Program-made: the position numbers and the translations under genes
From: a virus
Lineage: Duplodnaviria; Heunggongvirae; Uroviricota; Caudoviricetes
Reading direction: 5' to 3' (one strand)
DNA length: 64,000 nucleotides
IMG/VR virus record: IMGVR_UViG_3300031555_004037
Notes under the pieces: model-generated
The model's database searches: none
What the model saw: the letters and a program-made list of their open reading frames with translations, nothing else
What the model was told of the DNA's origin: nothing
Shown: positions 1 to 64,000 of the stretch, piece by piece
Numbering within the stretch: the first letter of the stretch is position 1
How the letters are laid out: the number at the start of each line of letters is the position of its first letter

Positions 1-462
1 GTCAAGAAACACTCAAAAGAAATTGATGGTATTATCAATAAAATCAAGAAAAATTTAAGTAATCTTACTAATAAAGAACTGCAAGATTTAATGTTGCAAT
101 TAGGTGTAGAAACATATTACTTCTCTTATTATAAGGATATGTCAATTTTGAAACAAGAAATTGCATTAGCACTTGTAAAGAGTTCACAAGCAGAGGTATA
201 TAATAGTACAACAGGAACACAACAGGCTAGAACTAATCAAGCATTAGTTGATACAGTAGATAAGCAAATTGTAAATGTATTGTATAATGCGATTTCTAAT
301 AATATGAAATCAAAACTTGATGAAGCACATAGAATGTGTAACATTTTGTCTGGAGTTCTAATCAGTAAGAACGCAGAAGCAAAACTGAAAGGAATTAAAG
401 ACGATGGATATGACAAGCAAGGACAAGCCGATTTATACAATGACGGTGCTACAGAAAATTGA
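1..462 (+). CDS. hypothetical protein, 5-prime partial (open frame continues to window start)
   Basis: Frame 1 is open from nt 1 to TGA at 460-462; first in-window Met at 91; no recognisable motifs. Confidence 0.4.
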   Translation, partial: VKKHSKEIDGIINKIKKNLSNLTNKELQDLMLQLGVETYYFSYYKDMSILKQEIALALVKSSQAEVYNSTTGTQQARTNQALVDTVDKQIVNVLYNAISNNMKSKLDEAHRMCNILSGVLISKNAEAKLKGIKDDGYDKQGQADLYNDGATEN

Positions 463-739
463 CCGATTTTATGTCAATAAATTGGAATGGCTACCTGAAT
501 TTGGAGATAGAAGATGTGTTGGGTATTATTATGATTTAAATGACGCAATCAATTCAGTTATCCACAATAATCAAGATATTTATGAGGATATGTATGAATA
601 TTGTATCGTGGAAGAAGTTCCACAAGGTATCTGTAAACATACTCCAAACAGATATTTATTCAAATGGGTAGAAGATAAATATGTTCAAATTGATGAACCT
701 ATTGAACTAAATAAACTAACCAACTTTAGTATTGGTTAA
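404..739 (+). CDS. hypothetical protein (+1 frame, overlaps upstream ORF by 59 nt)
   Basis: 111-aa ORF; AAGGA 11 nt upstream of ATG 404; overlap could also reflect a frameshift in one longer gene. Confidence 0.4.
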   Translation: MDMTSKDKPIYTMTVLQKIDRFYVNKLEWLPEFGDRRCVGYYYDLNDAINSVIHNNQDIYEDMYEYCIVEEVPQGICKHTPNRYLFKWVEDKYVQIDEPIELNKLTNFSIG

Positions 740-741
740 AT

Positions 742-760
742 TAAGTGCTATTTAATTATA
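742..760 (+). promoter_or_regulatory. conserved intergenic motif TTAAGTGCTATTTAATTATA (copy 1)
   Basis: One of 6-7 copies of TTAAG(C/T)(A/G)CTATTTAATTAT, all same orientation, placed right after a stop codon and upstream of the next gene. Confidence 0.45.
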
Positions 761-815
761 CAGACAGTATAGTTTTAAATATGTAAGATATAAAAGAGAA
801 AAGGAGAAAACGAAA

Positions 816-2045
816 ATGGCAAGTGTATTAGACATTGCAAAAGGAATTAACAAAGCGTGGAAGAATGAAACTATTACATCAGGAGATGTACTTCCAGAAT
901 GTAAGAGATTTTCAATGGGAACTTTGAGTGCTGATTATGCACTTTATGGTGGTCTTCCAGAGGGAAAACTTATTGTTTATGCAGGAGAGAGTGGTTCTTG
1001 TAAGTCACTTTTGGCTTGTTTGGCTATGGCACAGTATCAGAAGGAACATCCTGATAGAACTTGTGTATATGTAGATGCCGAAGAAACACTTATTGGACAG
1101 ATTGAATGGTTTAGTAAGATGACAGGTCTTATTGTAAATGACCCTAACAAGTTTGTTCGTTATGATTGTTCTGGTAAGTCAGCAGAAGAAATTTTTGACG
1201 ATATTGTAACCATTCAGAAAGCAGATAATATTGGTATGATTATTATTGACTCTGCCCCTATGTTACTTTCACAGGCAGATATTGATAATGAGATTGCAAA
1301 GGATAATGGACAGAGAGCATCTATTGCAAAGTCAATGGGTAAATTCTTAAAGTTTATGGTCCCTGCTATTGCAAAGGCTGGAAATCCTTTACTTATTATT
1401 AATCATACTCGTGTTGCTGGAACAACATTTACAGGAGCAAAGATTTATACAGAGCCTTGTGGTTACGCATTGAATTTCTATCCTTGTATTAAGGTTAGAT
1501 TTGCAAATCGTAAGTTTACAAAGGGAGATAAGTTAGATTTATCTGCATCACAGACAGATGCCGATACTGATGGAATTTGTGCAACTTTCTCTGTTACAAA
1601 GAATAGATTAGGTGCATTAAATAGAAATGGTGCAAAGATTATCTTTAGATTTGAAACTGGTCTTGATACATTAACAGACCTTATTGAAATCATTACAAAG
1701 TATGAAATTGCAAAGAAATTAACTTCAATGACTTGGCAGTTAGTAAATCCTATTACAGGAGAAGTTTATTATGATAAGGAAACTGGCGAGGAATTAAAGT
1801 TTGCTGGTAAGCAGAAGATGATTGATTATATTCGTGACCACGATGAATTTAGAGCAGAATATGAAAAGGCTGTTTCTGATTATATCAATCATTCAAAGAG
1901 AGATATTTCACTTATTGATGAAGAAGATTTAGCACAGATTTTGGCTATGGAGAAAAATATTGAGGGTAGTGAAGAGTGGGATAGTGAAACCACAGAAACC
2001 ACAGAAGATACTACCGAAGATACAAATGGAGATAGTGAAGAGTAA
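816..2045 (+). CDS. RecA-family recombinase (RecA/UvsX-like ATPase) with acidic C-terminal tail
   Basis: Walker A-like GESGSCKS; Walker B-like MIIIDSAPML; RecA-like NPLLIINHTRV; acidic tail EEWDSETTETTEDTTEDTNGDSEE; strong RBS AAGGAGAAAACGAAAATG. Confidence 0.7.
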   Translation: MASVLDIAKGINKAWKNETITSGDVLPECKRFSMGTLSADYALYGGLPEGKLIVYAGESGSCKSLLACLAMAQYQKEHPDRTCVYVDAEETLIGQIEWFSKMTGLIVNDPNKFVRYDCSGKSAEEIFDDIVTIQKADNIGMIIIDSAPMLLSQADIDNEIAKDNGQRASIAKSMGKFLKFMVPAIAKAGNPLLIINHTRVAGTTFTGAKIYTEPCGYALNFYPCIKVRFANRKFTKGDKLDLSASQTDADTDGICATFSVTKNRLGALNRNGAKIIFRFETGLDTLTDLIEIITKYEIAKKLTSMTWQLVNPITGEVYYDKETGEELKFAGKQKMIDYIRDHDEFRAEYEKAVSDYINHSKRDISLIDEEDLAQILAMEKNIEGSEEWDSETTETTEDTTEDTNGDSEE

Positions 2046-2416
2046 TGGAATTTAGACAACATAGAGATACTGGTGGTAAAAAACCAACTCGTTTTTATTC
2101 CGATAGACAAGAAAAAACAGTTGCAAAGGCTATTAGGGGTAGACAAACCTCTAATAGTGGTGCAACACCATATGATAAGGGTGATGTAACAACTGATAAG
2201 GTTTTAGTGGAATGTAAAACAAAAACAACTGAATCTAAATCTATCTCTATTCAAAAAGAATGGTTAGATAAATTAAGAGAAGAATCTATTTTTATGAAAA
2301 AGCCATTTTATACATTAGTATTTAATTTTGGTGGAAATACAGATAATTATTATGTAATTCCTGAAAACATATATCTTCAATTACTAGAAAAGATAAATAA
2401 TGGAGAAATAGAATAA
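2045..2416 (+). CDS. PD-(D/E)xK Holliday junction resolvase-like nuclease (RecU/Hjc-like)
   Basis: SGATPYDKGDV...VLVECKTKT fits the G-PD...E-x-K resolvase pattern; TAATG start overlaps the recombinase stop. Confidence 0.5.
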   Translation: MEFRQHRDTGGKKPTRFYSDRQEKTVAKAIRGRQTSNSGATPYDKGDVTTDKVLVECKTKTTESKSISIQKEWLDKLREESIFMKKPFYTLVFNFGGNTDNYYVIPENIYLQLLEKINNGEIE

Positions 2417-3273
2417 TGTCAATGGGTATTTATAAAATAACTAATATTATAAATGGAAAATTTTATATAGGAAGTTCAGTACAAATTGAAATTAGAATTA
2501 AAAACCATTTTAAGTTATTGGAACAAAATAAACACCCAAATCCATATTTACAAAATTCGTATAATAAATATGGAAAAAATGCTTTTATTTGGTCTATTTT
2601 AGAATTAACAAATGAAGAAAATTTAAGAATAATTGAAGATAATTATATAAAATCAACTAAATGTTATGAACGAAATGTTGGATATAATATTGCTAAAGGG
2701 GCTATTAAATCTGGTAGAGATTATTTTACAGAAGAAACTATTAAAAAATTACAAAAACCAAAATCAGAATTAGCAAAACAACATATGAGAGATGCAATAC
2801 AAAAACGAGGTGGACATCACGGAGTTAATAATCCTAGATATGGAAAAACTTGGTCAAATGAGTGGAAAAAAGAACAGTCAAAAAGATTATCTAATAATCC
2901 TAAAATTTTAAACTCACCTAGATTTTTAGGACATAAACATTCAGAAAGTAGTAAACGAAAAACTAGACAAAAATTTAGAAATAATGCAATACAAAAATTA
3001 ACAAATTTTAATATAAATTTATTAAATAGTGATTGTTGGTTGTTTACTACTAATAATAGAGATAAAAATAAATCGTCAGAGGTTAAAATTTTAAAAAATA
3101 AACTTGAAATATTTATGGATGATTGTATTGCTGATAATAAATATGGTGCTTTTGTAGTACCTTTTAACAATACAGAAAAGACTAATGTATATATTGTTGA
3201 CGAGGCTACTTTTATTGAAATGAAAGAGGCATTAGAAGAAAAAAAATTCATAAGGGGGGGGAATTTAATATGA
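2416..3273 (+). CDS. GIY-YIG family homing endonuclease
   Basis: N-terminal GIYKITNIINGKFYIGSS is the canonical GIY-(10-11)-YIG motif; basic C-terminal DNA-binding-like region; free-standing between resolvase and next gene. Confidence 0.85.
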   Translation: MSMGIYKITNIINGKFYIGSSVQIEIRIKNHFKLLEQNKHPNPYLQNSYNKYGKNAFIWSILELTNEENLRIIEDNYIKSTKCYERNVGYNIAKGAIKSGRDYFTEETIKKLQKPKSELAKQHMRDAIQKRGGHHGVNNPRYGKTWSNEWKKEQSKRLSNNPKILNSPRFLGHKHSESSKRKTRQKFRNNAIQKLTNFNINLLNSDCWLFTTNNRDKNKSSEVKILKNKLEIFMDDCIADNKYGAFVVPFNNTEKTNVYIVDEATFIEMKEALEEKKFIRGGNLI

Positions 3274-3809
3274 CTACAAAAACTATTGTAGAAGCCATAT
3301 TATATTTAAACCCTAATACAGAAAAATTATTCAGAGCGTCACACATTCTATCAGAAGAACGAAATTGGAAAGCTACACCACACCCAGAATTACCTTTTAT
3401 AAATGCTTTTAAAAATCCTAAATTTTTAGTATTTGTATCAACACAAATACATTTATATTTAATAGGAGATGTAATAAAAGCAAAAGGTAGGGGAAGTGTA
3501 TATAATATTTTAAATTTAGAGGGTTTTACTGCTAATCATATGACATTGGGAAAAACCGACCTATTAAAAGAAATAAAAGAAACTCTAAAAGAGCCATTGT
3601 ATTTACCACATAATACAATGGATAGAATTATTTATATGACCGATGAAGAACTATTTATTTTTAATAGAATGGAAATGAAAAGTACAAATAAATATAAATT
3701 CTTTGGTAAATGGCATACTACAATGGGTGCTAATATTTACGATATGAATAATAAAATTTTTAACACTAAAGCAGAAGATATTGTAAAAGCAATTTTTAGT
3801 GAATTTTAA
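3270..3809 (+). CDS. hypothetical protein
   Basis: 179-aa ORF, start overlaps upstream stop; no motif recognised. Confidence 0.45.
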   Translation: MTTKTIVEAILYLNPNTEKLFRASHILSEERNWKATPHPELPFINAFKNPKFLVFVSTQIHLYLIGDVIKAKGRGSVYNILNLEGFTANHMTLGKTDLLKEIKETLKEPLYLPHNTMDRIIYMTDEELFIFNRMEMKSTNKYKFFGKWHTTMGANIYDMNNKIFNTKAEDIVKAIFSEF

Positions 3810-4071
3810 AAGGGAGGTTTACATAATGTGGAATGACGATTGGCGAGAAGAATTAGAAAAGGATTATTATGATTGTTATATAAGACTTTGTGAATGTAGA
3901 AATACTAAAAAAGATTTAAAAATCTTAACAAAGTTATTATATAAATATAATTCGTCTAAAACAAAAGAACAATGTTTAGATAGAATAATTGCTTGGGTAA
4001 CTGATTGGAATAATCAAGTAAATTTAGTTCCTGACGATGACGAGTATAAGAAATTATTAGAATGTTTATAA
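3799..4071 (+). CDS. hypothetical protein
   Basis: 90-aa ORF with RBS AAGGGAGG upstream. Confidence 0.4.
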   Translation: MNFKREVYIMWNDDWREELEKDYYDCYIRLCECRNTKKDLKILTKLLYKYNSSKTKEQCLDRIIAWVTDWNNQVNLVPDDDEYKKLLECL

Positions 4072-4072
4072 T

Positions 4073-4096
4073 AACTCAAACGATTGAGTTTTTATA
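4073..4096 (+). terminator. rho-independent terminator
   Basis: Stem AACTCAA/TTGAGTT, 4-nt loop, then TTTTTA. Confidence 0.55.
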
Positions 4097-4199
4097 TAGT
4101 AGGGTAATAGTATGACAATATCCGATTTTAAGCGTGTGTGTTAGCACGAAATTCAAAGTGAATGGTTGTCAAATTTTCTAAATAAAAGGAGAAAAAATT

Positions 4200-4358
4200 A
4201 TGAGTATGGATGTTACAAATACAACACAGAACACAAAGGTAGACGATGATATGAAGGCTTTTCAGGCAGACCTTGCAAGAGAAGAATTTATGCACCGTGT
4301 AGAAACAGGGGCTTTAACTCCAGAGGAACAGGCAGACTGGGATGAAATGATGAGTTAA
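4200..4358 (+). CDS. small hypothetical protein (52 aa), absent from ORF track
   Basis: AAAGGAGAAAAAATTATG; acidic MSMDVTNTTQNTKVDDDMKAFQADLAREEFMHRVETGALTPEEQADWDEMMS; GC-richer codons than its surroundings. Confidence 0.35.
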   Translation: MSMDVTNTTQNTKVDDDMKAFQADLAREEFMHRVETGALTPEEQADWDEMMS

Positions 4359-4390
4359 ATTAAATCTGCCCCTAGAAAAGAGGTAGGACA

Positions 4391-5437
4391 ATGGCACAAT
4401 TTGATGCAACAAGCAATATCCCTGTAGAAAGACAGATTAAATTCCGTGCTACAGGAGATAGAATTTGGGATATGGATGAACTTCCATTAACAAGAGTTCA
4501 TAGTGGGGATATGGATAATGGAAATTTTGTTTCATTTTTAGAAACTAACCCTACTATTAAGAAACAAATGTTACAAAAATACTGTAAGTATAACTTTGAA
4601 AAAGTATTAGAACAGAAGATTTTTGGACAAGATGTTACTGACGATGAATTAAGAAATATAAGTTTTATGCTTACAATTTATGATGCTTGTATTACAGTTC
4701 TTCGTGGTGGTGGTATTCTTTGTAGTACCGATGAAATGTATTTTGCAGCACTTGTAAATTACAACTGTTCAAAGGGAACAAGCAAAAATCGTATTCGTTC
4801 TTATGCAGCCTTAATGGAAATTAAACAAAGTGAAATGGCAGCAGGAGATGGTTCATTAAATTATAGTGAATATTTAATTATGGGTACAAATGGAGATTTT
4901 GATAATGAATATGTATCAATTAAACTTCCTACCAATAATGCGTATTCTTCTGATATTATGCTTGAATTACCTATTATTAAGTGTAGATTTGGTAGATTTA
5001 GATTTGCTACCGAGCGTATTCCAGGTATGATGAGTTGGGCTGATGACCCAGATAAGACAAAATTAACAGTTCCCCCTCATATTTGGATGGAAATGATTAA
5101 AGAAGGTGTATCTAATAGACTTACTGCTAAATTCTTTAACGGAGAGGCAAAGAGTTTGGCTAAAATTGTTGATTTAGACACTAAATATGTTGATGAAGTT
5201 TGTGATATGAATGATTTTAGAGTTGCATTAGCATTTATTAACGCATATCAAATGGAAATCAATGACGATAATGAACTTGAACTTCATAACACAAATGAAT
5301 TGCCTGACATCAATAAAGTAAATTCATTAAAGTGGGTTGAAATTAGAGAAGGTTCAGGTAGATGGGCATTAGCATCAAACACATTCTATGTAGTTAAATT
5401 AATTGGTACAACTATTCAAGTTAGAATGTATCGTTAA
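4391..5437 (+). CDS. hypothetical protein, probably strongly expressed (isolated unit)
   Basis: 348 aa; strong RBS AAAGAGGTAGGACAATGG; followed by a 14-bp stem hairpin; function not recognisable. Confidence 0.5.
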   Translation: MAQFDATSNIPVERQIKFRATGDRIWDMDELPLTRVHSGDMDNGNFVSFLETNPTIKKQMLQKYCKYNFEKVLEQKIFGQDVTDDELRNISFMLTIYDACITVLRGGGILCSTDEMYFAALVNYNCSKGTSKNRIRSYAALMEIKQSEMAAGDGSLNYSEYLIMGTNGDFDNEYVSIKLPTNNAYSSDIMLELPIIKCRFGRFRFATERIPGMMSWADDPDKTKLTVPPHIWMEMIKEGVSNRLTAKFFNGEAKSLAKIVDLDTKYVDEVCDMNDFRVALAFINAYQMEINDDNELELHNTNELPDINKVNSLKWVEIREGSGRWALASNTFYVVKLIGTTIQVRMYR

Positions 5438-5448
5438 TAAAAAATAAA

Positions 5449-5492
5449 TGACATATCTAGGTATTTACATAAAAAAATATCTAGGTATGTCA
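5449..5492 (+). terminator. terminator-like hairpin (14-bp stem with two G-U pairs)
   Basis: TGACATATCTAGGT ... ATCTAGGTATGTCA followed by CTTTGTCT; weak T-run. Confidence 0.4.
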
Positions 5493-5501
5493 CTTTGTCT
5501 A

Positions 5502-5530
5502 TGAACAGAATTAACAATTATTGTTATAAT
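5502..5530 (+). promoter_or_regulatory. sigma-A-like promoter (tGAaCA -17- TGtTATAAT)
   Basis: Extended -10 TGTTATAAT at 5522-5530, about 20 nt upstream of the 5551 start. Confidence 0.4.
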
Positions 5531-5550
5531 GATATATAGGAGATTTATTT

Positions 5551-5901
5551 ATGGCAAGAAAAGGAACAAATGACCAACAACATATAATTGATGCTTTAAT
5601 GACAAAAAATTATAAATATGTTTGGGAACAAGTTAAATATATTGGATATTTAAAAGTTGCAGACATAAATACCAGATATATGATTTTTTGTGATATAGTA
5701 GAAGAATTTGATTATGTAAAAAACAATAATTTCATTTGTTTTTATACAACTCGATTAGGATATTATACTGCTGACGAGTGTTCTACATATTATGTATCAA
5801 GAAATAGAAATGTAATTAACAATTTAAAATCCGAAAATATATCTCCAACAGAATGTAAGAAATCAAAAATCACAAGACAGTTAAAAGATTGGAGTAATTA
5901 A
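5551..5901 (+). CDS. hypothetical protein
   Basis: 116-aa ORF with RBS AGGAG. Confidence 0.45.
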   Translation: MARKGTNDQQHIIDALMTKNYKYVWEQVKYIGYLKVADINTRYMIFCDIVEEFDYVKNNNFICFYTTRLGYYTADECSTYYVSRNRNVINNLKSENISPTECKKSKITRQLKDWSN

Positions 5902-5903
5902 TT

Positions 5904-6629
5904 ATGTTTTTACACACAGTAGGATTTAGAAAAACGGTAACATTACCAGCATATGTTTTTGATGATGAAAGATTATCAATAGGTGCTAAAGGTCTTTTTG
6001 TGCAATTATATTATAGTAATGATAGTATATGTGCATTGAAAGACCTATGTTCCGTTACAAAAACAACAGAAGAAGAATTAAAAGTATATTTCAATGAGTT
6101 AGCAGAAAATGGTTATGTTGTTATTACAGATAAGAAATGTGAATTAAAGCACAAGGCTGTTTCTGAAAGAAAAGCAAAAGAAACTACAACAGAAGAAGTG
6201 GAAAAATATGCAGAAACCACACAACCTAAAAAGAAATCTGCTTATGAATTTATTGTAGATATTATCAATTCTTATGATTTACCTAATAATGTGAAAAACT
6301 TATTGATTACATATTTTACAAATTGGCTTGGTAAAAAGGGTAGATTTGCAGAGGCAGATGATTTACATAAAAATCGTGTTATGCAAATTATTGGAGAATT
6401 TATTTCATACCATTTATCAGAGCCAGATATGATTGATTGTGTACAACAGTCTATTGATAGAGGTTGGTATAAATTAGTACCACCAAAGAAAGAAACTAAT
6501 AATTCTACTCAAATCAATTCTTTTGATAAAACTACTTTAACAAGTGGTTCTTATACAAAGGCTGATATTGAAGAAATTAAACGTAAGGCAGAAGAATTAG
6601 AGAAAAATGGAGAGAAAGGAACATTCTAA
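5904..6629 (+). CDS. putative replisome organiser / replication initiator (wHTH-like N-terminus)
   Basis: Sits directly upstream of the DnaC-like, DnaB and DnaG genes (typical Firmicutes-phage order); assignment by context only. Confidence 0.3.
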   Translation: MFLHTVGFRKTVTLPAYVFDDERLSIGAKGLFVQLYYSNDSICALKDLCSVTKTTEEELKVYFNELAENGYVVITDKKCELKHKAVSERKAKETTTEEVEKYAETTQPKKKSAYEFIVDIINSYDLPNNVKNLLITYFTNWLGKKGRFAEADDLHKNRVMQIIGEFISYHLSEPDMIDCVQQSIDRGWYKLVPPKKETNNSTQINSFDKTTLTSGSYTKADIEEIKRKAEELEKNGEKGTF

Positions 6630-7294
6630 TGAAAAAATTAGATGATTGTATATATAATAAAATCTGTCAAAATGAATGTACTACTAATTGTATTAGATAT
6701 ATTCAAATGAATAGATTATTAGAATTAAGTAATTTACCTAAATGTTTTAAGAAATCATTTGTAATTTATTCTACTGACGCAGATAGAAATGAATATATTA
6801 AATTAAATGATATTAAGAATAATATTAAATCCTTTGTAGAAGAGGGTAAGAATTTATATATTTGTTCTTCTACTTGTGGAAATGGTAAAACCACTTGGGC
6901 AACTAAACTAATGATTAAATATTTTGATTTAACTTGGGATGGTAGTTATGATGTTACTAGGGGATTATATGTTCATACACCTACTTTATTATTAGATTTA
7001 AAGAATTTTAATAATAGACCAGAGTATATCAATAGAATTAAAGACGCAGATTTAGTAATTTGGGATGATTTAGCTTTTAGTGGTAAATTAACTGAATATG
7101 AACACGAACAATTACTTATGTTTATTGATACTAGAATAAATTCTGGAAAAAGTAATATTTATACTAGCAACCAAACTAAACTTGAAGATTTAACAAGATT
7201 TATTGGTGGTAGACTTGCTAGTAGAGTATTTAATGGCTCTCAAATTATTACATTCCATTCAAATGATTTTAGAGCAAATTTAGGAGGGAACTAA
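6629..7294 (+). CDS. DnaC/IstB-like helicase loader ATPase
   Basis: Walker A STCGNGKTTWATKL; Walker B DLVIWDDLAF; ATGA overlap with upstream gene. Confidence 0.7.
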   Translation: MKKLDDCIYNKICQNECTTNCIRYIQMNRLLELSNLPKCFKKSFVIYSTDADRNEYIKLNDIKNNIKSFVEEGKNLYICSSTCGNGKTTWATKLMIKYFDLTWDGSYDVTRGLYVHTPTLLLDLKNFNNRPEYINRIKDADLVIWDDLAFSGKLTEYEHEQLLMFIDTRINSGKSNIYTSNQTKLEDLTRFIGGRLASRVFNGSQIITFHSNDFRANLGGN

Positions 7295-7297
7295 TAA

Positions 7298-8611
7298 ATG
7301 ATACAGTTACAAGCATTAAATCATATTATTAAAAATAAAGATGAAGACTTTTTAATGTTGTATAATGATGAATTTTATTCAAATTATAAAGATGAATTTA
7401 ATTTTATTTTGCAACATTATAATAAATATAAAACTATTCCAGATGCTAGTACCGTTCTTGATAAATTTCAAGATTTTAGTATTATGGATATTTCAGAATC
7501 TCGTGATTATCTTATTCAAAGATTACACGAAGAACTTACATATAGTGCTACTGCAAAGGCAATTAACGAAACAGACTTTACAAAAGACGCTGTAAAGGCA
7601 CATCAAGATTTATTAAATAAGTTATTAAGTATTCCACAATCTAAAAGAGAATATGGTATTGATATTGTTAAATCTGCAAAAGAAAGATATGACACTCTTA
7701 TAGATAAACAGAATAATGAAGAGGCTTATATGTTTAGTACAGGTCTTAATGAATTAGATATGTCTATTGACGGTCTTCAAAGAGGGGAAGAATTAGTTGT
7801 AGTGTTTGCTAGAACTAATAACTGTAAATCTTGGATTGCTGAAAAGTTAGCAGTTTCAGTTTGGGAAGAGGGCTATAATGTTGGTTTCTTTTCTCCAGAA
7901 ATGAGTCCTTTATCTGTTGGTTATCGTTTTGATACTTTACACAAACATTTTGATAATAAGGGTATTTTAGGTTCAAATAGAGAATTTGACCCTACTGATT
8001 ATAAGAAATATGTGGATAAATTAACTAAAAAAGATACTGTTTTTAGTGTAACAACTCCTATGGATTTCAATAAAAATGTTACTGTATCAGCAATTAAACA
8101 ATGGGTAACAAGATTAAAGTTACAAATGATTGTTATTGATGGTATTACTTATATGAAGAACGAAAGAAGTAATGGTCGTCAAAATACTACTGAAAGACTT
8201 ACTGATATTTCAGAAGATTTAATGACATTAAGTGTTGAATTAGGTATTCCTATTGTTATTGTAGTACAAGCCAATAGAGAGGCTGCAAGAGATAAAGACG
8301 GAGAAGTAAATGATGACGCACCAGAACTTGATACAATTCGTGGTTCTGACGGTATTTCTCATAATGCAAGTAAAGTTATTTCAGTTGTACATAGAAAAGA
8401 AACTATCACATTATATATCAATAAGAATAGAAATGGTCAAGTAGGACAGAAACTTATTTATAATTATGATGTAAATACAGGTACATTTACTTATATTGAT
8501 AACCCTAAATCAGGTTTAGGAATTGATACAACTACTAACACAAATAATACTAACAATGAAATGCCAACGGAAGGACTTGCAAGTTTATTTAATGATAGTG
8601 GGGAATTATAA
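7298..8611 (+). CDS. dnaB: DnaB-like replicative DNA helicase
   Basis: RecA-fold C-terminal domain with GEELVVVFARTNNCKS (P-loop variant), Walker B MIVIDGITYM, and a DnaB-like N-terminal domain. Confidence 0.8.
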   Translation: MIQLQALNHIIKNKDEDFLMLYNDEFYSNYKDEFNFILQHYNKYKTIPDASTVLDKFQDFSIMDISESRDYLIQRLHEELTYSATAKAINETDFTKDAVKAHQDLLNKLLSIPQSKREYGIDIVKSAKERYDTLIDKQNNEEAYMFSTGLNELDMSIDGLQRGEELVVVFARTNNCKSWIAEKLAVSVWEEGYNVGFFSPEMSPLSVGYRFDTLHKHFDNKGILGSNREFDPTDYKKYVDKLTKKDTVFSVTTPMDFNKNVTVSAIKQWVTRLKLQMIVIDGITYMKNERSNGRQNTTERLTDISEDLMTLSVELGIPIVIVVQANREAARDKDGEVNDDAPELDTIRGSDGISHNASKVISVVHRKETITLYINKNRNGQVGQKLIYNYDVNTGTFTYIDNPKSGLGIDTTTNTNNTNNEMPTEGLASLFNDSGEL

Positions 8612-9549
8612 TGAAAATTGATACTTTAGAAATTCAAGCAACCACACAAGCAATTTTAGATAAACTATTTTTAGATTGTAAATTAAAGAAAAAGGTATTC
8701 TTTCAAAAGGGATATAAGGACATTGGCGATTATTATATGGTACAATGTCCTTATCATAAATTCGGACAAGAAAGAAAACCATCAGCACAGTTTAGAAAGA
8801 AAGATGCTTTATTTTATTGTTTTGGTTGTAAAGAAACACATTCTATTATGTCTGTAATTCAATATTGTTTAGACGAAAATGGTAGAAAATGGCTTTTAGA
8901 TAATTTTGAATATGCTAATGTAGAAGAAAGAAAAATTGAATTTAATATAGAAGATAAGAAAAATCCTAAAAAAGAATATATAGATAAAGATATATTAAAA
9001 CAATTTAGATTTACACATCCATATATGTTTGAGAGAAAACTAGATATTGATACTATTCGTAAATTTGACATTGGATATGATAAGGAAAGAGATTGTATAA
9101 CATTTCCTGTTAAAGATATAAATGGTAATATTTTATTTATTGCTACTAGAAATATTAAAAATAAATTTTTCCATTATCCAACAGATGTAGATAAACCTTT
9201 ATATGGTTATTATGAGATTTTAAGAGAAATTCGTAAAGGTAATGATATAAAGGAAATTTATATTTGTGAATCTATGTTAGACGCTTTATTTATTTGGAGA
9301 TGTGGTAAATATGCTATTGCTTTAAATGGAACAGGTTCTACTTATCAATATGATTTATTAAAGAAATCAGATTTTAGAGTATTGATTTTAGCAACAGATA
9401 ATGATGATGCTGGTAAAAAAGCAAGAGAAAGATTAAAGAAATCAATTAAAAATAAAATTATTAAAGAAATTGATTATTCTAGTTATGGAGATTGTAAAGA
9501 TATAAATGATATGACAGAAGAACAATTCCTTAATGCTAAAATCATTTAA
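8611..9549 (+). CDS. dnaG: DnaG-like DNA primase (CHC2 zinc finger + TOPRIM)
   Basis: CPYHKFG...FYCFGCKETHS zinc-binding motif; TOPRIM IYICESMLDAL ... LATDNDDAGKKA. Confidence 0.8.
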   Translation: MKIDTLEIQATTQAILDKLFLDCKLKKKVFFQKGYKDIGDYYMVQCPYHKFGQERKPSAQFRKKDALFYCFGCKETHSIMSVIQYCLDENGRKWLLDNFEYANVEERKIEFNIEDKKNPKKEYIDKDILKQFRFTHPYMFERKLDIDTIRKFDIGYDKERDCITFPVKDINGNILFIATRNIKNKFFHYPTDVDKPLYGYYEILREIRKGNDIKEIYICESMLDALFIWRCGKYAIALNGTGSTYQYDLLKKSDFRVLILATDNDDAGKKARERLKKSIKNKIIKEIDYSSYGDCKDINDMTEEQFLNAKII

Positions 9550-9561
9550 AAAGGAGATTTT

Positions 9562-10422
9562 ATGAAAAAGAGAATTTTATCTTTATTATTTGTATTTATT
9601 TTATTATTATGTGGTTGTAATAATACAAAAGAACAATTACCAACTACATCTTGGGTAGAAAATATTGAATGGTCAGAAATTGAAGAATTTGATAAGCCAT
9701 TACCTTATATGATTATGGGGGAAACTTATTATTTTCCATTGAATTATGAAGAATTATCAAATAATCAAGATATATATGTTTTAGATTATGTAAATAGTTA
9801 TTCTGATAATTATTACCATTTTATTCCATTTAATGAATTTTATGGTAGTAATATAGTAAATTGGCAACTACCACTTTTCCAATTAGTATCAGAGGGAAAT
9901 GTTGCATCAAACCAAACTCAATGTGTTGGAAAAATTAAAACCGATAATACTGAATATATATTTAAAACTATTGGTGTTTTAGCCTTTTTATATGACGGAA
10001 AATTTGATGAGAATAACATTCCGTCTTGTCAAGTTGGTGTAAATGGTTTAGCACAAAATGGTTTTATGATTACAACAGATATTACTTATGATAATATTGA
10101 AAGACATAATACAAATATGATACAATTACAAGATTTGATTAGTAATTATTTAGGAAAGCCGACTAAAATATATTGTTCTTGTGAATTAGCCGAAATTCCA
10201 AATCAAACAGAAATCATTACTACATATTTATTATGGGAATATGAAGATGGTCAAGTAGTAACTTTACAATGTTCAGAATTAAATACAACTGATGGTTTAA
10301 AATTACAAATTGGTGGTTTCACTTATACACCTGCAAGTTGGTCAGAAGAAGAAAGTTGGAAATTAGCAATCGAAGACTTAAATTCTAATTTTATAGATGT
10401 AACAGATACAATTTTACAGTAA
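9562..10422 (+). CDS. lipoprotein (signal peptide, lipobox LLCGC)
   Basis: MKKRILSLLFVFILLLCGC; shares a C-terminal domain with the next gene (LISNYLGKPTKIY...LLWEYEDGQVVTLQCSELNT). Confidence 0.6.
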   Translation: MKKRILSLLFVFILLLCGCNNTKEQLPTTSWVENIEWSEIEEFDKPLPYMIMGETYYFPLNYEELSNNQDIYVLDYVNSYSDNYYHFIPFNEFYGSNIVNWQLPLFQLVSEGNVASNQTQCVGKIKTDNTEYIFKTIGVLAFLYDGKFDENNIPSCQVGVNGLAQNGFMITTDITYDNIERHNTNMIQLQDLISNYLGKPTKIYCSCELAEIPNQTEIITTYLLWEYEDGQVVTLQCSELNTTDGLKLQIGGFTYTPASWSEEESWKLAIEDLNSNFIDVTDTILQ

Positions 10423-10437
10423 AGGAGAAATTTACCT

Positions 10438-11451
10438 ATGAGAAGAGAACTTATTTTGTTAGGCTTGATTACTGTATTATGTTTTACTATGTTAGTTGGG
10501 TGTAAAGACAATACAGTAATTGATGATAATGGACACGGAACAACAACAGAAATTGATAGTATTGTTATTGAGGCAACAACAGAAACATCAACAGAAGATG
10601 TTGTTGTAGAAGATACTAGACCAGGTATCAATGAATCAATAATTACAAAAATTGAATGGGATAATGCAAAAAGATTAGCATTTCCATATACTTATGTTAT
10701 TGGGGATTATAGTTATCCATTAAATTTAAACTCTTTACCTACTTTATATATTACTGATACCTTAACAGAATATCCAAATGAAAATGAATGGACAGTAATA
10801 CCTATTTCTGATTATTTGAGAAATTCAAATTTTAGTAATGGTAAAGGCGACCTTTTATGTGAATATGTTGAAGATGGAAATACAACTGATGAAAATTGTG
10901 AATTAGTTGCAGTTATTGAAAATCCAAATAAACCTAAAAAGAAAGGTTCAGATAAAGTATATATGAAATTTCATACTATTGCTATTGTGTATGACGATTT
11001 CAGACTTAATACAAAAAAATATGAAGATATTCCATCAAATATTTACTATAAAGTATCACTAAAAGAATTAGAGAAAAATGGTATTTATAATAAATGTGGT
11101 TCAGACGAAACAAAAATCAATAGTTCTGTAAATGCTATAAATGATTTAATTGTAAATTATTTAGGTATGCCATCTAATATTTATAGTACAGTACCATATA
11201 GTGAATTAGATAATACTGCAAATCAAAGTTTTATTATTGAATGGTTATATGATGACGGTAGTAGATGTACTTTAACTATTAGTGAATATAATACTAATTT
11301 AGATAAGAAGAAAGATAATGATGTTGGTATTGAATTTACAGTAGATAGTTTATATTTTTATGGAAATGGAGAATTATTAACACAGAAATATACTCACGAA
11401 AGAGTAGTTCCAGAAGAGTATAAATATAATATTATAAATGATATTAAATAA
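10438..11451 (+). CDS. lipoprotein, paralogue of upstream gene (lipobox MLVGC)
   Basis: MRRELILLGLITVLCFTMLVGC; shared domain LIVNYLGMPSNIY...IEWLYDDGSRCTLTISEYNT. Confidence 0.6.
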   Translation: MRRELILLGLITVLCFTMLVGCKDNTVIDDNGHGTTTEIDSIVIEATTETSTEDVVVEDTRPGINESIITKIEWDNAKRLAFPYTYVIGDYSYPLNLNSLPTLYITDTLTEYPNENEWTVIPISDYLRNSNFSNGKGDLLCEYVEDGNTTDENCELVAVIENPNKPKKKGSDKVYMKFHTIAIVYDDFRLNTKKYEDIPSNIYYKVSLKELEKNGIYNKCGSDETKINSSVNAINDLIVNYLGMPSNIYSTVPYSELDNTANQSFIIEWLYDDGSRCTLTISEYNTNLDKKKDNDVGIEFTVDSLYFYGNGELLTQKYTHERVVPEEYKYNIINDIK

Positions 11452-11454
11452 GGA

Positions 11455-12270
11455 GTGTTTATTGTGAAATTAAATCAAAATAATATTAAACCAGAAGATA
11501 AACAATTAGCCTTAAATGTTAGAAATTATCTTGTTGCAGGAAATAGAGTTATAGGCGACCCTGGAGAAGGGTTACGACAAACTTTAATGAAATTGGAATA
11601 TGAACGAGATAATAAGAATTATGGTATTACTGATTGGAAAATGAAAGATGCTGAATTAAATCAACAAATTTCTTTAACAAAAGCAGGAATTGAAGGGGAA
11701 ATTCAATTATGTGATTATCTTTCTACTTTAATTAAGTATGATGATAAATTAAATGGATTAGTAGCATTTGCAAGTTTATCTTATGATTTTGGAGATGGTG
11801 TAAATAAAGATTATATTCCTGATACTGATACATTATTAGTATATGGTAGACACGCATTAGTTATAGATGCCAAAAATCTAAAAACAAAACCTAATCAATG
11901 TCTTATGATAGTTGAGGGTGGATTTGTAATTGACGCTGATAAAGAAAAAGAACTTATATCTGTAAATCCGTCTACTCATATATGGAGAAAAGTAATGGAA
12001 GATGCAAATATTCAGTTAGATTCTATTGATGGATATGTATGTATTGTAAATGATACAGAAATTGAAATTATTAGAAATGAATATTGGTACGAATGTAATA
12101 CAAAACTCATCCATATAAGTGAATTAAAAGATATTTTAGAAGATTGGGTACAAGGAAAAGATAACACATTATATTTAGATATGTTGACCGAAATTTCAAA
12201 GGCACAAATTAAAAAAGAGAAAAATATTTCCTTTGATATTGACGCAATTAAAAGAAAATTTAATGTATAA
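11455..12270 (+). CDS. hypothetical protein, possible PD-(D/E)xK nuclease
   Basis: DTDTLLVYGRHALVIDAKNLK resembles a D...(D/E)xK motif; weak. Confidence 0.3.
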   Translation: MFIVKLNQNNIKPEDKQLALNVRNYLVAGNRVIGDPGEGLRQTLMKLEYERDNKNYGITDWKMKDAELNQQISLTKAGIEGEIQLCDYLSTLIKYDDKLNGLVAFASLSYDFGDGVNKDYIPDTDTLLVYGRHALVIDAKNLKTKPNQCLMIVEGGFVIDADKEKELISVNPSTHIWRKVMEDANIQLDSIDGYVCIVNDTEIEIIRNEYWYECNTKLIHISELKDILEDWVQGKDNTLYLDMLTEISKAQIKKEKNISFDIDAIKRKFNV

Positions 12271-12274
12271 TTCT

Positions 12275-12325
12275 TATATCAATATAAGTTAAAGTGTGAA
12301 CTTTTTAATGAAATATTGATATAAT
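12275..12325 (+). promoter_or_regulatory. 12-bp inverted repeat overlapping a TGaTATAAT promoter (operator candidate)
   Basis: TATATCAATATA (12275-12286) and its reverse complement (12313-12324); the -10 TATAAT at 12320-12325 lies inside the right arm. Confidence 0.4.
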
Positions 12326-12376
12326 GTATTATATAAAAAGCATATAAATACTGATAGATTAAAGGAGATTAAAATT

Positions 12377-12922
12377 ATGAACAGAAATGATGAATTTGAA
12401 AAGATTAAGATTACAAAAGCAAGTACAAATAAGGCGTGTACAAATGTTTATTATGACTCATTTGGAATCGAAAAGGTGCGTTTCTCAAATGCCTCATATA
12501 CGGATAAGACAAGCATTGATTGTTACCTCGACTTTGAGGATATAGCCTTACTTGCTACTGATGCTGCAAGTGGTAGGATTTTTAAGGAATTAGAATCTGG
12601 ACCTAAAACTATTACAATGGGTGGTAGCAAGTCCTCAAAGAGATTTGACGGTAAACCTGAATCAAGAGTAATGTCACTCGGTAAGTCAGGAGATAAGATT
12701 TTCATTAATATGACCGCTGGTAAGGGTAAGATTGGTGATACTGGTCTTATTGTACCTGATGGACAACCTGATAAGAAAATTTCAGTTGCTATGCCGATTG
12801 ACAAGTTCCGTTCTATGATTATTTACACAAATAATTGGGTAAATGGCTATCTTGCTCATATGACTACTCGTATGGTTCGTGAGGCAGAAGAGGCTCGTAA
12901 GAACGCAACAAATAAAGAATAA
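12377..12922 (+). CDS. hypothetical protein; isolated, probably highly expressed unit with GC-richer codons
   Basis: 181 aa; own promoter, strong RBS AAAGGAGATTAAAATTATG, strong downstream terminator; locally higher GC (a long antisense ORF appears only here). Confidence 0.5.
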   Translation: MNRNDEFEKIKITKASTNKACTNVYYDSFGIEKVRFSNASYTDKTSIDCYLDFEDIALLATDAASGRIFKELESGPKTITMGGSKSSKRFDGKPESRVMSLGKSGDKIFINMTAGKGKIGDTGLIVPDGQPDKKISVAMPIDKFRSMIIYTNNWVNGYLAHMTTRMVREAEEARKNATNKE

Positions 12923-12969
12923 AAATAAAAAAGTATATGTAAGAAATAATTAAATGGTATTTATATGCT

Positions 12970-13012
12970 GTGGGTAATGCTGACTTAAACTAAAGTGTTA
13001 CCCACTTTTTAT
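12970..13012 (+). terminator. rho-independent terminator
   Basis: Stem GTGGGTAA/TTACCCAC followed by TTTTT. Confidence 0.7.
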
Positions 13013-13032
13013 ATAAATTTTTATAAAACTGT

Positions 13033-13060
13033 ATACAAACAGATTAAAAAGTGTTATAAT
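13033..13060 (+). promoter_or_regulatory. sigma-A-like promoter (ATACAA -16- TGtTATAAT)
   Basis: -35-like ATACAA 13033-13038; extended -10 GTGTTATAAT 13051-13060; upstream of RNAP beta-like gene. Confidence 0.45.
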
Positions 13061-13096
13061 AATTTATAATAATGTGAAAAAAGGAGAATAATATCT

Positions 13097-15319
13097 ATGA
13101 CAATTCCAGAGTTATTTGAAAAAGAATTAGCCTTTTGGACTTCCGTAAATCAGTCATTTTTAGGTGTTACACCTATTGATGATACTTTAGATTTTGCAGA
13201 TATTCAAAAGGGTATTGATGAAGATTGTGCAAAATATTGGAATACGGATAATCCTTGTAAATTGGCTCGTAATTTGAATAATGGTCTTCTTAATAAAGAC
13301 GCAAGTAAGCAGACAAAACACTCTTATCAGTTAAAATTAAACTTTTATAATATGTGTATTGATGTGTATGGAGAATATGGGGATAAATTATTAAAAATTT
13401 GTGCCATTCCCACTCCTTGTAATGATTTATGTTGGATTATCAATAAATCTCATTATGTTACAAGAGTTACTGCAATTAAAGATTATTATGGTATAGTTGG
13501 TAAGCGTGATTTTGAAACTGTAAATGGAGAGGGTTGGATTTATAATATCCATAAAGATAGTTTTGAATGTATTGTTAAGAAAGATGAATATAAATTTGAA
13601 CCTACTATTGATGAAATTTATAGTAATCATTTATCAACTCGTTCAAGATTATTATTACAGTCTTGTCTTGGAGATGAAGAATTATCACTTGAAACATTTA
13701 CAAAGGCTTTAAGAAAATTACCTATCTTTGCTAGTGATAGTATTTTTAATTATAAGTTTGCTAGAATGGAATATTTTGAAGATATTGTACTTAATTCTAA
13801 CAAATATGCACAGCCTACAAAGAAGATTTTATTAGGTATTAACACAATTATTGCGTCCAAATCAAAACAGTATACAAAAACGGGAGAAAGAATTGAAGGT
13901 TGTTTAGTGCGTTCTGATAGTAAGATTTTCGCATTAGAGAACTTTAGAACTTGTGTAAATATTTATAAGGGAGAATCAGATTTCCAACCTGCATTTACTT
14001 ATGCAGATACTAATGGTTTTTTTGACTCCTTTAAAACTGTTACTTCAAAATCTGCTGGTCGTCAGAGATTACTTTTGGATAATGTAGTAATTAAGGGTGG
14101 TATGCTTTGGATTGTTGATGATGATGGTACTATGCACAATATGTATGAATATATGGATATGCCACAAAATAAGAGATTATCTTGTTTATCAGAATCTCCT
14201 TTCTGTAATAATGATAAGCCAAAGAGAATTATGATGAACGCAAAAATGACATCACAAGCAGTACCTCTTGTTGGAGAATCAGATGATTTAACTCATCGTA
14301 TTAAGGCTAGAGTAGGATTTACTGATATTGAGGGTTATACATCAGCAGATTCTATTATTATTAGTGAGTCTTTTGCAAAGAAATTAAGAACATTTGAATC
14401 AACTATTTTGTTCTTAAATAAGAAATCAAATTTATTTACTTTGTTAAATAATAATCCTATTTTCAATATAGAAACTTTAAAGGCTATTTTCCCTAATAAG
14501 AATGAAGCAATACTTTCTTCTTATGAGAATTTTCATATTGAAAGAATTGACGATGTTGATGTAAATAATGTTAGAGTATTTCTTGCTTGGGATATTCCTT
14601 TTAGACTTGGAGATAAAATTACAAATCTTCACGGTGCTAAAGGTACAGTAGGACTTATTCTTCCAGACGATAAAATGCCTACATTATTAAATAAAGTGGG
14701 TAATATGGATGCAGGTCCACTTGAAATTATTATTTCTGGTTTCTCTACAATTCGTAGAGGTTCACTTGGTCAGATTTTTGAGGCTTGGGCTTTAGCAAGT
14801 GGTATTGAATTAGATGGTAATGATTATATTGCAAATATGATTACTAAATATAAAGACCAAATGAAAGAATTTAGTGATAATTCAGTTGTAGAATACAATG
14901 GAGTAAAGAAAATTATTCCTGTTGGTATCAATAGTATTATGAGATTATACCATCACGCATCTACTCATATTTCTTGTTCTTCTGCTGATTTTGCTTATAA
15001 GAAGACTTTAAAAATGGGAGAAATGGAAAAATTAAATCTTGTGGCAAATGATTGTCCTAATATTCTTAAAGAATTAGGTATTAGAAGTATTAGTAAGTAT
15101 ATTGCATCTCATAGACATATTAATAATATGGAAAGAACGAGAGAATTACCGAAAAATACACATTTATCATTACAGTTTGTTGAGATTTTAAAATCTATGG
15201 GATATGAATTAATTGTAGATGATAAAAATTCTGTTGATTATTCAGATTTAGATGATGTCGATATTGCAAACTTTAATACTATTATAAAAGGAGAAGATGA
15301 CAATGAAGATAACGATTAA
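13097..15319 (+). CDS. multisubunit RNA polymerase beta-like subunit (C-terminal catalytic part)
   Basis: NLHGAKGTVGLILPDDKMP ~ beta GRHGNKGVISKINPIEDMP; SLGQIFEAWALASG ~ IGQILETHLGMAA; GEMEKLNL ~ GEMEVWAL. Confidence 0.75.
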   Translation: MTIPELFEKELAFWTSVNQSFLGVTPIDDTLDFADIQKGIDEDCAKYWNTDNPCKLARNLNNGLLNKDASKQTKHSYQLKLNFYNMCIDVYGEYGDKLLKICAIPTPCNDLCWIINKSHYVTRVTAIKDYYGIVGKRDFETVNGEGWIYNIHKDSFECIVKKDEYKFEPTIDEIYSNHLSTRSRLLLQSCLGDEELSLETFTKALRKLPIFASDSIFNYKFARMEYFEDIVLNSNKYAQPTKKILLGINTIIASKSKQYTKTGERIEGCLVRSDSKIFALENFRTCVNIYKGESDFQPAFTYADTNGFFDSFKTVTSKSAGRQRLLLDNVVIKGGMLWIVDDDGTMHNMYEYMDMPQNKRLSCLSESPFCNNDKPKRIMMNAKMTSQAVPLVGESDDLTHRIKARVGFTDIEGYTSADSIIISESFAKKLRTFESTILFLNKKSNLFTLLNNNPIFNIETLKAIFPNKNEAILSSYENFHIERIDDVDVNNVRVFLAWDIPFRLGDKITNLHGAKGTVGLILPDDKMPTLLNKVGNMDAGPLEIIISGFSTIRRGSLGQIFEAWALASGIELDGNDYIANMITKYKDQMKEFSDNSVVEYNGVKKIIPVGINSIMRLYHHASTHISCSSADFAYKKTLKMGEMEKLNLVANDCPNILKELGIRSISKYIASHRHINNMERTRELPKNTHLSLQFVEILKSMGYELIVDDKNSVDYSDLDDVDIANFNTIIKGEDDNEDND

Positions 15320-16547
15320 ACAAATTGAAATTGTGGAAGACCCAATGAATGAAGTTACTTCAGATAAGATTTTTATGCCTCGTAAGATTAAAGACGAGAA
15401 TAATAATTACTTATATGACAAAAATGGTATCTTCTCTGAAAGAATTTTTGGTAAATTCAATAAATGTACTTGTGGTAATTTAACAAGACCTGGAATTTGT
15501 CCAGATTGTGATTGTAGAGTTTTGGATAGAAAGAATATTCCAAATTTCTATGTAAAATTCAAATTTGATTTACCTAATAGAGTAATTGATTATTCTGTTA
15601 TTGAAGATAAGAAGAATATTGCTTTAATTAATGATTTAATCAATTTTAGAGGTTTCTTATATGACGGAAATTATGTAGAATTTAATCTTAAAGAAGATAT
15701 GTCAATTTATGATGAAGATAAAATTATCTTTGGTAAAGACGCTGTTTTAAGTACAGGTTTTGTAACAGAAGAGTGGTATGAAGAAAATGTACATAGACTT
15801 ATTAGTATTCCTCATACATCATTTAGAAAGATTACTTTCCAAAATGAGAAATACATTGTAGGTCAATTAAATACTCTCTATATCAATATTATTCGTTTAA
15901 ATAATAAATATGACAAATATAAGAAAGATGGTAAATTAAATTATCTTAATGAATTAAATCTTCGTCATATTGTATGTAGAGAATTAGAATCATTATATGA
16001 AGCATTATTTATGATTTTAGCAAAGAATAAGCGTAATGTAATCACTAATGAGTTACAAGGTCAGCCAGAAACAGGTATGATTAGAGCAGTTATGACTAAT
16101 AATTTTAGTCTTGATGAAGATATTTTACTTATTGGTAGTTATTTTATTGAAACTCTTTATCCTAGATTATATAATCAACATACAGATAAAGATGGAAATA
16201 CAGATATTGATGAAATCAATCGTATTTTAAGAGAAGAAGAGTATTTAGTATTATTTAACAGACAGCCTACTATTGGTGCTAAATCTATTATTGCTATGAA
16301 ACCTATATTCTCTAAATTAGATACAGAGCAGTTCGTTATTCAAGCAAATCCTATTGTTTATGACGGTCTTGCTGCCGATGTAGATGGCGATACATTAAAT
16401 GTTATTGCTTTATATACAAAGGAATCTTGTGAAGAGGCTAGAAAGTTATTAGCAAGTAATAATTATATTGAGGGTTCTAATGCGTCTATTAGAAATGGTA
16501 TGCTTGAAGAGTTTGATTATGTTCAAACTATTTTAGAGGGGGAATAA
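15297..16547 (+). CDS. multisubunit RNA polymerase beta-prime-like subunit, N-terminal part
   Basis: Zinc finger CTCGN...CPDCDC; FNRQPTIGAKSI...ANPIVYDGLAADVDGDTLNV ~ LLNRAPTLHR...NADFDGDQMAV (divergent catalytic Asp triad). Confidence 0.7.
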   Translation: MTMKITIKQIEIVEDPMNEVTSDKIFMPRKIKDENNNYLYDKNGIFSERIFGKFNKCTCGNLTRPGICPDCDCRVLDRKNIPNFYVKFKFDLPNRVIDYSVIEDKKNIALINDLINFRGFLYDGNYVEFNLKEDMSIYDEDKIIFGKDAVLSTGFVTEEWYEENVHRLISIPHTSFRKITFQNEKYIVGQLNTLYINIIRLNNKYDKYKKDGKLNYLNELNLRHIVCRELESLYEALFMILAKNKRNVITNELQGQPETGMIRAVMTNNFSLDEDILLIGSYFIETLYPRLYNQHTDKDGNTDIDEINRILREEEYLVLFNRQPTIGAKSIIAMKPIFSKLDTEQFVIQANPIVYDGLAADVDGDTLNVIALYTKESCEEARKLLASNNYIEGSNASIRNGMLEEFDYVQTILEGE

Positions 16548-16550
16548 TTT

Positions 16551-16964
16551 ATGGCAGAAGAAAATAATAAACCAACAAAACCTAAAAAGTCTAAAAGTAA
16601 ATCTAATATTAAATTAGATAATGGTACTATTATATTTTTTGCAGTTTTAATTATTGCCTTAATTGGTTTTACCATTTTAGTTTTAGTACAAGAATTGAAA
16701 ACAACTTATGTAGTTGATTTTGGAGAAGAAATCAATTCTACTGTTGAAATCAATGAAGATAGAACAAAAATTGATTTAATAGTCAATGTTCAAGGTGCTG
16801 AAACTAAACAACACGGTACATTAACTTTAATTGAAGATAATGAATATAAAGCAGAATTAAAAGTTGGAGAAGATACAACTGAAACTGTTACTGTTATTAT
16901 AGAAGAAAATCAATTAAAACTAATGTATGATGATGGAACAGAAATAATCTATAAGGAGAAATAG
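16551..16964 (+). CDS. small membrane protein (Lys-rich N-terminus, one TM) embedded in RNAP operon
   Basis: KPTKPKKSKSKSN then IIFFAVLIIALIGFTILVLV. Confidence 0.45.
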   Translation: MAEENNKPTKPKKSKSKSNIKLDNGTIIFFAVLIIALIGFTILVLVQELKTTYVVDFGEEINSTVEINEDRTKIDLIVNVQGAETKQHGTLTLIEDNEYKAELKVGEDTTETVTVIIEENQLKLMYDDGTEIIYKEK

Positions 16965-16965
16965 T

Positions 16966-17937
16966 ATGCGTAGCAGAAAAGAATTTGTAGAAAAATATCA
17001 CGAAATTGGAGAGTCAATGTTTGAACATTGTACTATTCCAACTGTTTCTGATTTTGCTAATGCTTTTGTAGATAATAACACAGAAGCAATGGATAAAATC
17101 ACAAAAATTACTTCATATACAGGTAATACAGATGATATTATTAAATCTGTTCAAAGAAGAAATAACAATTATTCAGAACAAGAGTCAAAGAAATTTATGC
17201 AATCTGTTATTGCAGCAAATGTAACTGATATTACTGAATCTGGTTATTTCTATAAAAAACTCATTTCTAGTTGTGACGATATGATTATCGAAATTGACGA
17301 TTGTGGTAGTGATGGTGTTGAATTTAAAATGCCTGTAGACGAAGATACATTTGAATATAAGATTAGAAATCATTGGGTTATGGAACTTAATAAATATGTA
17401 GAAGATTATTCCGAATTACCTAAAAAGGGAACAATTCGTGTTAGAAATTTCCTTTCTTGTAAGCACGGAATTAGAAAATTCTGTAAGAAATGTGCTGGTT
17501 TATATAGACGTTCTTATGATACAGAATTTACACCAAAACATATTGGTATTTATTCTACACTTATGATTACTGAACACGCAACACAAGCATCTTTGGATAG
17601 TATGAATAAGGGTACTGCTGAACCTATCAATGTTATTATTGAGCGTAGTAAGATGGACAAGTCTATTAAAACTATTGAAGATGCAAAAATTGAAATGTCT
17701 AAAATTATAGACAATATTGGTAATGTTGGTGTTGAATCAAGATTTTATGAGATTGCCTTATTATCAAGATGGAGAGATGGAAAGTTTTGTGCTTTACAGA
17801 CTTCATTTTTAAAGCAACCTGATTTATTAGGGGCATTTATTTATAAACCAGGTAAAACAACTTTTAGTAATTTATTACAAGGTGGAACATTTGAAGCAAA
17901 CTCCACAAAAACTAAAATTGCATTTGATAAATATTAA
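16966..17937 (+). CDS. possible RNAP beta-prime C-terminal-like fragment (trigger-loop region) / RNAP-associated subunit
   Basis: IYSTLMITEHATQASLDSMNKGTAEP loosely resembles beta-prime [24 protein letters not shown]; Cys cluster CKHGIRKFCKKCAG; tentative. Confidence 0.3.
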   Translation: MRSRKEFVEKYHEIGESMFEHCTIPTVSDFANAFVDNNTEAMDKITKITSYTGNTDDIIKSVQRRNNNYSEQESKKFMQSVIAANVTDITESGYFYKKLISSCDDMIIEIDDCGSDGVEFKMPVDEDTFEYKIRNHWVMELNKYVEDYSELPKKGTIRVRNFLSCKHGIRKFCKKCAGLYRRSYDTEFTPKHIGIYSTLMITEHATQASLDSMNKGTAEPINVIIERSKMDKSIKTIEDAKIEMSKIIDNIGNVGVESRFYEIALLSRWRDGKFCALQTSFLKQPDLLGAFIYKPGKTTFSNLLQGGTFEANSTKTKIAFDKY

Positions 17938-17946
17938 AAATATGAT

Positions 17947-17993
17947 AAGCAAGGTAAGATATAAATAAGTGTCTTGCCTTGCTTGTATTTGTA
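17947..17993 (+). terminator. rho-independent terminator (13-bp stem, one G-U)
   Basis: AAGCAAGGTAAGA ... TCTTGCCTTGCTT then GTATTTGT. Confidence 0.5.
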
Positions 17994-18010
17994 AAAAGGA
18001 GAAATAAAAA

Positions 18011-19045
18011 ATGGAAATTGTTACAGAAAATGGAAAAGATTATTTAGTTACTTATGTGGCTAAAATTGATAATAGCACTATTGACGCTAATGCTTTATTT
18101 ACAGATGTATCAGAAGCAGTAGCAAAAATTTTAAAAGCATATAATAATAAATTTAAAGCAAGAAATTTAGCCATTTATAAGGGATATGGCTCGAATTTAC
18201 AGTCTTTATTAAATAGATATAGTGGAGATTATTTTTCTCCGTCATTTATGAAAAATTATGTTACAAACCCTGCATTATCACTTATGTCAAATTTCTTTGT
18301 AGAACAAGCAAATGACGCAACTGCTATTGGTACAACATTCCATAAGGTATTAGAGGATTATTATAATTTACCACCAGAAGAAAGACATAGAGATAAATTA
18401 TGGGAATTAGAAAAACTTGCATTAACAGATGGTCAAGATAAAGAAATTCTTGACGAATATATAAAAGGTTATTATGATATTAAAGATTATTTACATCCTC
18501 GTTCAGAATTAGACGATACAAAGTTAAAGTGTGTTACTGAACATAGGGGTAGAATTGAAAATTTACACGCAAAATCTATTGATTATACTGTTCCTTGTGC
18601 TGTATCATATGTTGCTGATAGAGTAGATTATCGTGGGGATGATGTAATTATTCTCGATTATAAAACAGGACATCCAGAACCATCGTCAGTTACATTTGAT
18701 GGATATTTAGGTTCTATGATTTTATATAAATGGGCTATGGAACAAGAATTAAATACAACTATCAATAAAGGCTTTTTAATTTGTCCTGGTAATACAGGAA
18801 CTAAACGATATATGGAATTAGATTATTCTATTGAAAATGAAAAGAAGATGGCAGAAAAGATTGATAGATTTTATAGGTCATTTATGAGAGATAATAGAAG
18901 TAGAGAATATACATTCACAAATGATGGTTATTTTACTACTGATGATGCTAGAAATTATAAAGCAATTATGAATGATAATACAATTTGGATGAGTAAGATG
19001 CCTTTAAAGATTTATATAGGAGAACACGATGAATCTTATTTGTAA
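18011..19045 (+). CDS. PD-(D/E)xK nuclease of the RecB/Cas4 family
   Basis: VADRVDYRGDDVIILDYKTGH matches RecB-nuclease motifs II-III (D ... hhDYKTG). Confidence 0.5.
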   Translation: MEIVTENGKDYLVTYVAKIDNSTIDANALFTDVSEAVAKILKAYNNKFKARNLAIYKGYGSNLQSLLNRYSGDYFSPSFMKNYVTNPALSLMSNFFVEQANDATAIGTTFHKVLEDYYNLPPEERHRDKLWELEKLALTDGQDKEILDEYIKGYYDIKDYLHPRSELDDTKLKCVTEHRGRIENLHAKSIDYTVPCAVSYVADRVDYRGDDVIILDYKTGHPEPSSVTFDGYLGSMILYKWAMEQELNTTINKGFLICPGNTGTKRYMELDYSIENEKKMAEKIDRFYRSFMRDNRSREYTFTNDGYFTTDDARNYKAIMNDNTIWMSKMPLKIYIGEHDESYL

Positions 19046-19400
19046 TATTATATTAGTAATAAGTGCAATAGCAATTATTATATATGATTACAAAATTAAA
19101 AAAATTCCTATGTGGCTACTTATTATAAATTATATAAGTATATGCTTATTATTAAATAAGTGGCTACTATTTGGAATTGTATTTATACTATTGGCAAAAC
19201 TAAAAGATTTTCCTATTGATTTATTATATGTTTTGATTATGTGCTATTTAATTATAATAGTAAATAATTATTTTAGTTTACTAGGAATAATGATACTGTT
19301 ATTACATATACTAATATCAAAGGAAGAAAAAATTAGTTTTATGGTATCATTAGAGATAGCAATAGTTTTAGAAATTTTAATAAAGGAGATGGTAGTATGA
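19029..19400 (+). CDS. small polytopic membrane protein
   Basis: 123 aa, at least 4 predicted TM segments. Confidence 0.45.
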   Translation: MNLICNIILVISAIAIIIYDYKIKKIPMWLLIINYISICLLLNKWLLFGIVFILLAKLKDFPIDLLYVLIMCYLIIIVNNYFSLLGIMILLLHILISKEEKISFMVSLEIAIVLEILIKEMVV

Positions 19401-19636
19401 TAAGTACAATATTATCAAACCTAGTAGCATTTGCTATGTCTATGCCTACAAACATAATTATTCTTATAATTGTTTGTTTGATTATGAAAGTGCTAGGAAA
19501 ATCAGTAATGCAATGTGTTAAGGTAATCGTTGGTTATCTTCTTATTGGATTATTGTTAGGTATTTTTGGTATTACAATGCCTAGTTTTTTAGCAATAGGT
19601 CAATGGATTGTAGATGTCGCAAAGTCACTATGGTAA
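19397..19636 (+). CDS. small membrane protein (2 TM)
   Basis: 79 aa, two hydrophobic helices; ATGA overlap. Confidence 0.45.
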   Translation: MISTILSNLVAFAMSMPTNIIILIIVCLIMKVLGKSVMQCVKVIVGYLLIGLLLGIFGITMPSFLAIGQWIVDVAKSLW

Positions 19637-19652
19637 ATTAAAATGCGTGGGT

Positions 19653-19702
19653 AAATTATCTAATAACATATAAAATATTAACTAAACAAATTATTAGATA
19701 AT
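19653..19702 (+). promoter_or_regulatory. 13-bp perfect inverted repeat AATTATCTAATAA / TTATTAGATAATT
   Basis: Arms at 19653-19665 and 19690-19702, 24-nt spacer, upstream of the repeat-protein gene; AT-rich. Confidence 0.3.
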
Positions 19703-19745
19703 TCGTTATTTAATAATTTGTTTTTTATTAAAAAGGAGAATTTTT

Positions 19746-21065
19746 ATGAGTAAAATAGGAGAACAAAACAGAGCAACTAATGGTCAAATGATGACTATAG
19801 TTGATTATCGAAATTCCTATGATATTGATGTGAAATTTGAAGATGGTTGTATTGTTAAAAATAAGGCATATCAGTCTTTTAAGAAAGGTTCGATTAGAAA
19901 TCCAAGTTTGACAAAAGATACACCGAAACAATCTAATTTAAAAACACATAATAAAATAGGAGAAAGTAAAATTGCTAATAATGGTCAAAAGATGACTATT
20001 ATTGAATATTTTGCAGCAGACAACATAACAGTTGAATTTGAAGATGGTACGATTGTTAAAAATCGAGCCTATCAATCATTTAAAAATGGTTCTATTAAAA
20101 ACCCTACTACAAAAGCAAATTTTGATGCAACTCTTCAAAAAATGACTAATAAAAGAATTGGGGAAAAATCTATGAGTTCTTGTGGAATTGGTATGACTAT
20201 TATTGCATATCGTTCTGCAAAAGACATTGATGTAAAATTTGAAGACGGTACTGTGGTACAAAATGTTTGGTATAACAGATTTAAGTCAGGAAATGTTAAA
20301 CACCCTATTGCAGGTAAAGACGGTATTCGATTAGGTGCAACAAATACTAATAAGGATAATCGTAAAATGAAAATTGCTGAATATATCAATTCAAATAATA
20401 TTATAGTTGAATTTGAAGATGGTGTACGACTTAAAACCTCATATAAAGCATTTAAAGACGGTATTGCTAAACATCCTGCTGACGGTTCTTGTAGACATAT
20501 TGGAGAAATTGTAACTGCTAAAAATGGTCAAAAAGCAACTCTCAAAGAGTGGAAGAGCAATAGAAATATTGTGGTTGAATTTGAAGATGGAACAGTTATA
20601 AATACAAGTTATAGGTATTTTAAAGAGGGTAAAATTGGAAACCCTAATTATACTTTAAATGATAGATGTAGAGAAAAGAGAATTGGAGAAACATCTATAT
20701 CAACTAATGGACAGAAAATTACTATTATTGATTATATTAAGTCAAATGATATTAAAGTACAATTTGAAGATGGTGTAATTGTAGAACACGCACATTATAA
20801 TTCTTTTAAAAATGGTACTATTCATAATCCAAAAATGCCTTTAATTAAAAAGGGAAATAATAGTAAAATTCGTATGGGGGAAACTAAAAAAGCTAATAAT
20901 GGTATGAATATGACTATTATTGCTTATAGAAAATCTAACGATATTGATGTTAAATTTGAAGATGGTACTGTTGTAACAAATAAAAACTATCAAGATTTTA
21001 AATCAGGAGAAATTAGAAACCCTAATGTTTCCTTATCATCATATTCTAAAAAATATAATAAATAA
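19746..21065 (+). CDS. protein made of seven tandem ~60-aa repeats (unknown repeat family)
   Basis: Seven units of IGExxxxxNGQxMTIIxYxxxxDIxVxFEDGTxVxNxxYxxFKxGxIxNP. Confidence 0.6.
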   Translation: MSKIGEQNRATNGQMMTIVDYRNSYDIDVKFEDGCIVKNKAYQSFKKGSIRNPSLTKDTPKQSNLKTHNKIGESKIANNGQKMTIIEYFAADNITVEFEDGTIVKNRAYQSFKNGSIKNPTTKANFDATLQKMTNKRIGEKSMSSCGIGMTIIAYRSAKDIDVKFEDGTVVQNVWYNRFKSGNVKHPIAGKDGIRLGATNTNKDNRKMKIAEYINSNNIIVEFEDGVRLKTSYKAFKDGIAKHPADGSCRHIGEIVTAKNGQKATLKEWKSNRNIVVEFEDGTVINTSYRYFKEGKIGNPNYTLNDRCREKRIGETSISTNGQKITIIDYIKSNDIKVQFEDGVIVEHAHYNSFKNGTIHNPKMPLIKKGNNSKIRMGETKKANNGMNMTIIAYRKSNDIDVKFEDGTVVTNKNYQDFKSGEIRNPNVSLSSYSKKYNK

Positions 21066-21080
21066 GGAGTGTGATTTAAT

Positions 21081-21389
21081 ATGACACATTCTTTTGAAGA
21101 GAGATATGAATTGGTTACAAAGGCTATTGAATTACAAGTTTTCAAAACCTTAAAATATGATATTGACCACGCACAAGATGAAGAAAGTCAAAATTGTTTA
21201 AGAAATGTAGCAACTAAATTACAAAGAACAACAGGATATGATTATAATGAATTATATAGGTTTGTCTTATTTATTGATAATGAAGAAAAAGTTGCATATG
21301 TACCAAAACAATATCTCATAGATAGAATTGATGAAAATTGTGGATATGATATAGTTTTAGAAGAAATAAATCAAATATTAGGTGGTTAA
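21081..21389 (+). CDS. hypothetical protein
   Basis: 102-aa ORF with RBS AAGGAG. Confidence 0.4.
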   Translation: MTHSFEERYELVTKAIELQVFKTLKYDIDHAQDEESQNCLRNVATKLQRTTGYDYNELYRFVLFIDNEEKVAYVPKQYLIDRIDENCGYDIVLEEINQILGG

Positions 21390-21981
21390 TATGGCAAAAT
21401 TGTGGTTTAATTATGGTGCTATGGGTTCTAGTAAATCAGCAGTAGCACTTATGACAGTTTTCAATTATAAGGAAAAAGGTTTAAATCCATTATTATTACA
21501 ACCTAAAATTTCTAATCGTGATGGAGATAAAATTGTTAAATCAAGAATTGGTATATCTGAAAAATGTGAATATTTAGAAGATTATATTACTACTTGGAAA
21601 GAAACAAAGAATAAGGTCAAACAATATGATGCTATTATTGTTGACGAAGTTCAATTTATAACAGTAGAGCAAGTTGATTTACTATGGAAAATTGTTAAAA
21701 AATTAAATATTCCTGTATTATGTTATGGACTTGATACAGATTTTAAATTAAATTATTTTTCTGCTAGTGAAAGATTAAAACAACTTCATAAGAAATATCC
21801 AAAGAAATGTAAAATGAAAAGATTAAGAACAGTTTGTTGGTGTGGTAAGGGTGCTATTTGTAATACTCGTATTCATAATGGTAAAATTATTAAATCAGGT
21901 AAGCAAATTGAATTAGGTGCTAATGATAAATATATATCCTTATGTAAGAAACATTATAAATTAGAACAATTAGGAAACTAA
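21382..21981 (+). CDS. tdk: thymidine kinase
   Basis: P-loop YGAMGSSKS; VDEVQF; C-terminal zinc ribbon CWCGKGAICNTR...CKKHY. Confidence 0.85.
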   Translation: MVNMAKLWFNYGAMGSSKSAVALMTVFNYKEKGLNPLLLQPKISNRDGDKIVKSRIGISEKCEYLEDYITTWKETKNKVKQYDAIIVDEVQFITVEQVDLLWKIVKKLNIPVLCYGLDTDFKLNYFSASERLKQLHKKYPKKCKMKRLRTVCWCGKGAICNTRIHNGKIIKSGKQIELGANDKYISLCKKHYKLEQLGN

Positions 21982-21986
21982 TTATT

Positions 21987-22027
21987 AAGACGGTTACGAT
22001 TATTTTCGTTTCCGTCTTATTTTTTAT
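21987..22027 (+). terminator. rho-independent terminator
   Basis: AAGACGG...CCGTCTT with an inner ACGA/TCGT pair, then ATTTTTTAT. Confidence 0.7.
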
Positions 22028-22037
22028 AATTAAGGGA

Positions 22038-22179
22038 GTTTTATTGGACACATTGTTTGTTATAATACATACATAAAGATAAACCAAATATTTATAAAGT
22101 TATCAATGTCCGTTTTATTGGACTTATATATTGATATAATATAAAAAAGGTTTACAAATAATAAAAAGTGTGCTATATT
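22038..22179 (+). promoter_or_regulatory. tandem promoter cluster: two copies of GTTTTATTGGAC-N11-TATAAT plus TTTACA-17-TATATT
   Basis: Copy 1 22038-22066, copy 2 22102-22130 (64 bp apart, identical spacing); third promoter 22151-22179; all upstream of the HD gene. Confidence 0.4.
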
Positions 22180-22214
22180 ATATATAGTGAATAAAGAAAG
22201 ACGAGGTAAAGATT

Positions 22215-23009
22215 ATGAAGAATGAATTTATTAAGATGGTAGGAACAATTAAGAATGACGATTTAAGAAATGTAGCAATGGTTATGGTAGATGACGCACC
22301 TGACTATTTTTGGACATTAGCAGCATCTTCAACAGGTAAGTATCATCCCCAGTGTGATTTGGGTATGGGTGGTCTTGTTAGACATTCTATTATGGTTGCA
22401 CAGGCAGCTGTTGATTTTGTTCGTAGTGAGATTTTTGTAGAAGATACAGAATTGAATGTGGATATGGCAATTATTGCTGGTCTTTTCCACGATATTTTAA
22501 AGCACGGTATTGTAGCAGAAGATGGAACATACAATAAGTATACAGTATTTAACCATCCTATTCTTGGTGCTGAATTTGTACAGACACATTTTGATAATGC
22601 AAATATTGATGCTGATATTACAAAGGTTATTGTTGGGGCAATCAATTCTCATATGGGTAAGTGGAATACTGATAAGAGAAATCCTGATATTGTATTATCA
22701 GTACCGTCTACATCTTTCCAGAAGTTAGTACATAGTGCTGACTATGTTGCTAGTAGAAAGTATATTGGTGGTCTTTCCGATTGGGGATATATTAAGTCCG
22801 TAGAACATATTGACCTTACAACAGAAGAAAAGGATATTATTGAAAAGGCTATTACACTTGATACTGTTGATATGTCATCTGTTGAAGAGTTGGAAATTAC
22901 TAGAACAGAAGAAGAGATTAAGGATATTTGGAACTCAATTTACAAGCAGGGTTGGAAGTCCGAAAAGCAGAAGAAGTATATTGAGTTGGCAAAGAGAAAT
23001 ATTAAGTAA
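22215..23009 (+). CDS. HD-domain phosphohydrolase
   Basis: KYHPQCDLGMGGLVRHS ... IIAGLFHDILKHG (H...HD metal-binding motif). Confidence 0.7.
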   Translation: MKNEFIKMVGTIKNDDLRNVAMVMVDDAPDYFWTLAASSTGKYHPQCDLGMGGLVRHSIMVAQAAVDFVRSEIFVEDTELNVDMAIIAGLFHDILKHGIVAEDGTYNKYTVFNHPILGAEFVQTHFDNANIDADITKVIVGAINSHMGKWNTDKRNPDIVLSVPSTSFQKLVHSADYVASRKYIGGLSDWGYIKSVEHIDLTTEEKDIIEKAITLDTVDMSSVEELEITRTEEEIKDIWNSIYKQGWKSEKQKKYIELAKRNIK

Positions 23010-23024
23010 CTAACAATTTTACAA

Positions 23025-23459
23025 GTGAATAAGGAGAAATATATGAATTATATTATTGTAGTTATTATTATCGGTATTATTTTAATTATTGGTGCGGGAT
23101 ATTTAACAATGTCAATAAGTTATGACGACAACATTACAAGAATTGTTTTAGCCATTTGTTGTATATTGCTGATATTTGGAGTTTATTTTTCTGGAGATTT
23201 ATTTTTCAAAAAAGCAACAATGGTAAAAGTTATTGAAACATATGAACTTGTAGACGAAAACGACTCGAATTACATTAGTGTTTCAGGTGGTAGAAGTCGT
23301 GGTGCTTATGTGTGTTATTTAGATGACGGAGAATATAAAACATATAATGTTGGTAATGCTACCATTTTAAAAGATGACGGTAAATCTCGTATGGAAAAAC
23401 AGAAATATAAATGGGGATTTTTAACAGGAACTAAATATGTAATTTATTTAAATGAATAA
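23025..23459 (+). CDS. membrane protein (N-terminal TM helices)
   Basis: YIIVVIIIGIILIIGAGYL and LAICCILLIFGVYF. Confidence 0.45.
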   Translation: MNKEKYMNYIIVVIIIGIILIIGAGYLTMSISYDDNITRIVLAICCILLIFGVYFSGDLFFKKATMVKVIETYELVDENDSNYISVSGGRSRGAYVCYLDDGEYKTYNVGNATILKDDGKSRMEKQKYKWGFLTGTKYVIYLNE

Positions 23460-23467
23460 AAAGAAAA

Positions 23468-23500
23468 AGGGAGCATTATTAAAAATGTTCCCTTTATTTT
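23468..23500. terminator. bidirectional terminator between convergent genes
   Basis: AGGGAGCAT...ATGTTCCCT (one G-U) flanked by an A-run and a T-run. Confidence 0.55.
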
Positions 23501-23848
23501 TTATTTTTTATTTCTCGCTAATTCAAGTCCTTTTTCAATATTAAAGATAATAGGAATAAAATATAATAAATCTCCATCATCAATATCTAAATCTGAAAAT
23601 TCTATTTCATTTATATCCCCCTCTGTAATACATAACATTAGTTCTTCAACATTTAGTTTACATAATAATAAAAGTTCATCTTGATTTAATACTGAACACA
23701 ATTCATTTAAAGTAGACATAAAAATATCATCTTCTGCAAAATGAAACTCTAATTCATCTTTAATAATATTTTTTAAATCAACTCCACCCTTAAACATTTG
23801 TAAGGGTTCAACATTAACAGCAATAGTAATTTTTTTACGATAGTGCAT
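23501..23848 (-). CDS. acidic hypothetical protein (paralogue of 23932-24456)
   Basis: Shared N-terminal motif VNVEPLQMFKGGVDLKNIIKDEL; RBS AAGGAG 9 nt upstream on the minus strand. Confidence 0.5.
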   Translation of the reverse strand: MHYRKKITIAVNVEPLQMFKGGVDLKNIIKDELEFHFAEDDIFMSTLNELCSVLNQDELLLLCKLNVEELMLCITEGDINEIEFSDLDIDDGDLLYFIPIIFNIEKGLELARNKK

Positions 23849-23888
23849 AATAATATACTCCTTTCATATTTTATTATAATTAAATAGA

Positions 23889-23923
23889 ATAAAAAATAAG
23901 GGAGATATTTTAATTCTCCCTTA
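23889..23923 (-). terminator. rho-independent terminator for the minus-strand gene
   Basis: TAAGGGAGA...TCTCCCTTA; T-run on the minus strand. Confidence 0.5.
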
Positions 23924-23931
23924 TATATTAT

Positions 23932-24456
23932 TTATTTGTCTTCTTCAGAAAATATACCAATACCATTAACGAAGTCAAAAGCACCTTGATAATCCCATTC
24001 CATTTTATCCTTTGTAAAAAACAACTCTGCCTTGTTAAGATTTAAAGTAATAGGTATCATAACTGACATTGTACCATATATAAAATTGTCTACCTCTTCA
24101 TCAGTTTCTAAATCTTCCAAATCTTTCAATTCATCCACATTCAAGGTTAATTCATCTTCATTGTATCTGTCTAAATGAATATCATTTGGTTTTTCTACTG
24201 AAACATATCTCATACCCGTTTCCTTAACTTCTAAACATTGCATAAATTCGTCAAAAGTTAATTTAAGTGGTATATAATAATCCCTATTGTCTGTAAATTT
24301 TTCTGCAATAGCATTTGTTATTAAACCCCCTTGATTATAAAATTCATCTCGCAATTTTTCGGTAACTAAATCTTTTACCGTAATACCACCTTCAAACATC
24401 TGTGAAAGATTTACAGAAAAATGATACTGAAAGTCTACTAATTTGTCTTTGTTCAT
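23932..24456 (-). CDS. acidic hypothetical protein (paralogue of 23501-23848)
   Basis: VNLSQMFEGGITVKDLVTEKL; Asp/Glu-rich (DELKDLEDLETDEEVD). Confidence 0.5.
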   Translation of the reverse strand: MNKDKLVDFQYHFSVNLSQMFEGGITVKDLVTEKLRDEFYNQGGLITNAIAEKFTDNRDYYIPLKLTFDEFMQCLEVKETGMRYVSVEKPNDIHLDRYNEDELTLNVDELKDLEDLETDEEVDNFIYGTMSVMIPITLNLNKAELFFTKDKMEWDYQGAFDFVNGIGIFSEEDK

Positions 24457-24458
24457 TA

Positions 24459-24788
24459 TTATGAACCCTCCTTTAATTGTTTTTTATTTATATTATCAAT
24501 AAGTGCTTGTTCTTCTTCATAATTATCTTTATTTGTAAATGGTTCAGGTAAATGTGTCATTACATTATCCCAATCCACTTCTGTACCACAATTATGACAG
24601 AATTTTTCATTATTGCCTAAAATTCTAAAACTCTGTGAACAACAAGAACACTTATAAATAATTTCTTTATATGGATGCCACGATGTAATTTCTGTGGCAG
24701 TAGGTTTCATTTTTGATTTCATTTTTATCTCCTTATAAAAACATTTTGATTTAATTATTATATCAATATTATAAGTTTCTGTATACAA
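24459..24788 (-). CDS. zinc-ribbon protein
   Basis: CSCCSQSFRILGNNEKFCHNCG (Cys4). Confidence 0.5.
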   Translation of the reverse strand: MYTETYNIDIIIKSKCFYKEIKMKSKMKPTATEITSWHPYKEIIYKCSCCSQSFRILGNNEKFCHNCGTEVDWDNVMTHLPEPFTNKDNYEEEQALIDNINKKQLKEGS

Positions 24789-24862
24789 ATTTTTGATTTA
24801 TTTTAATGTTTTTTGGATATAACTACCTTTGAAATAATTAAAAGTTTGTTTATAATTAAAAA

Positions 24863-24881
24863 TTAAGCACTATTTAATTAT
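24863..24881 (+). promoter_or_regulatory. conserved intergenic motif TTAAGCACTATTTAATTAT (copy 2)
   Basis: In the divergent intergenic region, 66 bp upstream of the topoisomerase gene. Confidence 0.45.
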
Positions 24882-24946
24882 GTAAGTATACAAAAAATTA
24901 TTTTTTTGTTATAATAAATAAAAATTATAGAAAGGAAAATTAAATA

Positions 24947-26860
24947 ATGGGAAGTAATTTATACACAGAAAATAGTATTGTTACTGAATCTCCAAGAGAA
25001 TTTACGAGAAGAGTTCCATCTACTTATTTAGGTTCTAGCAAAAAGAATACTAACCTTGTTAAGGAAATCTTTGCCAATGCTGCTGATGAACACAGTATTG
25101 GAAACTGTGATTACATCAAAGTATCTGTAGATACAGATAAAAACATTTATATCGTTGAAGATAATGGACAAGGTTTTCTTGTAAATGCAGGTATTGATGA
25201 AGACGGAGAAACAATTTTACAGCGTTCTTTTGATAAATTAAATACATCAGGTAAAACAACTCAAGATGGTGTTTATCAAGGTACTGCTTTAGGACTAAAT
25301 GGTATTGGTGCAAAACTTACTAACTGGTTATCAAAATCTTTAAATGTAGTTACATATAGAGATGGAGAATTTGAAGAATTAAATTTTACAGATGGTATTT
25401 TTGTTAATAGAAAAGTTGGTAAGAAAGATAGACATTCTGGAACAGTAGTTACTTGGCATCCAGATGAACAATTCTTTGCTGAAAATATTCCTGACGATTT
25501 AGCATTAAAATCACATTTTGAAATTATTGCAGCATTATGTCCAAAATTAACTATTGAATACACTTATAATGGAAATAAAACTGTATATAAAGAGCCTAAT
25601 GGAATTACTGCTTATGTAGAAAGAAAAGTAAATGGGAAAGAATTATTTGCAAATCGTTTCATTATGGAAAGAAATATCGGTAAAGATGTTCTTAATATTT
25701 GTTTAACTTATACATCTGATTATTCAGAAAATATTGACGCTTATGTAAATTTAGGACATACAGATGGTGGAGAGCATATTAAGTCATTCCATACAGCATT
25801 TACAAAGGCTGTAAATAAGTATGCTACTGAAACAAATTTACTTAAAAAGAGTGATAAGAATTTTAGTACAGCCGAAATTTCAGAGGGATTATATGTAGTA
25901 TTTAATATGACTACAACAACTGCAAAATATGACGCACAGAATAAATCAAGAATTGATGATATTGACTCAAAGATTATCAATGCAGTAGTTGGTGGAGATT
26001 TTGCTACTTGGTTAATCAATAATCCTACTGACGCTAAAATTATTGTTGAGAGAGCCTTAACTGCAAGAAAAGCAAGAGAGGCTGCACAGAAAGCAAAGGA
26101 AAAGATTAGAGATGCTGGTAAAGTAAATAAGAAAACATTATTTGTAGATTTACCATCAAAATTATCTGACGCATATCCAAAGAATAAGAAAGATAGAAGT
26201 AATTGTGAAATTTATATCACAGAGGGAGATTCTGCTGCGTCTTCTATCAATGCGACAAAGGATAGTACATTCCAAGCCTGTTTCCCTATTCGTGGTAAGG
26301 TATTATGTTGTCAAAAGGCTACACCAGATAAAGTATTTGGAAATCAAGAAATTTCAAATATTGCAAAAGCACTTGGTCTTGAAATTGACAAATCAACTGG
26401 AAAACTTATTTATGATGCAAAGAAATTAAGATATGTAAGAATTATTATTGCAACTGATGCCGATGCTGATGGTGACGATATTTCTTCATTATTATTAACT
26501 GTGTTTAATTGGTTATGTCCAGAACTTATTGAAAATGGACATATTTATAGAGTATATGGTGCATTATTTAAGGCAACTTTTAATGATGGAACATATATAA
26601 CATTCCAAAACGATGTGGAATTTGAAAATTGGAAAAAGACTAATAAGAAAGCATATAAGTTATCTCGTGCTAAAGGTCTTGGAGAATTAACAAAAGAAGA
26701 AACCTATGAACAGTTAATCAATCCCGAAACAAGAGATTTAAGAAGACTTGTTGCGTCCGATATGGATGAATTTAATAAGTATCTTGAAATGTTTAAGGGT
26801 GCTGATATTGAACCTCGTAGAGCATATCTTGAAGAACATCATAATGATTATGAAGAGTAA
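24947..26860 (+). CDS. type IIA DNA topoisomerase, ATPase/TOPRIM subunit (GyrB/ParE/T4 gp39-like)
   Basis: GHKL ATP-binding FANAADEH; TOPRIM EGDSAASS and IIATDADADGDD. Confidence 0.85.
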   Translation: MGSNLYTENSIVTESPREFTRRVPSTYLGSSKKNTNLVKEIFANAADEHSIGNCDYIKVSVDTDKNIYIVEDNGQGFLVNAGIDEDGETILQRSFDKLNTSGKTTQDGVYQGTALGLNGIGAKLTNWLSKSLNVVTYRDGEFEELNFTDGIFVNRKVGKKDRHSGTVVTWHPDEQFFAENIPDDLALKSHFEIIAALCPKLTIEYTYNGNKTVYKEPNGITAYVERKVNGKELFANRFIMERNIGKDVLNICLTYTSDYSENIDAYVNLGHTDGGEHIKSFHTAFTKAVNKYATETNLLKKSDKNFSTAEISEGLYVVFNMTTTTAKYDAQNKSRIDDIDSKIINAVVGGDFATWLINNPTDAKIIVERALTARKAREAAQKAKEKIRDAGKVNKKTLFVDLPSKLSDAYPKNKKDRSNCEIYITEGDSAASSINATKDSTFQACFPIRGKVLCCQKATPDKVFGNQEISNIAKALGLEIDKSTGKLIYDAKKLRYVRIIIATDADADGDDISSLLLTVFNWLCPELIENGHIYRVYGALFKATFNDGTYITFQNDVEFENWKKTNKKAYKLSRAKGLGELTKEETYEQLINPETRDLRRLVASDMDEFNKYLEMFKGADIEPRRAYLEEHHNDYEE

Positions 26861-28936
26861 TTGGAGGAACTTATGTCAAAAAAAGTAGAAATTCCATTTA
26901 ATGTAATTGACCAAGATATTATTGGGGAATTAAAGAAAAATTATATTATCTATGCAAATGAGTTAAATAAACATAGAGCAATTCCTTATATCTTAAATGG
27001 TCTAAAGCCTATTGCAGCACATATTATTTGGGCTATGAAAGCAAATAATAGAACACATAATAAGAATTATACAAAATCTGCAAAGGTTACAGGAGAAATT
27101 ATGAATTATTCTCCACACGGAGATTCATATGACTCTTGTGTGAGATTAGCACAAGACTTTATTTATCATATTCCATATATTGATGGACACGGTTCTTTTG
27201 GTTCTGCCATTGGTGGACCTACTCCTGGTGCTTCAAGATATACGGAAATGAGATTAAGTAAATTTATTGAAGATGTATTATTATATAATACAGATTTATT
27301 AGATATGGGGCTTAATTATCTTGAAGAAGATGAAGAACCTATTATCAATAATTGGGTGGCATTATTACCTTTAATGTTTATTACTAATACAACAGGTATG
27401 GGATATGCTACATCACAAACTTGGTCATCTGGAAATTTATATGAATTTAGAGAACAATTATTAAATTATCTTAATAATGGAGAAGTTGATTGTTCTAATA
27501 TTTATCCAGATTTCCCTACTGGTGGTATTATTGTAAATAAATCCGATATGAAGTCCTTATATGAAAATGGTAAGGGTACAATTAAACTTCGTGGTAAGGC
27601 AGAAGTTGATGGTAATACAATTAGAATTTTATCATTACCATATCAGAAATATCCAGAACAGTTTATTGAAGATATTAAAAAGTATGTTGCAAATAATGCA
27701 AATACCATTAAAGATGTTGCGAATATGTGTGGTATGAATGGCTTTTTAATTGAAATTGAATGTGACGATGGAACTGCTGAATATACATTAGAAACATTGT
27801 ATAAGAAAACTTGTTTACAGATTAGTATTTCTGACGAACATAAAGCAGTTATGCCTAATGGAGAAATTAAATTAGTATCACTTAAAGACTATATTGAATG
27901 TTTTGTAAATGCTAATATTGAGTTGGTTAAGAAAGAAGCACAACTTAATCTTGATAAAATTAGTTCAAGACTTGAAATTGTAGATGGTCTTTTATCAGCA
28001 TTAGACATTATTGATGATATTATTAAAGAAATTAAATCATCTAAATCAATGGACGATGCAAAGAAAACTCTTATGACTAAAACAATTAAAGGTCATAAAT
28101 TTACAGAAAGACAAGCCGATGCTATTGTTCATACACCACTTGGTAGATTAGCAAATCTTGAAAAGGTTAAATTACAAGATGAAAAAGAAGAATTAGAGAA
28201 AAAGAAAGCAGAAAATGAAAACTTATTAGTTGATTATAATGCACAGAAAACATTCTTCTTAAATAGATTTAATTCCCTTATTGATAAGTATGCTTGGGAA
28301 AGAAAAACAGAAGTAATTGATGTTATAATTGATGAAGAAATTGCTGAAAAAATTAAGAAACCTAGACAGTTAAAAGTAAAGAAAGAATATATGATAGTAT
28401 TAACTGCTGAAAATTGCTTAAAACGAGTTGAGGTGTCTAAATTTAGAGCAACTTCGGAAGATGAAAAGACAGTTCGAGTACAAGGAAATGAAAGAATTGT
28501 TTTAGTATCAAATCGTGGTAATATGTATAAGGTATTTTCAAATAAGATTGATGTTTGTATGCCTGCTGCATCTGGAACTGATATTGCAACTATTAGACCT
28601 GAAATCAATGATGAAAAGATTATTGCTATTTATTCATCAGATGTAACAATTCCTTATGTGTATTTTGTTACAAAAGAGGGTATGGGTAAAAAGGTTAAGT
28701 CTAAAGATGTTATTCAGTTATCAAAGGATATTGGAACAACTGTATGTGGTATGAAAACTGATACTGATGAAGTAATTGCAATTAAGTTACTTAATGAAAA
28801 TGAAAATATTGAAATCACAACTACAAAGAGAAAGTTAGTAGTTGAATCAGGTAAGCCACAAGGTAGACCTGCTGTTGGACATAAAGTAATTGAGTTAAAG
28901 AAAGACGAAACTATTACAGAAGTCCATTCAATTTAA
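26861..28936 (+). CDS. type IIA DNA topoisomerase, DNA cleavage subunit (GyrA/ParC/T4 gp52-like)
   Basis: LNGLKPIAAHIIWAM ~ GyrA DGLKPVHRRVLYAM; active-site Tyr motif GASRYTEMRLS ~ AAMRYTEIRLA. Confidence 0.85.
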   Translation: MEELMSKKVEIPFNVIDQDIIGELKKNYIIYANELNKHRAIPYILNGLKPIAAHIIWAMKANNRTHNKNYTKSAKVTGEIMNYSPHGDSYDSCVRLAQDFIYHIPYIDGHGSFGSAIGGPTPGASRYTEMRLSKFIEDVLLYNTDLLDMGLNYLEEDEEPIINNWVALLPLMFITNTTGMGYATSQTWSSGNLYEFREQLLNYLNNGEVDCSNIYPDFPTGGIIVNKSDMKSLYENGKGTIKLRGKAEVDGNTIRILSLPYQKYPEQFIEDIKKYVANNANTIKDVANMCGMNGFLIEIECDDGTAEYTLETLYKKTCLQISISDEHKAVMPNGEIKLVSLKDYIECFVNANIELVKKEAQLNLDKISSRLEIVDGLLSALDIIDDIIKEIKSSKSMDDAKKTLMTKTIKGHKFTERQADAIVHTPLGRLANLEKVKLQDEKEELEKKKAENENLLVDYNAQKTFFLNRFNSLIDKYAWERKTEVIDVIIDEEIAEKIKKPRQLKVKKEYMIVLTAENCLKRVEVSKFRATSEDEKTVRVQGNERIVLVSNRGNMYKVFSNKIDVCMPAASGTDIATIRPEINDEKIIAIYSSDVTIPYVYFVTKEGMGKKVKSKDVIQLSKDIGTTVCGMKTDTDEVIAIKLLNENENIEITTTKRKLVVESGKPQGRPAVGHKVIELKKDETITEVHSI

Positions 28937-28943
28937 TTAAGAT

Positions 28944-28983
28944 AGAAATGAGATAAGTAGTTAAATATGCTTTTCTCATTTCT
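28944..28983 (+). terminator. terminator-like hairpin
   Basis: AGAAATGAGA...TCTCATTTCT, weak T-run. Confidence 0.4.
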
Positions 28984-29022
28984 TTGAATTAAACTAATAT
29001 ATAGTTTTATTGGAGGAAAATT

Positions 29023-30378
29023 ATGACAACAAAATACAACAAAAAGTGGTATAAACCAGAAAAGTTAAGTACCAAAATTTTATTAACTGTATTAATTTTA
29101 TTATTTATCAGAGTATGTTCTAATATTCCTATTCCTTTTATCAATAAGGAATATCTTGAAATTATGTTTGCTGATAATTCAGCATTTTCACTTATTAATA
29201 CATTTTCTGGTGGTTCATTTACTCAAATGTCCTTTATGGCATTAAGTGTAACACCTTATATTACTGCATCTATTGTTTTACAATTATTAACTATTGTATT
29301 TCCTAAATTAGCAGAAATTCCAAAGGGTAGTCCAGAAGATAAAAAGAAATGGGAAATTTGGCAATTTGTTGTTGGTATTATTTTAGGAATTACACAATCT
29401 ATTGGTGTAGCATTAACTTTTGGTAGACAAGGTTTAATTACACCTTATAATTTTGGAACAGTTGCTTTAACCGTATTATTATGGTCATTAGGTGCTATAA
29501 TTACTATTGGAGCAGGTACATATATTACTAAATGTTGTTTTGGAAATGGTATCTCACTTATTTTAACAATGAATATTATTTCTTCATTACCTGGAGATAT
29601 TCTTAATTTCTATAATATGTATATTAAGGGAGAGAATATTGGAAATATTATTATTGCTTGTTTAGTAGGTCTTTTAATTGTTTTAGGACTTATTTCAGCA
29701 ACAGTTATTCTTAATGGGGCACAGAAAGAAATCAATGTAATTTATTCTAAAAATGCTTATAAGAATGGTGGAAATAATAAATCTGTATCAACTATTCCAC
29801 TTAAATTGAATATTGCTGGTGTAATGCCTGTAATTTTTACATCAACATTATTCTCATTACCACTTATGTTTTTAACAAATTCTTCAAATAAAGTAGCACA
29901 AGCAATAGTACATATTTGTTCATCTACTTATTGGTTTGACGGAGAACATTGGTGGAGAACTATTGGATTTTTCTTATATGGTGCGTTAGTTATATTCTTT
30001 GCATATTTTTATACTGCTATTGTATTTAATCCATTTGAAATTGCACAGAATTTAAAGAAATCAGGTGCTTGTATTCCTGGTGTTCGACCTGGACAACCTA
30101 CCATTGAATATTTAACAAAGCAAAGTAAGTATTTAACTTTAATTGGTGCTGTTTATTTATTCTTATTAACTCAAATTCCTATGTTTATTATGCAATTTAC
30201 AGACTTGAGTTATTTATCATTTGGTGGTACTTCAATTATTATTATTGTTGGTGTAGTATTAGAAATTGCTACAACTCTTAAATCTGAAAGATTAAAATTT
30301 GCTTATACAAAAGCAACCTCAAGTAATTCATTTTTAGGTTTAAAAACAAATCAAAATGTAAGAAAGGGAGTATTTTAA
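29023..30378 (+). CDS. secY: SecY protein translocase subunit (mobile-element-encoded copy)
   Basis: FSGGSFTQMSFMALSVTPYITASIVLQLLT ~ FSGGAL...ALGIMPYISASIIIQLLT; GITQSIGVALTF ~ AIFQSIGIATGL; LKKSGACIPGVRPGQPTIEYL ~ [21 protein letters not shown]; 10 TM-like segments; not in spc-operon context. Confidence 0.9.
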   Translation: MTTKYNKKWYKPEKLSTKILLTVLILLFIRVCSNIPIPFINKEYLEIMFADNSAFSLINTFSGGSFTQMSFMALSVTPYITASIVLQLLTIVFPKLAEIPKGSPEDKKKWEIWQFVVGIILGITQSIGVALTFGRQGLITPYNFGTVALTVLLWSLGAIITIGAGTYITKCCFGNGISLILTMNIISSLPGDILNFYNMYIKGENIGNIIIACLVGLLIVLGLISATVILNGAQKEINVIYSKNAYKNGGNNKSVSTIPLKLNIAGVMPVIFTSTLFSLPLMFLTNSSNKVAQAIVHICSSTYWFDGEHWWRTIGFFLYGALVIFFAYFYTAIVFNPFEIAQNLKKSGACIPGVRPGQPTIEYLTKQSKYLTLIGAVYLFLLTQIPMFIMQFTDLSYLSFGGTSIIIIVGVVLEIATTLKSERLKFAYTKATSSNSFLGLKTNQNVRKGVF

Positions 30379-30537
30379 ATGAGAAGATTAAGAAATGAAT
30401 TAAAATCAATTAAATGGTTAAAGAGTGATGATGTAATGAAACAAACATTATTAGTGACAAGTGTGACAGTTTTAAGTGGTGCAATTCTATTAGGACTTGA
30501 CACTCTTGTACAATATATTATTGGAATTATCGTATAA
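30379..30537 (+). CDS. secE: SecE translocase subunit (52 aa; not in ORF track)
   Basis: MRRLRNELKSIKWLKSDDVMKQTLLVTSVTVLSGAILLGLDTLVQYIIGIIV ~ Bacillus SecE (K-x-x-W-P ... single TM ... LLD); RBS AAGGGAG; directly downstream of secY. Confidence 0.7.
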   Translation: MRRLRNELKSIKWLKSDDVMKQTLLVTSVTVLSGAILLGLDTLVQYIIGIIV

Positions 30538-30546
30538 GGAGATAAT

Positions 30547-31227
30547 ATGTTAATAACTGATGTTATGAAAATCTGTAAAATAAAATGGTTATACAAGGAT
30601 AATGAATTTTATTATTGTATGACCGACATAGTTACAGGTAAGGATATAATTATATATTCAAGTAATGACGAATATGATGAAGAAGATGATGAAGAAGATG
30701 AATATGAGGACGAATATGACGAAGATGAAATAGATATAGAAAATGTAGCTTGTTTTCGTGAAAGATTTTATGAAACATATATACAATGTTCAAAAACTTT
30801 AGATAATATAATACAATCTGTAATTCTTATTGGGGAATTTGAAGAAGATGTGGATTGTATTTATCTAAATGTAGCAAATCTTTGTATGTTTGCATTTGTA
30901 GATTGGATTTGTCACGCAGGATATTTAGAGTTAAATCATAGAAATCATACTGCCAAAATGAAAGATACAATTTCAAGAAAAACAATTACAGTAATGAATT
31001 GTTCAGATGAATGTGCTGAATCACTTCAAGATTTTGTAAATTTTATGGCAACAAATGAAAAAGTTGATTATTCTCTTAATGGTAAAAATACAATTTTATT
31101 TATGGGAACTAATTTAATGTATGACTTTGAAAAAATACAGTATGATAATATATCTAACGATTTGACTTTTGGAGATTTAGAACATCTTTATATGGAATTA
31201 TTTGAATATATGTTATATGATAAATAA
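30547..31227 (+). CDS. highly acidic hypothetical protein
   Basis: DEYDEEDDEEDEYEDEYDEDEIDIEN; between secE and the flotillin gene. Confidence 0.45.
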   Translation: MLITDVMKICKIKWLYKDNEFYYCMTDIVTGKDIIIYSSNDEYDEEDDEEDEYEDEYDEDEIDIENVACFRERFYETYIQCSKTLDNIIQSVILIGEFEEDVDCIYLNVANLCMFAFVDWICHAGYLELNHRNHTAKMKDTISRKTITVMNCSDECAESLQDFVNFMATNEKVDYSLNGKNTILFMGTNLMYDFEKIQYDNISNDLTFGDLEHLYMELFEYMLYDK

Positions 31228-31250
31228 AAAGAAAAAGGAGATTATTTAAA

Positions 31251-32780
31251 ATGAATGGACTAATTTCATTTGGAACAACTTTTGTTGTAATTGCTGTTAT
31301 TTTTGCAATTATTATTATTTTCACAAGTTATGTGAAAGCACCACCTGATAAAGCATATATTATTTCAGGTTTAAGAAGGAAACCAAAGATTTTAATTGGT
31401 AGAGCTGGATTAAAAATTCCGTTCTTTGAAAGAAAAGACGAATTGTTAATTAAGCAGATTTCTATTGATATTAAGACAGGCGATTATGTACCTACATTAG
31501 ATTTCATTGGTGTTAATATTGACGCTGTTGCAAAAGTCAAAGTTAGAACTGATGAAGAGGGTATTCAGTTGGCAATGAAGAACTTCCTTAATATGAGAGA
31601 AGACGCTATTATGAGTGCATTAGTTGATTCTTTACAAGGTAATATGAGAGAAATTATTGGTACTATTACTCTTAAAGATTTGTGTAATGATAGAAAGAAA
31701 TTCGGTGACGAAATTCAGAGTAAAGCACAGATTGATATGAATAATCTTGGTATTGAAATTATTTCTTGTAACATTCAGCACGTTGAAGACCAAAATGATT
31801 TAATCATTGCTTTAGGTCAAGATAATATGGCAAAAATTCAGAAAGATGCGTCAATCGCAAAGGCTATGGCTGATAGAGATGTTGCTATTGCACAAGCACA
31901 AGCAGAAAAAGAAGCAAATGACGCAAAAGTTCAATCAGATACAGAAATTGCTATTAAGCAAAATGAGTTGGCTATTAAGAGAGCAGAACTTAAAACTATT
32001 GAAGATGCTAAAAAGGCAGAGGCAGACGCTGCATATAAGATTCAAGAAGAAGAGCAGAGAAAGTCTATTGAGGTATCAACTGCTAATGCAGATATTGCTC
32101 GTCAAGAGAAAGAAATTGAATTAAAGAGAAAAGAGGCTGAAGTTCAAGAACAGGCACTTGACGCACAGATTAAGAAACAAGCAGAGGCAGAAAGATTTGC
32201 TAAACAACAAGCAGCAGACGCAGAATTGTATGAAAGACAGAGAAATGCAGAGGCAGAAAAGTTTGAATTAGAAAAACAAGCAGAGGCAAGAAAAGCACAG
32301 GCTGATGCAGACAGATATGCAAGAGAGCAAGAGGCAGAGGGTATTGCTGCTGTTGGTAAAGCAGAGGCAGAGGCTATTGCAGCTAAAGGTAAAGCAGAAG
32401 CAGAAGCACTTGAAAAGAAAGCCGAAGCAATGAAGAAATATGGACAAGCAGCAATTATTGAAATGATTGTTGATAAGTTACCAGATATTGCAGCATCAGT
32501 TGCTAAACCTTATGGAGATATTGATAACTTTACAGTTATTGACGGTGGAAATGGCGAGGGCAATAGTGTAGGTAATTTAGTACCACAGAATATTGCTAGT
32601 ACAAGAAAAGTAATCAATGATTTACTTGGTGTTGATATTGCTGATTTAGTTAGAGCAGATACATATGACGCTAAAGTAAATAAGAATGTAACAGTTAGTG
32701 GATTAGAGAATTTACAGTCTGTTACCGTAAATAATGAGTGTAATACTACACCAACAACTACAACAGTTGTAGAAGAATAA
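31251..32780 (+). CDS. flotillin-like SPFH/band-7 protein (FloT/YqiK-like)
   Basis: N-terminal TM; SPFH domain (YIISGLRRKPKILIGRAGLKIPFFE...); long Ala/Glu-rich coiled coil (AEAEA repeats) typical of flotillins. Confidence 0.8.
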   Translation: MNGLISFGTTFVVIAVIFAIIIIFTSYVKAPPDKAYIISGLRRKPKILIGRAGLKIPFFERKDELLIKQISIDIKTGDYVPTLDFIGVNIDAVAKVKVRTDEEGIQLAMKNFLNMREDAIMSALVDSLQGNMREIIGTITLKDLCNDRKKFGDEIQSKAQIDMNNLGIEIISCNIQHVEDQNDLIIALGQDNMAKIQKDASIAKAMADRDVAIAQAQAEKEANDAKVQSDTEIAIKQNELAIKRAELKTIEDAKKAEADAAYKIQEEEQRKSIEVSTANADIARQEKEIELKRKEAEVQEQALDAQIKKQAEAERFAKQQAADAELYERQRNAEAEKFELEKQAEARKAQADADRYAREQEAEGIAAVGKAEAEAIAAKGKAEAEALEKKAEAMKKYGQAAIIEMIVDKLPDIAASVAKPYGDIDNFTVIDGGNGEGNSVGNLVPQNIASTRKVINDLLGVDIADLVRADTYDAKVNKNVTVSGLENLQSVTVNNECNTTPTTTTVVEE

Positions 32781-32842
32781 AAAAATTATTAGTAGAGTAC
32801 GGTCTAAAAAGGTCGTACTCTATTATAATGTAAGGAGATAAT

Positions 32843-34651
32843 ATGTGGAAGAAAATTAGAGAATGGTTTAAAAAGAATAGGGGTTTAATTATTATTAGTT
32901 TTTTAGCCTCTATTATTACAATAACAATTTTACAAAATCGTCAATTATCTCAACAGCCTGAAATTAAAACCATTTCATATCAAGAATTTGAACAACTTGT
33001 AGAAGAAGAAAAAGTAGATAGTATCTATTATAATAAATCAAATGAATGGATGACTATTACTTTATTTAATGTTGAATCAAAAACATTAGATGCAAAAGAG
33101 AGATTAAATTATCAAGGATATACAAATGAAGATAAAAGAAATGTATCATATCCAGCATATGAAGAATTTAGGCACGATATGTTGAGTAATAATATAAATA
33201 TGATAATTGTAGACCCAAAAGTGTCTTTTATTGAAAAAGCATTATCAATCGTTTCTTTAATGTTTCCGTTATTATGGGTTTTTATTATTATGAGAATGTT
33301 AATTAGTTCTACTCAAGGAAATGTTAAAAGAAAAGAAATTATACAAACAAGTAATGTAAAATTTACTGATATTATTGGTCACGAAGAGATATTAGAAGAT
33401 GTTAAATTCATTACTGAACTTATTAAAAACCCTAAACTTGGAGATGATATAGGGGCAAAAGTTCCTAAAGGTATTTTATTAAGTGGAGAACCAGGTACAG
33501 GAAAAACTCTTATTGCAAAAGCAATCGCAGGAGAGGCAGGAGTACCATTCTTATATCAAAATGCGTCAAGTTTTATAGATAGATTTGTCGGTATGGGTGC
33601 AAAAAATGTTCGTGATTTATTTAAACTTGCAAAAGAAAATGCCCCTTGTGTATTATTTATAGATGAAATTGACGCTATTGGTGGAAATAGAAATAATGGT
33701 AAGGGTACATCTGAAAATGACCAAACAATAAATGCGTTATTACAAGAAATGGATGGTTTTACAGGTAGAGAGGGAATTTTTATAATTGCTGCTACTAATA
33801 GACCTGATATTCTTGATAGTGCTTTGGTTAGAGCAGGACGATTTGATAGACAAATTATTGTATCTGCCCCTAGAGATTGGGGAGTTAGAAAAGATTTATT
33901 TGAACATTATCTAAATAAATTTAAAGTTTTAGATGATGTAAATATAGTAAATTTAAGTAAACAAACAGCAGGATTTACTGGTGCTGATATTGCTGCAATT
34001 TGTAATGAGGCTAGTATTATTGCAGTTATGCAAGAAAAAGACGCTATTGATATGGATTGTATTGAAGAGGCTATTGATAAGAAAATCTTTAAAGGAAATC
34101 GTGCTAAAAAAGAGAAATACTTTGAAGATAAAAAGATTGTTGCTTATCACGAATCTGGACACGCTGTTATGAGTTATTTATTAGGAGAACCTATTGCTAG
34201 AGCAAGTATTCAATCTACTGTTTCTGGTGTTGGTGGTGTAGTATTTAATGAAGATAAAGATAGTGTATTTCAAACTAATATTGACTTTGAGAATAGAGTT
34301 TTGATATGCTATGCTGGTAGAGCATCAGAAGAAATTAAATTCAACTCTGTTACAACTGGTGCTTCTAATGATATTACACAAGCAACAAATGTTATGATGA
34401 ACTACATAGAAAAATTTGGTTTTGATAAAGAATTTGGTTTATTAGATATTGGTGTTTTAAGTAAGGAACATTTAATCAATAGTGAAGAAATTACTAATAA
34501 ATTAAGTAATATGTCTAGGAATTTATATGAAAAAAGTTTATCATTATTAAAAGATAACTATAAATTAGTAGAAACTTTGGCTAATAAATTATTAGATGTT
34601 GGAACATTATCTGGTGACGAAATTACAGAATTATTTAATAACTGTAATTAA
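32843..34651 (+). CDS. ftsH: FtsH-family membrane AAA+ zinc metalloprotease
   Basis: Two N-terminal TM helices; Walker A GEPGTGKT; Walker B VLFIDEIDAIG; second region of homology ATNRPDILDSALVRAGRFDRQ; HEXXH HESGHAV. Confidence 0.9.
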   Translation: MWKKIREWFKKNRGLIIISFLASIITITILQNRQLSQQPEIKTISYQEFEQLVEEEKVDSIYYNKSNEWMTITLFNVESKTLDAKERLNYQGYTNEDKRNVSYPAYEEFRHDMLSNNINMIIVDPKVSFIEKALSIVSLMFPLLWVFIIMRMLISSTQGNVKRKEIIQTSNVKFTDIIGHEEILEDVKFITELIKNPKLGDDIGAKVPKGILLSGEPGTGKTLIAKAIAGEAGVPFLYQNASSFIDRFVGMGAKNVRDLFKLAKENAPCVLFIDEIDAIGGNRNNGKGTSENDQTINALLQEMDGFTGREGIFIIAATNRPDILDSALVRAGRFDRQIIVSAPRDWGVRKDLFEHYLNKFKVLDDVNIVNLSKQTAGFTGADIAAICNEASIIAVMQEKDAIDMDCIEEAIDKKIFKGNRAKKEKYFEDKKIVAYHESGHAVMSYLLGEPIARASIQSTVSGVGGVVFNEDKDSVFQTNIDFENRVLICYAGRASEEIKFNSVTTGASNDITQATNVMMNYIEKFGFDKEFGLLDIGVLSKEHLINSEEITNKLSNMSRNLYEKSLSLLKDNYKLVETLANKLLDVGTLSGDEITELFNNCN

Positions 34652-34691
34652 AATAAAATAAAATAAAATAAAATAAAATAAAATAAAATAA
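34648..34691. repeat. (AAAAT)n pentanucleotide microsatellite, about 8-9 units
   Basis: TAAAATAAAATAAAAT... fills the spacer between the ftsH stop and the RBS of the giant surface-protein gene. Confidence 0.9.
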
Positions 34692-34708
34692 GAAAGGGAA
34701 GGTATTTT

Positions 34709-37700
34709 ATGAAAAGCAAAAGATTAAAAACTCGAATTTTGGCATTATTTTTAACTATGTTGCTTGTTACTAATTCTCCATTAGTTGCTATGGCTGAAAA
34801 TAATCCATCATTTGTAGAAGACGAAATAGTTACTACCGAAGAAACAACTACAGAAGAAGTAACTACGGAAGAGGTAACTACGGAAGAAATTATAACAGAA
34901 GAAGTAACAACAGAGGAAATCACAACGGAGGAAATCACAACAGAAGAAGTTGTAACCGAAGAGATTACGACAGAAGAAACAACTACAGAAGATGTAATAG
35001 AAGAAATACCTATTACATTTAATCTTAATAGAAATACTTTAGTTGAATATTGTGTTCCGTCTGAAGTAATAACTAAAATTGAATCTACTACATTTACACA
35101 TCAAACAACAGAATATAATAAATATGAATTGATTACAGATAATGCAGTAGATAATAACAATAATGTTTGGTATGTTTATTCTGTTAAGAGTGTTTTAGAC
35201 GATGAAGTAATAACTTTAGGTAATGTTATATTCCCTAAATCAGTTAAAATAGAAGATACCTTAATTATTCCTGCGTCTGTAACAGATTCCGAAACTTATT
35301 CAGTATATGGTGTAGGTAATAGTAGTTTTAAAGACGCAAATATAATTAACACATTAGAAATTGAATCTGGAATAAGGACTATTGAAGATTCAGCATTTGA
35401 AAATTGTGGTGTTTCAAACATAACATTATCAGATACAATTATATCTTTTGGTTCGTCAGTATTTGCTAATAATGATAATCTTACATCATTTACTTTTCCG
35501 ACAAATCCAGCATTTGTTGAAACAGGTTATAAAGTTTTATATGATTGTAATAATTTAACATCAATTACATTAGGAGAGAATATTAAAGTTATTTCAGCAG
35601 AATCATTCTATCAATGTAATAAATTGACTAATGTAGTCATTCCAGACGGTTTACAAGCAATATTATATAGAGCATTTGCAAAAACTGCTATAACAGAAAT
35701 CAATTTAAAGAATATAACTGGATTAGGTGCTCAATCATTTGAACATTGTTATAATCTTGAAACTATTGATTGGGGTGCTTGTTTATGGGGTGGAAAGATT
35801 GATTATAGAACTTTCTATATGTGTAATTCATTAAAAGAAATCAATATACCTGATAATGTTGAGGTTGTAGGAACTGACGCTTTTAATGGTTGTACATCTG
35901 TTACAAGCATTGACTTGAATAATGTTATTCAAATTGAATATTGTGGATTTGCTAATACAGGTATTACTGAATTGACAATTCCTGAATCCGTTAAATCAAT
36001 GGGTGCATTTTCATTTGGTAATACCACAAATCTTGAAACTGTAACATTTAAAAATGATATTAGAATTTATATTAGTGATGATTCAGCACCAAGTAAACAA
36101 TTATTTATAGTATTTGGTAAATTAACATATAATGAGCCTAGTGATACTTGGAATAATGACGGTGGTGCTTGGAAAAATGATGTTATTAAAAAAATAATAA
36201 TAGATAATGAAAATATTACAGATTGTACTTTTGTTCCAAATGGAATGTTTCAGTATATGGGAATTGAAGAGGTTATTCTTTCTGATAATATTTCCACATT
36301 AAATTATCAAGCATTTTTTGATTGTAAAAATTTAAAGACTATTAAAGCAAATAAATTAAATGCAATTCAAGATTCAGTATTTCAGAATTGTACTTCATTA
36401 GAAGAAATAAATCCAACTGACGATGTAAAAATTAACTTTCCAGATACACTTTATTGGATAGGTACTAATGCCTTTTTTAAGTGTAGTTCATTAGGAGATG
36501 TTACATTAGATAAAAACATTTTCCATATTGGTAATAGTGCTTTTTATAACTCTGGTATTACTAATCTTGTGATTGGTAATAATGTTACTGAAATCGGTTC
36601 TTCTGCATTTAAAGAATTAGTAAATTGTGAAAGCATATATATAGATGTTGAACCGTCTTTAGTAGAATATAGAGAATACGGAACAATGTTTTGGGGATGT
36701 ACTTCATTAGATACTTTAACTATTGGTAAAAATGTAACTACTCTTGAACCAAATTGTCTACAAAATATGGTCACAAAACATCTTATTTTTGAAGAGGGTA
36801 GCACAATTACTGAAATACCAAATCATTGTGTTTATGGAAATGCTAATCTTGAAAGTGTTGTTTTACCAGAAAATTTAATAACAATTAGTGAAGAGGCATT
36901 TCAAGCCTGTTATTCTTTAAAAAGTATTGAATTACCAAATACAATTACTACAATTAAAAGAAATGGTTTCTTTGGATGTCATTCACTTGAAACAATAACT
37001 GGTTTAGAGAATGTTGAGTATATTGGTAATCACGCTTTCTTTAACAATATAAATCTTAAAGAAGTATATATTGGGGAAAATGTTAATTATTTAGGTGCAG
37101 CATCATTCTTTAATACTTATTCACTTGAAAAAGTTACTATTGATAATAAGTATATGATTGATGAAACTACAGGAGAAACTATTTGTAAAACAAGTGAAAC
37201 TCAAACTGAACCACAAGTACAAAACTATCTTACTAGAGTATTTGGTAGAGATGATAGAAATTTTGACCATAATGGTTTAGCATCACATTTAAACTTTAAT
37301 AAAGAAAATTGTACACCACAACATTCATATTTTGAATTAATAATTACTGATAAAGTAGCACAATTACAAGATTATGAGTGTGAGGGTATGTATGTAAGTA
37401 AAGTTACTATTCAAGATAATGGAAAACTTACTGAAATTCCTTATATGTGTTTTAGTAATTGTGAATATTTAGAAACAGTTAATTTAGGTACAATAAATAA
37501 AATTGATAAATACGCATTTACTTGTTGTACAAGTCTAACTGAAATTGAATTACCAATGTCTGTAACTAATGTTGGAGAATATGCTTTTTCTGGTTGTGAT
37601 TCACTAGAAGAAATATATTTATGGAATCCTGATGTTAAAATAGAAAATTATGAGGGTAGTGAATTAAAACACGCTACTGAAATAGTAAATGGTGGTTCAA

Positions 37701-46911: not shown

Positions 46912-46958
46912 AAGAACTACAATATCTTTTTATAGATTATTGTAGTTCTTATTTTTTA
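46912..46958 (+). terminator. rho-independent terminator (13-bp perfect stem)
   Basis: AAGAACTACAATA...TATTGTAGTTCTT then ATTTTTT. Confidence 0.75.
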
Positions 46959-46961
46959 AAA

Positions 46962-46980
46962 TTAAGGACTATTTAATAAT
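46962..46980 (+). promoter_or_regulatory. conserved intergenic motif TTAAGGACTATTTAATAAT (copy 6)
   Basis: Immediately after the terminator; 130 bp upstream of the 47109 gene. Confidence 0.4.
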
Positions 46981-47108
46981 AAGAATATTAAAAATGAAAA
47001 AAAGTTACCTTTATTTAGATAATAAATAATAATATAATTATCATAAATACTACAATATAAATAATATGTTTGCAAAATTAAAAAAATATATAGAAAGGAA
47101 ATTAAACA

Positions 47109-48335
47109 ATGTATAATAAGACAAAAAAACATTTAGAAGACACAATGAAATTTGTTTTAATTTATAGTTATTGTACTGATAAAGAAGACGGACAAATTGC
47201 ATTAAATCAAAATGCCATTGGAAAATATTTAGGTCTTACTAAAATGACAATGATTAGACATTTCTCAAAGATGAGAGAATTAGGTTTAATTTCCATTAAA
47301 GATAAAACAAAATATACAACTAATAGTAATTCAAAGTGGTATTCAAATTTATATTCTGTAAATCAAGACGGAATAAATGAATACATTAAAAATAAGACTA
47401 ACTATGATGTATTAGATAACTTTGAAGAAGAATCAAAAGTATATTATGAATTTATGACATTGATTAAGACTTTATATAATGAGAAAAGATTATCCGAAAT
47501 GTCAGAAGAAGAAAAGGAATTAGAAATCAAGAAGATTGAAAAGAGAGAAAAGAGAGATAAAGAGAAATTAGATAATTTAAAGAATGAGAATAAGTATTAT
47601 TTAGATTTATTAAATGAAGTAAACAATGATATTATTCCTATGAATTATCTTAATGAAAATAGAAAAAGATTAACAAATGCGTTATGTGTAACCAAAAATC
47701 CAGAAATTCCTGGTCACGAAAATGATATGGTTAGAAAGAAAATGTTATCAAATTTCTTTAATACAGATAAAAATATAGTAGAATTTGATACAAATGCTAG
47801 TATTTATAGATTATCCTATGCTTTAGGAAATAATAAATTAGCAAACCATACAGACGATATATATAGATTAGTATTTAACGAATGTAATTTTAATGTATAT
47901 TGGGCAAAAACATTTAGAACTAATTTTAAAGAATTACTAATGCCTATATATATGAAAGAGGGTTCTATTGAATATACTTGTTTTGAATATAAAAAACAGC
48001 GTAGATGGAAATATTTTATCTCAAAAGAAATGGAAAAGAGATATAATTTCTATAAATATTTTGAAGATACCTTACAAATGGATTTAAAGGATATTTTAAC
48101 AACTGTTCAAAAGGCAATGCACAAGGTATTTAATATGGATAAATTCTATCAATCAAATATATTTATTCACGAATCTAATTTACATATTTTAATGTTAAAG
48201 AGATTTAAGGAATTAAATATTCAAACCATTGATGTATATGATGGATTTTATTTTATTGAGGGAACTATGACACAAGAATTATATAATGAAATTTATGATG
48301 ACGCATTAAATTCATTATTAGAAAATATGAGATAA
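47109..48335 (+). CDS. HTH-domain protein (possible DNA-binding regulator or initiator)
   Basis: N-terminal wHTH-like IGKYLGLTKMTMIRHFSKMRELGLISI; Lys/Glu-rich coiled coil. Confidence 0.35.
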   Translation: MYNKTKKHLEDTMKFVLIYSYCTDKEDGQIALNQNAIGKYLGLTKMTMIRHFSKMRELGLISIKDKTKYTTNSNSKWYSNLYSVNQDGINEYIKNKTNYDVLDNFEEESKVYYEFMTLIKTLYNEKRLSEMSEEEKELEIKKIEKREKRDKEKLDNLKNENKYYLDLLNEVNNDIIPMNYLNENRKRLTNALCVTKNPEIPGHENDMVRKKMLSNFFNTDKNIVEFDTNASIYRLSYALGNNKLANHTDDIYRLVFNECNFNVYWAKTFRTNFKELLMPIYMKEGSIEYTCFEYKKQRRWKYFISKEMEKRYNFYKYFEDTLQMDLKDILTTVQKAMHKVFNMDKFYQSNIFIHESNLHILMLKRFKELNIQTIDVYDGFYFIEGTMTQELYNEIYDDALNSLLENMR

Positions 48336-48348
48336 GAGGGAAATTATT

Positions 48349-48924
48349 ATGAAGTATAAATTTATAGGAAATGCTTATTTATTAGGGGTTAAATTAAATC
48401 AAGAAGAATTAATATTAGAATTTGAGAAAGAGAATGTAAGTTTAGCACAAGCAGTAAATTCTATTATTTTTGGTGTAAAGGGTAGAATTAAAACATATAC
48501 TGACTATACTAATTTTGTAGATGTAAATAGTTTTGTTATTTTAGACGGACAATTTTATTATGATGATATAAAATATGATATGTTTGAATTGCAAATTCCT
48601 AATACTATTGAGAAGATGGCAAAATTGAATAAGAATGGTACTTATACATTTTTTGAAATTCCAGAGAAAATTGAACAATTATATTATATGAAAGTCCTTA
48701 ATAAAAATACATTTAAAAAGGAAGAATATAAAAAAGCAACTATTGAAAATCATCATTTAGGACTATTCTATAATGATTATTTAACTTGTTGGAATTGGTA
48801 TCATTTGAATAAACAATTTAAATCTATGTATAATGAAAAATATCCTAAAAATTGGTTTAATTGGGATAGTAATAATAAAGTATATAGAATGTTTGATAAT
48901 GTTTTACAAGTTAAGGAAATTTAA
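48349..48924 (+). CDS. hypothetical protein
   Basis: 191-aa ORF with RBS AGAGGGAAATTATTATG. Confidence 0.4.
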   Translation: MKYKFIGNAYLLGVKLNQEELILEFEKENVSLAQAVNSIIFGVKGRIKTYTDYTNFVDVNSFVILDGQFYYDDIKYDMFELQIPNTIEKMAKLNKNGTYTFFEIPEKIEQLYYMKVLNKNTFKKEEYKKATIENHHLGLFYNDYLTCWNWYHLNKQFKSMYNEKYPKNWFNWDSNNKVYRMFDNVLQVKEI

Positions 48925-48929
48925 AATAT

Positions 48930-48957
48930 ATACAGAAAAATAAATTATTGATATAAT
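48930..48957 (+). promoter_or_regulatory. sigma-A-like promoter (ATACAG -16- TGaTATAAT)
   Basis: Same ATACA(A/G)-16-TATAAT architecture as at 13033. Confidence 0.4.
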
Positions 48958-48990
48958 AAATTTATATTTATAAGAAAGTAGGTAATTTAT

Positions 48991-49320
48991 ATGTCAAGAT
49001 TTATGCGTAAAAGTTATTATGAAGAATTAGTAATAGATATTCTTGATAATATTGAAGAGATTAAAGAAAATATAGAAATATATAAATATTATTTTCTAAA
49101 TGATTTAAAATATACTGATTCTAATTGGGTAGTTGTTCCATTAAAATTAAACACTTGGATAAAAGACACAATAAACGAATTGGTTATAATAACACCAAAA
49201 AATAAAGATTATAAAAAGATACAAAAAATGTATAATTTAGATGACATCTTTTTATATAATAATATAACTTATATGTGTACATTAAAATATAAAGATATGT
49301 ATTTAATTATACCCTATTAA
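48991..49320 (+). CDS. hypothetical protein
   Basis: 109-aa ORF. Confidence 0.35.
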   Translation: MSRFMRKSYYEELVIDILDNIEEIKENIEIYKYYFLNDLKYTDSNWVVVPLKLNTWIKDTINELVIITPKNKDYKKIQKMYNLDDIFLYNNITYMCTLKYKDMYLIIPY

Positions 49321-49352
49321 AGAGATGATTTTTAAGAAAGGAAATTAAAGTA

Positions 49353-51833
49353 ATGTTAGATTTAATTGCAAAAAACAAAGAAATGTTAGATGCAAAAGCA
49401 TATAATATAGCAGACACTCGTTTAATGATGAGAATTGCAAGTCTTAAAACTATAAATGATTATGATTTGTATTTAATTGCGTGTTGTTTATGTAATTATG
49501 ATATTGAAGAAAAATCAGATGCAAGAGAACTTCGTATGGAATATTTCCTTAAAACTAATAATGGTTCTATTGTTGGATTTGAACACGGAGAATCTGATTA
49601 TGGTATTGTTGGAAAATCTGATATTAAATGTACTAATACAGGTAATGTAAATAAATTTGGTTTATATGAATATGAAATCAATGTAAATAATAAAGACCTA
49701 GTTTCTGATTTATGGGAAAAGAAACCAAAGGATTGTCTTAAATATGTGGATAACAAAACCTATGAAGATAAACTTATTGTTTCTATTAGTAAATCTCAAT
49801 TAGATAATTTTATGGCTATGTTAGATGAATTAGTTATTGATTATGAAATTTCAGATTTACAAAAGGGTTTAATTTATACAAATAAATCAGGTAATGAATT
49901 GATTGATATTTCTACCTTAGATTTACCTTTTGAACCATATCAATATCAAATAGAAGACGCTAAAAGATTAGTAAGTAAAAAAAGAGCATTACTAGGACAC
50001 GATATGGGCTGTGTATCAGGAAATAGTATAGTTCGTATTAAAGAAAGAGGAAAAAAAGCAACACGAGAAATAACCGTTTCTAATTTATTTAATTTGTTTG
50101 AAGAAGATAATACTATTCAAATTAAATGTTTAGTAAATGGAAGATTTGCTTATATGCCTATCAAAGCAGTAATTGATAAGGGTGTTCGTGATACTATTAG
50201 ATTAGTTACAAAAGATACTAGACTTGAATGTACTACTGACCACGAAATTTATACAGAAAAGGGTTGGGTAGAATCAAAAGATTTACAAGTTGGAGATTAT
50301 ATTGTTACAAATGAATTTGGAATTGATATACCTAATCATTTGATTAATTCGATTAAAAACAATATTGATGTTAATAAAACAATTAATGAAAACTGTGATT
50401 ATATATATACATCAAAAGTAGGTATTTCAGAAATTATTAGCATAGAAACTTGTGATACTCAACAAGTTTATGATATTGCTATTGACGATGTAGAAATTCA
50501 TAATTTTGTTTGTAATAATATTGTTGTTCATAATTGTGGAAAGACCTTAATTTCAATTTTAATTGGTCAAAGTTTAGATATGCCTAAATTAGTAATTTGT
50601 CCAGAGTCATTAAGATTAAATTGGTTAAGAGAAATTAAACAAGTTAAAAATGACGCAGATGTACAAATTTTATTAAGTAATGAAACACCTCATTTTGGAG
50701 AAGATTGGACAATAGTTGGTTATCAAACTGCAAGTAAATTTATTGATAATTTAATGAAATTTGAGTGTATCTTTGTAGATGAATGTCACAACTGTAAGGC
50801 TGTAAATAATTGGGGAAAACCGTCAAGTAAGAGAGCCGATGCAGTAATTACATTGGCAAATAATGCAGAGTATTGTTATTTATTATCTGGTACTCCAATG
50901 CCATCACATAATAAAGATTTATTCAATATTCTTAAAATGTTAAAATGTGAAGCATTTGATTTTAATAATAAATGGGCATTTAAGAATTATGCAGATAAAT
51001 ATTGTGACCCTAAAGAAACATATTTTGGTATGGACTATTCTGGTAATAGTAATTCAGATATGTTACACGGATTATTAAATAAACTAATGATACGAAGATT
51101 AAAGAAAGATGTATTACCACATTTAACAAAGCAAAGACAGTTTATTCCTATTGCACCAAAATTCAAAAAGGAATATATGGATATTGAAAAAAGATTATAT
51201 TTTCCTGAACCAGACGATACTTATATGGGATTGGCTATGACAGGAAGAAAATTATCTAGTCAATATAAAGTACAAACTGCTATTGAATTAGCAGAATCTT
51301 TAATTAATTCTGATGAAAGTGTAGTTATTGTTACAAACTTTATTGAAACAGCAGATATATTAAAAAATCATTTTAAAGATAAGGCTTGTGAAATTCGTGG
51401 TGGTATGAGTGATAAAGATAAGCAAAAAGCCATTGATGATTTTCAAAGTAAAAAGAAAACTGTATGTATATTAAATATGATGGCTGGTGGTGTTGGTATT
51501 ACTTTAACAGCAGCACATACAATGATAATGGTTGATTATGCTTGGTTGCCATCAGATATGACACAGGTAGAAGATAGAATTTGTCGTAGTGGTCAGACAG
51601 AGAATTGTATGATTTATTATATTTATTGTGAAAATTCTATTTTAGATAATATATTTATTGAGATGATTTCTGATAAATCAGCAAATATAGACGCAGTTGT
51701 AGATAATGTAGAAAACACATTTAATTTAAGTGAGGAAAAGTTAGCCAATTCAACTTATATTGATTTACTTAAATCAAAGATTAAAGAAACTAAACCAAAG
51801 GCAAAGCGTGGCAGAAAAAAGAAGACTGAATAA
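49353..51833 (+). CDS. SNF2/Rad54-family helicase with a mini-intein inside the Walker A motif
   Basis: Host motif DMG|CGKT split by the intein; DExH box VDECHNCK; motif VI QVEDRICRSGQT; remaining helicase motifs intact. Confidence 0.8.
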   Translation: MLDLIAKNKEMLDAKAYNIADTRLMMRIASLKTINDYDLYLIACCLCNYDIEEKSDARELRMEYFLKTNNGSIVGFEHGESDYGIVGKSDIKCTNTGNVNKFGLYEYEINVNNKDLVSDLWEKKPKDCLKYVDNKTYEDKLIVSISKSQLDNFMAMLDELVIDYEISDLQKGLIYTNKSGNELIDISTLDLPFEPYQYQIEDAKRLVSKKRALLGHDMGCVSGNSIVRIKERGKKATREITVSNLFNLFEEDNTIQIKCLVNGRFAYMPIKAVIDKGVRDTIRLVTKDTRLECTTDHEIYTEKGWVESKDLQVGDYIVTNEFGIDIPNHLINSIKNNIDVNKTINENCDYIYTSKVGISEIISIETCDTQQVYDIAIDDVEIHNFVCNNIVVHNCGKTLISILIGQSLDMPKLVICPESLRLNWLREIKQVKNDADVQILLSNETPHFGEDWTIVGYQTASKFIDNLMKFECIFVDECHNCKAVNNWGKPSSKRADAVITLANNAEYCYLLSGTPMPSHNKDLFNILKMLKCEAFDFNNKWAFKNYADKYCDPKETYFGMDYSGNSNSDMLHGLLNKLMIRRLKKDVLPHLTKQRQFIPIAPKFKKEYMDIEKRLYFPEPDDTYMGLAMTGRKLSSQYKVQTAIELAESLINSDESVVIVTNFIETADILKNHFKDKACEIRGGMSDKDKQKAIDDFQSKKKTVCILNMMAGGVGITLTAAHTMIMVDYAWLPSDMTQVEDRICRSGQTENCMIYYIYCENSILDNIFIEMISDKSANIDAVVDNVENTFNLSEEKLANSTYIDLLKSKIKETKPKAKRGRKKKTE
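50010..50534 (+). mobile_element. mini-intein (175 aa, no endonuclease domain) in the SNF2 helicase P-loop
   Basis: Begins CVSGNSIV, block B TTDHEIYT, ends VYDIAIDDVEIHNFVCNNIVVHN followed by +1 Cys (CGKT); excision would restore DMGCGKT. Confidence 0.75.
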
Positions 51834-51834
51834 T

Positions 51835-51855
51835 GTAGTGCTATTTAATTATAAT
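51835..51855 (+). promoter_or_regulatory. conserved intergenic motif GTAGTGCTATTTAATTATAAT (copy 5, AGTGCT core)
   Basis: 2 nt after the SNF2 stop, abutting the RBS of the next gene. Confidence 0.45.
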
Positions 51856-51869
51856 AAGGAGATTATATT

Positions 51870-52718
51870 ATGGAAGAAAATAAAAACAATATATTAGACG
51901 AAAAGACTAATAAAATTGGTAAAGTCACAATTATTGTAGTTGGTGTTATTTTTACTATTATTTTTCTTGTAGTTGGTATTTATTATATTAACAAATATAA
52001 TGAAGCACAAAAAGCAATTAAAGAAGCACAACAATCAATTTATGCAATAAATCCAACAGAAGAACAAACTACTGAAACCAATAATACTACTACAAGTGAT
52101 ATTACAACTGTTGTAGAAACAGAAAATACAACAGAAACAACTGTTGTAGAATTACCTGAATATACATTTAATGTTGGGGAAGATGCAAATGCAGATAGAA
52201 CTGATATTGATTGGACTAATATTTCTATTGATGGAAAAATGGTAACATTTCCTTGTACCTATAGTGTATTACAACAAACATTTGGTACATTCTATACAAC
52301 TGATACAGTTGGTAGAGTGGATAAAGAAGTTATACCAAGTGAAATTGGATTAGTTACAAAATATACAGTAAAAGTAACTCCAACAACAGGAACAGGACTT
52401 ATTTATTTTATATTTACTGCTGACGAGCCTACTGAATTAACAAATTGTTTATGTACAGGTGTATCAGTAAGTTCTATGTCTACATCTAATGCACCTTTAA
52501 TTACAACAACATTAAGAGGTGGTATTCATTTTGGTAGTACAGCCGAAGAAATTTTAGACCCTAATGCTTATGAAAAAATAACAGAGAGTTATTCAAATAA
52601 GGGTGGAGATTTTGAAATTCATTATAAGAAATTAGGATATGAAATGAGTTTTTATGGTATAAATGGTGGTTTATATTCATTTGAATTTGATTTCAATGCC
52701 TACGAACCAAATAATTAA
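51870..52718 (+). CDS. membrane-anchored Thr-rich protein
   Basis: N-terminal TM VTIIVVGVIFTIIFLVVGIYYI; Thr-rich linker. Confidence 0.45.
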   Translation: MEENKNNILDEKTNKIGKVTIIVVGVIFTIIFLVVGIYYINKYNEAQKAIKEAQQSIYAINPTEEQTTETNNTTTSDITTVVETENTTETTVVELPEYTFNVGEDANADRTDIDWTNISIDGKMVTFPCTYSVLQQTFGTFYTTDTVGRVDKEVIPSEIGLVTKYTVKVTPTTGTGLIYFIFTADEPTELTNCLCTGVSVSSMSTSNAPLITTTLRGGIHFGSTAEEILDPNAYEKITESYSNKGGDFEIHYKKLGYEMSFYGINGGLYSFEFDFNAYEPNN

Positions 52719-52736
52719 AAAGGAGAGTGAGTATTC

Positions 52737-53861
52737 GTGATTAAGGGAATTATTAAAATGATTATTGTTGCCTTAATATTTCTAGGATTATTATGGTTAG
52801 GCGGGTACTCATTTTCATCTTTTCAACATTCAATAGACCTTAAAAATCCAGGAGAGGTTTATGAGCCATTAATAGATGAATTACCCGATTTGCCTAATGT
52901 AGATGTTCCAGATTTACCAGATGTGGAAGACCCATTAGTATCAAATGATGATAATAATTCAGAAGTTGCATCTGATACAGATACAAATTTACCAAATGTA
53001 GATATTCCAGATATTAGTGATTATCCTACTGAATTAGAGCCAGTAGATGTAAATTTACCACAAGCAGGAAAAGGCGAGTTAAGTGAAATCGAATTATCTA
53101 CTACAAGAAATATTAAATTAACAATAAATGGACAATCAATAGAATTAACTTCTACAACTACTGCAAAATTTGTTAAATGGTTAGCAACAAATTATAATGA
53201 AGACGAAGAAGTTGAATTTGAAGAATTAGCACCTATTGATGAAGAAACAAGTAGTGAAGAAACTAAAAATCAAATAGAATATGAAACTGTATTAACCTCA
53301 AAAGAAGATTTAGATACAATAGTTGCTACAATAACAACTGTTGAAAAATTAGAAGAATTAGATGGTTATGATAGAAATGAATATGAAAAACCAGTACAAT
53401 CTTATGAATTAAATGGGGAAACATATAATAGAAATGATTATTCTTGGAAGAATAGTGAATTTTTAATTAGTGAAGAACCATTTGAATATATTTGTCCTTA
53501 TACAGGAGAAACAATTACTGATGAAAGTAAATTAGATTTTGACCATATTGTTCCTTTAAAATCTACATATTTAAGGGGTGCTGATAAATGGACACAAGAG
53601 CAGAAAAATGAATATGCTTATGACCAATCAATAGGTATAGATGTATTAAATTCTGCAAATAGAAGTAAATCAGATAAAGGTCCTACTGAATGGTTGCCTA
53701 CTGAAAATATAGAAGATTATTGTTATAGTTGGATATATATTTGTAGTAAATATAATTTAGTTATGACCGAAGAAGAATTAGAAATTTGTATGGATGAGAT
53801 AAATACAGCATTAAACAATGGAGAAACAATTCAATTATTAGGAATTGTAAATATACAATAA
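52737..53861 (+). CDS. membrane-anchored protein with C-terminal His-Me finger (DUF1524/HNH-like) nuclease domain
   Basis: N-terminal TM; acidic Pro-rich linker; LDFDHIVPLKSTY...NSANRSKSDKGPTEW matches the D-H-x-x-P ... N ... K-x-D-K pattern of DUF1524-type nucleases. Confidence 0.4.
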   Translation: MIKGIIKMIIVALIFLGLLWLGGYSFSSFQHSIDLKNPGEVYEPLIDELPDLPNVDVPDLPDVEDPLVSNDDNNSEVASDTDTNLPNVDIPDISDYPTELEPVDVNLPQAGKGELSEIELSTTRNIKLTINGQSIELTSTTTAKFVKWLATNYNEDEEVEFEELAPIDEETSSEETKNQIEYETVLTSKEDLDTIVATITTVEKLEELDGYDRNEYEKPVQSYELNGETYNRNDYSWKNSEFLISEEPFEYICPYTGETITDESKLDFDHIVPLKSTYLRGADKWTQEQKNEYAYDQSIGIDVLNSANRSKSDKGPTEWLPTENIEDYCYSWIYICSKYNLVMTEEELEICMDEINTALNNGETIQLLGIVNIQ

Positions 53862-53875
53862 GGGGGAATTTAATA

Positions 53876-54634
53876 ATGAATACATTAGATAAAATGAAAT
53901 TCATTACAATATTTGTGGATGTGATAAAATATGATAAAAAAGTTCCTTGTAGTATGTCAGAAGTAGATGCTATTATTCCTTTAATTAAAGAAGATTATCT
54001 TAATAATTGGGAAAAGTATTTATATCATCAATCAGGATTACCAGAATTTGAAGATGAAGATGCTTGGGATGATTGGTATGATAATTTAGATTTTGAAGAT
54101 TTAGATGAAAGAGATATTAGACGTTATGATTTACCTACTGACAAAATTCAAGTAGAATTAGAAAATTCAAATATTTTAATGAGTAATATTCATAAAGTTG
54201 TAAAAGAATTTTTTAATGACGCTACTGATATTGTAAATAGTGATAAAAAAGAAAATCCTAAAAATTTCCATTTTTCATATTCAATGGATAGACAAGGTGT
54301 ATTTGCAGAAATTGGTGCAAATAATATAAGAAGTGGAAATAAGACTTATAAGCAATTAAAAGATAGATTTGATTTACTTATTAAGGATATTGATAAAGCA
54401 GTTGCCGATTATAATAAAGTATCAAAAAATAATACATTTTTGGCTATACTACCTAATAAGGATAAATATAGTAGTGTAAACACAATTCCAGGATATGAAT
54501 TAAGTAGAGAATTTGGATTTACTTCGGTACACTTAAATTCTTCTAATTCAGACGATGACGACTTTAATTCTTATTATTCTGAATTTGGTAATAAGATTTT
54601 TAGTATTATAAAAGACGAAAATAGTTTTAATTAA
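53876..54634 (+). CDS. hypothetical protein
   Basis: 252-aa ORF with RBS GGGGGAATTTAATAATG. Confidence 0.4.
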   Translation: MNTLDKMKFITIFVDVIKYDKKVPCSMSEVDAIIPLIKEDYLNNWEKYLYHQSGLPEFEDEDAWDDWYDNLDFEDLDERDIRRYDLPTDKIQVELENSNILMSNIHKVVKEFFNDATDIVNSDKKENPKNFHFSYSMDRQGVFAEIGANNIRSGNKTYKQLKDRFDLLIKDIDKAVADYNKVSKNNTFLAILPNKDKYSSVNTIPGYELSREFGFTSVHLNSSNSDDDDFNSYYSEFGNKIFSIIKDENSFN

Positions 54635-54654
54635 GAAAGGAAATTAAAAAACAG

Positions 54655-54825
54655 ATGAGAAATAGTGGAAGAAAGCCAACAAGAGAAGAGCGTAAATATA
54701 TCGAGGGAGCTGGACTTGATACTTGGGTATGGTTAGTACAGAAAAATACAACTGATTTTATGCAAGTAATCAATAAAGAAACCAATGAAGAATTTACGAT
54801 TGATAAGTCTACTATTGAAATTTAA
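54655..54825 (+). CDS. small hypothetical protein (56 aa; not in ORF track)
   Basis: AGAAAGGAAATT upstream; followed by a clear terminator. Confidence 0.3.
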   Translation: MRNSGRKPTREERKYIEGAGLDTWVWLVQKNTTDFMQVINKETNEEFTIDKSTIEI

Positions 54826-54831
54826 AAATGA

Positions 54832-54872
54832 GTGCCTATTATAAGTATTTTCTTATGTAGGCACTTTGTTTT
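54832..54872 (+). terminator. rho-independent terminator
   Basis: GTGCCTA...TAGGCAC then TTTGTTTT. Confidence 0.65.
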
Positions 54873-54896
54873 ATATAAAACAGTTATAAAAATTAT

Positions 54897-54924
54897 TTAC
54901 AAATTTGTTAAATTGTGTTATAAT
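54897..54924 (+). promoter_or_regulatory. sigma-A-like promoter TTACAA -16- TGtTATAAT
   Basis: -35 54897-54902; extended -10 TGTGTTATAAT ending at 54924; upstream of ligase N-terminal gene. Confidence 0.5.
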
Positions 54925-54958
54925 GAATATAAATTAAACTTGGAGGTAATTATATATA

Positions 54959-56053
54959 ATGAACAAAGAACAGTATATTGAAGCGATTAAGCAGTTAAAT
55001 TATTACACAAAGAAATATGATGAAGGTAATCCAGAAATCTCTGATGAAGAGTGGGATAATTTATATTTCAGTTGTATTGAATTTGAAAATGAAACAGGTT
55101 ATATTGACGAAAATTCTCCGTCAGCAACAATTCAGTTTGATGTGGTAAATTCTTTAAAGAAAGTAACACATTCACATCCTATGTTATCATTGGATAAGAC
55201 CAAAGATGTTAAGGAAATTGAAAAGTTTGTAAAGAAGAGTCCTTGTATTGTTATGGCAAAAATGGACGGACTTACTTGTTCTTTAACATATAAGAATGGA
55301 AAGTTAGTTTCAGCAGAAACTAGAGGTAATGGTGTTGTAGGAGAAGATATTCTTCATAATGCAAAGACTATTAAATCTATTCCACAGACTATTGATTGTT
55401 TAGATGAAATTATTATTGACGGAGAAGTAATTTGTACTTATAAGGACTTTGAAGAGTTTTCTAATGAGTATAAAAATCCTAGAAACTTTGCATCTGGTTC
55501 AATTAGATTAATTGACCCTAATGAATGTGCAAAGCGTAAGTTGACTTTTGTTGCTTGGGATATTATTTCAACTGATGTAGATTTTACTGAAAAACTTTCA
55601 ATGCTTAACAAGTTTGGATTTGTTGTAGTACCTTATCAGGCTGTTGTTATGGATAATCTTGAAAAACAGCAGAAAGAAATGAAAGATTATTGTGCTACAA
55701 TGAGTTATCCTATTGACGGACTTGTGTATCGTATCAATGACCAAAAGGTATGGAATGAGCAGGGAAAAACAGAACATCATTTTTGTGGTTCATACGCATT
55801 TAAGTTCTATGACGAAATGTATGAAACCACTTTAATTGATATTGAATGGTCTGTTGGTAAAACTGGTTTAGTAACACCAGTAGCAATTTTTGAACCTGTT
55901 GAAATTGACGGTACAACAGTACAGAGAGCGTCACTTCATAATCTTACTATTATGGAAGAAGTTCTTGGCACACCTTATGTGGGTCAGAAGATTTGGGTAT
56001 TTAAAGCAAATATGATTATTCCACAGGTAGCAAAGGCAGAGAAAATTTCATAG
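54959..56053 (+). CDS. ligA: NAD-dependent DNA ligase, N-terminal fragment (adenylation + OB domains only)
   Basis: KxDG adenylation motif AKMDGLTCSL; OB-fold end NMIIPQV ~ LigA GDVIPQV; ORF stops exactly at the OB/Zn-finger junction. Confidence 0.8.
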   Translation: MNKEQYIEAIKQLNYYTKKYDEGNPEISDEEWDNLYFSCIEFENETGYIDENSPSATIQFDVVNSLKKVTHSHPMLSLDKTKDVKEIEKFVKKSPCIVMAKMDGLTCSLTYKNGKLVSAETRGNGVVGEDILHNAKTIKSIPQTIDCLDEIIIDGEVICTYKDFEEFSNEYKNPRNFASGSIRLIDPNECAKRKLTFVAWDIISTDVDFTEKLSMLNKFGFVVVPYQAVVMDNLEKQQKEMKDYCATMSYPIDGLVYRINDQKVWNEQGKTEHHFCGSYAFKFYDEMYETTLIDIEWSVGKTGLVTPVAIFEPVEIDGTTVQRASLHNLTIMEEVLGTPYVGQKIWVFKANMIIPQVAKAEKIS

Positions 56054-56059
56054 AAAGGA

Positions 56060-56395
56060 ATGGAAATTATGAAAATACATCCAACAAAACAGAAAGTAAT
56101 TGATAGTATTATAACTTTTATTAGTCAATATGATGAAATTACAAAGATGGTTATTTTTGGAGATGTATTAGAAGAGAATATTTCCGAAGATACTTTTATA
56201 GATATTGCAATCAAAACAATTACAGAAGAATTAGCATTAGATGATGAATTTGCTTATAATATTGTAAAAGAGATTGATGATATTACAGACGGAAAATTTA
56301 GTTTTATCATAATGAATGAACCTAATATTAGTTCTAATACAATGGAATTAATTGAAAGGGGAATTACTGTTTATGAAAAGGCAAAAGAAATCTGA
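56060..56395 (+). CDS. nucleotidyltransferase-fold (MNT-like) protein inside the ligase split
   Basis: MVIFGDVLEENISEDTFIDIAI resembles the Pol-beta NTase hG[GS]...D-h-D-h motif (degenerate). Confidence 0.35.
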   Translation: MEIMKIHPTKQKVIDSIITFISQYDEITKMVIFGDVLEENISEDTFIDIAIKTITEELALDDEFAYNIVKEIDDITDGKFSFIIMNEPNISSNTMELIERGITVYEKAKEI

Positions 56396-56849
56396 TTTAG
56401 AATTAAAAGAACAAGGACTACTTTTAATACGAAATGGGTTAAAGGCTTATGAAATTGGAGAGCCTTTACTTACAGATTATAATACTAAAGAAGAAAAAAC
56501 AAAAGCAGATAGTGCTAATAAAAATTGGGGTTGTTATATGACACAACAATCCATTGAATTAATTATAAAGGGTTTAATTAAGTATTATGGTTGGAATTTT
56601 AGAGATGGTCATTTTATTAGTGGTAATGCTAAAATTCTATCTGAATTATCAGAAAGAAATTCCATCTTACGACAATTAGATGATACCCTTTATACACTAC
56701 AATCTAAATTTAGTTATGTCTTATATAAATGGGCTACTATTGGTAGATATGTTGATTTATATGTTTATGCTAAAAATATTGAAACAGCATTAGAACTAAA
56801 TAAAGATTTATATGATTTTATTCATAGAAATCATTTATTAGATGAATAA
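56352..56849 (+). CDS. hypothetical protein overlapping the NTase-like gene (possible HEPN-like partner; start may be 56373)
   Basis: 23-44 nt overlap with upstream ORF; C-terminal FIHRNHLLDE; pairing by analogy to MNT/HEPN modules, weak. Confidence 0.3.
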   Translation: MKGELLFMKRQKKSDLELKEQGLLLIRNGLKAYEIGEPLLTDYNTKEEKTKADSANKNWGCYMTQQSIELIIKGLIKYYGWNFRDGHFISGNAKILSELSERNSILRQLDDTLYTLQSKFSYVLYKWATIGRYVDLYVYAKNIETALELNKDLYDFIHRNHLLDE

Positions 56850-56855
56850 AATTAT

Positions 56856-56883
56856 TTACAAATATTAGATAATGTGTTATAAT
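56856..56883 (+). promoter_or_regulatory. sigma-A-like promoter TTACAA -16- TGtTATAAT
   Basis: Identical architecture to the 54897 promoter; drives the ligase C-terminal gene. Confidence 0.5.
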
Positions 56884-56914
56884 AATTATAGTTAAGTGAA
56901 AGTGAGGAAATTAA

Positions 56915-57706
56915 ATGAATTTTTTAACCATTCCTAATGAATGTCCTATTTGTGGGGCAACATTGATTAGAGAGAAAAAGAATAAATCAGAAATGTTGAT
57001 TTGCCCTAATTCTAATTGTGGTTGTAAATTAGAGGGTAAATTATTAAATCTCTTTGGTACTAATGGATTAGATATTGAATCTATTTCAGTTAAAACTGTA
57101 AATAAGTTAATTGAATTAGGTTGGCTTACAAAAATGAGTGATGTATTTAGTCTTAAAAATCATAGAGATGAATGGATTAATATTGACGGTTTTGGAGAAA
57201 ACTCCGTTGATAAAATTCTTGAAGCACTTCCAACATCCATTGAATTATGGAGAGCAATCGCAATTTCTGGAATTTCAGGAATTGAAAAGGCAACTGCAAA
57301 AGTAATTGCAAAGGAATTTAAGGATTGGAAAGATTTTAGAAATGCCATTGATACTAATTATGATTTCACTAGAATTTCTGGAATTGGTACTGTAACTGCT
57401 AATTCAATTTTAGAATTTGATTATACTGAAATTGATGATGTTATGTGCTATTTAACTATAAAAGAAGAAGTTGTTGGTGGAAAATTAGATAATCAATCAT
57501 TCTGTATTACAGGTAAGTTATCTATGAAGAGAGATGACCTTGTAAAAATTATTGAACAGAATGGTGGAAAATTTGCATCTGTCAATAAGAATTTAACATA
57601 TCTTATCTGTAATGATAAGGACTCAAATTCTGGTAAGTCTAAAAAAGCAAAGGATTTAGGAGTTACTGTTATTACCGAAGATGAGTTTATGGACTTAATT
57701 AAATAA
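56915..57706 (+). CDS. ligA: NAD-dependent DNA ligase, C-terminal fragment (Zn finger, HhH, BRCT)
   Basis: Starts at Zn finger CPICGATL...CPNSNCGC; HhH region; BRCT FCITGKLSMKRDDLVKIIEQNGGKFASVNKNLTYLICND. Confidence 0.75.
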   Translation: MNFLTIPNECPICGATLIREKKNKSEMLICPNSNCGCKLEGKLLNLFGTNGLDIESISVKTVNKLIELGWLTKMSDVFSLKNHRDEWINIDGFGENSVDKILEALPTSIELWRAIAISGISGIEKATAKVIAKEFKDWKDFRNAIDTNYDFTRISGIGTVTANSILEFDYTEIDDVMCYLTIKEEVVGGKLDNQSFCITGKLSMKRDDLVKIIEQNGGKFASVNKNLTYLICNDKDSNSGKSKKAKDLGVTVITEDEFMDLIK

Positions 57707-57719
57707 AGAATTTTTAATT

Positions 57720-57750
57720 GGTGTATTGATTAATTTCGATACACCTTTTA
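57720..57750 (+). terminator. rho-independent terminator
   Basis: GGTGTAT...ATACACC then TTTT. Confidence 0.6.
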
Positions 57751-57775
57751 TTATGGAATAAAAAGGGGGAAAATT

Positions 57776-58177
57776 ATGAGATTGTATAATTATACTTCAT
57801 TAAAAAATAGAGAGGCTAAAATTTATAATGTTGGTGGTTATAATTTAGCAGGTGGTATGTCTATTGAATTTTTAAAAGTAGTAGGACCATTTGCAGGAAT
57901 TGGAATTGTTTTAGGTATGATTTTAGGACTACCATTTGGTTTTAGTTTTTTCAATGTATTTAGTGAAAACTTTCATTGGCAATGGACAGTATTATGGTTA
58001 GCATTAGGTATTGGTACAGGTTGTTGTTTATGGTATATTCAATTTGCAGGTTATAGATTATATCAATATTTAGCAGCATATTTCAAACCAAAGAAAGTAT
58101 ATATGAATGATTTTAGAACTACAGAGTTTAAATTAACAACAGTAAAATTTAAAGGATTTGTGAAAAATATTTTATAG
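57776..58177 (+). CDS. small membrane protein (2-3 TM)
   Basis: Hydrophobic helices FAGIGIVLGMILGLPFGFSFF and VLWLALGIGTGCCLWY. Confidence 0.45.
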   Translation: MRLYNYTSLKNREAKIYNVGGYNLAGGMSIEFLKVVGPFAGIGIVLGMILGLPFGFSFFNVFSENFHWQWTVLWLALGIGTGCCLWYIQFAGYRLYQYLAAYFKPKKVYMNDFRTTEFKLTTVKFKGFVKNIL

Positions 58178-58187
58178 GGGGTAAATT

Positions 58188-59492
58188 ATGGCTAAAAAAG
58201 ATACAGCACCAAATTCAAATACATTAAATCAAAATAATATAAGTATTATTGGAGATAATATATTATTTAATAATGGTGTAATTACAGCATTTTATATTAT
58301 ACCATTAACAAATTATTCTACTGCATCTCCACCAGGTATTCATAATTCAGTTGAAGATTTAACTAATATGATTACTAACTTAACAACAAATAATCCTAAT
58401 TTAACTTTTACTATTGAAAGAATTGAAAAGGTTATTAAGGCAAAAGATGTTTTAAATAATTTAATAGAAACTATAAATATTTATAGACCTGATTATGAAA
58501 TGCCACCTGAATTTACTAGAAATGTAAAAGATGACATTCAATCATATTGTATGTTGGGGATTGATATTCAGCAATCTACTGTTACTGATGTTGAAGATTT
58601 AACTCTTATGGACACAGTTAAAGCAGTAACAAAACAAATGGCTAATTCATTTGCAGGTTTGGGTAATATGAAAGCAGACCCAGAACAATTACTTAAAATT
58701 GAAGAGAATATTTATAGAACTATTAACTATAAATGTTTAAGAGCATCTAAAGAATTAGTATTTTATAATTTTGTAAGTAAGGTATTTCCTTGTTATGAAA
58801 TCTCTTATGATAAATTATCATATATAAATGAAAAATCATTTGAATCAATTATGGGTGCAGTTACACAAACTGTTTCAGATAATTTTGGTTGGTTTGAAAT
58901 GCACAATGAGGGTATTGATATTTTTGGATTAGACCCACAAACAACTTATGGTTGTATGTTAGATGTAAAAGCATTTCCACCACAAATTAGTACAACAAAT
59001 TTCCCTATGGATTATCCAAATGTTGTAACTACAATAAATTGTATTAAGAAAGAAGACGCAATTCTTAAATTAAAAAGAACTAGAGCAAGTGATAGATATG
59101 AGCGTGACCAAGCTATTGAGGCTGGTGCTGAAATTGAACAAGTAGAATCTACACAAGCAAATATTGATATTGCTACTTATGCTATTGAGGGAATTGAACA
59201 AGGCGATATATTATGTAATTTTAATACAAGTATGTTAGTTTTTGGTTCAACAAAAGAAGAATTAAAGCAAAGAGTTATGTCTATTATTACAAGTTGTAAG
59301 GATAGAAATATTTTAGTATCTAAATCTTTAACTCAAGCATTAGATTTCTTAAATAATTATATCAATAAGAAACCAAAGAAATATGACCATATGACAAATT
59401 TAATGTTTCCATTAAGTTTCCAACAAAATGCTGGTGCGACAGTAGGAGATATTGATAGTATTTGGTCGCCATCTATAGGAGAAGATTTATAA
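58188..59492 (+). CDS. hypothetical protein upstream of secretion ATPase
   Basis: 434-aa ORF, RBS GGGGGTAAATTATG; no motif recognised. Confidence 0.45.
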   Translation: MAKKDTAPNSNTLNQNNISIIGDNILFNNGVITAFYIIPLTNYSTASPPGIHNSVEDLTNMITNLTTNNPNLTFTIERIEKVIKAKDVLNNLIETINIYRPDYEMPPEFTRNVKDDIQSYCMLGIDIQQSTVTDVEDLTLMDTVKAVTKQMANSFAGLGNMKADPEQLLKIEENIYRTINYKCLRASKELVFYNFVSKVFPCYEISYDKLSYINEKSFESIMGAVTQTVSDNFGWFEMHNEGIDIFGLDPQTTYGCMLDVKAFPPQISTTNFPMDYPNVVTTINCIKKEDAILKLKRTRASDRYERDQAIEAGAEIEQVESTQANIDIATYAIEGIEQGDILCNFNTSMLVFGSTKEELKQRVMSIITSCKDRNILVSKSLTQALDFLNNYINKKPKKYDHMTNLMFPLSFQQNAGATVGDIDSIWSPSIGEDL

Positions 59493-59495
59493 TAA

Positions 59496-60698
59496 ATGAA
59501 AATGCTTACTATATATTATTATAGTAAGCATTACTATTTAGAAAGGAAATTTTTTAATATGGCTATTAAATTAAACTTAAATGAGAAAAAAGAAGAAAAA
59601 GTAAATAATAATGAAGATATTAAATCTTTATATAGACAAAATATGTCTATTGACGATTTACTTATTTTTACTACTGAACATAATTGTTCTGACTTATATA
59701 TTAAAGTTTTTGAACAGCCTTATATTTCTCGTTATGGTAAAATCATAAAAGTTCCTTGTCAACCTATTACAAAAGATACTTGGGCTAAATTTTATGATTC
59801 GTATATATTAAACGAGTTAAATGCAGGTTATGTTAGACAAAAATTATTAGATACCTCTGTTTCTATTAGAGTTCCAGAAGATAGTCCTAATTATGGTAAA
59901 TATCTAAATAATTGCTATCGTTATAGAGTTTCTTTTGGTTTTTCAGAAGAAAGAAATATTGCTACTTTCCGTATGATTAAACCAGAAATGCCTACTTTCG
60001 ATACTATTAATTATAATCAAACTTGTGTTGAAGCACTTAAAGTGGCTTATGCAAAACCGTCTGGAATTATTTATACTACTGGACCTACTGGTTCTGGTAA
60101 ATCAACTACTATGGCTGCTTGTATAAATACTTTTACTCAACCATCTAATATTCTTGATAATAAAGTATTGATTACACTAGAAGACCCTATTGAAAATGTA
60201 TTTGAATGTACTGATAGTGTTAAAATCAATCAAAAAGAATTAGGTAAGGATTTTATTTCTTTTGATATGGGTATTAAAGCAAGTTTGCGTGAACACCCTA
60301 ATATGATTATTGTTGGTGAGTGTAGAGATAAAGAGGTTATTTGTGCTGCTATTGAGGCTGCTCGTACAGGACATATATGTTCTACAACTTTCCACGCATC
60401 TGATGTTGGTGGTACTATTAACCGTTTATTATATCATTTAGATAATGATAGAAATTTATCTATGGACTTAATTTTACAGTTGAATATTGTATTATCACAG
60501 AAAATGATTAAACAAGATAATGGATATTTAGTAGATACTCAATTTTTATTATTTGATGATGAAGTAACTAAAAGATTAGTTGAAATTATTGAATTGCCTG
60601 ATGCAAATATTGCAGTTGAAATCAATAAATTAATTGCTGACGAAAGATTACAAGCAAAAGGTGTAGTTAAAGATTGGGATTATAAAGAGTTACATTAA
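59496..60698 (+). CDS. PilT/VirB11/GspE-family secretion (type IV pilus-type) ATPase
   Basis: Walker A TTGPTGSGKSTT; Asp box ITLEDPIE; Walker B MIIVGECRD; His box GHICSTTFHASD. Confidence 0.75.
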   Translation: MKMLTIYYYSKHYYLERKFFNMAIKLNLNEKKEEKVNNNEDIKSLYRQNMSIDDLLIFTTEHNCSDLYIKVFEQPYISRYGKIIKVPCQPITKDTWAKFYDSYILNELNAGYVRQKLLDTSVSIRVPEDSPNYGKYLNNCYRYRVSFGFSEERNIATFRMIKPEMPTFDTINYNQTCVEALKVAYAKPSGIIYTTGPTGSGKSTTMAACINTFTQPSNILDNKVLITLEDPIENVFECTDSVKINQKELGKDFISFDMGIKASLREHPNMIIVGECRDKEVICAAIEAARTGHICSTTFHASDVGGTINRLLYHLDNDRNLSMDLILQLNIVLSQKMIKQDNGYLVDTQFLLFDDEVTKRLVEIIELPDANIAVEINKLIADERLQAKGVVKDWDYKELH

Positions 60699-60717
60699 TA
60701 TTAAGGAGATTTATATA

Positions 60718-61230
60718 ATGATATTAATTTTAATTGGAAATTTATTTTCATTTTTAGGTAGTATATGTAGTTTTTTATCAACTAAAGTCAAAACATATAA
60801 AATGACTTTAATAATTCAATCTTTAGATGCAACATTTTTTGCATTATCTTCAATATGTTTAAAGGGCTATAGTGGAATAATTGTAAATTGTGTAGCAATA
60901 GCAAGAAATCTTAGTTGTGCGTTTTTTAACTTAAACAAATATACTAAAATTGTATTTATAGGTTTAACTGTTATATTAGGCTTAATATTTATGGATAAAA
61001 CAATTTATGGATTTCTTCCAATAATTGCAAGTTCTTATTATGCTTTTGTTATGTTAAATACTAATGACGTATATAAGTTGAAAAAAGCATTAATGATAAA
61101 TAATTTATTATGGTTAATATACTCTATAATTATATTAGATGTTGTGGGCACAATATTTAAAATATTATCTATTATATCGTGTATTAAATATATTTCAAAA
61201 AAGGAGAAAATAGAAGATGTCAACAAGTAA
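60718..61230 (+). CDS. polytopic membrane protein (5-6 TM)
   Basis: 170 aa, mostly hydrophobic helices; immediately downstream of the ATPase. Confidence 0.5.
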   Translation: MILILIGNLFSFLGSICSFLSTKVKTYKMTLIIQSLDATFFALSSICLKGYSGIIVNCVAIARNLSCAFFNLNKYTKIVFIGLTVILGLIFMDKTIYGFLPIIASSYYAFVMLNTNDVYKLKKALMINNLLWLIYSIIILDVVGTIFKILSIISCIKYISKKEKIEDVNK

Positions 61231-61774
61231 TTCAAAATTTTTAGACTCATTTAGAGCATTAGAAACAGAGTTAAAATGTGAAGATAAAACAATACTAGAT
61301 TATGAAAATTCATTAGATGGCATTGACCAAGAAAGAATGAAAGTTTGTAGAATTATGAGAAATTATATTGCACATAATGATGCTACATTTTTAACACCTA
61401 GTAATGAACAGATTAAATTTTTAGAAACTCAAGTTTCTAATATTTTAAAATCTGCAAATACAGTAAAGAGTGAAATGAAGAAAATCAAATTAGTAAAAGA
61501 AACTGAATTGATTAAAAATCTTATTACGATTATTGATAAAAATGGATTTGTACCATTAGAATTAAAAAATGGTGGAATTTATTTAGTAACAAAAGATATT
61601 TTAGTACATCAATTAGCATTGGGTAATAAGAAAATTGTTATACCAACAAGATTACCTAAATATCAATATGTACATAAAGATATGAGATTAGATAAAATTA
61701 CTCATAATAATATTTATATTGTTACAGATAATGGTACGGATAATGGTAATTATTTAGGCATATTAAGTATATAG
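61217..61774 (+). CDS. hypothetical protein
   Basis: 185-aa ORF overlapping upstream gene by 14 nt. Confidence 0.4.
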   Translation: MSTSNSKFLDSFRALETELKCEDKTILDYENSLDGIDQERMKVCRIMRNYIAHNDATFLTPSNEQIKFLETQVSNILKSANTVKSEMKKIKLVKETELIKNLITIIDKNGFVPLELKNGGIYLVTKDILVHQLALGNKKIVIPTRLPKYQYVHKDMRLDKITHNNIYIVTDNGTDNGNYLGILSI

Positions 61775-61786
61775 GGGGATTTAATT

Positions 61787-62518
61787 ATGGGATTTGCATT
61801 AGGAAATTTAACTGTTGACGAACTAATACAAAGAACAGGATTTGATATGTCAAATGAAGATAAAGCAATCTTAAATAAATATAGACAAGATAATGCTACT
61901 ATTAGTCCATATGATGATGCACTTCATATATTTGATTTACCATTTTCAATATATATTTCCGAACCTATATATGACCTTATTTTTAAAATTTTATGTAAAT
62001 ATAATGATATAAATTCTTCAAAAGAACCATTACAAATAGTAAAAGTAGAAGAAACTGAAAAGCAAAAACAAAGAAGACTTGAAGAAGAACAATATGAAAA
62101 AGAAAAACAAGAAAGAAGAGATAACCCTAATTCAAAATGGTTAGTAAAATATCATATGTTAGTTCCTATAAAAGTAAATGATTATGACGCTTTTTATAAT
62201 TGTTTTATAAATGTGTATATAAAAGGATATTATAATATACCTAATATAGTAGACGGAACTTTAACTATTCGTATGGATGAAGATGGTTTTCACGGAACAT
62301 TTACATTAAATAATAAAGAAGATTATATATTAGAAGATGAATATAAGTATGTTATTGGTTCTGGATTTTCTAAAAAGAATGGTAATTGGGTAGGTCATAT
62401 TGATGACGCATATTTTGAAGATACTACATACTCAATTAAAAGTGGAATTTTAAATTATAGAGATATAGATTATCATAGTAGTGGAATGGAAATTTATCAT
62501 CAAGGTTATGTGAAATAA
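61787..62518 (+). CDS. hypothetical protein
   Basis: 243-aa ORF with RBS AGGGGGATTTAATTATG. Confidence 0.4.
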   Translation: MGFALGNLTVDELIQRTGFDMSNEDKAILNKYRQDNATISPYDDALHIFDLPFSIYISEPIYDLIFKILCKYNDINSSKEPLQIVKVEETEKQKQRRLEEEQYEKEKQERRDNPNSKWLVKYHMLVPIKVNDYDAFYNCFINVYIKGYYNIPNIVDGTLTIRMDEDGFHGTFTLNNKEDYILEDEYKYVIGSGFSKKNGNWVGHIDDAYFEDTTYSIKSGILNYRDIDYHSSGMEIYHQGYVK

Positions 62519-62588
62519 AAAATTAGATTAGAAAAAGTGTATACAAATAAAAAACATTTAGTTATAATAAATCAAGGAGGTTTTATAT

Positions 62589-62915
62589 ATGTCAAAATCA
62601 ATTTCAGGACTATCTCGTTGGGAACAAGAAACAGTTGTAAATTATAATAATGAGGAAAAAACTGCAACAGTTTATACTGCCGACCCTGTAGTTATGAGAA
62701 AGTTGGACAAATTAGTTGAGAAATATCCAGAAGATTATTTTATAATTAAAGAAGAAAAATATTCTAAAACCTATAAATTCTCAAAGAAATTAGTTCAATA
62801 TAGAAATCCTGTTCATTTAACAGAAGAACAGAAAGAAATAAATAGAAGAAATTTAGCAAAAGCAAATGCTAAAATAGAACAAAACAAAACAAATGTAAAA
62901 AAGAAAGGAAATTAA
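62589..62915 (+). CDS. hypothetical Lys-rich protein
   Basis: 108-aa ORF with RBS AAGGAGG. Confidence 0.4.
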   Translation: MSKSISGLSRWEQETVVNYNNEEKTATVYTADPVVMRKLDKLVEKYPEDYFIIKEEKYSKTYKFSKKLVQYRNPVHLTEEQKEINRRNLAKANAKIEQNKTNVKKKGN

Positions 62916-62917
62916 AA

Positions 62918-63667
62918 ATGAAAAGAAAATTAGTAGTAACTTTATTAGCATTAACATTAGTAACCTCATTAGTAGGTTGTGGTGATGGAGTATCATCAAA
63001 TAATGTAGGTCATCAAGATATTCTTGAACAGGTTGAAAATGGAGAATATGTAGCACCACCTACAATGGAAGAAATTGCATCTGACCAAGATGTACCAAGT
63101 GTATTAACAAATGAAATGGGTTGGGTTATTGAATCTGCAAACCTTGAAGATTGTGATGAATCAATTAAGGCATTAGTAAAAGATGTATCTTCCGAATATG
63201 CACCTTATTTATATGTGGGTTATACCGTAGAAGATAATACTATTAAATATGCTTTTAGTGGTTTTAAGGGCGACCAAAAATGTGCAATTTTTGTAATTCA
63301 AAGTACCGATAATAAGTTGACTTATGAGTATGATGATTATTCAGAGATTTTTGAAATTTTAGCACCTGCTGGACCTACAAATGAACTTGAACCTACACCT
63401 GCTGACCCTAGTACATTGATTACTGAACCTGGTTGGGAACCTGGTCAGAATAATTCAGAAGATGCGTCTGATACTGATGCAGTAGAAGATAATTCAGAAG
63501 AAACAACTGATGAAGAAACAGAAAGTTCTGATACAGAAGAAACTGATAGTGAAAATGTAGAACCATCAGAAGAAACATCAGATAGTTCAGAAGAAACAGA
63601 AGAAAATTCAGAAGATGTATCTGATAGAGTTGGTAGTTTAAAGAATATTGATAAGAGAGTTGGATAA
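62918..63667 (+). CDS. lipoprotein with very acidic C-terminal tail
   Basis: Lipobox LVTSLVGCGDG; C-terminal Glu/Asp/Ser/Thr-rich stretch. Confidence 0.5.
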   Translation: MKRKLVVTLLALTLVTSLVGCGDGVSSNNVGHQDILEQVENGEYVAPPTMEEIASDQDVPSVLTNEMGWVIESANLEDCDESIKALVKDVSSEYAPYLYVGYTVEDNTIKYAFSGFKGDQKCAIFVIQSTDNKLTYEYDDYSEIFEILAPAGPTNELEPTPADPSTLITEPGWEPGQNNSEDASDTDAVEDNSEETTDEETESSDTEETDSENVEPSEETSDSSEETEENSEDVSDRVGSLKNIDKRVG

Positions 63668-63684
63668 TTAAAGGAGATTTAATT

Positions 63685-64000
63685 ATGAGAGATTGGAAAT
63701 TAGAAAATATAAATAAAAATCAGTATAAAATAACTTTAAATGATAATTATGTAGAGTTTACTATTTCACACACATTTTCAAGTGATGTTGATATTAACTT
63801 ACATAATAAGAATATGTCAAAAGATGGAGTTATCTTTTTTAATGACGCATATGAAACACCACAAAATCAACCGATTGCAATTATTGGTAGAGCCTATCTA
63901 TATAATGATAAGGGAATTTGTGTAGAAGAGTCATTAGTAGATGCAACACCTTTTAATACAAATTGTGAATTTCCAAAAGAAATTATTGAGGGATATTTTC
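63685..64000 (+). CDS. hypothetical protein, 3-prime partial (runs off window end)
   Basis: RBS AAAGGAGATTTAATTATG; open to nt 64000. Confidence 0.45.
   Translation, partial: MRDWKLENINKNQYKITLNDNYVEFTISHTFSSDVDINLHNKNMSKDGVIFFNDAYETPQNQPIAIIGRAYLYNDKGICVEESLVDATPFNTNCEFPKEIIEGYF

What the first reader, a model, noticed from the sequence alone, without database searches (positions are those of the whole stretch)
34648..34691. (AAAAT)n microsatellite occupying the 5-prime region of the giant surface-protein gene: potential phase-variation switch
About 8-9 perfect AAAAT units sit between the ftsH stop and the RBS of the 1727-aa gene. Pentanucleotide tracts in promoter or 5-prime UTR positions of surface-protein genes are classic slipped-strand mispairing switches, altering promoter-element spacing or read-through from the upstream operon. 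Its placement in front of the single adhesin-like cargo is striking.
Basis: seen in the sequence. Interest (0 to 1): 0.62.

Follow-up and report, generated by a model that had tools for sequence, protein, structure and literature searches.

The report
Spacer microsatellite before phage adhesin gene
A perfect eight-unit AAAAT repeat really sits between a phage-borne FtsH-like gene and a giant surface-protein gene, but it is a strain-specific expansion of an untranslated spacer inside an operon, with no promoter around it, and not a demonstrable on/off switch.

Summary
A perfect (TAAAA)x8.6 tract lies at 34649-34691; its first TAA is the stop codon of the FtsH-like gene, and it runs up to the Shine-Dalgarno region of a 1727-aa gene.

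That gene encodes a signal-peptide, BspA-type LRR protein with an LPXTG-type wall anchor. The window is the replication and transcription module of an uncultured phage-like element found on contigs over 300 kb.

**Comparison with relatives:**
- Seven other contigs of the same clone (99.97-100% identical, at least five samples) all carry exactly 8 units.
- Sister strains about 2% diverged carry 2 units; one of them also has an IS200/IS605 element inserted 12 nt upstream of the FtsH stop.
- One strain carries 1 degenerate unit, and one carries at least 4 (its contig ends inside the tract).

**Why a switch is unlikely:**
- The tract is an expansion of a two-unit seed. It lengthens the stop-to-start spacer from 22-27 nt to 57 nt.
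- No promoter of this genome's clear class lies upstream of the gene, no terminator lies at the junction, and only 17 nt separate the tract from the ATG.
- Predicted RBS accessibility is the same for 2 to 15 units.

Frame and promoter-spacing switching are therefore excluded by the anatomy. A weak, graded effect on translation remains possible but untested. Interest is low.

The parts
32843..34651 (+). FtsH-like AAA+/M41 protease gene (602 aa). Its TAA stop (34649-34651) is the first triplet of the repeat.
   Evidence: Pfam AAA 8e-44, Peptidase_M41 3e-30, AAA_lid_3. NCBIfam FtsH_fam scores 477 bits, below the equivalog cutoff of 600, so it is divergent. Identical protein P0001 is on 10 metagenome contigs.
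34621..34649 (+). Weak 8-bp hairpin AATTACAG-N13-CTGTAATT at the FtsH 3' end, directly before the tract. It is not followed by a T-run.
   Evidence: Inverted repeat I7. It is the only pairing kept in the centroid fold. It was not called as a terminator.
34649..34691 (+). (TAAAA)x8.6 perfect microsatellite, equal to eight AAAAT units at 34650-34689. It is 100% A+T and places a TAA in all three forward frames.
   Evidence: TRF score 86 with 100% matches. Chance expectation is 0.09 for only 3 units. Relatives carry 1, 2, at least 4, or 8 units.
34635..34664 (+). Weak sigma-70-like match TTAATA-18-TAAAAT (9 of 12, no TG). Its -10 hexamer is the third repeat unit, so it exists only in alleles with at least 3 units.
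   Evidence: Promoter scan. The region yields 58 such sites against 65 +/- 8 in shuffles, which is background level. In 2-unit alleles the hexamer at that spacing is TAAGAA.
34692..34702 (+). Shine-Dalgarno region GAAAGGGAAGG of the LRR gene, identical in 2-unit and 8-unit strains.
   Evidence: Read directly from the sequence.
34703..34710 (+). TATTTTAT overlapping the start codon. It is perfectly complementary to ATAAAATA, which occurs in every register of the tract.
   Evidence: Inverted repeats I15-I21. In the model the AUG unpaired probability is 0.73 with 0 units, falls to 0.46 at 2 units, and plateaus at 0.40.
34709..39892 (+). 1727-aa secreted, wall-anchored BspA-type LRR protein. It has a signal peptide, a TEE[VI]T acidic linker, seven LRR_5 stretches, Flg_new, Big_2 and CarboxypepD_reg/SdrD_B domains, and a C-terminal SPETG + TM + KKYKK sorting signal.
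   Evidence: Pfam LRR_5 1.5e-120 and other domains. N- and C-terminal translations. NCBIfam LPXTG_anchor 23.9 bits against a cutoff of 15.9.
34832..34997 (+). In-frame 15-nt coding repeats (about 11 copies) that encode the TEE[VI]T linker.
   Evidence: TRF periods 15, 30 and 45. Translation.
39898..39928 (+). Hairpin AAGGACTAtC...GgTAGTCCTT just after the LRR gene stop. It is the likely end of the transcription unit. The next gene has its own TG-extended promoter-like site at 39930-39958.
   Evidence: Sequence. Promoter scan TAAACA-17-TATAAT with TG.

Best explanation
The tract is a slippage-generated microsatellite inside an operon-internal, untranslated spacer. It lies in an uncultured phage-like element (contigs over 300 kb) that infects a Gram-positive host.

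The seed was an ancestral two-unit sequence, TAAAATAAAAT, made of the FtsH-like gene's TAA stop and the A-rich stretch before the Shine-Dalgarno of the downstream LRR surface-protein gene. In the window's lineage this seed expanded to eight units.

*Shown.* The only sequence-level consequence is that the distance from the FtsH stop to the LRR start codon grows from 22-27 nt to 57 nt. The added RNA is unstructured and A-rich. Neither reading frame changes, no recognisable promoter or terminator is affected, and the SD is unchanged.

*Inferred.* The tract is neutral or nearly so. At most it acts as a weak quantitative modifier of LRR-protein translation, for example through looser termination-reinitiation coupling or an A-rich standby leader. 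It is not an on/off phase-variation switch.
For: - **Anatomy.** The stop codon is the first triplet of the tract, the SD follows directly, and the ATG is 17 nt after the tract.
- **Comparison.**
  - The window and seven contigs at 99.97-100% identity all have 8 units and a 57-nt spacer.
  - L034 and L035 have 2 units plus an extra T, so FtsH ends NLK* at the next TAA. L036 has 2 units plus an IS200/IS605 element 12 nt upstream of the stop. L038 has 2 units. L037 has 1 degenerate unit.
  - L044 has at least 4 units, and its contig ends in the tract.
  - L045 (FtsH protein 78% identical) has a 41-nt spacer with no repeat before a gene that opens with a similar signal peptide.
  - L039 (75%) has a 4-nt spacer before a related surface-protein gene, with a purine-rich, SD-like stretch inside the FtsH 3' end.
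  - These short junctions indicate co-transcription and, in L039, probable translational coupling as the ancestral state.
- **No promoter.** The genome's promoter class occurs nine times in intergenic regions with leave-one-out scores of 14-26 bits. The best score in 34201-34708 is 2.1 bits.
- **No terminator** at the junction.
- **No Rfam family** in 28800-40600.
- **RNA folding.** The junction folds no better than shuffles, z = +0.61. Modelled SD and AUG accessibility are flat from 2 to 15 units.
- **Rate of change.** In the 3.5 kb upstream, the five strain groups nearest the window (window clone, L044, L034/L035, L036, L037) differ by about 0.4-2%. Much of the window's distance comes from one 500-nt patch. 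L044 is nearer to the 2-unit strains. So at least two length changes occurred among close strains, as expected of an ordinary microsatellite.
Against: - Only assembly consensus sequences were available. Within-population length heterogeneity, which defines a contingency locus, could not be examined.
- Three contigs end at or in the tract (L032, L033, L044). This fits a de Bruijn loop but would also fit length heterogeneity.
- Eight perfect pentanucleotide units is well above the length at which SSRs are treated as candidate phase-variable tracts (screening criteria in PMC7302503).
- It is the only such tract in 64 kb, and it sits in front of a wall-anchored adhesin-like gene.
- SSRs in transcribed leaders do tune adhesin expression elsewhere: uspA2 (PMC7302503) and hmw1A (PMC12721329).
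- The element encodes its own split RNA polymerase. Its promoter motifs are unknown and could not be scanned for.
Confidence: 0.62

Rival explanations
1. Leader rheostat. The tract is transcribed as part of the FtsH-LRR mRNA, and its length tunes LRR-protein output in a graded way. Possible routes are stop-to-start distance (coupling), an A-rich ribosome standby or S1-type enhancer, an AU-rich RNase cleavage site, or the 8-bp pairing with the AUG region. Slippage would then generate expression variants on which selection acts.
For: - The tract is in the right place for a leader effect.
- ATAAAATA in every register is complementary to TATTTTAT over the AUG.
- Unit number differs among strains at about 0.6-2% divergence.
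- Precedents exist: uspA2 AGAT(n), up to 3.4-fold in mRNA (PMC7302503), and hmw1A ATCTTTC(n) in the 5'-UTR (PMC12721329).
Against: - Modelled SD and AUG accessibility plateau at 2 units and do not change up to 15.
- There is no stable structure, z = +0.61. The hmw leader, by contrast, uses 10 repeats in a long hairpin.
- There is no length variation among eight sequences of the 8-unit clone.
- No intermediate alleles (3, 5, 6, 7, 9 or more) were seen.
Confidence: 0.22
2. Expansion-created promoter. Growth to at least 3 units placed a TAAAAT -10 hexamer 18 nt from a TTAATA -35-like hexamer in the FtsH 3' end. This would give the LRR gene its own weak host-sigma-A promoter, a gain of constitutive expression and not a switch.
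For: - The site at 34635-34664 matches 9 of 12 positions.
- In 2-unit alleles the same position reads TAAGAA.
Against: - Such 9-of-12 matches are at background frequency in this AT-rich DNA: 58 found against 65 +/- 8 in shuffles.
- The site lacks the TG extension and the TTTACAAA -35 shared by the genome's nine evident promoters, and no position in 34201-34708 scores above 2.1 bits on their matrix.
- Units beyond the third would have no effect on it.
Confidence: 0.08
3. Classic on/off phase variation. Unit gain or loss alters -35/-10 spacing, operator spacing or read-through, switching the adhesin on and off at high frequency.
For: The tract is long, perfect and upstream of a surface-protein gene. 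Unit number is polymorphic between strains.
Against: - No promoter elements straddle the tract, and only 17 nt (SD plus spacer) lie between it and the ATG.
- No terminator is present.
- The tract is outside both ORFs, and TAA occurs in all three frames, so indels are buffered. L034/L035 show this: FtsH simply ends two codons later.
- The clone is invariant at 8 units.
Confidence: 0.04
4. Assembly or sequencing artefact, or a structural DNA element such as an origin-unwinding element or a packaging site.
For: The tract is a 43-bp stretch of pure A+T. Three contigs break at it.
Against: - The identical tract appears in eight sequences from at least five samples.
- GC skew is monotonic across the window, so there is no origin-like shift.
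- Closely related genomes function with 1-2 units, or with an IS element a few bases away.
Confidence: 0.02

Closest known systems
Haemophilus influenzae hmw1A/hmw2A (ATCTTTC)n repeat in the transcribed 5'-UTR (PMC12721329; PMC2424069)
   Same: A perfect short tandem repeat lies between upstream transcription signals and the start codon of a very large adhesin gene, outside the ORF and outside the -35/-10 core. This is the closest match in geometry.
   Different: - In hmw, ten repeats pair with a G-rich arm to form a long hairpin processed by RNase III. Expression is inversely proportional to repeat number, and natural alleles have at least 11 units.
- Here the tract is unstructured, and its only partner is an 8-nt A/U stretch.
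- The tract sits at an operon-internal junction and not behind a mapped promoter.
- No within-clone variation is seen, and the host genome is a phage-like element.
Moraxella catarrhalis uspA2 (AGAT)n upstream repeat (PMC7302503)
   Same: A tetra- or pentanucleotide SSR upstream of a surface adhesin ORF, giving graded and not on/off effects.
   Different: - The uspA2 tract is 132 bp upstream, and it varies between strains (13-18 units in the genomes tabulated there).
- It changes uspA2 mRNA by up to 3.4-fold.
- Here there are no expression data, and one clone is fixed at 8 units.
Neisseria meningitidis nadA (TAAA)n (PMC2791445); also promoter-spacer repeats such as H. influenzae hif (TA)n and Mycoplasma vlp poly(A) (the last two from general knowledge)
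   Same: An A/T-rich SSR upstream of an adhesin gene.
   Different: Those tracts lie upstream of, or between, core promoter elements and regulator binding sites. Here no promoter can fit downstream of the tract (17 nt to the ATG), and none is detectable around it.
Ordinary intergenic VNTR or microsatellite polymorphism of the kind used for strain typing (general knowledge)
   Same: Perfect repeat, strain-specific copy number, stable within a clone, and no demonstrable effect on neighbouring genes. This is what the data show.
   Different: Nothing in the present evidence distinguishes the tract from this class. The exceptions are its position directly before the SD of a surface-protein gene and its presence in a huge phage-like genome.

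Membership tests
SSR-mediated phase-variable (contingency) locus | A perfect tract long enough to undergo frequent slipped-strand mispairing | tested here: met
   8.6 perfect units over 43 nt. This is above the pentanucleotide screening threshold of more than 2 units used in PMC7302503.
SSR-mediated phase-variable (contingency) locus | The tract is placed so that unit gain or loss changes a reading frame, or the spacing of -35/-10 or regulator sites | tested here: not met
   - The tract is outside both ORFs. The stop codon is its first triplet, and TAA occurs in all three frames.
- No promoter class member lies within 500 nt upstream.
- Only 17 nt lie between the tract and the ATG.
- No terminator is present.
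SSR-mediated phase-variable (contingency) locus | Unit number differs among closely related genomes | tested here: inconclusive
   - It differs between strains about 0.6-7% apart: 1, 2, at least 4, and 8 units.
- It is identical (8 units) in all eight sequences of the window's clone from at least five samples.
SSR-mediated phase-variable (contingency) locus | High-frequency, reversible length heterogeneity within a population | not testable with these tools
   Only consensus assemblies are available, with no reads. Contig breaks at the tract (L032, L033, L044) are ambiguous.
SSR-mediated phase-variable (contingency) locus | Expression of the adjacent gene depends on unit number | not testable with these tools
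   In-silico proxy only. SD unpaired probability is 0.85 at 2 units and 0.91 at 8. AUG unpaired probability is 0.46 and 0.40. Values are flat to 15 units.
5'-leader SSR rheostat of the hmw1A type | The repeat RNA forms a stable structure with a complementary arm that is a processing target | tested here: not met
   - The junction RNA has an MFE of -10.8 kcal/mol against -12.5 +/- 2.8 for shuffles, z = +0.61.
- The tract is about 80% unpaired.
- The only complement is 8 nt long.
Sortase-anchored BspA-type LRR surface protein (the downstream gene) | N-terminal signal peptide, BspA-type LRR domains, and a C-terminal LPXTG-type sorting signal | tested here: met
   - The N-terminus MKSKRLKTRILALFLTMLLVTNSPLVAMA was read by eye as a signal peptide.
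- LRR_5 scores 1.5e-120 with 7 stretches.
- The C-terminus carries SPETG, a hydrophobic segment and KKYKK. LPXTG_anchor scores 23.9 bits against a cutoff of 15.9.
- SPETG fits the (S/P)PXTG form studied in Clostridioides difficile (PMC4155245).

The most novel reading that the evidence does not exclude
The tract could be a genuine contingency locus carried by a huge phage. In that reading, slippage in the transcribed FtsH-LRR leader produces subpopulations of phage genomes that make different amounts of a phage-encoded, sortase-anchored giant adhesin on the infected cell's wall. The phage would be bet-hedging over how it remodels the host surface. The expansion from 2 to 8 units, and independently to at least 4 in another strain, would then be adaptive.
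Probability: 0.1. Interest if true: 0.55.

Novelty: new member of a known kind. Interest (0 to 1): 0.22.

Why it matters
If the tract did tune expression, it would be a rare case of SSR-based contingency regulation encoded by a phage. It would act on a host-surface adhesin delivered by the phage next to its own SecY/SecE-flotillin-FtsH module.

As the evidence stands, it is an ordinary strain-specific microsatellite. Its practical value is as a length marker that separates the window's clone (8 units) from sister strains (1-2 units). It also shows that a repeat upstream of a surface-protein gene is not by itself evidence of a switch.

The more interesting biology lies in the surroundings. The slot downstream of the phage FtsH-like gene carries variable cargo: a giant LRR adhesin, a shorter Ig-like protein plus a serpin, or nothing. 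In one strain an IS200/IS605 element is inserted at the junction.

Tried and rejected
1. **Cultured-phage and plasmid databases.** blastn of 32843-36000 gave only distant FtsH AAA-domain matches. tblastn of the RNAP beta-like protein found only about 38% identity over 14% of the query in cultured jumbo phages. There is no known close relative.
2. **IMG/VR.** It holds one relative, with a 43%-identical FtsH and no synteny. An exact-pattern scan for the SD/start junction found nothing in viral contigs or genome contigs.
3. **The 25 loci from the metagenome-contig scan.** Their FtsH proteins are 39-61% identical and are followed by unrelated genes, so they say nothing about the tract.
4. **Protein search with the LRR N-terminus, to find more junction-bearing contigs.** It returned one irrelevant hit, not even the protein itself, probably because of the low-complexity linker. 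The exact full-length LRR product is not on record.
5. **Rfam.** No family matched in 28800-40600 at E <= 1.
6. **Origin or unwinding-element idea.** Rejected because GC skew is monotonic and relatives lack the tract.
7. **DNA curvature idea.** Rejected on general knowledge: A-tracts phased at 5 bp, half a helical turn, cancel each other and do not add up.
8. **Readthrough or frameshift fusion of FtsH to the LRR protein.** Rejected because TAA occurs in all three frames of the tract.
9. **IS200/IS605 target-site idea for the repeat.** Rejected because the IS in L036 is inserted after TATTTAA, 12 nt upstream of the stop and not in the repeat.
Full report
**1. Observation**

Tandem Repeats Finder reports a single array at 34649-34691 with period 5, 8.6 copies, 100% matches and no indels. 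The sequence reads ...AAC TGT AAT TAA-AATAAAAT...AAAATAA-GAAAGGGAAGGTATTTT-ATG.

The tract is (TAAAA)x8 plus TAA, which equals eight AAAAT units at 34650-34689. Its first triplet is the stop codon of ORF 32843-34651. It abuts the purine-rich Shine-Dalgarno region of ORF 34709-39892.

Three consecutive units are expected 0.09 times per window in dinucleotide-preserving shuffles, and they occur only here. No other array of period 4-6 exceeds four copies in the 64 kb.

**2. What surrounds it**

The window is not a bacterial chromosome.
- It is 22-33% G+C per 2-kb window (about 27% on average), and almost all genes are on one strand.
- It encodes a UvsX-like recombinase, DnaB-like helicase, primase, split RNA-polymerase beta and beta' fragments, both topoisomerase II subunits, an NAD ligase and an intein-bearing SNF2 helicase. 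All have PHROG matches.
- Identical genes occur on metagenome contigs of up to 324 kb.
- Cultured phages and plasmids show only remote similarity.
- I read it as the replication and transcription module of an uncultured huge phage-like element. No virion genes lie in this window, so "phage" is an inference.

The local gene string runs SecY, SecE, a 226-aa ORF, a flotillin/SPFH protein, the FtsH-like AAA+/M41 protease, the repeat, and then the 1727-aa gene.

The 1727-aa protein has:
- a signal-peptide-like N-terminus and a TEE[VI]T acidic linker;
- seven BspA-type LRR_5 stretches, plus Flg_new, Big_2 and CarboxypepD_reg/SdrD_B domains;
- a C-terminal SPETG motif, a hydrophobic segment and KKYKK.

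The C-terminus passes the NCBIfam LPXTG-anchor cutoff. SPETG fits the (S/P)PXTG sorting motif studied in Clostridioides difficile (PMC4155245).

So "surface-protein gene" is right, and the host is presumably a low-GC Gram-positive bacterium (inference). A hairpin at 39898-39928 follows the gene, and the next two genes have their own promoter-like sites.

**3.

The FtsH-like protein has near-identical copies in public assemblies. I fetched their contigs and read the junctions.

| Sequences | DNA identity to window | AAAAT units | FtsH stop to ATG | Notes |
|---|---|---|---|---|
| Window, L027-L033 (7 contigs, at least 5 samples) | 99.97-100% | 8 in every one | 57 nt | One clone. L032 and L033 end 2 nt past the tract, so their spacer cannot be read. 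|
| L034, L035 | 98.2% | 2 | 22 nt | An extra T makes FtsH end NLK* at the next TAA of the tract. |
| L036 | 98.4% | 2 | 27 nt (stop of the displaced FtsH 3' fragment, beyond the IS, to ATG) | A 1.77-kb IS200/IS605 element (Y1 TnpA plus TnpB) is inserted after ...TATTTAA, 12 nt upstream of the FtsH stop. |
| L038 | 94% | 2 | 27 nt | |
| L037 | 92.6% | 1, degenerate | 31 nt | TAAAATAAACTCAAATTAG |
| L044 | 97.9% | at least 4 TAAAA units | not readable | The contig ends inside the tract. |
| L045 | 80%; FtsH protein 78% identical | none | 41 nt | A gene opening with a similar signal peptide follows. |
| L039 | 79%; FtsH protein 75% identical | none | 4 nt | A purine-rich, SD-like stretch lies inside the FtsH 3' end. 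A 520-aa Flg_new/Big_2/CarboxypepD_reg protein and a serpin follow. |
| L041, L042 | not measured; FtsH protein 71-72% identical | not applicable | not applicable | No surface-protein gene. FtsH is followed by the UvrD-like helicase that matches window 40496-42247. |

In the 3.5 kb upstream of the tract, L044 differs from the 2-unit strains at 20-22 sites and from the window at 73 sites. Of those 73, 44 lie in one 500-nt patch.

Three conclusions follow.
- The tract is an expansion of an ancestral two-unit seed.
- At least two length changes occurred among strains 0.6-2% apart.
- Nothing changed within the 8-unit clone.

The surface-protein gene is variable cargo in a slot downstream of the FtsH-like gene, and its ancestral junction is tight and operon-internal.

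**4. Mechanistic tests**

*Promoter.* Intergenic regions of this window share an obvious promoter class, T[TA]TACAAA-N14-TGnTATAAT. It occurs at 13032, 22151, 24887, 40443, 44459, 48929, 54896, 56855 and 62540.
- A matrix built from these nine sites gives leave-one-out scores of 14-26 bits. The best score anywhere in 34201-34708 is 2.1 bits.
- The nearest upstream member is at 24887.
- The generic sigma-70 scan finds one site that touches the tract: TTAATA (34635), an 18-nt spacer, then TAAAAT (34659-34664), 9 of 12 matches. Sites of this quality are at background frequency in the region, 58 found against 65 +/- 8 in shuffles.
- That site exists only in alleles with at least 3 units. Its -10 hexamer is the third unit, so additional units extend 3' of it and cannot alter its spacing.
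- Downstream of the tract there are only 17 nt, the SD plus its spacer, before the ATG. No promoter can lie there.

*Terminator.* None is called at the junction. The 8-bp hairpin before the tract is not followed by a T-run.

*Reading frames.* The tract is outside both ORFs and carries TAA in all three frames. The +1 T allele in L034/L035 merely adds two residues to FtsH.

*RNA structure.*
- The junction folds no better than shuffles, z = +0.61.
- An 8-nt stretch, ATAAAATA, is present in every register of the tract. It is complementary to TATTTTAT, which overlaps the AUG.
- I modelled 0 to 15 units. The SD unpaired probability rises from 0.46 at 0 units to 0.85 at 2 units and 0.91 at 8 units. 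The AUG value falls from 0.73 to 0.46 and then 0.40. Both are flat from 3 units onward.

*Other checks.* No Rfam family matches. GC skew shows no origin-like inflection.

**5. Explanation**

*Shown.*
- The tract is real, was produced by slippage from a two-unit seed, and is specific to certain strains.
- It lengthens an untranslated spacer inside an operon from 22-27 nt to 57 nt.
- It changes no ORF, no SD and no recognisable promoter or terminator.

*Inferred.* It is neutral, or at most a weak quantitative modifier of LRR-protein translation. Possible routes are looser termination-reinitiation coupling or an A-rich unstructured leader (confidence 0.62).

*Rivals.*
- A graded leader rheostat (0.22).
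- A weak promoter created by the expansion, which would be a constitutive gain and not a switch (0.08).
- Classic on/off phase variation through spacing or read-through (0.04). The anatomy contradicts this.
- An artefact or a structural DNA element (0.02).

*Caveats.*
- Only consensus assemblies were available.
- Three contigs end at or in the tract. This fits a de Bruijn loop but does not exclude heterogeneity.
- The promoters used by the element's own RNA polymerase are unknown.

**6. Comparison with known systems**

- *hmw1A/hmw2A heptamer repeat of Haemophilus influenzae.* This is the closest match in geometry. The repeat lies in the transcribed 5'-UTR of a giant adhesin gene. Ten repeats pair with a G-rich arm into a long hairpin that RNase III processes, and expression falls as repeat number rises (PMC12721329). 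The tract here lacks any such structure, so that defining feature was tested and not met.
- *uspA2 AGAT(n) of Moraxella catarrhalis.* This is a looser analogue with graded effects of up to 3.4-fold (PMC7302503).
- *nadA-type and promoter-spacer SSRs* (PMC2791445). These need flanking promoter or regulator elements, which are absent here.

Against the defining features of a contingency locus:
- tract length is met;
- a position that couples length to expression is not met;
- variation among relatives is inconclusive (between strains yes, within the clone no);
- within-population switching and dependence of expression on unit number are not testable here.

I therefore do not file it as a phase-variation locus. 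On present evidence it behaves like an ordinary intergenic VNTR.

**7. Verdict**

It is a real, polymorphic SSR in front of a real surface-protein gene, but neither proposed switch mechanism fits the anatomy.
- Novelty: a new member of a known kind.
- Interest: 0.22.
- The most novel reading still open is a phage-borne contingency locus that tunes display of a phage-encoded adhesin. I give it a probability of about 0.1.

**8. Dead ends**

These are listed under Tried and rejected.

Noticed in passing
L036 4797-6565 (ENA ERZ28436105 NODE_4, 317.5 kb); corresponds to an insertion after window 34637: An IS200/IS605-family element of about 1.77 kb (134-aa Y1 TnpA plus 364-aa TnpB/OrfB) is inserted after ...GAATTATTTAA, 12 nt upstream of the FtsH stop, in a sister strain.
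- There is no target duplication, and each end carries a hairpin.
- It replaces the FtsH C-terminus NNCN with KVMC.
- It separates the LRR gene from FtsH by 1.8 kb, which makes it a natural polar-insertion variant of this junction.
   Followed up: partly
window 29023-34651: The phage-like element carries its own membrane and secretion module: SecY (TIGR00967, 294 bits, above cutoff), a 52-aa SecE, a 226-aa ORF, a flotillin/SPFH protein and a divergent FtsH-like protease. A giant secreted, sortase-anchored protein follows directly.

Relatives without the LRR gene keep flotillin and the FtsH-like gene, so at least that part of the module looks like core genome.
   Followed up: partly
window 34652-40495 compared with L039, L041, L042, L045: The slot between the FtsH-like gene and the UvrD-like helicase holds variable cargo:
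- a 1727-aa LRR adhesin plus a 149-aa ORF in the window;
- a gene opening with a similar signal peptide in L045 (its contig ends about 100 nt after the FtsH stop);
- a 520-aa Flg_new/Big_2/CarboxypepD_reg protein plus a serpin in L039;
- nothing in L041 and L042, which instead carry a PARP-domain gene upstream of FtsH.
   Followed up: partly
window 34832-34997: About 11 in-frame 15-nt repeats encode a TEE[VI]T acidic linker just after the signal peptide. The protein is 1727, 1728 or 1732 aa in different strains, so this coding repeat or other indels also vary. I did not locate the length differences.
   Followed up: no
window 13032, 22151, 24887, 40443, 44459, 48929, 54896, 56855, 62540: Nine intergenic sites share a strongly conserved promoter-like motif, T[TA]TACAAA-N14-TGnTATAAT, which has an extended -10 of the Gram-positive sigma-A type. 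This suggests that many genes of this module are read by the host polymerase, although the element encodes split RNAP beta and beta' fragments.
   Followed up: partly
window 49353-51833: The SNF2-family helicase gene carries an intein (Pfam Intein_splicing 2.7e-12, residues 242-394) inserted in the helicase domain.
   Followed up: no
L032 and L033 (3' ends), L044 (3' end): Three independent contigs stop 2 nt past the tract or inside it. This most likely reflects a de Bruijn-graph loop at a 43-nt perfect repeat, but read-level length heterogeneity was not excluded.
   Followed up: no
window 31650-32150 (flotillin gene) compared with L034-L037 and L044: Of the 63-77 differences between the window's clone and its sister strains in the 3.5 kb upstream of the tract, 43-44 fall in one 500-nt bin. 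This points to a recombined patch in the flotillin-like gene.
   Followed up: no

Follow-up and report, generated by a model that had tools for sequence, protein, structure and literature searches.

A giant LRR protein with a predicted sortase sorting signal as putative accessory cargo of a ~320-kb jumbo-phage-like element

Finding a gene for an apparent cell-wall protein on a phage-like element raises the question of what such a protein would do there, and for which carrier. The gene lies in the window, by which we mean the whole 64-kb stretch of DNA analysed, and its ORF occupies exactly 34709..39892 on the plus strand, with an ATG start and 1,727 codons for amino acids. We consider it probable, though by no means settled, that the product is a Sec-exported, sortase-anchored adhesin carried as recombining accessory cargo by a jumbo-phage-like element of ~320 kb.

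Domain architecture and sorting signal

The following features were assigned to the giant gene and its product:

34709..39892 (+), giant surface-protein gene (ORF listing; the identical protein P0001 occurs on contigs of up to 323,839 bp)
34709..34795 (+), predicted signal peptide, residues 1-29 (MKSKRLKTRILALFLTMLLVTNSPLVAMA, followed by E; hydrophobic window residues 9-29)
34832..34992 (+), 15-nt tandem repeat, 10.7 copies (Tandem Repeats Finder), encoding an acidic (T-T-E-E-V/I)n tract at the mature N-terminus
35249..37738 (+), BspA-type LRR_5 region, residues ~181-1010, putative ligand-binding head (Pfam LRR_5)
37739..38518 (+), orphan domain (260 aa), residues 1011-1270, start of the recombinant C-terminal allele block
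38519..38938 (+), sub-threshold prealbumin/CnaB-like domain, residues 1271-1410 (CarboxypepD_reg 26.6 bits, cut-off 32.3)
38945..39385 (+), Flg_new (Listeria-Bacteroides/InlB B-repeat), residues 1413-1480, and Big_2, residues 1489-1559 (E = 3e-14 and 2e-17)
39470..39748 (+), SdrD_B/CarboxypepD_reg stalk domain (CnaB-like fold), residues ~1588-1680
39794..39889 (+), cell-wall sorting signal: SPETG (1696-1700), D, hydrophobic helix, KKYKK (TIGR01167)

The N-terminus (MKSKRLKTRILALFLTMLLVTNSPLVAMA, followed by ENN) combines a basic n-region, a hydrophobic core at residues 9-29 and an A-x-A site, with cleavage predicted between AMA and E. This call was made heuristically from the n-region, the hydrophobic window and the cleavage-site pattern, and it agrees with the Sec signal peptide proposed in a first-pass annotation of the sequence; the basic residues and the A27/A29 site are moreover invariant in four orthologues. 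The only other hydrophobic segment of this strongly acidic protein (D+E 251 versus K+R 122) spans residues 1703-1724, close to the C-terminus (...KPTSPETGDNSNPFMYLGLMLFAIATLFVLKKYKK). Here, the NCBIfam model TIGR01167 (LPXTG_anchor) matched residues 1697-1727 with 19.6 bits (cut-off 15.9), so that the suggestion of a sortase substrate, made from the SPETG motif, hydrophobic helix and KKYKK tail, was supported; Pfam Gram_pos_anchor (PF00746) fell marginally short of its cut-off (19.6 versus 20). Among orthologues, P1697, T1699, G1700, D1701, NPFMYL and LFVLKKYKK are invariant.

Substrates of Clostridioides difficile SrtB have been defined as proteins with (S/P)PXTG located 17-45 residues before the C-terminal end, together with a TM segment and two or more consecutive basic residues (PMC4155245). 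The window allele conforms to this definition, with SPETG 32 residues from the C-terminus and then KK..KK, and the 'TGD..N..M' that follows the motif resembles the CD630 substrates (PMC4155245). The likeness to substrates such as CD630_33920 and CD2831 covers SPETG, the D, the helix, the basic tail and the distance from the C-terminus, and these proteins too are adhesin-like with Ig/CnaB-type domains (PMC4155245), but there is no homology beyond the shared domains, and the relatives of the giant protein vary motif position 1: QPKTG in P0002 and P0003, NPLTG in P0004, VPKTG in P0024, KPDTG in P0285 and APATG in P0286. A specifically clostridial (S/P)PxTG motif, as first claimed, therefore describes this allele but not the family, whose signal is xPxTGD. 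Since the signal peptide and the tripartite xPxTGD signal are both kept at 44% identity (A1) and in the remote paralogues P0024, P0285 and P0286, their co-occurrence is more than chance. Judged by its sequence, the giant protein possesses every feature of a Sec-exported sortase substrate, and we regard this as a supported conclusion. Neither the window nor related loci totalling ~300 kb contained an ORF with the sortase TLxTC motif, and anchoring would thus depend on an enzyme encoded outside them, which may be a host sortase, probably of the class B or C. difficile SrtB type.

The body of the protein has the architecture of an adhesin, as originally proposed: an LRR_5 head, Ig-like domains and the sorting signal. 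Pfam LRR_5 (PF13306) matched with 397 bits (E = 1.5e-120) in seven stretches, and was detected in every fragment across residues 181-1010 (~830 aa), including five consecutive sub-fragments with E values of 5e-20 to 1.6e-29. The PDB relatives of this region are 4fs7, 4gt6, PcpA (4cp6) and TpLRR. The orphan domain at residues 1011-1270 had no Pfam match, just three relatives among 1.84 billion representative proteins, and an unusable AlphaFold model (pLDDT 41). At residues 1271-1410, the SpaA and SdrD_B matches were weak, while the last stalk domain, matched at residues ~1584-1680, scored above the cut-offs of both SdrD_B (35.9 bits, cut-off 29.7) and CarboxypepD_reg (33.2 bits, cut-off 32.3). 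Pfam Cna_B (PF05738) did not match the giant protein, and of the LRR/Big_2/Cna-B composition assigned earlier, LRR_5 and Big_2 stand as such, whereas Cna-B holds only at the level of a prealbumin/CnaB-like fold. A homologue search with the C-terminal 328 aa returned isolated Big_2 and Flg_new domain matches and no named host protein.

The (TTEEV)n repeat, described as ~11 units of 15 nt, was recovered with a period of 15 and 10.7 copies. Its interpretation as a stalk was not upheld, because a tract at the mature N-terminus forms the wall-distal tip rather than a wall-proximal stalk. P0002 shares an identical T/E-rich tract, P0003 has a rearranged version and P0004 and P0024 have degenerate ones; the suspected variation in copy number is thus seen only in the more distant alleles, and not in the 90% identical allele.

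Together, these features make it probable that the protein is Sec-exported, cleaved by a sortase of the carrier cell between T and G of xPxTG(D), and linked to peptidoglycan. A wall-proximal, C-terminal stalk of Ig-like and prealbumin-like domains (CnaB-like, Flg_new, Big_2 and SdrD_B) would then hold out the orphan domain, the ~830-residue LRR_5 solenoid and the acidic T/E-rich tip. This predicted layout is that of a Gram-positive adhesin or aggregation factor, and the carrier would be a monoderm, Clostridia-like cell.

Gene neighbourhood and allelic variation

The giant gene is the last of a co-directional cluster (SecY-SecE-226aa-flotillin-FtsH-giant). The adjacent SecY-SecE-flotillin-FtsH module had gone unmentioned in the first-pass annotation. 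Its genes, and the features at the borders of the giant gene, are:

29023..30378 (+), SecY translocon channel (Pfam SecY 258.7 bits)
30379..30537 (+), SecE, 52 aa with a single TM segment (ORF; Pfam SecE recorded on orthologues)
30547..31227 (+), acidic 226-aa protein, conserved, between SecE and flotillin (positional counterparts)
31251..32780 (+), flotillin (SPFH/Band_7 + Flot) membrane scaffold (NCBIfam FloT 294.6 bits, under the 700 cut-off)
32843..34651 (+), FtsH-family AAA+/M41 membrane protease (Pfam AAA, Peptidase_M41, FtsH_ext), adjoining the giant gene upstream
34649..34691 (+), (TAAAA)8.6 tract filling the FtsH-giant spacer, just 5' of the RBS GAAAGGGAAGG
39897..39929 (+), strong hairpin just past the giant gene's stop codon (folding -17.7 kcal/mol, z = -7.1)
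39986..40435 (+), 149-aa C-terminally TM-anchored protein (TM tail seen; fast-diverging)

SecY passed the canonical model TIGR00967 (294 bits, cut-off 253.6) and failed both SecY2 models (132.9 versus 353 and 124.4 versus 249.6), and no SecA2 or Asp partners were found in the window. It belongs to a discrete element-borne clade with 48-98% identity on contigs of 275-504 kb. FtsH scored 477 bits on TIGR01241, under the cut-off of 600. The 226-aa protein, whose positional counterparts in relatives measure 206-228 aa, had no family or PDB match, and its AlphaFold model was unusable (pLDDT 35).

Comparison of related loci separated a constant from a variable part of this neighbourhood. The order gyrB-gyrA-SecY-SecE-x-flotillin-FtsH-giant-UvrD is shared by L002, L005 and L006, while L019 has SecY-SecE-x-FtsH-UvrD with neither flotillin nor the giant gene, and flotillin is confined to the sub-clade with the giant gene. 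FtsH directly precedes a giant sorting-signal gene even in L003, a distant element, where the order is signal peptidase S26, FtsH and a different 2,280-aa VPKTG protein. SecYE and FtsH thus form the clade core, with flotillin and the giant gene as accessory genes at the junction of FtsH and UvrD. Because SecYE and FtsH also occur in members lacking the giant gene, the translocon is not dedicated to the giant protein; nor is this protein the sole Sec client, since the window encodes four further lipobox lipoproteins. Export of the giant protein through the element's own SecYE may nonetheless take place, and the element would in that case supply a translocon, a scaffold and a quality-control protease alongside the exported client. 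With the giant gene just downstream of SecY/SecE, flotillin and FtsH, the element appears able to re-surface its cell.

Spacers from SecY to flotillin measure 0-23 nt, and the FtsH-giant spacer is 57 nt long and unstructured (0 kcal/mol). Its TAAAA unit is present in ~2 copies in L002, L006 and L007 and in none in L005. Since consensus scans for sigma-70 promoters and terminators performed no better on the window than on shuffled sequence, hairpins were judged by folding instead, which gave strong hairpins in three places only, downstream of gyrA, of flotillin and of the giant gene. The last of these is followed by a promoter-like TAAACA-17-TGATATAAT for the next gene at 39930-39958, to be read with the same reservation about consensus scans. 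The spacing and the hairpins suggest that FtsH and the giant gene may be co-transcribed.

The giant gene itself is only 90% (L002) and 82% (L006) identical to its counterparts, as compared to 96-100% for flanking genes. Its dN/dS was 0.37 against the 90% allele and 0.28 against the 82% allele, with dS raised as well, and these values of 0.28-0.37 indicate that the gene is functional and under purifying selection. An allele break is located at approximately residue 1000, before which L002 is 97% identical to the window and after which it is 76-86% identical; the L002 gene joins a window-like N-terminal part to an L006-like C-terminal part, and this mosaic points to recombination. Positive selection as the cause of the fast divergence was rejected because dS climbs with dN and the alleles are mosaic, both of which argue for recombination. 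No DGR-type or cassette repeats were found around the giant gene. The 149-aa protein encoded downstream, which is 70% identical to its L002 and L006 counterparts versus the 96-100% of flanking genes, is co-inherited with the C-terminal allele of the giant gene.

Nature of the element and role of the giant protein

The element has a GC content of 27% and belongs to an AT-rich clade on contigs of 275-504 kb. P0001 is encoded on a contig of 323,839 bp and relatives on contigs of 317,515, 319,860, 312,862 and 364,174 bp, and at >200 kb these fall within the size class of jumbo phages. The replication and transcription set of such phages is also present, with PHROG matches to UvsX, DnaB, primase and topo II, and with a split multisubunit RNA polymerase (highly divergent Rpb2_6 and Rpb1_2 fragments) giving tblastn matches to RNA polymerase beta of phiKZ-like jumbo phages. 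The backbone further holds a Gp30.7 domain, a T4-type topo II, an intein inside an SNF2 helicase, and homing-type GIY-YIG and T5orf172 genes; an anti-Pycsar Apyc1 occurs in the relative L017. The flanks of the window (10 kb upstream and 2.4 kb downstream) carry hypothetical genes along with GGDEF, T5orf172, GIY-YIG and HD. The description of the element as phage-like is therefore sound for replication and transcription genes, but no capsid, terminase, portal or tail gene was found in the 64 kb or its flanks.

Scans of IMG/VR with the giant protein and the SecY-clade alignment returned nothing, and the single contig found there with FtsH (145 kb, 41.6% GC) was dismissed as unrelated. Neither PLSDB nor GenBank phages yielded a DNA match to 30-45 kb by megablast, and there was no close homologue of the giant protein or SecY among phages. 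SecY matches in PLSDB and GenBank phages were discarded, with identities of at most 36% and several records being chromosomal or contamination (whole-genome Salmonella and Neisseria records, and an Agathobacter 'plasmid' that on inspection carried the ribosomal spc operon). An FtsH scan of JGI metagenomes was likewise set aside because its patterns were too general (79 of the 80 loci at 32-45% identity, the level of cellular FtsH), as was L022, which appears chromosomal with a site adjoining recA. A scan of species-representative genomes with the orthologue alignment found remote LRR proteins only, from a Prevotellaceae MAG and a Clostridia MAG of goat rumen, which gave no hint of the host. 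Given that no virion gene was seen, that the clade is not in IMG/VR and that it has no close phage homologue, viral identity is unproven, and the replication and transcription genes suggest that the element may be viral.

The element could instead be a megaplasmid or other extrachromosomal element, with the giant protein as an aggregation or surface-exclusion substance that aids or controls cell-to-cell transfer. This reading, which we consider unlikely but worth serious attention, draws on the Hodors, conjugative megaplasmids of >300 kb that were first filed among huge phages and whose gene content includes SecY/SecG/SecE, sortases and giant proteins bearing both a signal peptide and a sorting signal (PMC12934698, bioRxiv 2026). 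The lack of a visible virion gene, the absence of the clade from IMG/VR and the binning of one relative in a 'Bacilli bacterium' MAG would fit such an element, but Rep_3, ParA/B/M, VirB4, VirD4, VirB6, relaxase, sortase, SecG and trigger factor genes were all absent from the 64 kb and ~25 kb of flanks, the GC content is far from the 44.6-47.1% of Hodors, and the split RNA polymerase, UvsX, T4-type topo II, Gp30.7 domain, intein and homing endonucleases are traits of jumbo phages. Housekeeping-type genes (gyrase-like topo II, SecY, SecE, FtsH, RecA-like, DnaB, DnaG, ligase and thymidine kinase), the 275-504 kb contigs and the 'Bacilli bacterium' label might also suggest an extremely reduced symbiont genome with an ordinary chromosomal adhesin. 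This is very improbable in view of a SecY outside the canonical rplO-secY-adk-map operon, the absence of tRNAs and Rfam families from the 64 kb, the divergent, split RNA polymerase, the many ORFs without a family match (most of them), and the intein and homing endonucleases.

Concerning the protein itself, PHROG matches to 'structural protein with Ig domain' and 'major tail protein' could be taken to indicate a tail fibre or decoration protein of a virion. However, these matches are confined to the Big_2/Ig-like segment (residues 1303-1576), the cleavable signal peptide and sorting signal lead out of the cytoplasm where virions assemble, and replication and membrane-protein genes, rather than a structural module, surround the gene; a virion role, which had already been doubted from the sequence, therefore has hardly any likelihood. 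A bulky acidic wall layer that hides receptors from competing phages, or from the element itself, would suit a very large protein with an excess of acidic over basic residues (251 versus 122), and accessory genes with recombining alleles are expected of conflict loci. Several lipoproteins are encoded by the element as well, and known exclusion proteins belong to this class. Such an exclusion or masking factor is nevertheless improbable, since LRR_5 solenoids typically bind, the nearest solved relatives (PcpA and TpLRR) are of surface or adhesin type, and a dN/dS of ~0.3 across the LRR region indicates a conserved binding surface and not a mere spacer. Adhesion may be the function of the giant protein, as an adhesin rather than an exclusion factor.

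Taking the adhesin reading further, one can imagine a gut and rumen jumbo-phage clade of 275-504 kb with Clostridia-like hosts and core SecYE and FtsH, one lineage of which gained flotillin and the giant sortase-anchored LRR adhesin, the virus building a secretion and quality-control microdomain that re-surfaces the infected cell. We hold this fuller scenario only tentatively, and somewhat doubt it. If true, re-surfacing might favour transmission, for instance by making infected cells adhere to uninfected hosts or to a substrate, and the system would be a viral counterpart of plasmid aggregation substances and the Hodor surface module.

Relation to known systems

LRR adhesins anchored by sortase are commonplace in Bacillota, and prophages are known to carry small LPXTG proteins as cargo. 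LRR_5 serves as an extracellular binding module in Streptococcus agalactiae LrrG/HupY, S. pneumoniae PcpA, Treponema pallidum TpLRR and Bacteroides/Tannerella BspA, and LrrG is also LPXTG-anchored. Compared to these proteins, the giant protein is far larger, with a different stalk, an orphan domain and a location on a mobile element, and it scored 101.9 bits against the 1250 cut-off of the HupY/LrrG model NF047961. Listeria InlA/InlB are laid out alike, with an LRR head at the N-terminus, a sortase anchor at the C-terminus and Ig-like and B-repeat (Flg_new) spacers in between, but the giant protein has LRR_5 in place of the internalin LRR with its adjacent IR domain, which makes it an architectural analogue and not a family member. 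SasX/SesI of the Staphylococcus aureus/S. epidermidis phiSPbeta-like prophage is a sortase-anchored surface protein carried as phage cargo (PMC7047976); SasX is small, and its temperate prophage of ~127 kb lacks secretion machinery (PMC7047976).

What is new is the combination of canonical SecY/SecE, flotillin, FtsH and a terminal gene for a giant, putatively wall-anchored protein on a ~320-kb jumbo-phage-like element. No description of SecY on a phage was found in the searchable literature; FtsH, sortase and flotillin go unmentioned in two broad overviews of jumbo phages, and the one on comparative genomics is also silent on signal peptidase and LRR proteins. According to the Hodor preprint, there had been no earlier report of sortases in phages (PMC12934698). 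The Hodor megaplasmids are the closest precedent and were the only analogue found: both they and the present element are mobile elements of >300 kb, in gut Bacillota for the Hodors and apparently also here, with their own SecY and SecE beside giant sorting-signal proteins. The Hodor gene set includes Rep_3, Par and T4SS genes, 2-3 sortases, and SecG with trigger factor (hyp-SecY-SecG-SecE with sortase B), and their giant proteins of 7,300 and 2,600 aa carry S-layer/MBG domains, as opposed to the 1,727-aa LRR_5 protein here. In the visible module of the jumbo-phage-like backbone, flotillin and FtsH replace trigger factor and sortase. Should the element be viral, phages would be able to import core protein-export machinery and decorate the host wall, which would offer a tractable system for asking why; should it be a plasmid, the idea of a Hodor-type 'surface module' would extend to a second, unrelated AT-rich lineage. 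In both cases, the recombination of alleles and the xPxTGD signal indicate that a surface interaction is under selection in gut and rumen communities.

The accessory Sec system (SecA2/SecY2/Asp) similarly places a second SecY beside a very large, repeat-bearing, wall-anchored adhesin. It serves serine-rich-repeat LPXTG adhesins, whereas the SecY here is canonical, no SecA2, Asp or glycosyltransferase genes were seen, and the element's SecYE also occur in relatives without the adhesin. For FtsH, the cultured Pseudomonas jumbo phages MIJ3 and PA5oct provide a parallel in the form of a full-length phage-encoded homologue (PMC6892783), which differs by its ~34% identity, its Gram-negative host and its occurrence without SecYE, flotillin or a sorting-signal protein alongside.

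Domain organization and sorting signal of the giant protein

The open reading frame of the giant protein occupies 34709-39892 on the + strand, exactly where the first-pass annotation had placed it, and runs from an ATG start codon through 1727 aa. That annotation had described a surface protein with a Sec signal, a C-terminal sorting signal and LRR and Big_2 domains, and this was borne out by a hydropathy scan, by TIGR01167 and by a domain scan. The N-terminus reads MKSKRLKTRILALFLTMLLVTNSPLVAMA, followed by the signal-peptidase site and ENN, and the C-terminal sequence is ...KPTSPETGDNSNPFMYLGLMLFAIATLFVLKKYKK. Residues 9-29 and 1703-1724 are the sole hydrophobic segments in the hydropathy scan. 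With the NCBIfam model LPXTG_anchor (TIGR01167), residues 1697-1727 score 19.6 bits and so exceed the cut-off of 15.9, and Pfam Gram_pos_anchor scores 19.6, just under its cut-off of 20. The protein has a strong acidic excess (D+E 251 versus K+R 122). Scanning ten fragments gave the following map.

Domain map of the giant protein (residues)
30-180: no family; T/E tract and cap
181-1010: LRR_5 in all fragments, E = 5e-20 to 1.6e-29; 397 bits overall
1011-1270: no family
1271-1410: sub-threshold prealbumin-like match
1413-1480: Flg_new
1489-1559: Big_2
~1584-1680: SdrD_B and CarboxypepD_reg, both exceeding their cut-offs
1696-1727: sorting signal

The nearest LRR_5 relatives with a solved structure comprise surface proteins from gut bacteria as well as PcpA and TpLRR. 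Since Pfam Cna_B gave no match in the fragment scan, the earlier assignment of a Cna-B domain holds at the level of the fold only. For the orphan domain (residues 1011-1270; 37739-38518), a search of 1.84 billion representative proteins yielded no more than three relatives. The sorting signals of two of these are of the xPxTGD type (QPKTG and APATG), while the third, the fragment P0285, carries KPDTGD but has a mixed-charge rather than a basic C-terminal tail.

The SPETG of the window allele falls within the operational definition of a C. difficile SrtB substrate, which is (S/P)PXTG at 17-45 residues from the C-terminus, together with a TM segment and two or more basic residues (PMC4155245). 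Its post-motif TGD..N..FM is also similar to that of CD630 substrates such as ...SPKTGDSTNLMAF... (PMC4155245). The first motif position varies among relatives, however: QPKTG is found in the 90% and 82% identical alleles (P0002 and P0003), NPLTG in the 44% allele (P0004), VPKTG in the homologue P0024, and KPDTG and APATG in two further proteins sharing the orphan mid-domain (1.84 billion representatives searched). Because Q, N, V, K or A can thus take this position, the family sorting signal reads as xPxTGD, and the clostridial SrtB-type (S/P)PxTG motif proposed earlier applies to the window allele only. A residue other than Leu at position 1 is typical of substrates of class B-type sortases (NPQTN, NPKTG). 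No ORF with the sortase TLxTC motif was present in the window or in any related locus fetched.

Tandem Repeats Finder placed 10.7 copies of a 15-nt unit at 34832-34992, encoding (T-T-E-E-V/I)n, in agreement with the approximately 11 copies initially counted. In the mature protein this tract, directly past the signal-peptidase site, occupies the wall-distal tip and not the part between wall and head, so the earlier description as a stalk does not suit the window allele. The 90% allele has an identical tract; in the 82% allele it is rearranged, and more distant alleles have a degenerate version. In P0285 a similar T/E tract is placed immediately ahead of the sorting signal.

The Sec, flotillin and FtsH neighbourhood

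While the first-pass annotation was right on the giant ORF, it missed the SecY-SecE-flotillin-FtsH neighbourhood upstream of it.

Genes upstream of the giant gene
24947-28936, +, topo II/gyrase B- and A-like genes
29023-30378, +, SecY (TIGR00967 294 bits versus a cut-off of 253.6; both SecY2 models fail)
30379-30537, +, SecE, 52 aa (Pfam SecE on orthologues)
30547-31227, +, acidic 226-aa protein without any match
31251-32780, +, flotillin, Band_7 (SPFH) and Flot
32843-34651, +, FtsH, full-length, AAA and M41

The canonical SecY and SecE genes (29023-30537) directly follow the gyrA-like gene, outside any ribosomal operon. From SecY to flotillin the genes are separated by 0, 9 and 23 nt. The 57-nt spacer between FtsH and the giant gene consists of (TAAAA)8.6 and a Shine-Dalgarno sequence, without predicted structure. 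Strong hairpins occur at three places only, namely after gyrA (-17.1 kcal/mol), in the gap between flotillin and FtsH (-18.8 kcal/mol, z = -6.8) and directly 3' of the giant-gene stop (-17.7 kcal/mol, z = -7.1); a promoter-like TAAACA-17-TGATATAAT site lies 3' of the last of these. We infer from this arrangement that the giant gene would close a SecY-SecE-226aa-flotillin-FtsH-giant cluster, probably sharing a transcript with FtsH. The TAAAA tract (34649-34691) is perfect in the window, and relatives hold about two copies or none; it may be prone to slippage that affects giant-gene expression.

From the anatomy of the protein, we propose the following sequence of export and anchoring. The giant protein would be exported, co- or post-translationally, via a Sec channel, plausibly formed by the element's own SecYE, and cleavage behind AMA would remove its signal peptide. 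The helix and KKYKK tail at its C-terminus would then retain it in the membrane until a sortase cuts between T1699 and G1700 and joins it to the wall. In the final layout, the prealbumin/Ig-like stalk would be wall-proximal, with the LRR_5 head and the acidic tip distal. As to function, adhesion or aggregation seems to us the likeliest role, ahead of surface masking or exclusion, with a virion role the least likely.

In Bacillus subtilis, flotillins co-localize with FtsH and Sec components, and FtsH clears away SecY that has jammed. By analogy, the SecY-SecE-flotillin-FtsH-giant cluster could amount to a microdomain for export and quality control that is complete in itself. Four predicted lipoproteins with a lipobox (LLCGC or LVGC) are encoded at 9562-10422, 10438-11451, 44520-45458 and 62918-63667, so the element would have several Sec clients; the third is a DNA/RNA non-specific endonuclease, which its lipobox signal predicts to be exported. 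A TTTACA-N14-TG(T/A)TATA(A/C)T motif recurs between genes (40443-40471, 54896-54924 and 56855-56883), with similar sites at 13023-13064 and about 24900-24925. Its likeness to an extended -10 sigma-A promoter suggests that host RNA polymerase reads part of the element.

Divergence of the giant gene and gene content of related loci

An identical giant protein was found on contigs of up to 323,839 bp, and orthologues with 90%, 82% and 44% identity were found on contigs of 317,515, 62,040 and 42,594 bp, respectively. The signal peptide and sorting signal are conserved in the four-way alignment, where P1697, T1699, G1700, D1701, NPFMYL and LFVLKKYKK are invariant. Whole-gene dN/dS (Nei-Gojobori) was 0.37 and 0.28 relative to the 90% and 82% alleles, and the values by region all fell within 0.1-0.5, which indicates purifying selection on the giant gene. 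Between the window and its two closest relatives, identity is 96-100% for the flanking genes, and 90% and 82% for the giant gene. The dS of the giant gene climbs along with dN. Up to about residue 1000 the 90% allele is window-like (97% identity, dS 0.035), and from residue 1001 on its divergence from the window equals that of the 82% allele. The rapid divergence is therefore attributed to allele mosaicism by recombination, and positive selection as its cause was ruled out. The fastest-diverging local gene (39986-40435) encodes a 149-aa C-terminally TM-anchored protein that is 70% identical, versus 96-100% for its neighbours, and it is co-inherited with the C-terminal allele of the giant gene.

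The loci of the 90% and 82% alleles share the order gyrB-gyrA-SecY-SecE-x-flotillin-FtsH-giant-small TM protein-UvrD; that of the 44% allele keeps this order through FtsH-giant, after which UvrD follows directly. The element SecY falls in a separate clade, whose members are 48-98% identical and often lie on 275-504 kb contigs; outside this clade identity falls to ~42% (cellular SecY of Anaerostipes and Ruminococcus). Within related loci, L019 (364 kb; SecY 64% identical) has SecY-SecE-228aa-FtsH-UvrD without flotillin or giant gene, and L017 (313 kb) has FtsH upstream of gyrB and lacks the giant gene. The more distant L003 (320 kb; 7515-16843) has signal peptidase I (S26), then FtsH, and after it the gene of another giant protein (2,280 aa, Big_2/Flg_new, VPKTG sorting signal); that gene has its own hairpin and sigma-A-like promoter. 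Flotillin was seen solely in the lineage that also carries the giant gene. These gene orders indicate that SecYE and FtsH are core to the clade, that the post-FtsH junction carries flotillin and the giant wall protein as accessory cargo, and that the gene of a wall-anchored giant protein was placed beside FtsH at least twice. In the locus of the 90% allele, an IS605-type TnpA (Y1) and TnpB pair (8303-9816) sits exactly between FtsH and the giant gene, which supports the view of this junction as a hot spot of insertion and recombination.

Nature of the element

The earlier label of a phage-like element suits the replication and transcription genes but not the virion genes, as no capsid, terminase, portal or tail gene was seen in the window or the flanks examined. 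PHROG matches include a UvsX-type recombinase, DnaB, primase and T4-type topo II subunits (E down to 1e-108). Highly divergent RNA polymerase beta (Rpb2 domain 6, Rpb2_6) and beta' (Rpb1 domain 2, Rpb1_2) fragments adjoin at 13097-16547; their sole phage-database matches are beta subunits of phiKZ-like jumbo phages, and their split, adjacent arrangement is similar in style to jumbo-phage multisubunit RNA polymerases. The window also encodes thymidine kinase, a PD-(D/E)XK nuclease and T4 Gp30.7 repeats, and nearly all of its genes share one strand. A split NAD ligase and an SNF2-helicase intein, both detailed below, are further features on the jumbo-phage side. GIY-YIG and T5orf172 genes were found in window-flank contigs, and anti-Pycsar Apyc1 in L017. 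FtsH itself is present in cultured jumbo phages (PMC6892783). On balance, we consider the element to be probably a jumbo phage.

The lack of visible virion genes also favours a non-viral mega-element such as a Hodor-like megaplasmid, as does the outcome of IMG/VR scans with the giant protein and the SecY clade, in which nothing from the clade was found. Moreover, 300-kb 'huge phages' bearing sortase and Sec genes can be conjugative megaplasmids (PMC12934698). However, the Hodor hallmarks Rep_3, Par, T4SS, sortases, SecG and trigger factor are absent from the DNA examined, and the GC content is 27% in the window versus 45-47% in Hodors (PMC12934698). We regard such a megaplasmid as a rather unlikely though serious candidate, and the element's cluster as a parallel to the Hodor module, not part of it. 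A cellular genome is very improbable, because SecY sits outside an rplO-secY-adk-map operon, the window has no tRNAs or Rfam matches, and the majority of its ORFs have no family match. For phages, the searchable literature offers no description of a jumbo-like backbone combined with canonical SecYE, flotillin, FtsH and a giant, recombining protein with a sorting signal; taken alone, the giant protein adds a new member to a familiar kind.

A 439-aa ORF (19746-21065) holds five or six tandem repeats of ~190-200 nt each that match T4 Gp30.7 and DUF2442. The NAD-dependent DNA ligase (54959-57706) consists of two ORFs, 54959-56053 and 56915-57706, separated by two small ones and thus split; a copy of one promoter-like motif precedes each half, and Rfam called no group I intron there. 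The SNF2-family helicase (49353-51833) contains an intein (Pfam Intein_splicing on an identical product), and in L019 an intein is found in gyrB rather than in this helicase. The sole minus-strand block of the window (23501-24788) comprises three small genes, faces the divergent intergenic region before gyrB and coincides with a local drop in GC skew to 0.03.

What the first reader, a model, noticed from the sequence alone, without database searches (positions are those of the whole stretch)
49353..51833. Mini-intein interrupting the Walker A (P-loop) of an SNF2-family helicase
A 175-aa insertion at 50010-50534 starts with Cys (CVSGNS), carries a TTDHEIYT block B, and ends VVHN followed by Cys. 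Removing it restores the helicase motif DMGCGKT. No homing-endonuclease domain is present, so it is a mini-intein. Insertion in a catalytic P-loop is typical of intein targeting of conserved sites.
Basis: partly seen in the sequence, partly recalled or inferred. Interest (0 to 1): 0.6.

Follow-up and report, generated by a model that had tools for sequence, protein, structure and literature searches.

The report
Mini-intein in a phage helicase P-loop

Summary
ORF 49353-51833 (+) encodes an 826-aa SNF2-family helicase. Nucleotides 50010-50534 encode a 175-aa insert that splits Walker A (..GHDMG | CGKT..).

The insert has every sequence hallmark of a class 1 intein: Cys1, Thr75/His78 (block B), Asp155/His164 (block F), His174-Asn175 (block G) and Cys+1. 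It passes Pfam Intein_splicing (47.2 bits, cutoff 35.8). Its predicted structure matches only solved inteins at the top of a PDB search.

A related phage contig that is 98.7% identical in the flanks lacks exactly these 525 nt and reads DMGCGKT. Another relative carries the same intein plus an HNH_3 endonuclease. Further relatives carry 138-144-aa minimal versions, a partly deleted HNH version, or a second intein lineage at the same site.

Intein similarity does not track helicase similarity, which points to horizontal transfer. The helicase evolves under strong purifying selection (dN/dS 0.01 between two intein-bearing alleles), which implies that the intein splices. Splicing itself was not tested.

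SNF2 helicases and P-loops are published intein hot-spots. The closest relatives of this intein sit at the same site in many other SNF2 helicases.

Verdict: real, correctly interpreted, a new member of a known kind, of modest interest.

The parts
49353..51833 (+). Precursor ORF: SNF2-family helicase with intein (826 aa, 94.5 kDa; the spliced product is predicted to be 651 aa, 74.6 kDa)
   Evidence: ORF list and translation. Pfam SNF2-rel_dom 59.6 bits, Helicase_C 60.2 bits, Intein_splicing 47.2 bits. Masses. The protein is identical to P0122, which occurs on JGI/IMG contigs up to 323,839 bp.
49353..50009 (+). N-extein (219 aa); ends ..KRALLGHDMG, the first half of Walker A / helicase motif I
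   Evidence: It is 98.9% identical in nucleotides to the same part of the intein-free allele L001.
50010..50534 (+). Class 1 mini-intein, 175 aa (19.9 kDa), CVSGNS...NIVVHN
   Evidence: AF2 model: mean pLDDT 78.7, pTM 0.74. Foldseek against PDB: the first 37 ranked matches are all inteins, with target-normalised TM-score up to 0.87. It is an exact 525-nt indel relative to L001.
50010..50048 (+). Intein block A, including the Cys1 nucleophile (TGT at 50010-50012)
   Evidence: Cys1 and Gly4 are invariant in the alignment of 10 related inteins.
50220..50267 (+). Intein block B, RLECTTDHEIYTEKGW; Thr75 (B:7, 50232-50234) and His78 (B:10, 50241-50243)
   Evidence: Thr75, Asp77 and His78 are invariant in alignment A2. 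The block aligns to block B of the Spl DnaX and Mtu RecA inteins.
50314..50429 (+). Internal linker at the endonuclease-insertion point. These 116 nt stand in place of 461 nt that encode an HNH_3 domain in relative L003/P0002. Intein residues 104-135 (50319-50414) are predicted with pLDDT below 50.
   Evidence: blastn breakpoints, Pfam HNH_3 43.3 bits in the P0002 intein, pLDDT profile. Similarity of the linker to the tail of the HNH insert is not significant (p about 0.09 by shuffling).
50463..50516 (+). Intein block F, QVYDIAIDDVEIHNFVCN; Asp155 (F:4, 50472-50474) and His164 (F:13, 50499-50501)
   Evidence: aligns to block F of the Spl DnaX intein.
50517..50534 (+). Intein block G, NIVVHN; penultimate His174 and terminal Asn175 (50532-50534)
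   Evidence: His174, Asn175 and Cys+1 are invariant in A2.
50535..51833 (+). C-extein (432 aa plus stop). It starts with the Cys+1 nucleophile (TGT 50535-50537) in CGKT, the second half of Walker A. It also contains the DECH box (50778-50789), LSGTP, and motif VI QVEDRICRSGQ (51564-51596).
   Evidence: It is 98.6% identical in nucleotides to L001. Alignment to SNF2/Rad54 1Z63.

Best explanation
Nucleotides 50010-50534 encode a class 1 mini-intein inserted between Gly219 and Cys395 of the Walker A motif (DMG|CGKT) of a jumbo-phage SNF2-family helicase.

Inferred mechanism. The gene is translated as a 94.5-kDa precursor whose ATP-binding loop is interrupted, so the precursor should be inactive. 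The intein folds into a HINT domain and removes itself in four steps. (1) An N-S acyl shift at Cys1, assisted by Thr75 and His78. (2) Trans-thioesterification to Cys+1, assisted by Asp155. (3) Cyclisation of Asn175, assisted by His174 and His164. (4) An S-N shift that joins Gly219 to Cys395. The products are a 74.6-kDa helicase with an intact DMGCGKT P-loop and a free 19.9-kDa intein.

Mobility. This copy has no homing endonuclease, so it cannot home by itself. It belongs to an intein lineage whose commonest form carries an HNH_3 endonuclease at the linker position. It is most likely a derivative that lost that domain, now inherited vertically or moved by recombination between co-infecting phages.

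What is shown and what is inferred. Shown: the anatomy, the fold prediction, empty and HNH-bearing alleles at the same site, incongruence between intein and helicase similarity, and purifying selection on the helicase. Inferred: the splicing chemistry, that this copy splices, and the direction of HNH loss.
For: Sequence:
- Pfam Intein_splicing is above its gathering score.
- NCBIfam matches intein-bearing DnaB, RtcB and RecA models in the intein parts.
- PDB sequence hits are all inteins.
- Residues Cys1, Thr75, His78, Asp155, His164, His174, Asn175 and Cys+1 are all present, with the canonical B:7-B:10 and F:4-F:13 spacing. These are the residues the review PMC4031507 names for class 1.

Fold:
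- AF2 gives pLDDT at or above 90 for 85 residues.
- The first 37 ranked Foldseek PDB matches are all inteins, including NrdJ-1, Ssp and Npu DnaB, Mtu RecA and VidaL, with E down to 1e-9 and target-normalised TM up to 0.87.

Comparative genomics:
- L001 and P0004 have flanks 98.7% identical and lack exactly 525 nt; the site reads GGC|TGTGGAAAGACC, i.e. DMG|CGKT.
- About 97 of 120 homologues are intein-free and about 23 carry an intein at the same site.
- The intein-free allele gives a contiguous SNF2-rel_dom match of 72 bits.

Mobility:
- P0002/L003 carries the same intein (N-terminal splicing part 96% identical in nucleotides) plus HNH_3.
- P0114 is a partial-deletion derivative of the P0117 form.
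- Helicases only 38-59% identical to this one carry inteins 64-70% identical, while closer helicases (62-75%) carry inteins 46-49% or 26-29% identical.
- Among the 150 best intein relatives in 1.84 billion representative proteins, 64 end in HN|CGK[TS]. For 53 of these the start junction was also recognisable and a length could be measured; most of them are 236-296 aa. All 8 sampled are SNF2 helicases and 7 of the 8 carry HNH_3.

Function retained:
- Extein dN/dS is 0.01 between two intein-bearing alleles (window versus L004, dS 0.108), against 0.4-0.8 for most intein comparisons (one C-terminal pair, from only four substitutions, gave 0.07).
- None of the substitutions among the four near-identical intein variants hits a catalytic residue.
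Against: No experiment shows splicing.

The intein splicing domain evolves under weak constraint (dN/dS mostly about 0.4-0.8, from small counts). That pattern would also fit slow decay.

The AF2 model rests on only 10 sequences, the other four models are less confident (57-69), and the linker is unmodelled.

NCBIfam intein_Nterm (TIGR01445) scores 18.5 bits, below its cutoff of 24.5.

The direction of change (HNH lost rather than gained) is not proven. Linker-to-HNH similarity is not significant.
Confidence: 0.93

Rival explanations
1. It is a decaying, splicing-defective intein, and the helicase gene in this phage is effectively a pseudogene or makes a dead protein.
For: Intein dN/dS is high, mostly 0.4-0.8. 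The endonuclease is gone and a low-confidence linker remains. Degenerate intein genes are documented, for example Arsp-FB24 Arth_1007 (PMC3196547, listed).
Against: All catalytic residues are intact and are not touched by any of the substitutions in the four close variants. The reading frame is open. The exteins of two intein-bearing alleles differ at 37 synonymous sites but only 2 non-synonymous sites (dN/dS 0.01), which would not be expected if the P-loop stayed permanently disrupted.
Confidence: 0.05
2. It is a non-splicing HINT or bacterial intein-like (BIL) domain, or a native lineage-specific domain insertion, that stays in the mature helicase.
For: A weak Pfam PT-HINT match (16.1 bits, below its cutoff of 27.7). 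BIL and Hedgehog HINT domains appear lower in the fold-search list (ranks 38-50).
Against: The segment splits GxGKT, which cannot bind ATP with 175 residues in the loop. It has the +1 Cys and terminal His-Asn needed for ligation. It is absent from about 80% of close homologues, including one with flanks 98.7% identical in nucleotides. The best fold and sequence matches are true inteins.
Confidence: 0.01
3. The insertion is removed at the RNA level (a group I or II intron), not at the protein level.
For: Phage genes often carry self-splicing introns at conserved sites, for example the jumbo-phage cases cited in PMC7824862.
Against: The insert is in frame, has no stops, and encodes a confidently predicted HINT fold. 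No Rfam family, including intron families, reaches its gathering score anywhere in the window.
Confidence: 0.01

Closest known systems
Class 1 mini-inteins with solved structures (Spl DnaX 7CFV, Mtu RecA delta-I 2IN0/3IFJ, Npu/Ssp DnaB 4O1R/1MI8, NrdJ-1 8UBS)
   Same: The HINT fold is shared (target-normalised TM 0.79-0.87). So are Cys1, the block B TxxH, the block F Asp and His, the terminal His-Asn and a +1 nucleophile. None has an endonuclease. Like this one, they sit in a replication or repair protein.
   Different: Sequence identity is only 17-24%, and the host protein differs (SNF2 helicase versus DnaX, RecA, DnaB, NrdJ). This intein keeps a linker of about 32 aa, predicted with low confidence, at the endonuclease-insertion point.
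HNH_3-containing inteins at the same Walker A site of SNF2 helicases (P0002, P0012, P0116, P0117, P0124-P0164; metagenomic, unnamed)
   Same: They share the insertion point (D-x-x-G | C-G-K-T/S) and belong to the same intein lineage, with splicing domains 52-89% identical.
   Different: They carry an HNH_3 endonuclease insert of about 115-150 aa, giving a total of about 290 aa. The window copy has 116 nt of unrelated or unrecognisable linker instead.
SNF2/HepA inteins catalogued in bacteria (Novikova et al. 2016, PMC4760082) and the Deinococcus radiodurans Snf2 class 3 intein
   Same: The host family is the same. HepA/SNF2 is among the top 15 intein-bearing bacterial proteins, and P-loop insertion is described as recurrent. 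Class-3-like LAGLIDADG inteins do occur in the same Walker A of distant phage SNF2 helicases (L011, L017, L067).
   Different: The class-3-like inteins sit three residues downstream (GK|T). They lack a residue-1 nucleophile, have Cys at F:4 and Thr at G:5, and carry LAGLIDADG domains. The window intein has Cys1, Asp at F:4 and Val at G:5, so it is class 1. That the Dra Snf2 intein is class 3 rests on the titles and reviews found and on my own knowledge. Its exact insertion site was not checked here.
DnaB-b, MCM-a and RFC-a P-loop inteins
   Same: The target is analogous: the ATP-binding P-loop of a replication-associated ATPase (PMC4760082).
   Different: The ATPase superfamilies differ (RecA-like SF4 and AAA+ versus SF2), and the intein lineages are unrelated.

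Membership tests
Intein, class 1 (canonical four-step splicing) | HINT (Hedgehog/intein) fold of the splicing domain | tested here: met
   Pfam PF14890 47.2 bits against a cutoff of 35.8. AF2 model with pLDDT 78.7. The first 37 ranked Foldseek PDB matches are all inteins, E down to 1.2e-9, target-normalised TM up to 0.87.
Intein, class 1 (canonical four-step splicing) | Cys or Ser at intein position 1 | tested here: met
   Cys1, TGT at 50010-50012; invariant in 10 related inteins.
Intein, class 1 (canonical four-step splicing) | Block B Thr(B:7)-x-x-His(B:10) | tested here: met
   Thr75 and His78 in ECTTDHEIY; invariant in A2; role as described in PMC4031507.
Intein, class 1 (canonical four-step splicing) | Block F Asp at F:4 (and commonly His at F:13) | tested here: met
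   Asp155 and His164 in VYDIAIDDVEIHNF, nine residues apart as F:4 to F:13 requires; aligned to block F of the Spl DnaX intein.
Intein, class 1 (canonical four-step splicing) | Block G penultimate His and C-terminal Asn | tested here: met
   His174-Asn175 (VVHN); invariant in A2.
Intein, class 1 (canonical four-step splicing) | Cys, Ser or Thr as first residue of the C-extein | tested here: met
   Cys395 (TGT at 50535-50537).
Intein, class 1 (canonical four-step splicing) | In-frame insertion in a conserved host protein, absent from orthologues, whose removal restores a conserved motif | tested here: met
   Exact 525-nt indel against L001, with flanks 98.7% identical. About 97 of 120 homologues are empty at the site. 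Removal restores DMGCGKT, which aligns with DDMGLGKT of 1Z63.
Intein, class 1 (canonical four-step splicing) | Demonstrated protein splicing (excision plus extein ligation) | not testable with these tools
   Only indirect evidence: extein dN/dS of 0.01 between two intein-bearing alleles.
Mini-intein | No homing-endonuclease domain between blocks B and F; contiguous splicing domain | tested here: met
   No endonuclease family found by Pfam or NCBIfam in residues 220-394. About 50 residues lie between the end of block B (Trp86) and the first C-terminal strand (Val137), including a segment of about 32 residues with pLDDT below 50. P0002, with HNH_3, is 115 aa longer. Definition as in PMC7765530 and PMC4031507.
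Class 3 intein (Dra Snf2 / MP-Be DnaB type) | No residue-1 nucleophile; Cys at F:4 as obligate branch point; Thr at G:5 | tested here: not met
   The window intein has Cys1, Asp155 at F:4 and Val at G:5. Class-3-like features are seen only in other loci (L011, L017, L067) at the neighbouring GK|T site.
Bacterial intein-like (BIL) domain | HINT domain in variable, non-conserved proteins, usually without a +1 nucleophile and without seamless ligation | tested here: not met
   The host is a conserved helicase and the site is the catalytic P-loop. A +1 Cys is present. BIL structures rank below true inteins (ranks 39, 43, 47 and 50).
SNF2 family (SF2) helicase (host protein) | SNF2-related N-lobe and Helicase_C lobe with motifs I (GxGKT), II (DExH), III and VI | tested here: met
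   SNF2-rel_dom 59.6 bits (72 bits in the intein-free allele) and Helicase_C 60.2 bits, both above cutoffs. DMG..CGKT, DECH, LSGTP and QVEDRICRSGQ are present. The best PDB sequence match is the Sulfolobus SNF2/Rad54 helicase 1Z63 at 2.7e-20.

The most novel reading that the evidence does not exclude
The intein might not be a mere passenger. It could act as a conditional (for example redox- or zinc-sensitive) post-translational switch that holds the phage SNF2 helicase inactive until the right moment in infection. It would use the Cys1/Cys+1 pair and four further cysteines (intein positions 40, 74, 129, 148 and 168 include these). The retained linker of about 32 aa would then be a regulatory element, not debris. 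A related possibility concerns the P-loop Cys found in most intein-free alleles (DMGCGKT instead of the canonical DMGLGKT). It may be a footprint of repeated cycles of intein gain and loss, which would make this jumbo-phage clade a natural time-series of the intein homing cycle.
Probability: 0.1. Interest if true: 0.55.

Novelty: new member of a known kind. Interest (0 to 1): 0.27.

Why it matters
For annotation, the gene should be recorded as an intein-containing SNF2 helicase with a 651-aa mature product, not as an 826-aa protein with an odd domain.

For intein biology, this clade of uncultivated jumbo phages (contigs up to about 530 kb) offers a compact natural series at a single site. The series includes empty alleles, HNH-bearing full inteins, a partly deleted HNH form, linker-retaining minis, minimal minis and a second intein lineage. 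A class-3-like LAGLIDADG intein sits three residues away in more distant helicases. That makes a good data set for studying the homing cycle and the choice of P-loops as targets.

For tool-building, it is one more small Cys1/Cys+1 intein with natural extein context G|CGK. None of this changes current understanding of inteins.

Tried and rejected
- **DNA search for known relatives.** blastn ('distant') of the gene against 50,697 GenBank phage records gave no match. By tblastn the helicase is at most 29% identical to any deposited phage, and the intein at most 24% (PaV-LD DnaB intein). No named relative could be used.
- **IMG/VR scan with the single protein.** It found nothing. The scan with the alignment did work.
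- **Is the linker a recognisable remnant of the HNH domain?** Local alignment with 2000 shuffles gave p about 0.09 against the P0002 insert and p about 0.02 against the P0003 linker. This is not significant, so the claim 'HNH remnant' is left as an inference from the family pattern only.
- **Co-conversion tract.** Window-versus-L005 identity is higher around the intein (0.87-0.97) than at the gene ends (0.70-0.86). The same region holds the conserved helicase motifs, so this is not used as evidence.
- **Other inteins in the window.** An HMM built from 15 related inteins, run with all filters off on the six-frame translation, finds only this one.
- **RNA-level explanations.** There are no Rfam hits and no tRNAs in the window.
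- **Class 3, BIL and split-intein readings.** All were rejected on residue criteria.
- **Mis-scripted steps.** A first MAFFT DNA alignment of the two intein versions mis-placed the deletion, so the blastn breakpoints were used instead. A first regular-expression screen for inteins in the IMG/VR loci missed the class-3-like ones, which were then found by reading the ORFs.
Full report
**Observation**

The window is AT-rich (27.2% G+C) and reads as one long block of + strand genes. ORF 49353-51833 (+) is intact and encodes 826 aa. It begins CVSGNS, contains ECTTDHEIYT, and ends NIVVHN followed by Cys395. Deleting it joins ..ALLGHDMG to CGKTLISIL.. and leaves 651 aa. The coordinates, residues and restored motif are all as described.

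**Is it an intein?**

Three independent lines say yes.

- **Sequence.** Pfam Intein_splicing scores 47.2 bits (E 2.7e-12, cutoff 35.8), alongside SNF2-rel_dom and Helicase_C. NCBIfam matches come from the intein portions of intein-bearing DnaB, RtcB, RecA, IF-2, RNR and GyrA models, although the short TIGR01445 N-terminal model stays below its cutoff. phmmer against all PDB sequences returns only inteins, led by the Spl DnaX mini-intein at 4e-10 and Mtu RecA mini-inteins at about 1e-5, with blocks B, F and G aligned.
- **Residues.** In intein numbering these are Cys1, Thr75 and His78 (B:7 and B:10), Asp155 and His164 (F:4 and F:13), His174 and Asn175 (G:6 and G:7), and Cys+1. This is the set that the review PMC4031507 gives for class 1 inteins. 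Cys1, Thr75, His78, His174, Asn175 and Cys+1 are invariant in an alignment of ten related inteins.
- **Fold.** An AlphaFold2 model built on that alignment has mean pLDDT 78.7 and pTM 0.74, with 85 residues at or above 90. The first 37 ranked matches in a Foldseek search of the PDB are all inteins, including NrdJ-1, Ssp and Npu DnaB, Mtu RecA and VidaL. E-values reach 1e-9 and target-normalised TM-scores reach 0.87. Hedgehog and BIL HINT domains appear only below them. Only residues 104-135 are unmodelled (pLDDT below 50).

**Comparative evidence**

A search of 5.8 billion proteins found 241 homologues. Among the best 120, about 97 have no insert and are 636-678 aa long, close to the 651 aa predicted for the spliced product. 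About 23 carry an intein at the same point.

The most telling case is P0004 on a 317-kb contig (L001). Its flanks are 98.7% identical to the window at the nucleotide level. The only structural difference in the gene is the clean absence of 525 nt, so the site reads GGC|TGTGGAAAGACC, i.e. DMG|CGKT. The exteins differ at 25 of 1956 nt and 3 of 651 aa. The intein-free protein gives a contiguous SNF2-rel_dom hit of 72 bits. Its Walker A aligns with DDMGLGKT of the Sulfolobus SNF2/Rad54 helicase 1Z63.

**Mobility and history**

- **Same intein with an endonuclease.** P0002 (L003) has the same intein, 96% identical in nucleotides over the first 304 nt. It has 461 nt encoding an HNH_3 endonuclease (43.3 bits) where the window has 116 nt, at 50314-50429.
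- **Other forms at the same site.** Relatives show minimal inteins of 138-144 aa, linker-bearing ones of 174-182 aa, and a 188-aa form (P0114) that is a clear internal deletion of the 290-aa P0117 form. A second, distantly related intein lineage (CF[AT]G[ND]T..., 26-29% identical) also occupies the same site.
- **Incongruent similarity.** The most distant helicases (P0114, P0116 and P0117; exteins 38-59% identical) carry inteins 64-70% identical to this one. Closer helicases (62-75%) carry inteins 46-49% identical. That is the signature of horizontal transfer.
- **Wider distribution.** A full HMMER scan of 1.84 billion representative proteins with the intein found 1271 relatives at E up to 1e-3. 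Of the best 150, 64 end in HN|CGK[TS]. For 53 of these the start junction was also recognisable and a length could be measured; most of them are 236-296 aa. All 8 sampled are SNF2 helicases and 7 of the 8 have HNH_3.

So this lineage is a widespread HNH-bearing parasite of the SNF2 P-loop, and the window copy is a minority form without the endonuclease. The likeliest history is loss of HNH, as in the standard homing-cycle model (PMC7765530). I could not show that the linker is an HNH remnant, because the similarity is not significant.

**Does it still splice?**

This cannot be tested here, but the indirect evidence is good. The window and L004 both carry the 175-aa intein. Their exteins differ at 37 synonymous and only 2 non-synonymous sites (dN/dS 0.01, dS 0.108). 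A helicase whose P-loop stayed permanently interrupted would not be conserved like that. Most intein comparisons give dN/dS of 0.4-0.8, though from small counts; the exception is one C-terminal pair that gave 0.07 from four substitutions. That is typical of a selfish element constrained only at its catalytic core. None of the substitutions among four near-identical variants touches a catalytic residue.

**Mechanism (inferred from the class 1 paradigm, PMC4031507)**

The 94.5-kDa precursor undergoes four steps: an N-S acyl shift at Gly219-Cys1, trans-thioesterification to Cys+1, Asn175 cyclisation, and an S-N shift. The products are a 74.6-kDa helicase and a 19.9-kDa intein.

**Context**

The window belongs to an uncultivated jumbo phage. 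The protein is identical to P0122, seen on JGI/IMG contigs up to 323,839 bp. Neighbouring genes encode both topoisomerase II subunits, an RNA-polymerase-beta-like protein, a UvrD-like helicase, a clamp-loader-like ATPase and a 1727-aa protein with Ig-like domains. No deposited phage is close: there is no blastn hit, and the best tblastn identity is at most 29%. This is the only intein in the window. There are no Rfam families and no tRNAs, which also excludes an annotated intron type as an explanation.

**Comparison with what is known**

SNF2/HepA helicases are among the 15 most frequent intein hosts in bacteria. P-loop insertion is a documented recurrent theme, seen at DnaB-b, MCM-a and RFC-a (PMC4760082). 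Inteins in essential jumbo-phage genes are also noted in the literature (PMC7824862).

The Deinococcus Snf2 intein is the textbook class 3 example (titles). Class-3-like LAGLIDADG inteins do occur in distant phage SNF2 helicases, three residues downstream at GK|T (L011, L017 and L067). The window intein fails the class 3 criteria and meets the class 1 criteria.

**Verdict**

The finding is real and correctly interpreted. It is a new member of a known kind: a new intein allele or lineage, seen so far only in metagenomes, at a known type of site in a known host family.

Interest is modest. The most useful by-product is the natural series of alleles at one site, covering the stages of the homing cycle. 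An unexcluded but unsupported possibility is that the intein acts as a conditional switch on the helicase.

Noticed in passing
L007 2986-6505 (IMGVR_UViG_3300001486_000563): A 68%-identical helicase homologue carries a mini-intein at the same MG|CGKT site and is broken again about 14 residues after Walker A. ORF1 ends with a tail (..NYDDIVITDKGPLPIGKIVEENIDCKV..) that, from my memory of the Npu DnaE sequence and not from any alignment run here, looks like the start of a DnaE-type intein N-fragment, but it lacks block B. A free-standing ORF follows (4301-5215, C2H2 zinc finger plus DUF7487). The rest of the helicase restarts as a separate ORF at 5216. This could be a 'fractured gene' or split-intein-like arrangement, or a disrupted second intein.
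   Followed up: partly
L011, L017, L067 (IMG/VR loci); empty counterpart L024: Distant phage SNF2 helicases (about 30% identical) carry large LAGLIDADG inteins of about 370 aa in the same Walker A but three residues downstream (DDMGxGK | T). They have no Cys or Ser at position 1 (Ala, Glu or Phe), have Cys at F:4 and end in T-H-N | T. These are class-3-like features. L024 shows the uninterrupted DDMGLGKTTSAV.
   Followed up: partly
P-loop position 395 of the window protein; homologues P0004-P0120: Most intein-free close homologues have Cys at the +1 position (DMGCGKT, at least 76 of about 97). The canonical SNF2 motif, and a minority of homologues, have Leu, Ala, Val, Ser or Thr there. This could be a footprint of past intein occupancy or a predisposition to invasion.
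   Followed up: partly
P0019, P0020, P0021, P0024, P0042 (homologues): A second, distantly related mini-intein lineage (138-141 aa, CF[AT]G[ND]T...VVHN, 26-29% identical to the window intein) occupies exactly the same site. It has Cys instead of Asp at block F position 4 while keeping Cys1.
   Followed up: no
window 54959-57706 (+): The NAD-dependent DNA ligase appears to be split. An adenylation plus OB-fold ORF (54959-56053) and a BRCT ORF (56915-57706) are separated by a HEPN-domain ORF (56352-56849), with a small Polbeta/nucleotidyltransferase ORF next to it in relatives. Domain marks come from the syntenic genes in L001, L003 and L004. L004 has an extra 327-aa ORF in this gap.
   Followed up: no
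window 52737-53861 (+): A 374-aa protein has an N-terminal hydrophobic segment, an acidic repeat-rich middle, and a C-terminal DFDHIVP...NSANRSKSDKGP motif that by eye resembles His-Me/HNH (DUF1524-like) nucleases. It is also present next to the intein-free allele, so it is not linked to the intein.
   Followed up: no
window 46652-46914 versus L001 5722-7562; window 60698-61210 versus L001 20815-20825: Apart from the intein, the window and the 98%-identical contig L001 differ by several gene-sized indels or replacements in the flanking regions. This indicates mosaic gene content between closely related jumbo phages.
   Followed up: no
window 34709-39892 (+): A 1727-aa protein has Ig-like (Big_2) domains and matches PHROGs for structural and tail proteins. 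The syntenic gene in L004 carries LRR_5 and Flg_new marks. It is probably a large surface or adhesion protein of the virion.
   Followed up: no

What the first reader, a model, noticed from the sequence alone, without database searches (positions are those of the whole stretch)
54959..57706. NAD-dependent DNA ligase split into two genes by an ~860-bp insertion carrying a nucleotidyltransferase-like two-gene cassette and its own promoter
The first ORF ends exactly after the OB domain (NMIIPQV). The Zn-finger/HhH/BRCT remainder restarts 861 bp later (56915) with its own TTACAA-16-TGTGTTATAAT promoter and RBS. The intervening DNA (56054-56914) encodes an MNT-like NTase-fold ORF and an overlapping 165-aa ORF, a toxin-antitoxin-like pair. 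This is the genes-in-pieces arrangement produced by mobile-DNA insertion into a conserved phage gene. The ligase is either reconstituted in trans or inactivated.
Basis: partly seen in the sequence, partly recalled or inferred. Interest (0 to 1): 0.6.

Follow-up and report, generated by a model that had tools for sequence, protein, structure and literature searches.

The report
Two-gene phage DNA ligase with swappable cassette
A large phage encodes its NAD-dependent DNA ligase as two separate genes, an arrangement already known from phage T5 and inherited here by a whole phage clade, and the space between the two genes is a variable slot that in this genome holds an exchangeable toxin-antitoxin-like gene pair that did not cause the split.

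Summary
ligN (54959-56053) carries domain Ia, the adenylation domain and the OB fold. ligC (56915-57706) carries the Zn finger, HhH and BRCT domains. They lie 861 bp apart, and the gap holds an overlapping MNT-like/HEPN gene pair and a strong promoter-like site.

The split is old. 98 of the 120 closest ligN protein clusters stop at the same linker. More than 110 standalone ligC clusters exist. Both halves are under purifying selection.

An 82%-identical relative has the same two genes with only a 70-bp spacer that carries a promoter. The cassette therefore did not split the gene, and the promoter is not cassette cargo.

Across the clade the gap runs from 14 bp to about 15 kb and often contains GIY-YIG homing endonuclease genes. 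The MNT-HEPN family appears only at this locus. It is swapped between genomes: ligN is 93% identical to the nearest relative, but the cassette proteins are 32-34% identical.

The MNT lacks a conserved catalytic DxD motif and the HEPN lacks the Rx4-6H motif.

Phage T5 LigA/LigB is split at the homologous position, and a two-chain structure of a T5-like enzyme is solved (9HU3). This is a new variant of a known kind and of moderate interest.

The parts
54896..54924 (+). Promoter-like site P1 upstream of ligN (TTTACA-17-TATAAT with TG extension)
   Evidence: It matches 11 of 12 consensus positions and is an exact match to the motif shared with P2. Function is inferred, not shown.
54959..56053 (+). 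ligN: N-terminal subunit of the split NAD+-dependent DNA ligase (domain Ia, adenylation domain with KxDG, OB fold)
   Evidence: Pfam, PHROG and NCBIfam matches. It aligns to solved LigA structures over residues 14-360. K101, D103 and G104 are invariant in 28 homologs. dN/dS is 0.10-0.26.
56069..56395 (+). MNT-like (Pol-beta-type nucleotidyltransferase-like) small protein, 108 aa (alternative start at 56060). It lies 5' of the dyad and has a degenerate catalytic motif.
   Evidence: Pfam PF18765 scores 31.0 bits against a cut-off of 26.9. The family alignment shows no conserved DxD. Gene callers use the 108-aa start.
56373..56849 (+). HEPN-fold protein, 158 aa (alternative TTG start at 56352). 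It overlaps the MNT gene by 23 nt and has no Rx4-6H motif.
56855..56883 (+). Promoter-like site P2 upstream of ligC
   Evidence: It matches 11 of 12 consensus positions with a TG extension. Equivalent sites occupy the cassette-free spacers of L178, L181 and L185. The site is absent in L182.
56902..56909 (+). Ribosome-binding site of ligC (GTGAGGAA). Similarity to relative L182 resumes here.
   Evidence: Read from the sequence and from the window/L182 alignment.
56915..57706 (+). ligC: C-terminal subunit of the split ligase (C4 Zn finger, HhH, BRCT)
   Evidence: Pfam, PHROG and NCBIfam matches. It aligns to residues 403-658 of solved LigA 1dgs. C10, C13, C30 and C35 are invariant. dN/dS is 0.15-0.31.
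57720..57745 (+). Terminator-like hairpin plus T run, closing the ligN-MNT-HEPN-ligC unit
   Evidence: Found by the terminator scan. The scan found no terminator-like site between the HEPN gene and P2.

Best explanation
The region encodes a two-subunit NAD+-dependent DNA ligase. ligN self-adenylates from NAD+ and holds the catalytic lysine. ligC supplies the Zn-finger, HhH and BRCT DNA-binding module. The two polypeptides most likely assemble non-covalently into an active ligase, as in phage T5 LigA/LigB.

The fission is not recent. It was inherited from the ancestor of a large clade of big phages, with contigs up to about 530 kb, seen in gut and rumen metagenomes.

Once the gene was in two pieces, the space between them became neutral ground. 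Across the clade it has grown and shrunk from 14 bp to about 15 kb. Free-standing GIY-YIG homing endonucleases and recombination between related phages probably drive this turnover.

In this genome the slot holds one allele of a clade-specific, fast-exchanging MNT-like/HEPN dyad. The dyad is read from the ligN promoter, and a second promoter restores ligC expression. It is most likely a toxin-antitoxin-like conflict or addiction module that acts by binding rather than by the canonical AMPylation and RNase chemistry. It is not needed for ligase function.

Shown: the domain content, the age and spread of the split, the variable gap, the cassette swap and the purifying selection. Inferred: assembly in trans, promoter use, the role of the homing endonucleases, and the function of the cassette.
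For: Complete LigA in two pieces:
- Domain matches and profile tiling show a full LigA split at the OB-to-Zn linker.

The split is ancestral and widespread:
- 98 of the top 120 ligN clusters are 361-385 aa and end within about 10 residues of IIPQ..AEK.
- A neighbour-joining tree puts them in one large clade with an intact root state.
- More than 110 standalone ligC clusters of 257-286 aa exist. At least 16 share their longest-contig length with a ligN cluster.

Both halves are constrained:
- dN/dS is 0.10-0.31, and the catalytic and Zn residues are invariant.

The same split occurs without the cassette:
- L178/L179, L185, L181 and L287.

The gap is variable:
- 14 bp, 67-72 bp, about 300 bp, about 0.8 kb, 1.8, 3.3, 4.5, 5.6, 6.2, 8.6 and 14.8 kb.
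- A GIY-YIG gene follows ligN in L186, confirmed by Pfam. Close homologs by eye follow ligN in L018, L052 and L188. Further homologs lie inside the gap in L189 and in L288 (weak GIY-YIG hit).

The cassette is swapped between genomes:
- Window against L182: ligN 93% and ligC 91% identical (dS about 0.3), but MNT 34% and HEPN 32%. The boundaries fall at the ligN stop and the ligC RBS.
- The window HEPN is closest (47%) to those of L187 and L188, whose ligN is only 64% identical.

Alleles are exchanged by local recombination:
- L184 (fused) and L185 (split) are 97-98% identical over 14 kb. Identity falls to 85%, 73% and 60% over the last 300 nt before the junction.

Precedent:
- T5 ligA and ligB are split at the homologous position, with promoters annotated in the 202-bp gap.
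- The literature cites T5 as having a split NAD+ ligase. A truncated ligase with only domain Ia, the adenylation domain and the OB fold still adenylates itself (PMC1684257).
- PDB 9HU3 and 9I5I contain both chains of a T5-like enzyme.
Against: - No experiment shows that these two proteins bind each other or seal nicks.
- The interaction surface used by the T5-like enzyme was not compared. T5 LigA is 32% identical to ligN, and T5 LigB is 25% identical to ligC.
- The cassette is present at the locus in about 10 of 15 sampled lineages. The ancestor may already have carried it, so an MNT-HEPN-bearing insertion as the original cause of the fission cannot be excluded.
- This persistent linkage could instead reflect a functional tie to the ligase.
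- For L187 (394-kb contig) no ligC was recovered within 7 kb or by the pattern scan.
- Promoter and terminator calls are consensus matches only.
Confidence: 0.75

Rival explanations
1. One reading: an intact phage ligA was recently split by insertion of a mobile cassette of about 860 bp that brought the MNT-HEPN pair and its own promoter.
For: - The cassette sits exactly between the ligN stop and the ligC RBS.
- Intact ligA genes exist in related phages.
- The MNT-HEPN family is found only at this locus in the split clade, so it could date from the original event.
Against: - Cassette-free relatives keep the split and the promoter: L178 at 82% identity, plus L181, L185 and L287.
- L182 has a cassette but no promoter before ligC.
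- The split is shared by about 100 clusters.
- The cassette has no integrase, transposase or endonuclease gene, and no terminal repeats were noticed at the cassette ends in the alignment with L182 (no repeat search was run).
Confidence: 0.12
2. The ligase is inactivated. ligN or ligC is a decaying remnant, and the phage relies on the host LigA or on another ligase.
For: - The C-terminal domains are needed for nick sealing in single-chain LigA (established biochemistry, recalled from memory).
- Some relatives carry an RNA-ligase-family gene nearby.
Against: - Both halves are under purifying selection, with dN/dS of 0.10-0.31 across dS up to 1-2.
- All catalytic and Zn-binding residues are invariant.
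- Both halves are retained together on many contigs.
- The one apparent ligC break, in L183, is a scaffold gap of N characters.
Confidence: 0.05
3. The MNT-like/HEPN pair is a functional accessory of the split ligase, for example a regulator or chaperone of subunit assembly or a nucleotide-handling partner, rather than a selfish or conflict module.
For: - Iterated HMM searches of 10,151 ORFs from about 290 loci find this family only next to the split ligase. It lies in the gap in 9 lineages and directly after ligC in one. It is absent from roughly 200 intact-ligase loci.
Against: - It is absent from the gap and the flanks of L178, L185 and L287, and from the gap of L017, a short contig on which only about 360 bp of ligC were held.
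- The 7 kb held downstream of ligN in L186 also lacks it.
- It diverges extremely fast and is swapped between genomes, which is typical of conflict genes.
- It occurs as two tandem pairs in L189.
- T5 functions without it.
Confidence: 0.1
4. The two halves are joined at the RNA or protein level (intron splicing, trans-splicing intein or translational bypass), so a single-chain ligase is made.
For: - These genomes are rich in inteins and homing endonucleases.
Against: - No Rfam intron match in the window gap or in 12 split loci.
- No intein domain was found in ligN or ligC.
- ligN has its own stop, and ligC has its own RBS, ATG and promoter-like site.
- The gap contains expressed-looking genes and reaches 15 kb in relatives.
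Confidence: 0.02

Closest known systems
Phage T5 split NAD+-dependent DNA ligase LigA (T5.116) / LigB (T5.117), and the solved two-chain T5-like enzyme (PDB 9HU3, 9I5I)
   Same: - The break falls at the homologous point, after the OB fold and before the Zn finger.
- The two genes are adjacent, co-oriented and in the order N then C.
- Promoters lie in the gap.
- PHROGs has separate families for the two halves, and both halves match them.
   Different: - It is an independent lineage. ligN is 32% identical to T5 LigA, and ligC is 25% identical to T5 LigB. The clade nests among intact ligases of Firmicutes-type phages.
- T5 LigA is shorter at the N terminus (323 aa).
- The T5 gap is 202 bp with no genes. 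Here the gap is a variable island of 14 bp to about 15 kb, holding an MNT-HEPN pair in this genome.
Genes-in-pieces created by free-standing homing endonucleases (for example the nrdA split by mobE in Aeromonas phage Aeh1; recalled from memory, Friedrich et al. 2007)
   Same: - A conserved DNA-metabolism gene is divided at a domain boundary, and both parts are retained.
- Relatives carry GIY-YIG or HNH endonuclease genes in the gap.
- A local divergence patch sits around the junction in a genome pair that is 97% identical.
   Different: - In this window there is no endonuclease gene in the gap.
- The cargo is an MNT-HEPN dyad.
- The split persists even where the gap is empty.
MNT-HEPN toxin-antitoxin dyads (type VII HepT/MntA; Pfam HEPN PF05168-type dyads)
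   Same: - The gene order is MNT 5' and HEPN 3', with overlapping reading frames (order rule from PMC3710099).
- The MNT matches Pfam Polbeta.
   Different: - No Rx4-6H RNase motif, and no conserved DxD in the MNT.
- No PADLOC or NCBIfam match of note.
- It is phage-encoded and tied to a single locus.

Membership tests
NAD+-dependent DNA ligase (LigA), two-subunit form as in T5 LigA/LigB | Adenylation domain with the KxDG lysine, plus the NMN-binding domain Ia | tested here: met
   Pfam DNA_ligase_aden at E 6e-49. K101-M-D103-G104 and the domain-Ia residues Y20, D29, W32, D33 and Y36 are invariant in 28 homologs. The protein aligns to solved LigA structures from residue 14.
NAD+-dependent DNA ligase (LigA), two-subunit form as in T5 LigA/LigB | OB-fold domain following the adenylation domain | tested here: met
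   Pfam DNA_ligase_OB scores 75.5 bits against a cut-off of 32.9, covering residues 289-360 of 364.
NAD+-dependent DNA ligase (LigA), two-subunit form as in T5 LigA/LigB | C4 zinc finger, HhH domain and BRCT domain on the second polypeptide | tested here: met
   C10, C13, C30 and C35 are invariant. HHH_5 scores 31.1 bits against 27, and BRCT 57.6 bits against 21.3. The Zn-finger Pfam model itself scores below its cut-off (18.4 against 25.8). The protein aligns to residues 403-658 of 1dgs.
NAD+-dependent DNA ligase (LigA), two-subunit form as in T5 LigA/LigB | Break point between the OB fold and the Zn finger, homologous to T5 | tested here: met
   T5 LigA ends 8 residues after the aligned IP motif. 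T5 LigB residue 3 aligns with ligC residue 4. LigA profile positions 384-396 are the only ones not covered.
NAD+-dependent DNA ligase (LigA), two-subunit form as in T5 LigA/LigB | Physical association of the two subunits and nick-sealing activity | not testable with these tools
   This is inferred from purifying selection, co-retention of the two genes and the two-chain PDB entries of a T5-like enzyme.
MNT-HEPN toxin-antitoxin dyad (type VII HepT/MntA-like) | Gene dyad with MNT upstream and HEPN downstream, translationally coupled | tested here: met
   The MNT gene is 56069-56395 and the HEPN gene is 56373-56849, a 23-nt overlap. The same order holds in all 10 homologous pairs.
MNT-HEPN toxin-antitoxin dyad (type VII HepT/MntA-like) | MNT with the catalytic G[SG]...DxD nucleotidyltransferase motif | tested here: not met
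   The window protein has FGD...F-I-D-I. Across 11 family members only the Gly is invariant, and the two or three carboxylate positions are not conserved. The Pfam Polbeta match itself is just above its cut-off. The single-sequence AF2 model was unusable, with pLDDT 49.5.
MNT-HEPN toxin-antitoxin dyad (type VII HepT/MntA-like) | HEPN fold | tested here: met
MNT-HEPN toxin-antitoxin dyad (type VII HepT/MntA-like) | Rx4-6H RNase motif in the HEPN protein | tested here: not met
   No such motif is present. The invariant residues are a Lys (E-x3-K-G helix), one His and the Tyr of an R-Y motif. The literature notes MNT-associated HEPN proteins that lack the motif yet are toxic (PMC3710099).
MNT-HEPN toxin-antitoxin dyad (type VII HepT/MntA-like) | Toxicity of the HEPN protein and its neutralisation by the MNT protein | not testable with these tools
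   This needs expression assays.
Homing-endonuclease genes-in-pieces | An endonuclease gene located between the two gene pieces | tested here: not met
   None is present in the window gap. It is present in relatives. L186 has a GIY-YIG plus NUMOD-like gene, and L112 has NUMOD4 plus HNH_3. Look-alikes occur in L018, L052, L188, L189, L288, L111 and L069.
Group I/II intron or intein interruption | Intron RNA structure or an intein splicing domain at the break | tested here: not met
   No Rfam match of note in window 53000-59000 or in 12 split loci. No intein domain in ligN or ligC.

The most novel reading that the evidence does not exclude
The gap of the split ligase acts as a dedicated cassette-exchange site in a clade of very large gut and rumen phages. 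Homing endonucleases that target the conserved ligase sequences would drive co-conversion of whatever lies between the two halves. A locus-specific, catalytically non-canonical MNT-like/HEPN family has been maintained there as a set of highly divergent, swappable alleles. On this reading the cassette is a phage-phage or phage-host conflict module whose specificity is diversified by allele exchange, and the gene fission is kept because it provides a safe landing pad.
Probability: 0.3. Interest if true: 0.6.

Novelty: new variant of a known kind. Interest (0 to 1): 0.4.

Why it matters
Split NAD+ ligases were known from T5-like phages. This result shows a second, independent and much larger lineage of two-subunit LigA, with about 100 protein clusters on contigs up to about 0.5 Mb.

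Fused and split alleles circulate in genomes that are 97% identical. That pairing is a natural experiment on whether covalent linkage of the catalytic and DNA-binding modules matters.

The result also shows what happens after a fission. The former linker becomes an accretion and exchange zone for accessory genes, here a divergent MNT-like/HEPN pair that lacks the canonical catalytic motifs.

For annotation, the practical point is that the ligN and ligC halves should be called ligase subunits, not pseudogenes, even when they lie kilobases apart.

Tried and rejected
- DNA-level search of the region against 50,697 phage records found nothing. The closest cultured phage ligase is Clostridium phage c-st at 41% amino-acid identity.
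- My first promoter pattern had the wrong spacing and found nothing. It was corrected.
- The intron hypothesis for ORF-less gaps of 700-800 bp in independently split loci gave no Rfam match. These gaps may be decayed endonuclease genes. This is unresolved.
- The word-index search with the HEPN protein gave only 4 hits. The family had to be collected from loci with local iterated HMMs.
- PADLOC gave only a marginal hit (E 0.003). NCBIfam gave nothing for the cassette.
- The MNT protein has no PDB sequence match, and its single-sequence AF2 model was unusable.
- My automatic split/intact classifier mislabelled several loci with tiny gaps (L043, L081, L209, L218, L231) as split because of stops elsewhere. 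Inspection shows in-frame junctions. The parsimony count of 13 state changes is therefore an overestimate.
- The apparent ligC break in L183 is a run of N characters.
- No paper was found for PDB 9HU3/9I5I or for biochemistry of the T5 split ligase.
- The L001 gap ORF looks HNH-like by eye but has no Pfam match.
Full report
**1. The observation**

- ORF 54959-56053 (364 aa) matches the NAD-dependent ligase adenylation domain (E 6e-49) and the ligase OB fold (E 3e-21). It stops four residues after the OB match.
- ORF 56915-57706 (263 aa) carries a four-cysteine Zn finger, HhH and BRCT.
- On the 664-position NCBIfam LigA profile, the first protein covers positions 2-383 and the second covers 397-664. 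Together they make a complete LigA lacking only the OB-to-Zn linker.
- Both align to solved single-chain LigA structures over those ranges.
- The 861 bp between them hold two overlapping ORFs. One matches Pfam Polbeta nucleotidyltransferase (31.0 bits, cut-off 26.9). The other matches Pfam HEPN (32.1 bits, cut-off 22).
- Spacing from the ribosome-binding sites, and the gene calls on identical contigs, favour starts at 56069 (108 aa) and 56373 (158 aa).
- The promoter-like site before ligC (56855-56883) and a near-twin before ligN (54896-54924) are the only exact matches to their shared motif in the 64-kb window. They are also the two best sigma-70-like sites locally.
- A terminator-like hairpin follows ligC at 57720-57745, and the scan found no terminator-like site between the HEPN gene and the second promoter.
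- The same arrangement is present on the contigs of at least eight independent assemblies, as far as each contig extends.

**2. The context**

The window is the replication and nucleotide-metabolism region of a very large phage.
- It encodes topoisomerase II subunits, helicases and an RNA-polymerase-beta-like protein.
- Contigs carrying the identical ligN reach 324 kb. Relatives reach 330-530 kb.
- No cultured phage is close. The best is Clostridium phage c-st at 41%.
- Relatives binned into MAGs come mostly from ruminant and other gut samples.

**3. The split is old and widespread**

- Of the 120 best ligN protein clusters (57-100% identity), 98 are 361-385 aa. They end within a few residues of the motif IIPQ..AEK. 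The other 22 are full-length, 628-636 aa.
- In a neighbour-joining tree of 217 sequences the split forms make one large clade. Two small pockets of fused forms lie inside it. The more distant relatives (50-58% identity) are almost all intact, and the root state is intact.
- More than 110 clusters of standalone ligC (257-286 aa, 54-97% identity) exist. At least 16 have the same longest-contig length as a ligN cluster, which indicates co-residence.
- Both halves evolve under purifying selection. dN/dS is 0.10-0.26 for ligN and 0.15-0.31 for ligC, over dS from 0.3 to above 1.
- The KxDG lysine, the domain-Ia residues, the four Zn cysteines and the HhH and BRCT motifs are invariant.
- ligC is therefore not a pseudogene.

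**4. The cassette did not make the split**

- The relative with 82% ligN identity (L178/L179) is fully syntenic with the window. There ligN and ligC are separated by only 70 bp, and that spacer contains a TTTACA-17-TATAAT promoter and an RBS.
- L185 (72 bp) and L181 (67 bp) are alike. L287 has a 14-bp gap.
- The promoter before ligC is therefore a feature of the two-gene ligase, not cargo of the cassette.
- Conversely, the closest relative (L182, 93% ligN identity) has a cassette but no promoter. Its ligC RBS follows the HEPN stop directly.

**5. The gap is a variable island**

Within the split clade the distance from ligN to ligC takes these values:
- 14 bp
- 67-72 bp
- about 300 bp (one 81-aa ORF)
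- about 0.8 kb (the window and L182)
- 1.8 kb (L180)
- 3.3 kb (L020)
- 4.5 kb (L019, L189)
- 5.6 kb (L288)
- 6.2 kb (L289)
- 8.6 kb (contig of L188 and L267)
- 14.8 kb (contig of L186 and L266)

A GIY-YIG endonuclease gene with a C2H2 finger and a NUMOD-like domain follows ligN in L186, confirmed by Pfam. Close homologs follow ligN in L018, L052 and L188. Further homologs lie inside the gap in L189 and in L288, where the GIY-YIG hit is weak.

In the mostly intact outgroup, sporadic independent splits at the same linker contain homing-endonuclease-type ORFs. L112 has NUMOD4 plus HNH_3, and L111 and L069 have similar ORFs. Other gaps of 300-1000 bp lack long ORFs. None of these gaps has an Rfam intron match.

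Two genomes that are 97-98% identical over 14 kb differ in state. L184 is fused (629 aa) and L185 is split (367 + 264 aa). Identity falls to 85%, 73% and 60% in the last 300 nt before the junction, then returns to 98% about 100 nt after it. This is the signature of a local recombination or conversion patch that replaced one allele with the other.

The neighbouring genes of relatives also carry intein-like insertions that the window lacks. Mobile endonuclease elements are therefore active in these genomes.

**6. The MNT-like/HEPN pair**

- HMMs built from the window pair and its homologs were iterated over 10,151 ORFs from about 290 loci. They find this family only in loci of the split clade. 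It lies in the gap in the window, L182, L180, L019, L020, L187, L188, L189 (two tandem pairs), L289 and L288 (HEPN only). In L181 it lies immediately after ligC. None was found in roughly 200 intact-ligase loci or elsewhere in the 64-kb window.
- The family is extremely divergent, and its relationships conflict with those of the ligase. Window against L182 gives ligN 93% and ligC 91%, but MNT 34% and HEPN 32%. DNA similarity is lost exactly at the ligN stop and regained at the ligC RBS.
- The window HEPN is most similar (47%) to those of L187 and L188, whose ligN is only 64% identical.
- This indicates cassette replacement between genomes, not divergence in place.
- The Rx4-6H RNase motif is absent. 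Only a Lys, a His and the Tyr of an R-Y motif are invariant.
- In the MNT-like protein only the motif glycine is invariant, and the catalytic carboxylates are not conserved. The window copy has F-I-D where DxD is expected. Its structure could not be modelled from a single sequence.
- Anantharaman et al. (PMC3710099) state three relevant points. MNT is nearly always 5' of HEPN. Some MNT-associated HEPN proteins lack catalytic residues yet are toxic. A conserved C-terminal tyrosine may be the site of nucleotidylation.
- The pair here therefore resembles an MNT-HEPN toxin-antitoxin dyad in architecture and fold. It fails two defining catalytic features of the type VII HepT/MntA system. I do not file it as a member of that system.

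**7. The mechanism I consider most likely**

ligN and ligC are the two subunits of a heterodimeric NAD+ ligase.
- ligN charges itself with AMP. A truncated ligase with only domain Ia, the adenylation domain and the OB fold still adenylates itself (PMC1684257).
- ligC provides the DNA clamp through its Zn, HhH and BRCT domains.

Transcription from P1 would give ligN-MNT-HEPN and would read on into ligC. P2 would add ligC transcripts. This is inferred from consensus matches only.

The precedent is phage T5.
- Its ligA (323 aa) and ligB (259 aa) are broken at the homologous residue, with two annotated promoters in the 202-bp gap.
- The literature cites T5 as having a split NAD+ ligase.
- PDB entries 9HU3 and 9I5I hold both chains of a T5-like enzyme.

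The cassette is most likely an accessory conflict or addiction module that hitch-hikes in a recombination-prone slot. A functional link to the ligase is a weaker rival.

**8. Novelty**

The two-gene ligase itself is a known kind. What is new:
- It is an independent lineage, and a far larger one than the T5-like group.
- Fused and split alleles coexist in near-identical genomes.
- The former linker has turned into an island of 14 bp to 15 kb.
- A locus-bound, swappable, catalytically non-canonical MNT-like/HEPN family lives in that island.

I rate this a new variant of a known kind, with interest 0.4.

Noticed in passing
window 59496-60698; L178 10766-13423; L182 10374-13004: The T2SSE-type ATPase gene is uninterrupted in the window (400 aa). 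In relatives it is 876-885 aa, with an insertion of about 1.5 kb that carries a faint homing-endonuclease (Hom_end) signal, which looks like an intein. DNA similarity between the window and L182 skips exactly this insertion.
   Followed up: partly
window 49353-51833; L181 1-1770; L182 352-2859: The SNF2-family helicase of relatives carries Intein_splicing and, in L181, HNH_3 domains. No such insertion was seen in the window copy in a PHROG search only (no Pfam scan was run on it).
   Followed up: no
L019 7479-7985: The HEPN homolog in L019 has a TGA codon exactly where all homologs have a conserved Trp. This is either a nonsense mutation that makes a pseudogene or a hint of TGA-as-Trp decoding.
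   Followed up: no
window 54655-54825: A 56-aa DUF6906 gene lies upstream of ligN. It is directly upstream in the window, L178, L180, L182 and L287, and a few genes further up in L184, L185 and L289. None was listed in L181 or L288.
   Followed up: no
L189 10528-12521: Two tandem MNT-like/HEPN-like pairs lie in one ligase gap. They have no Pfam match and were recognised only by the locally iterated family HMMs.
   Followed up: partly
L181 14428-15110: An IS605 OrfB/TnpB-like (Cas12f-like) gene lies about 6 kb downstream of the ligase in a 401-kb relative.
   Followed up: no
L184 5041-5937; L185 5032-5928: An RNA-ligase-family (PF09414) gene lies about 1 kb upstream of the DNA ligase in two relatives. 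No counterpart was noticed next to the window ligase.
   Followed up: no
window 52737-53861: A 374-aa ORF two genes upstream of ligN has an acidic, repeat-rich N-terminal half. Its C-terminal part looks HNH/DUF1524-like by eye (DFDHIVP...NRSKSDKGP). It was not scanned against any library.
   Followed up: no
L041, L083, L211, L221, L249 (gaps between ligN and ligC): Independently split ligases in the mostly intact outgroup have gaps of 690-810 bp with no long ORF and no Rfam intron match. They may be decayed endonuclease genes or unrecognised introns.
   Followed up: partly
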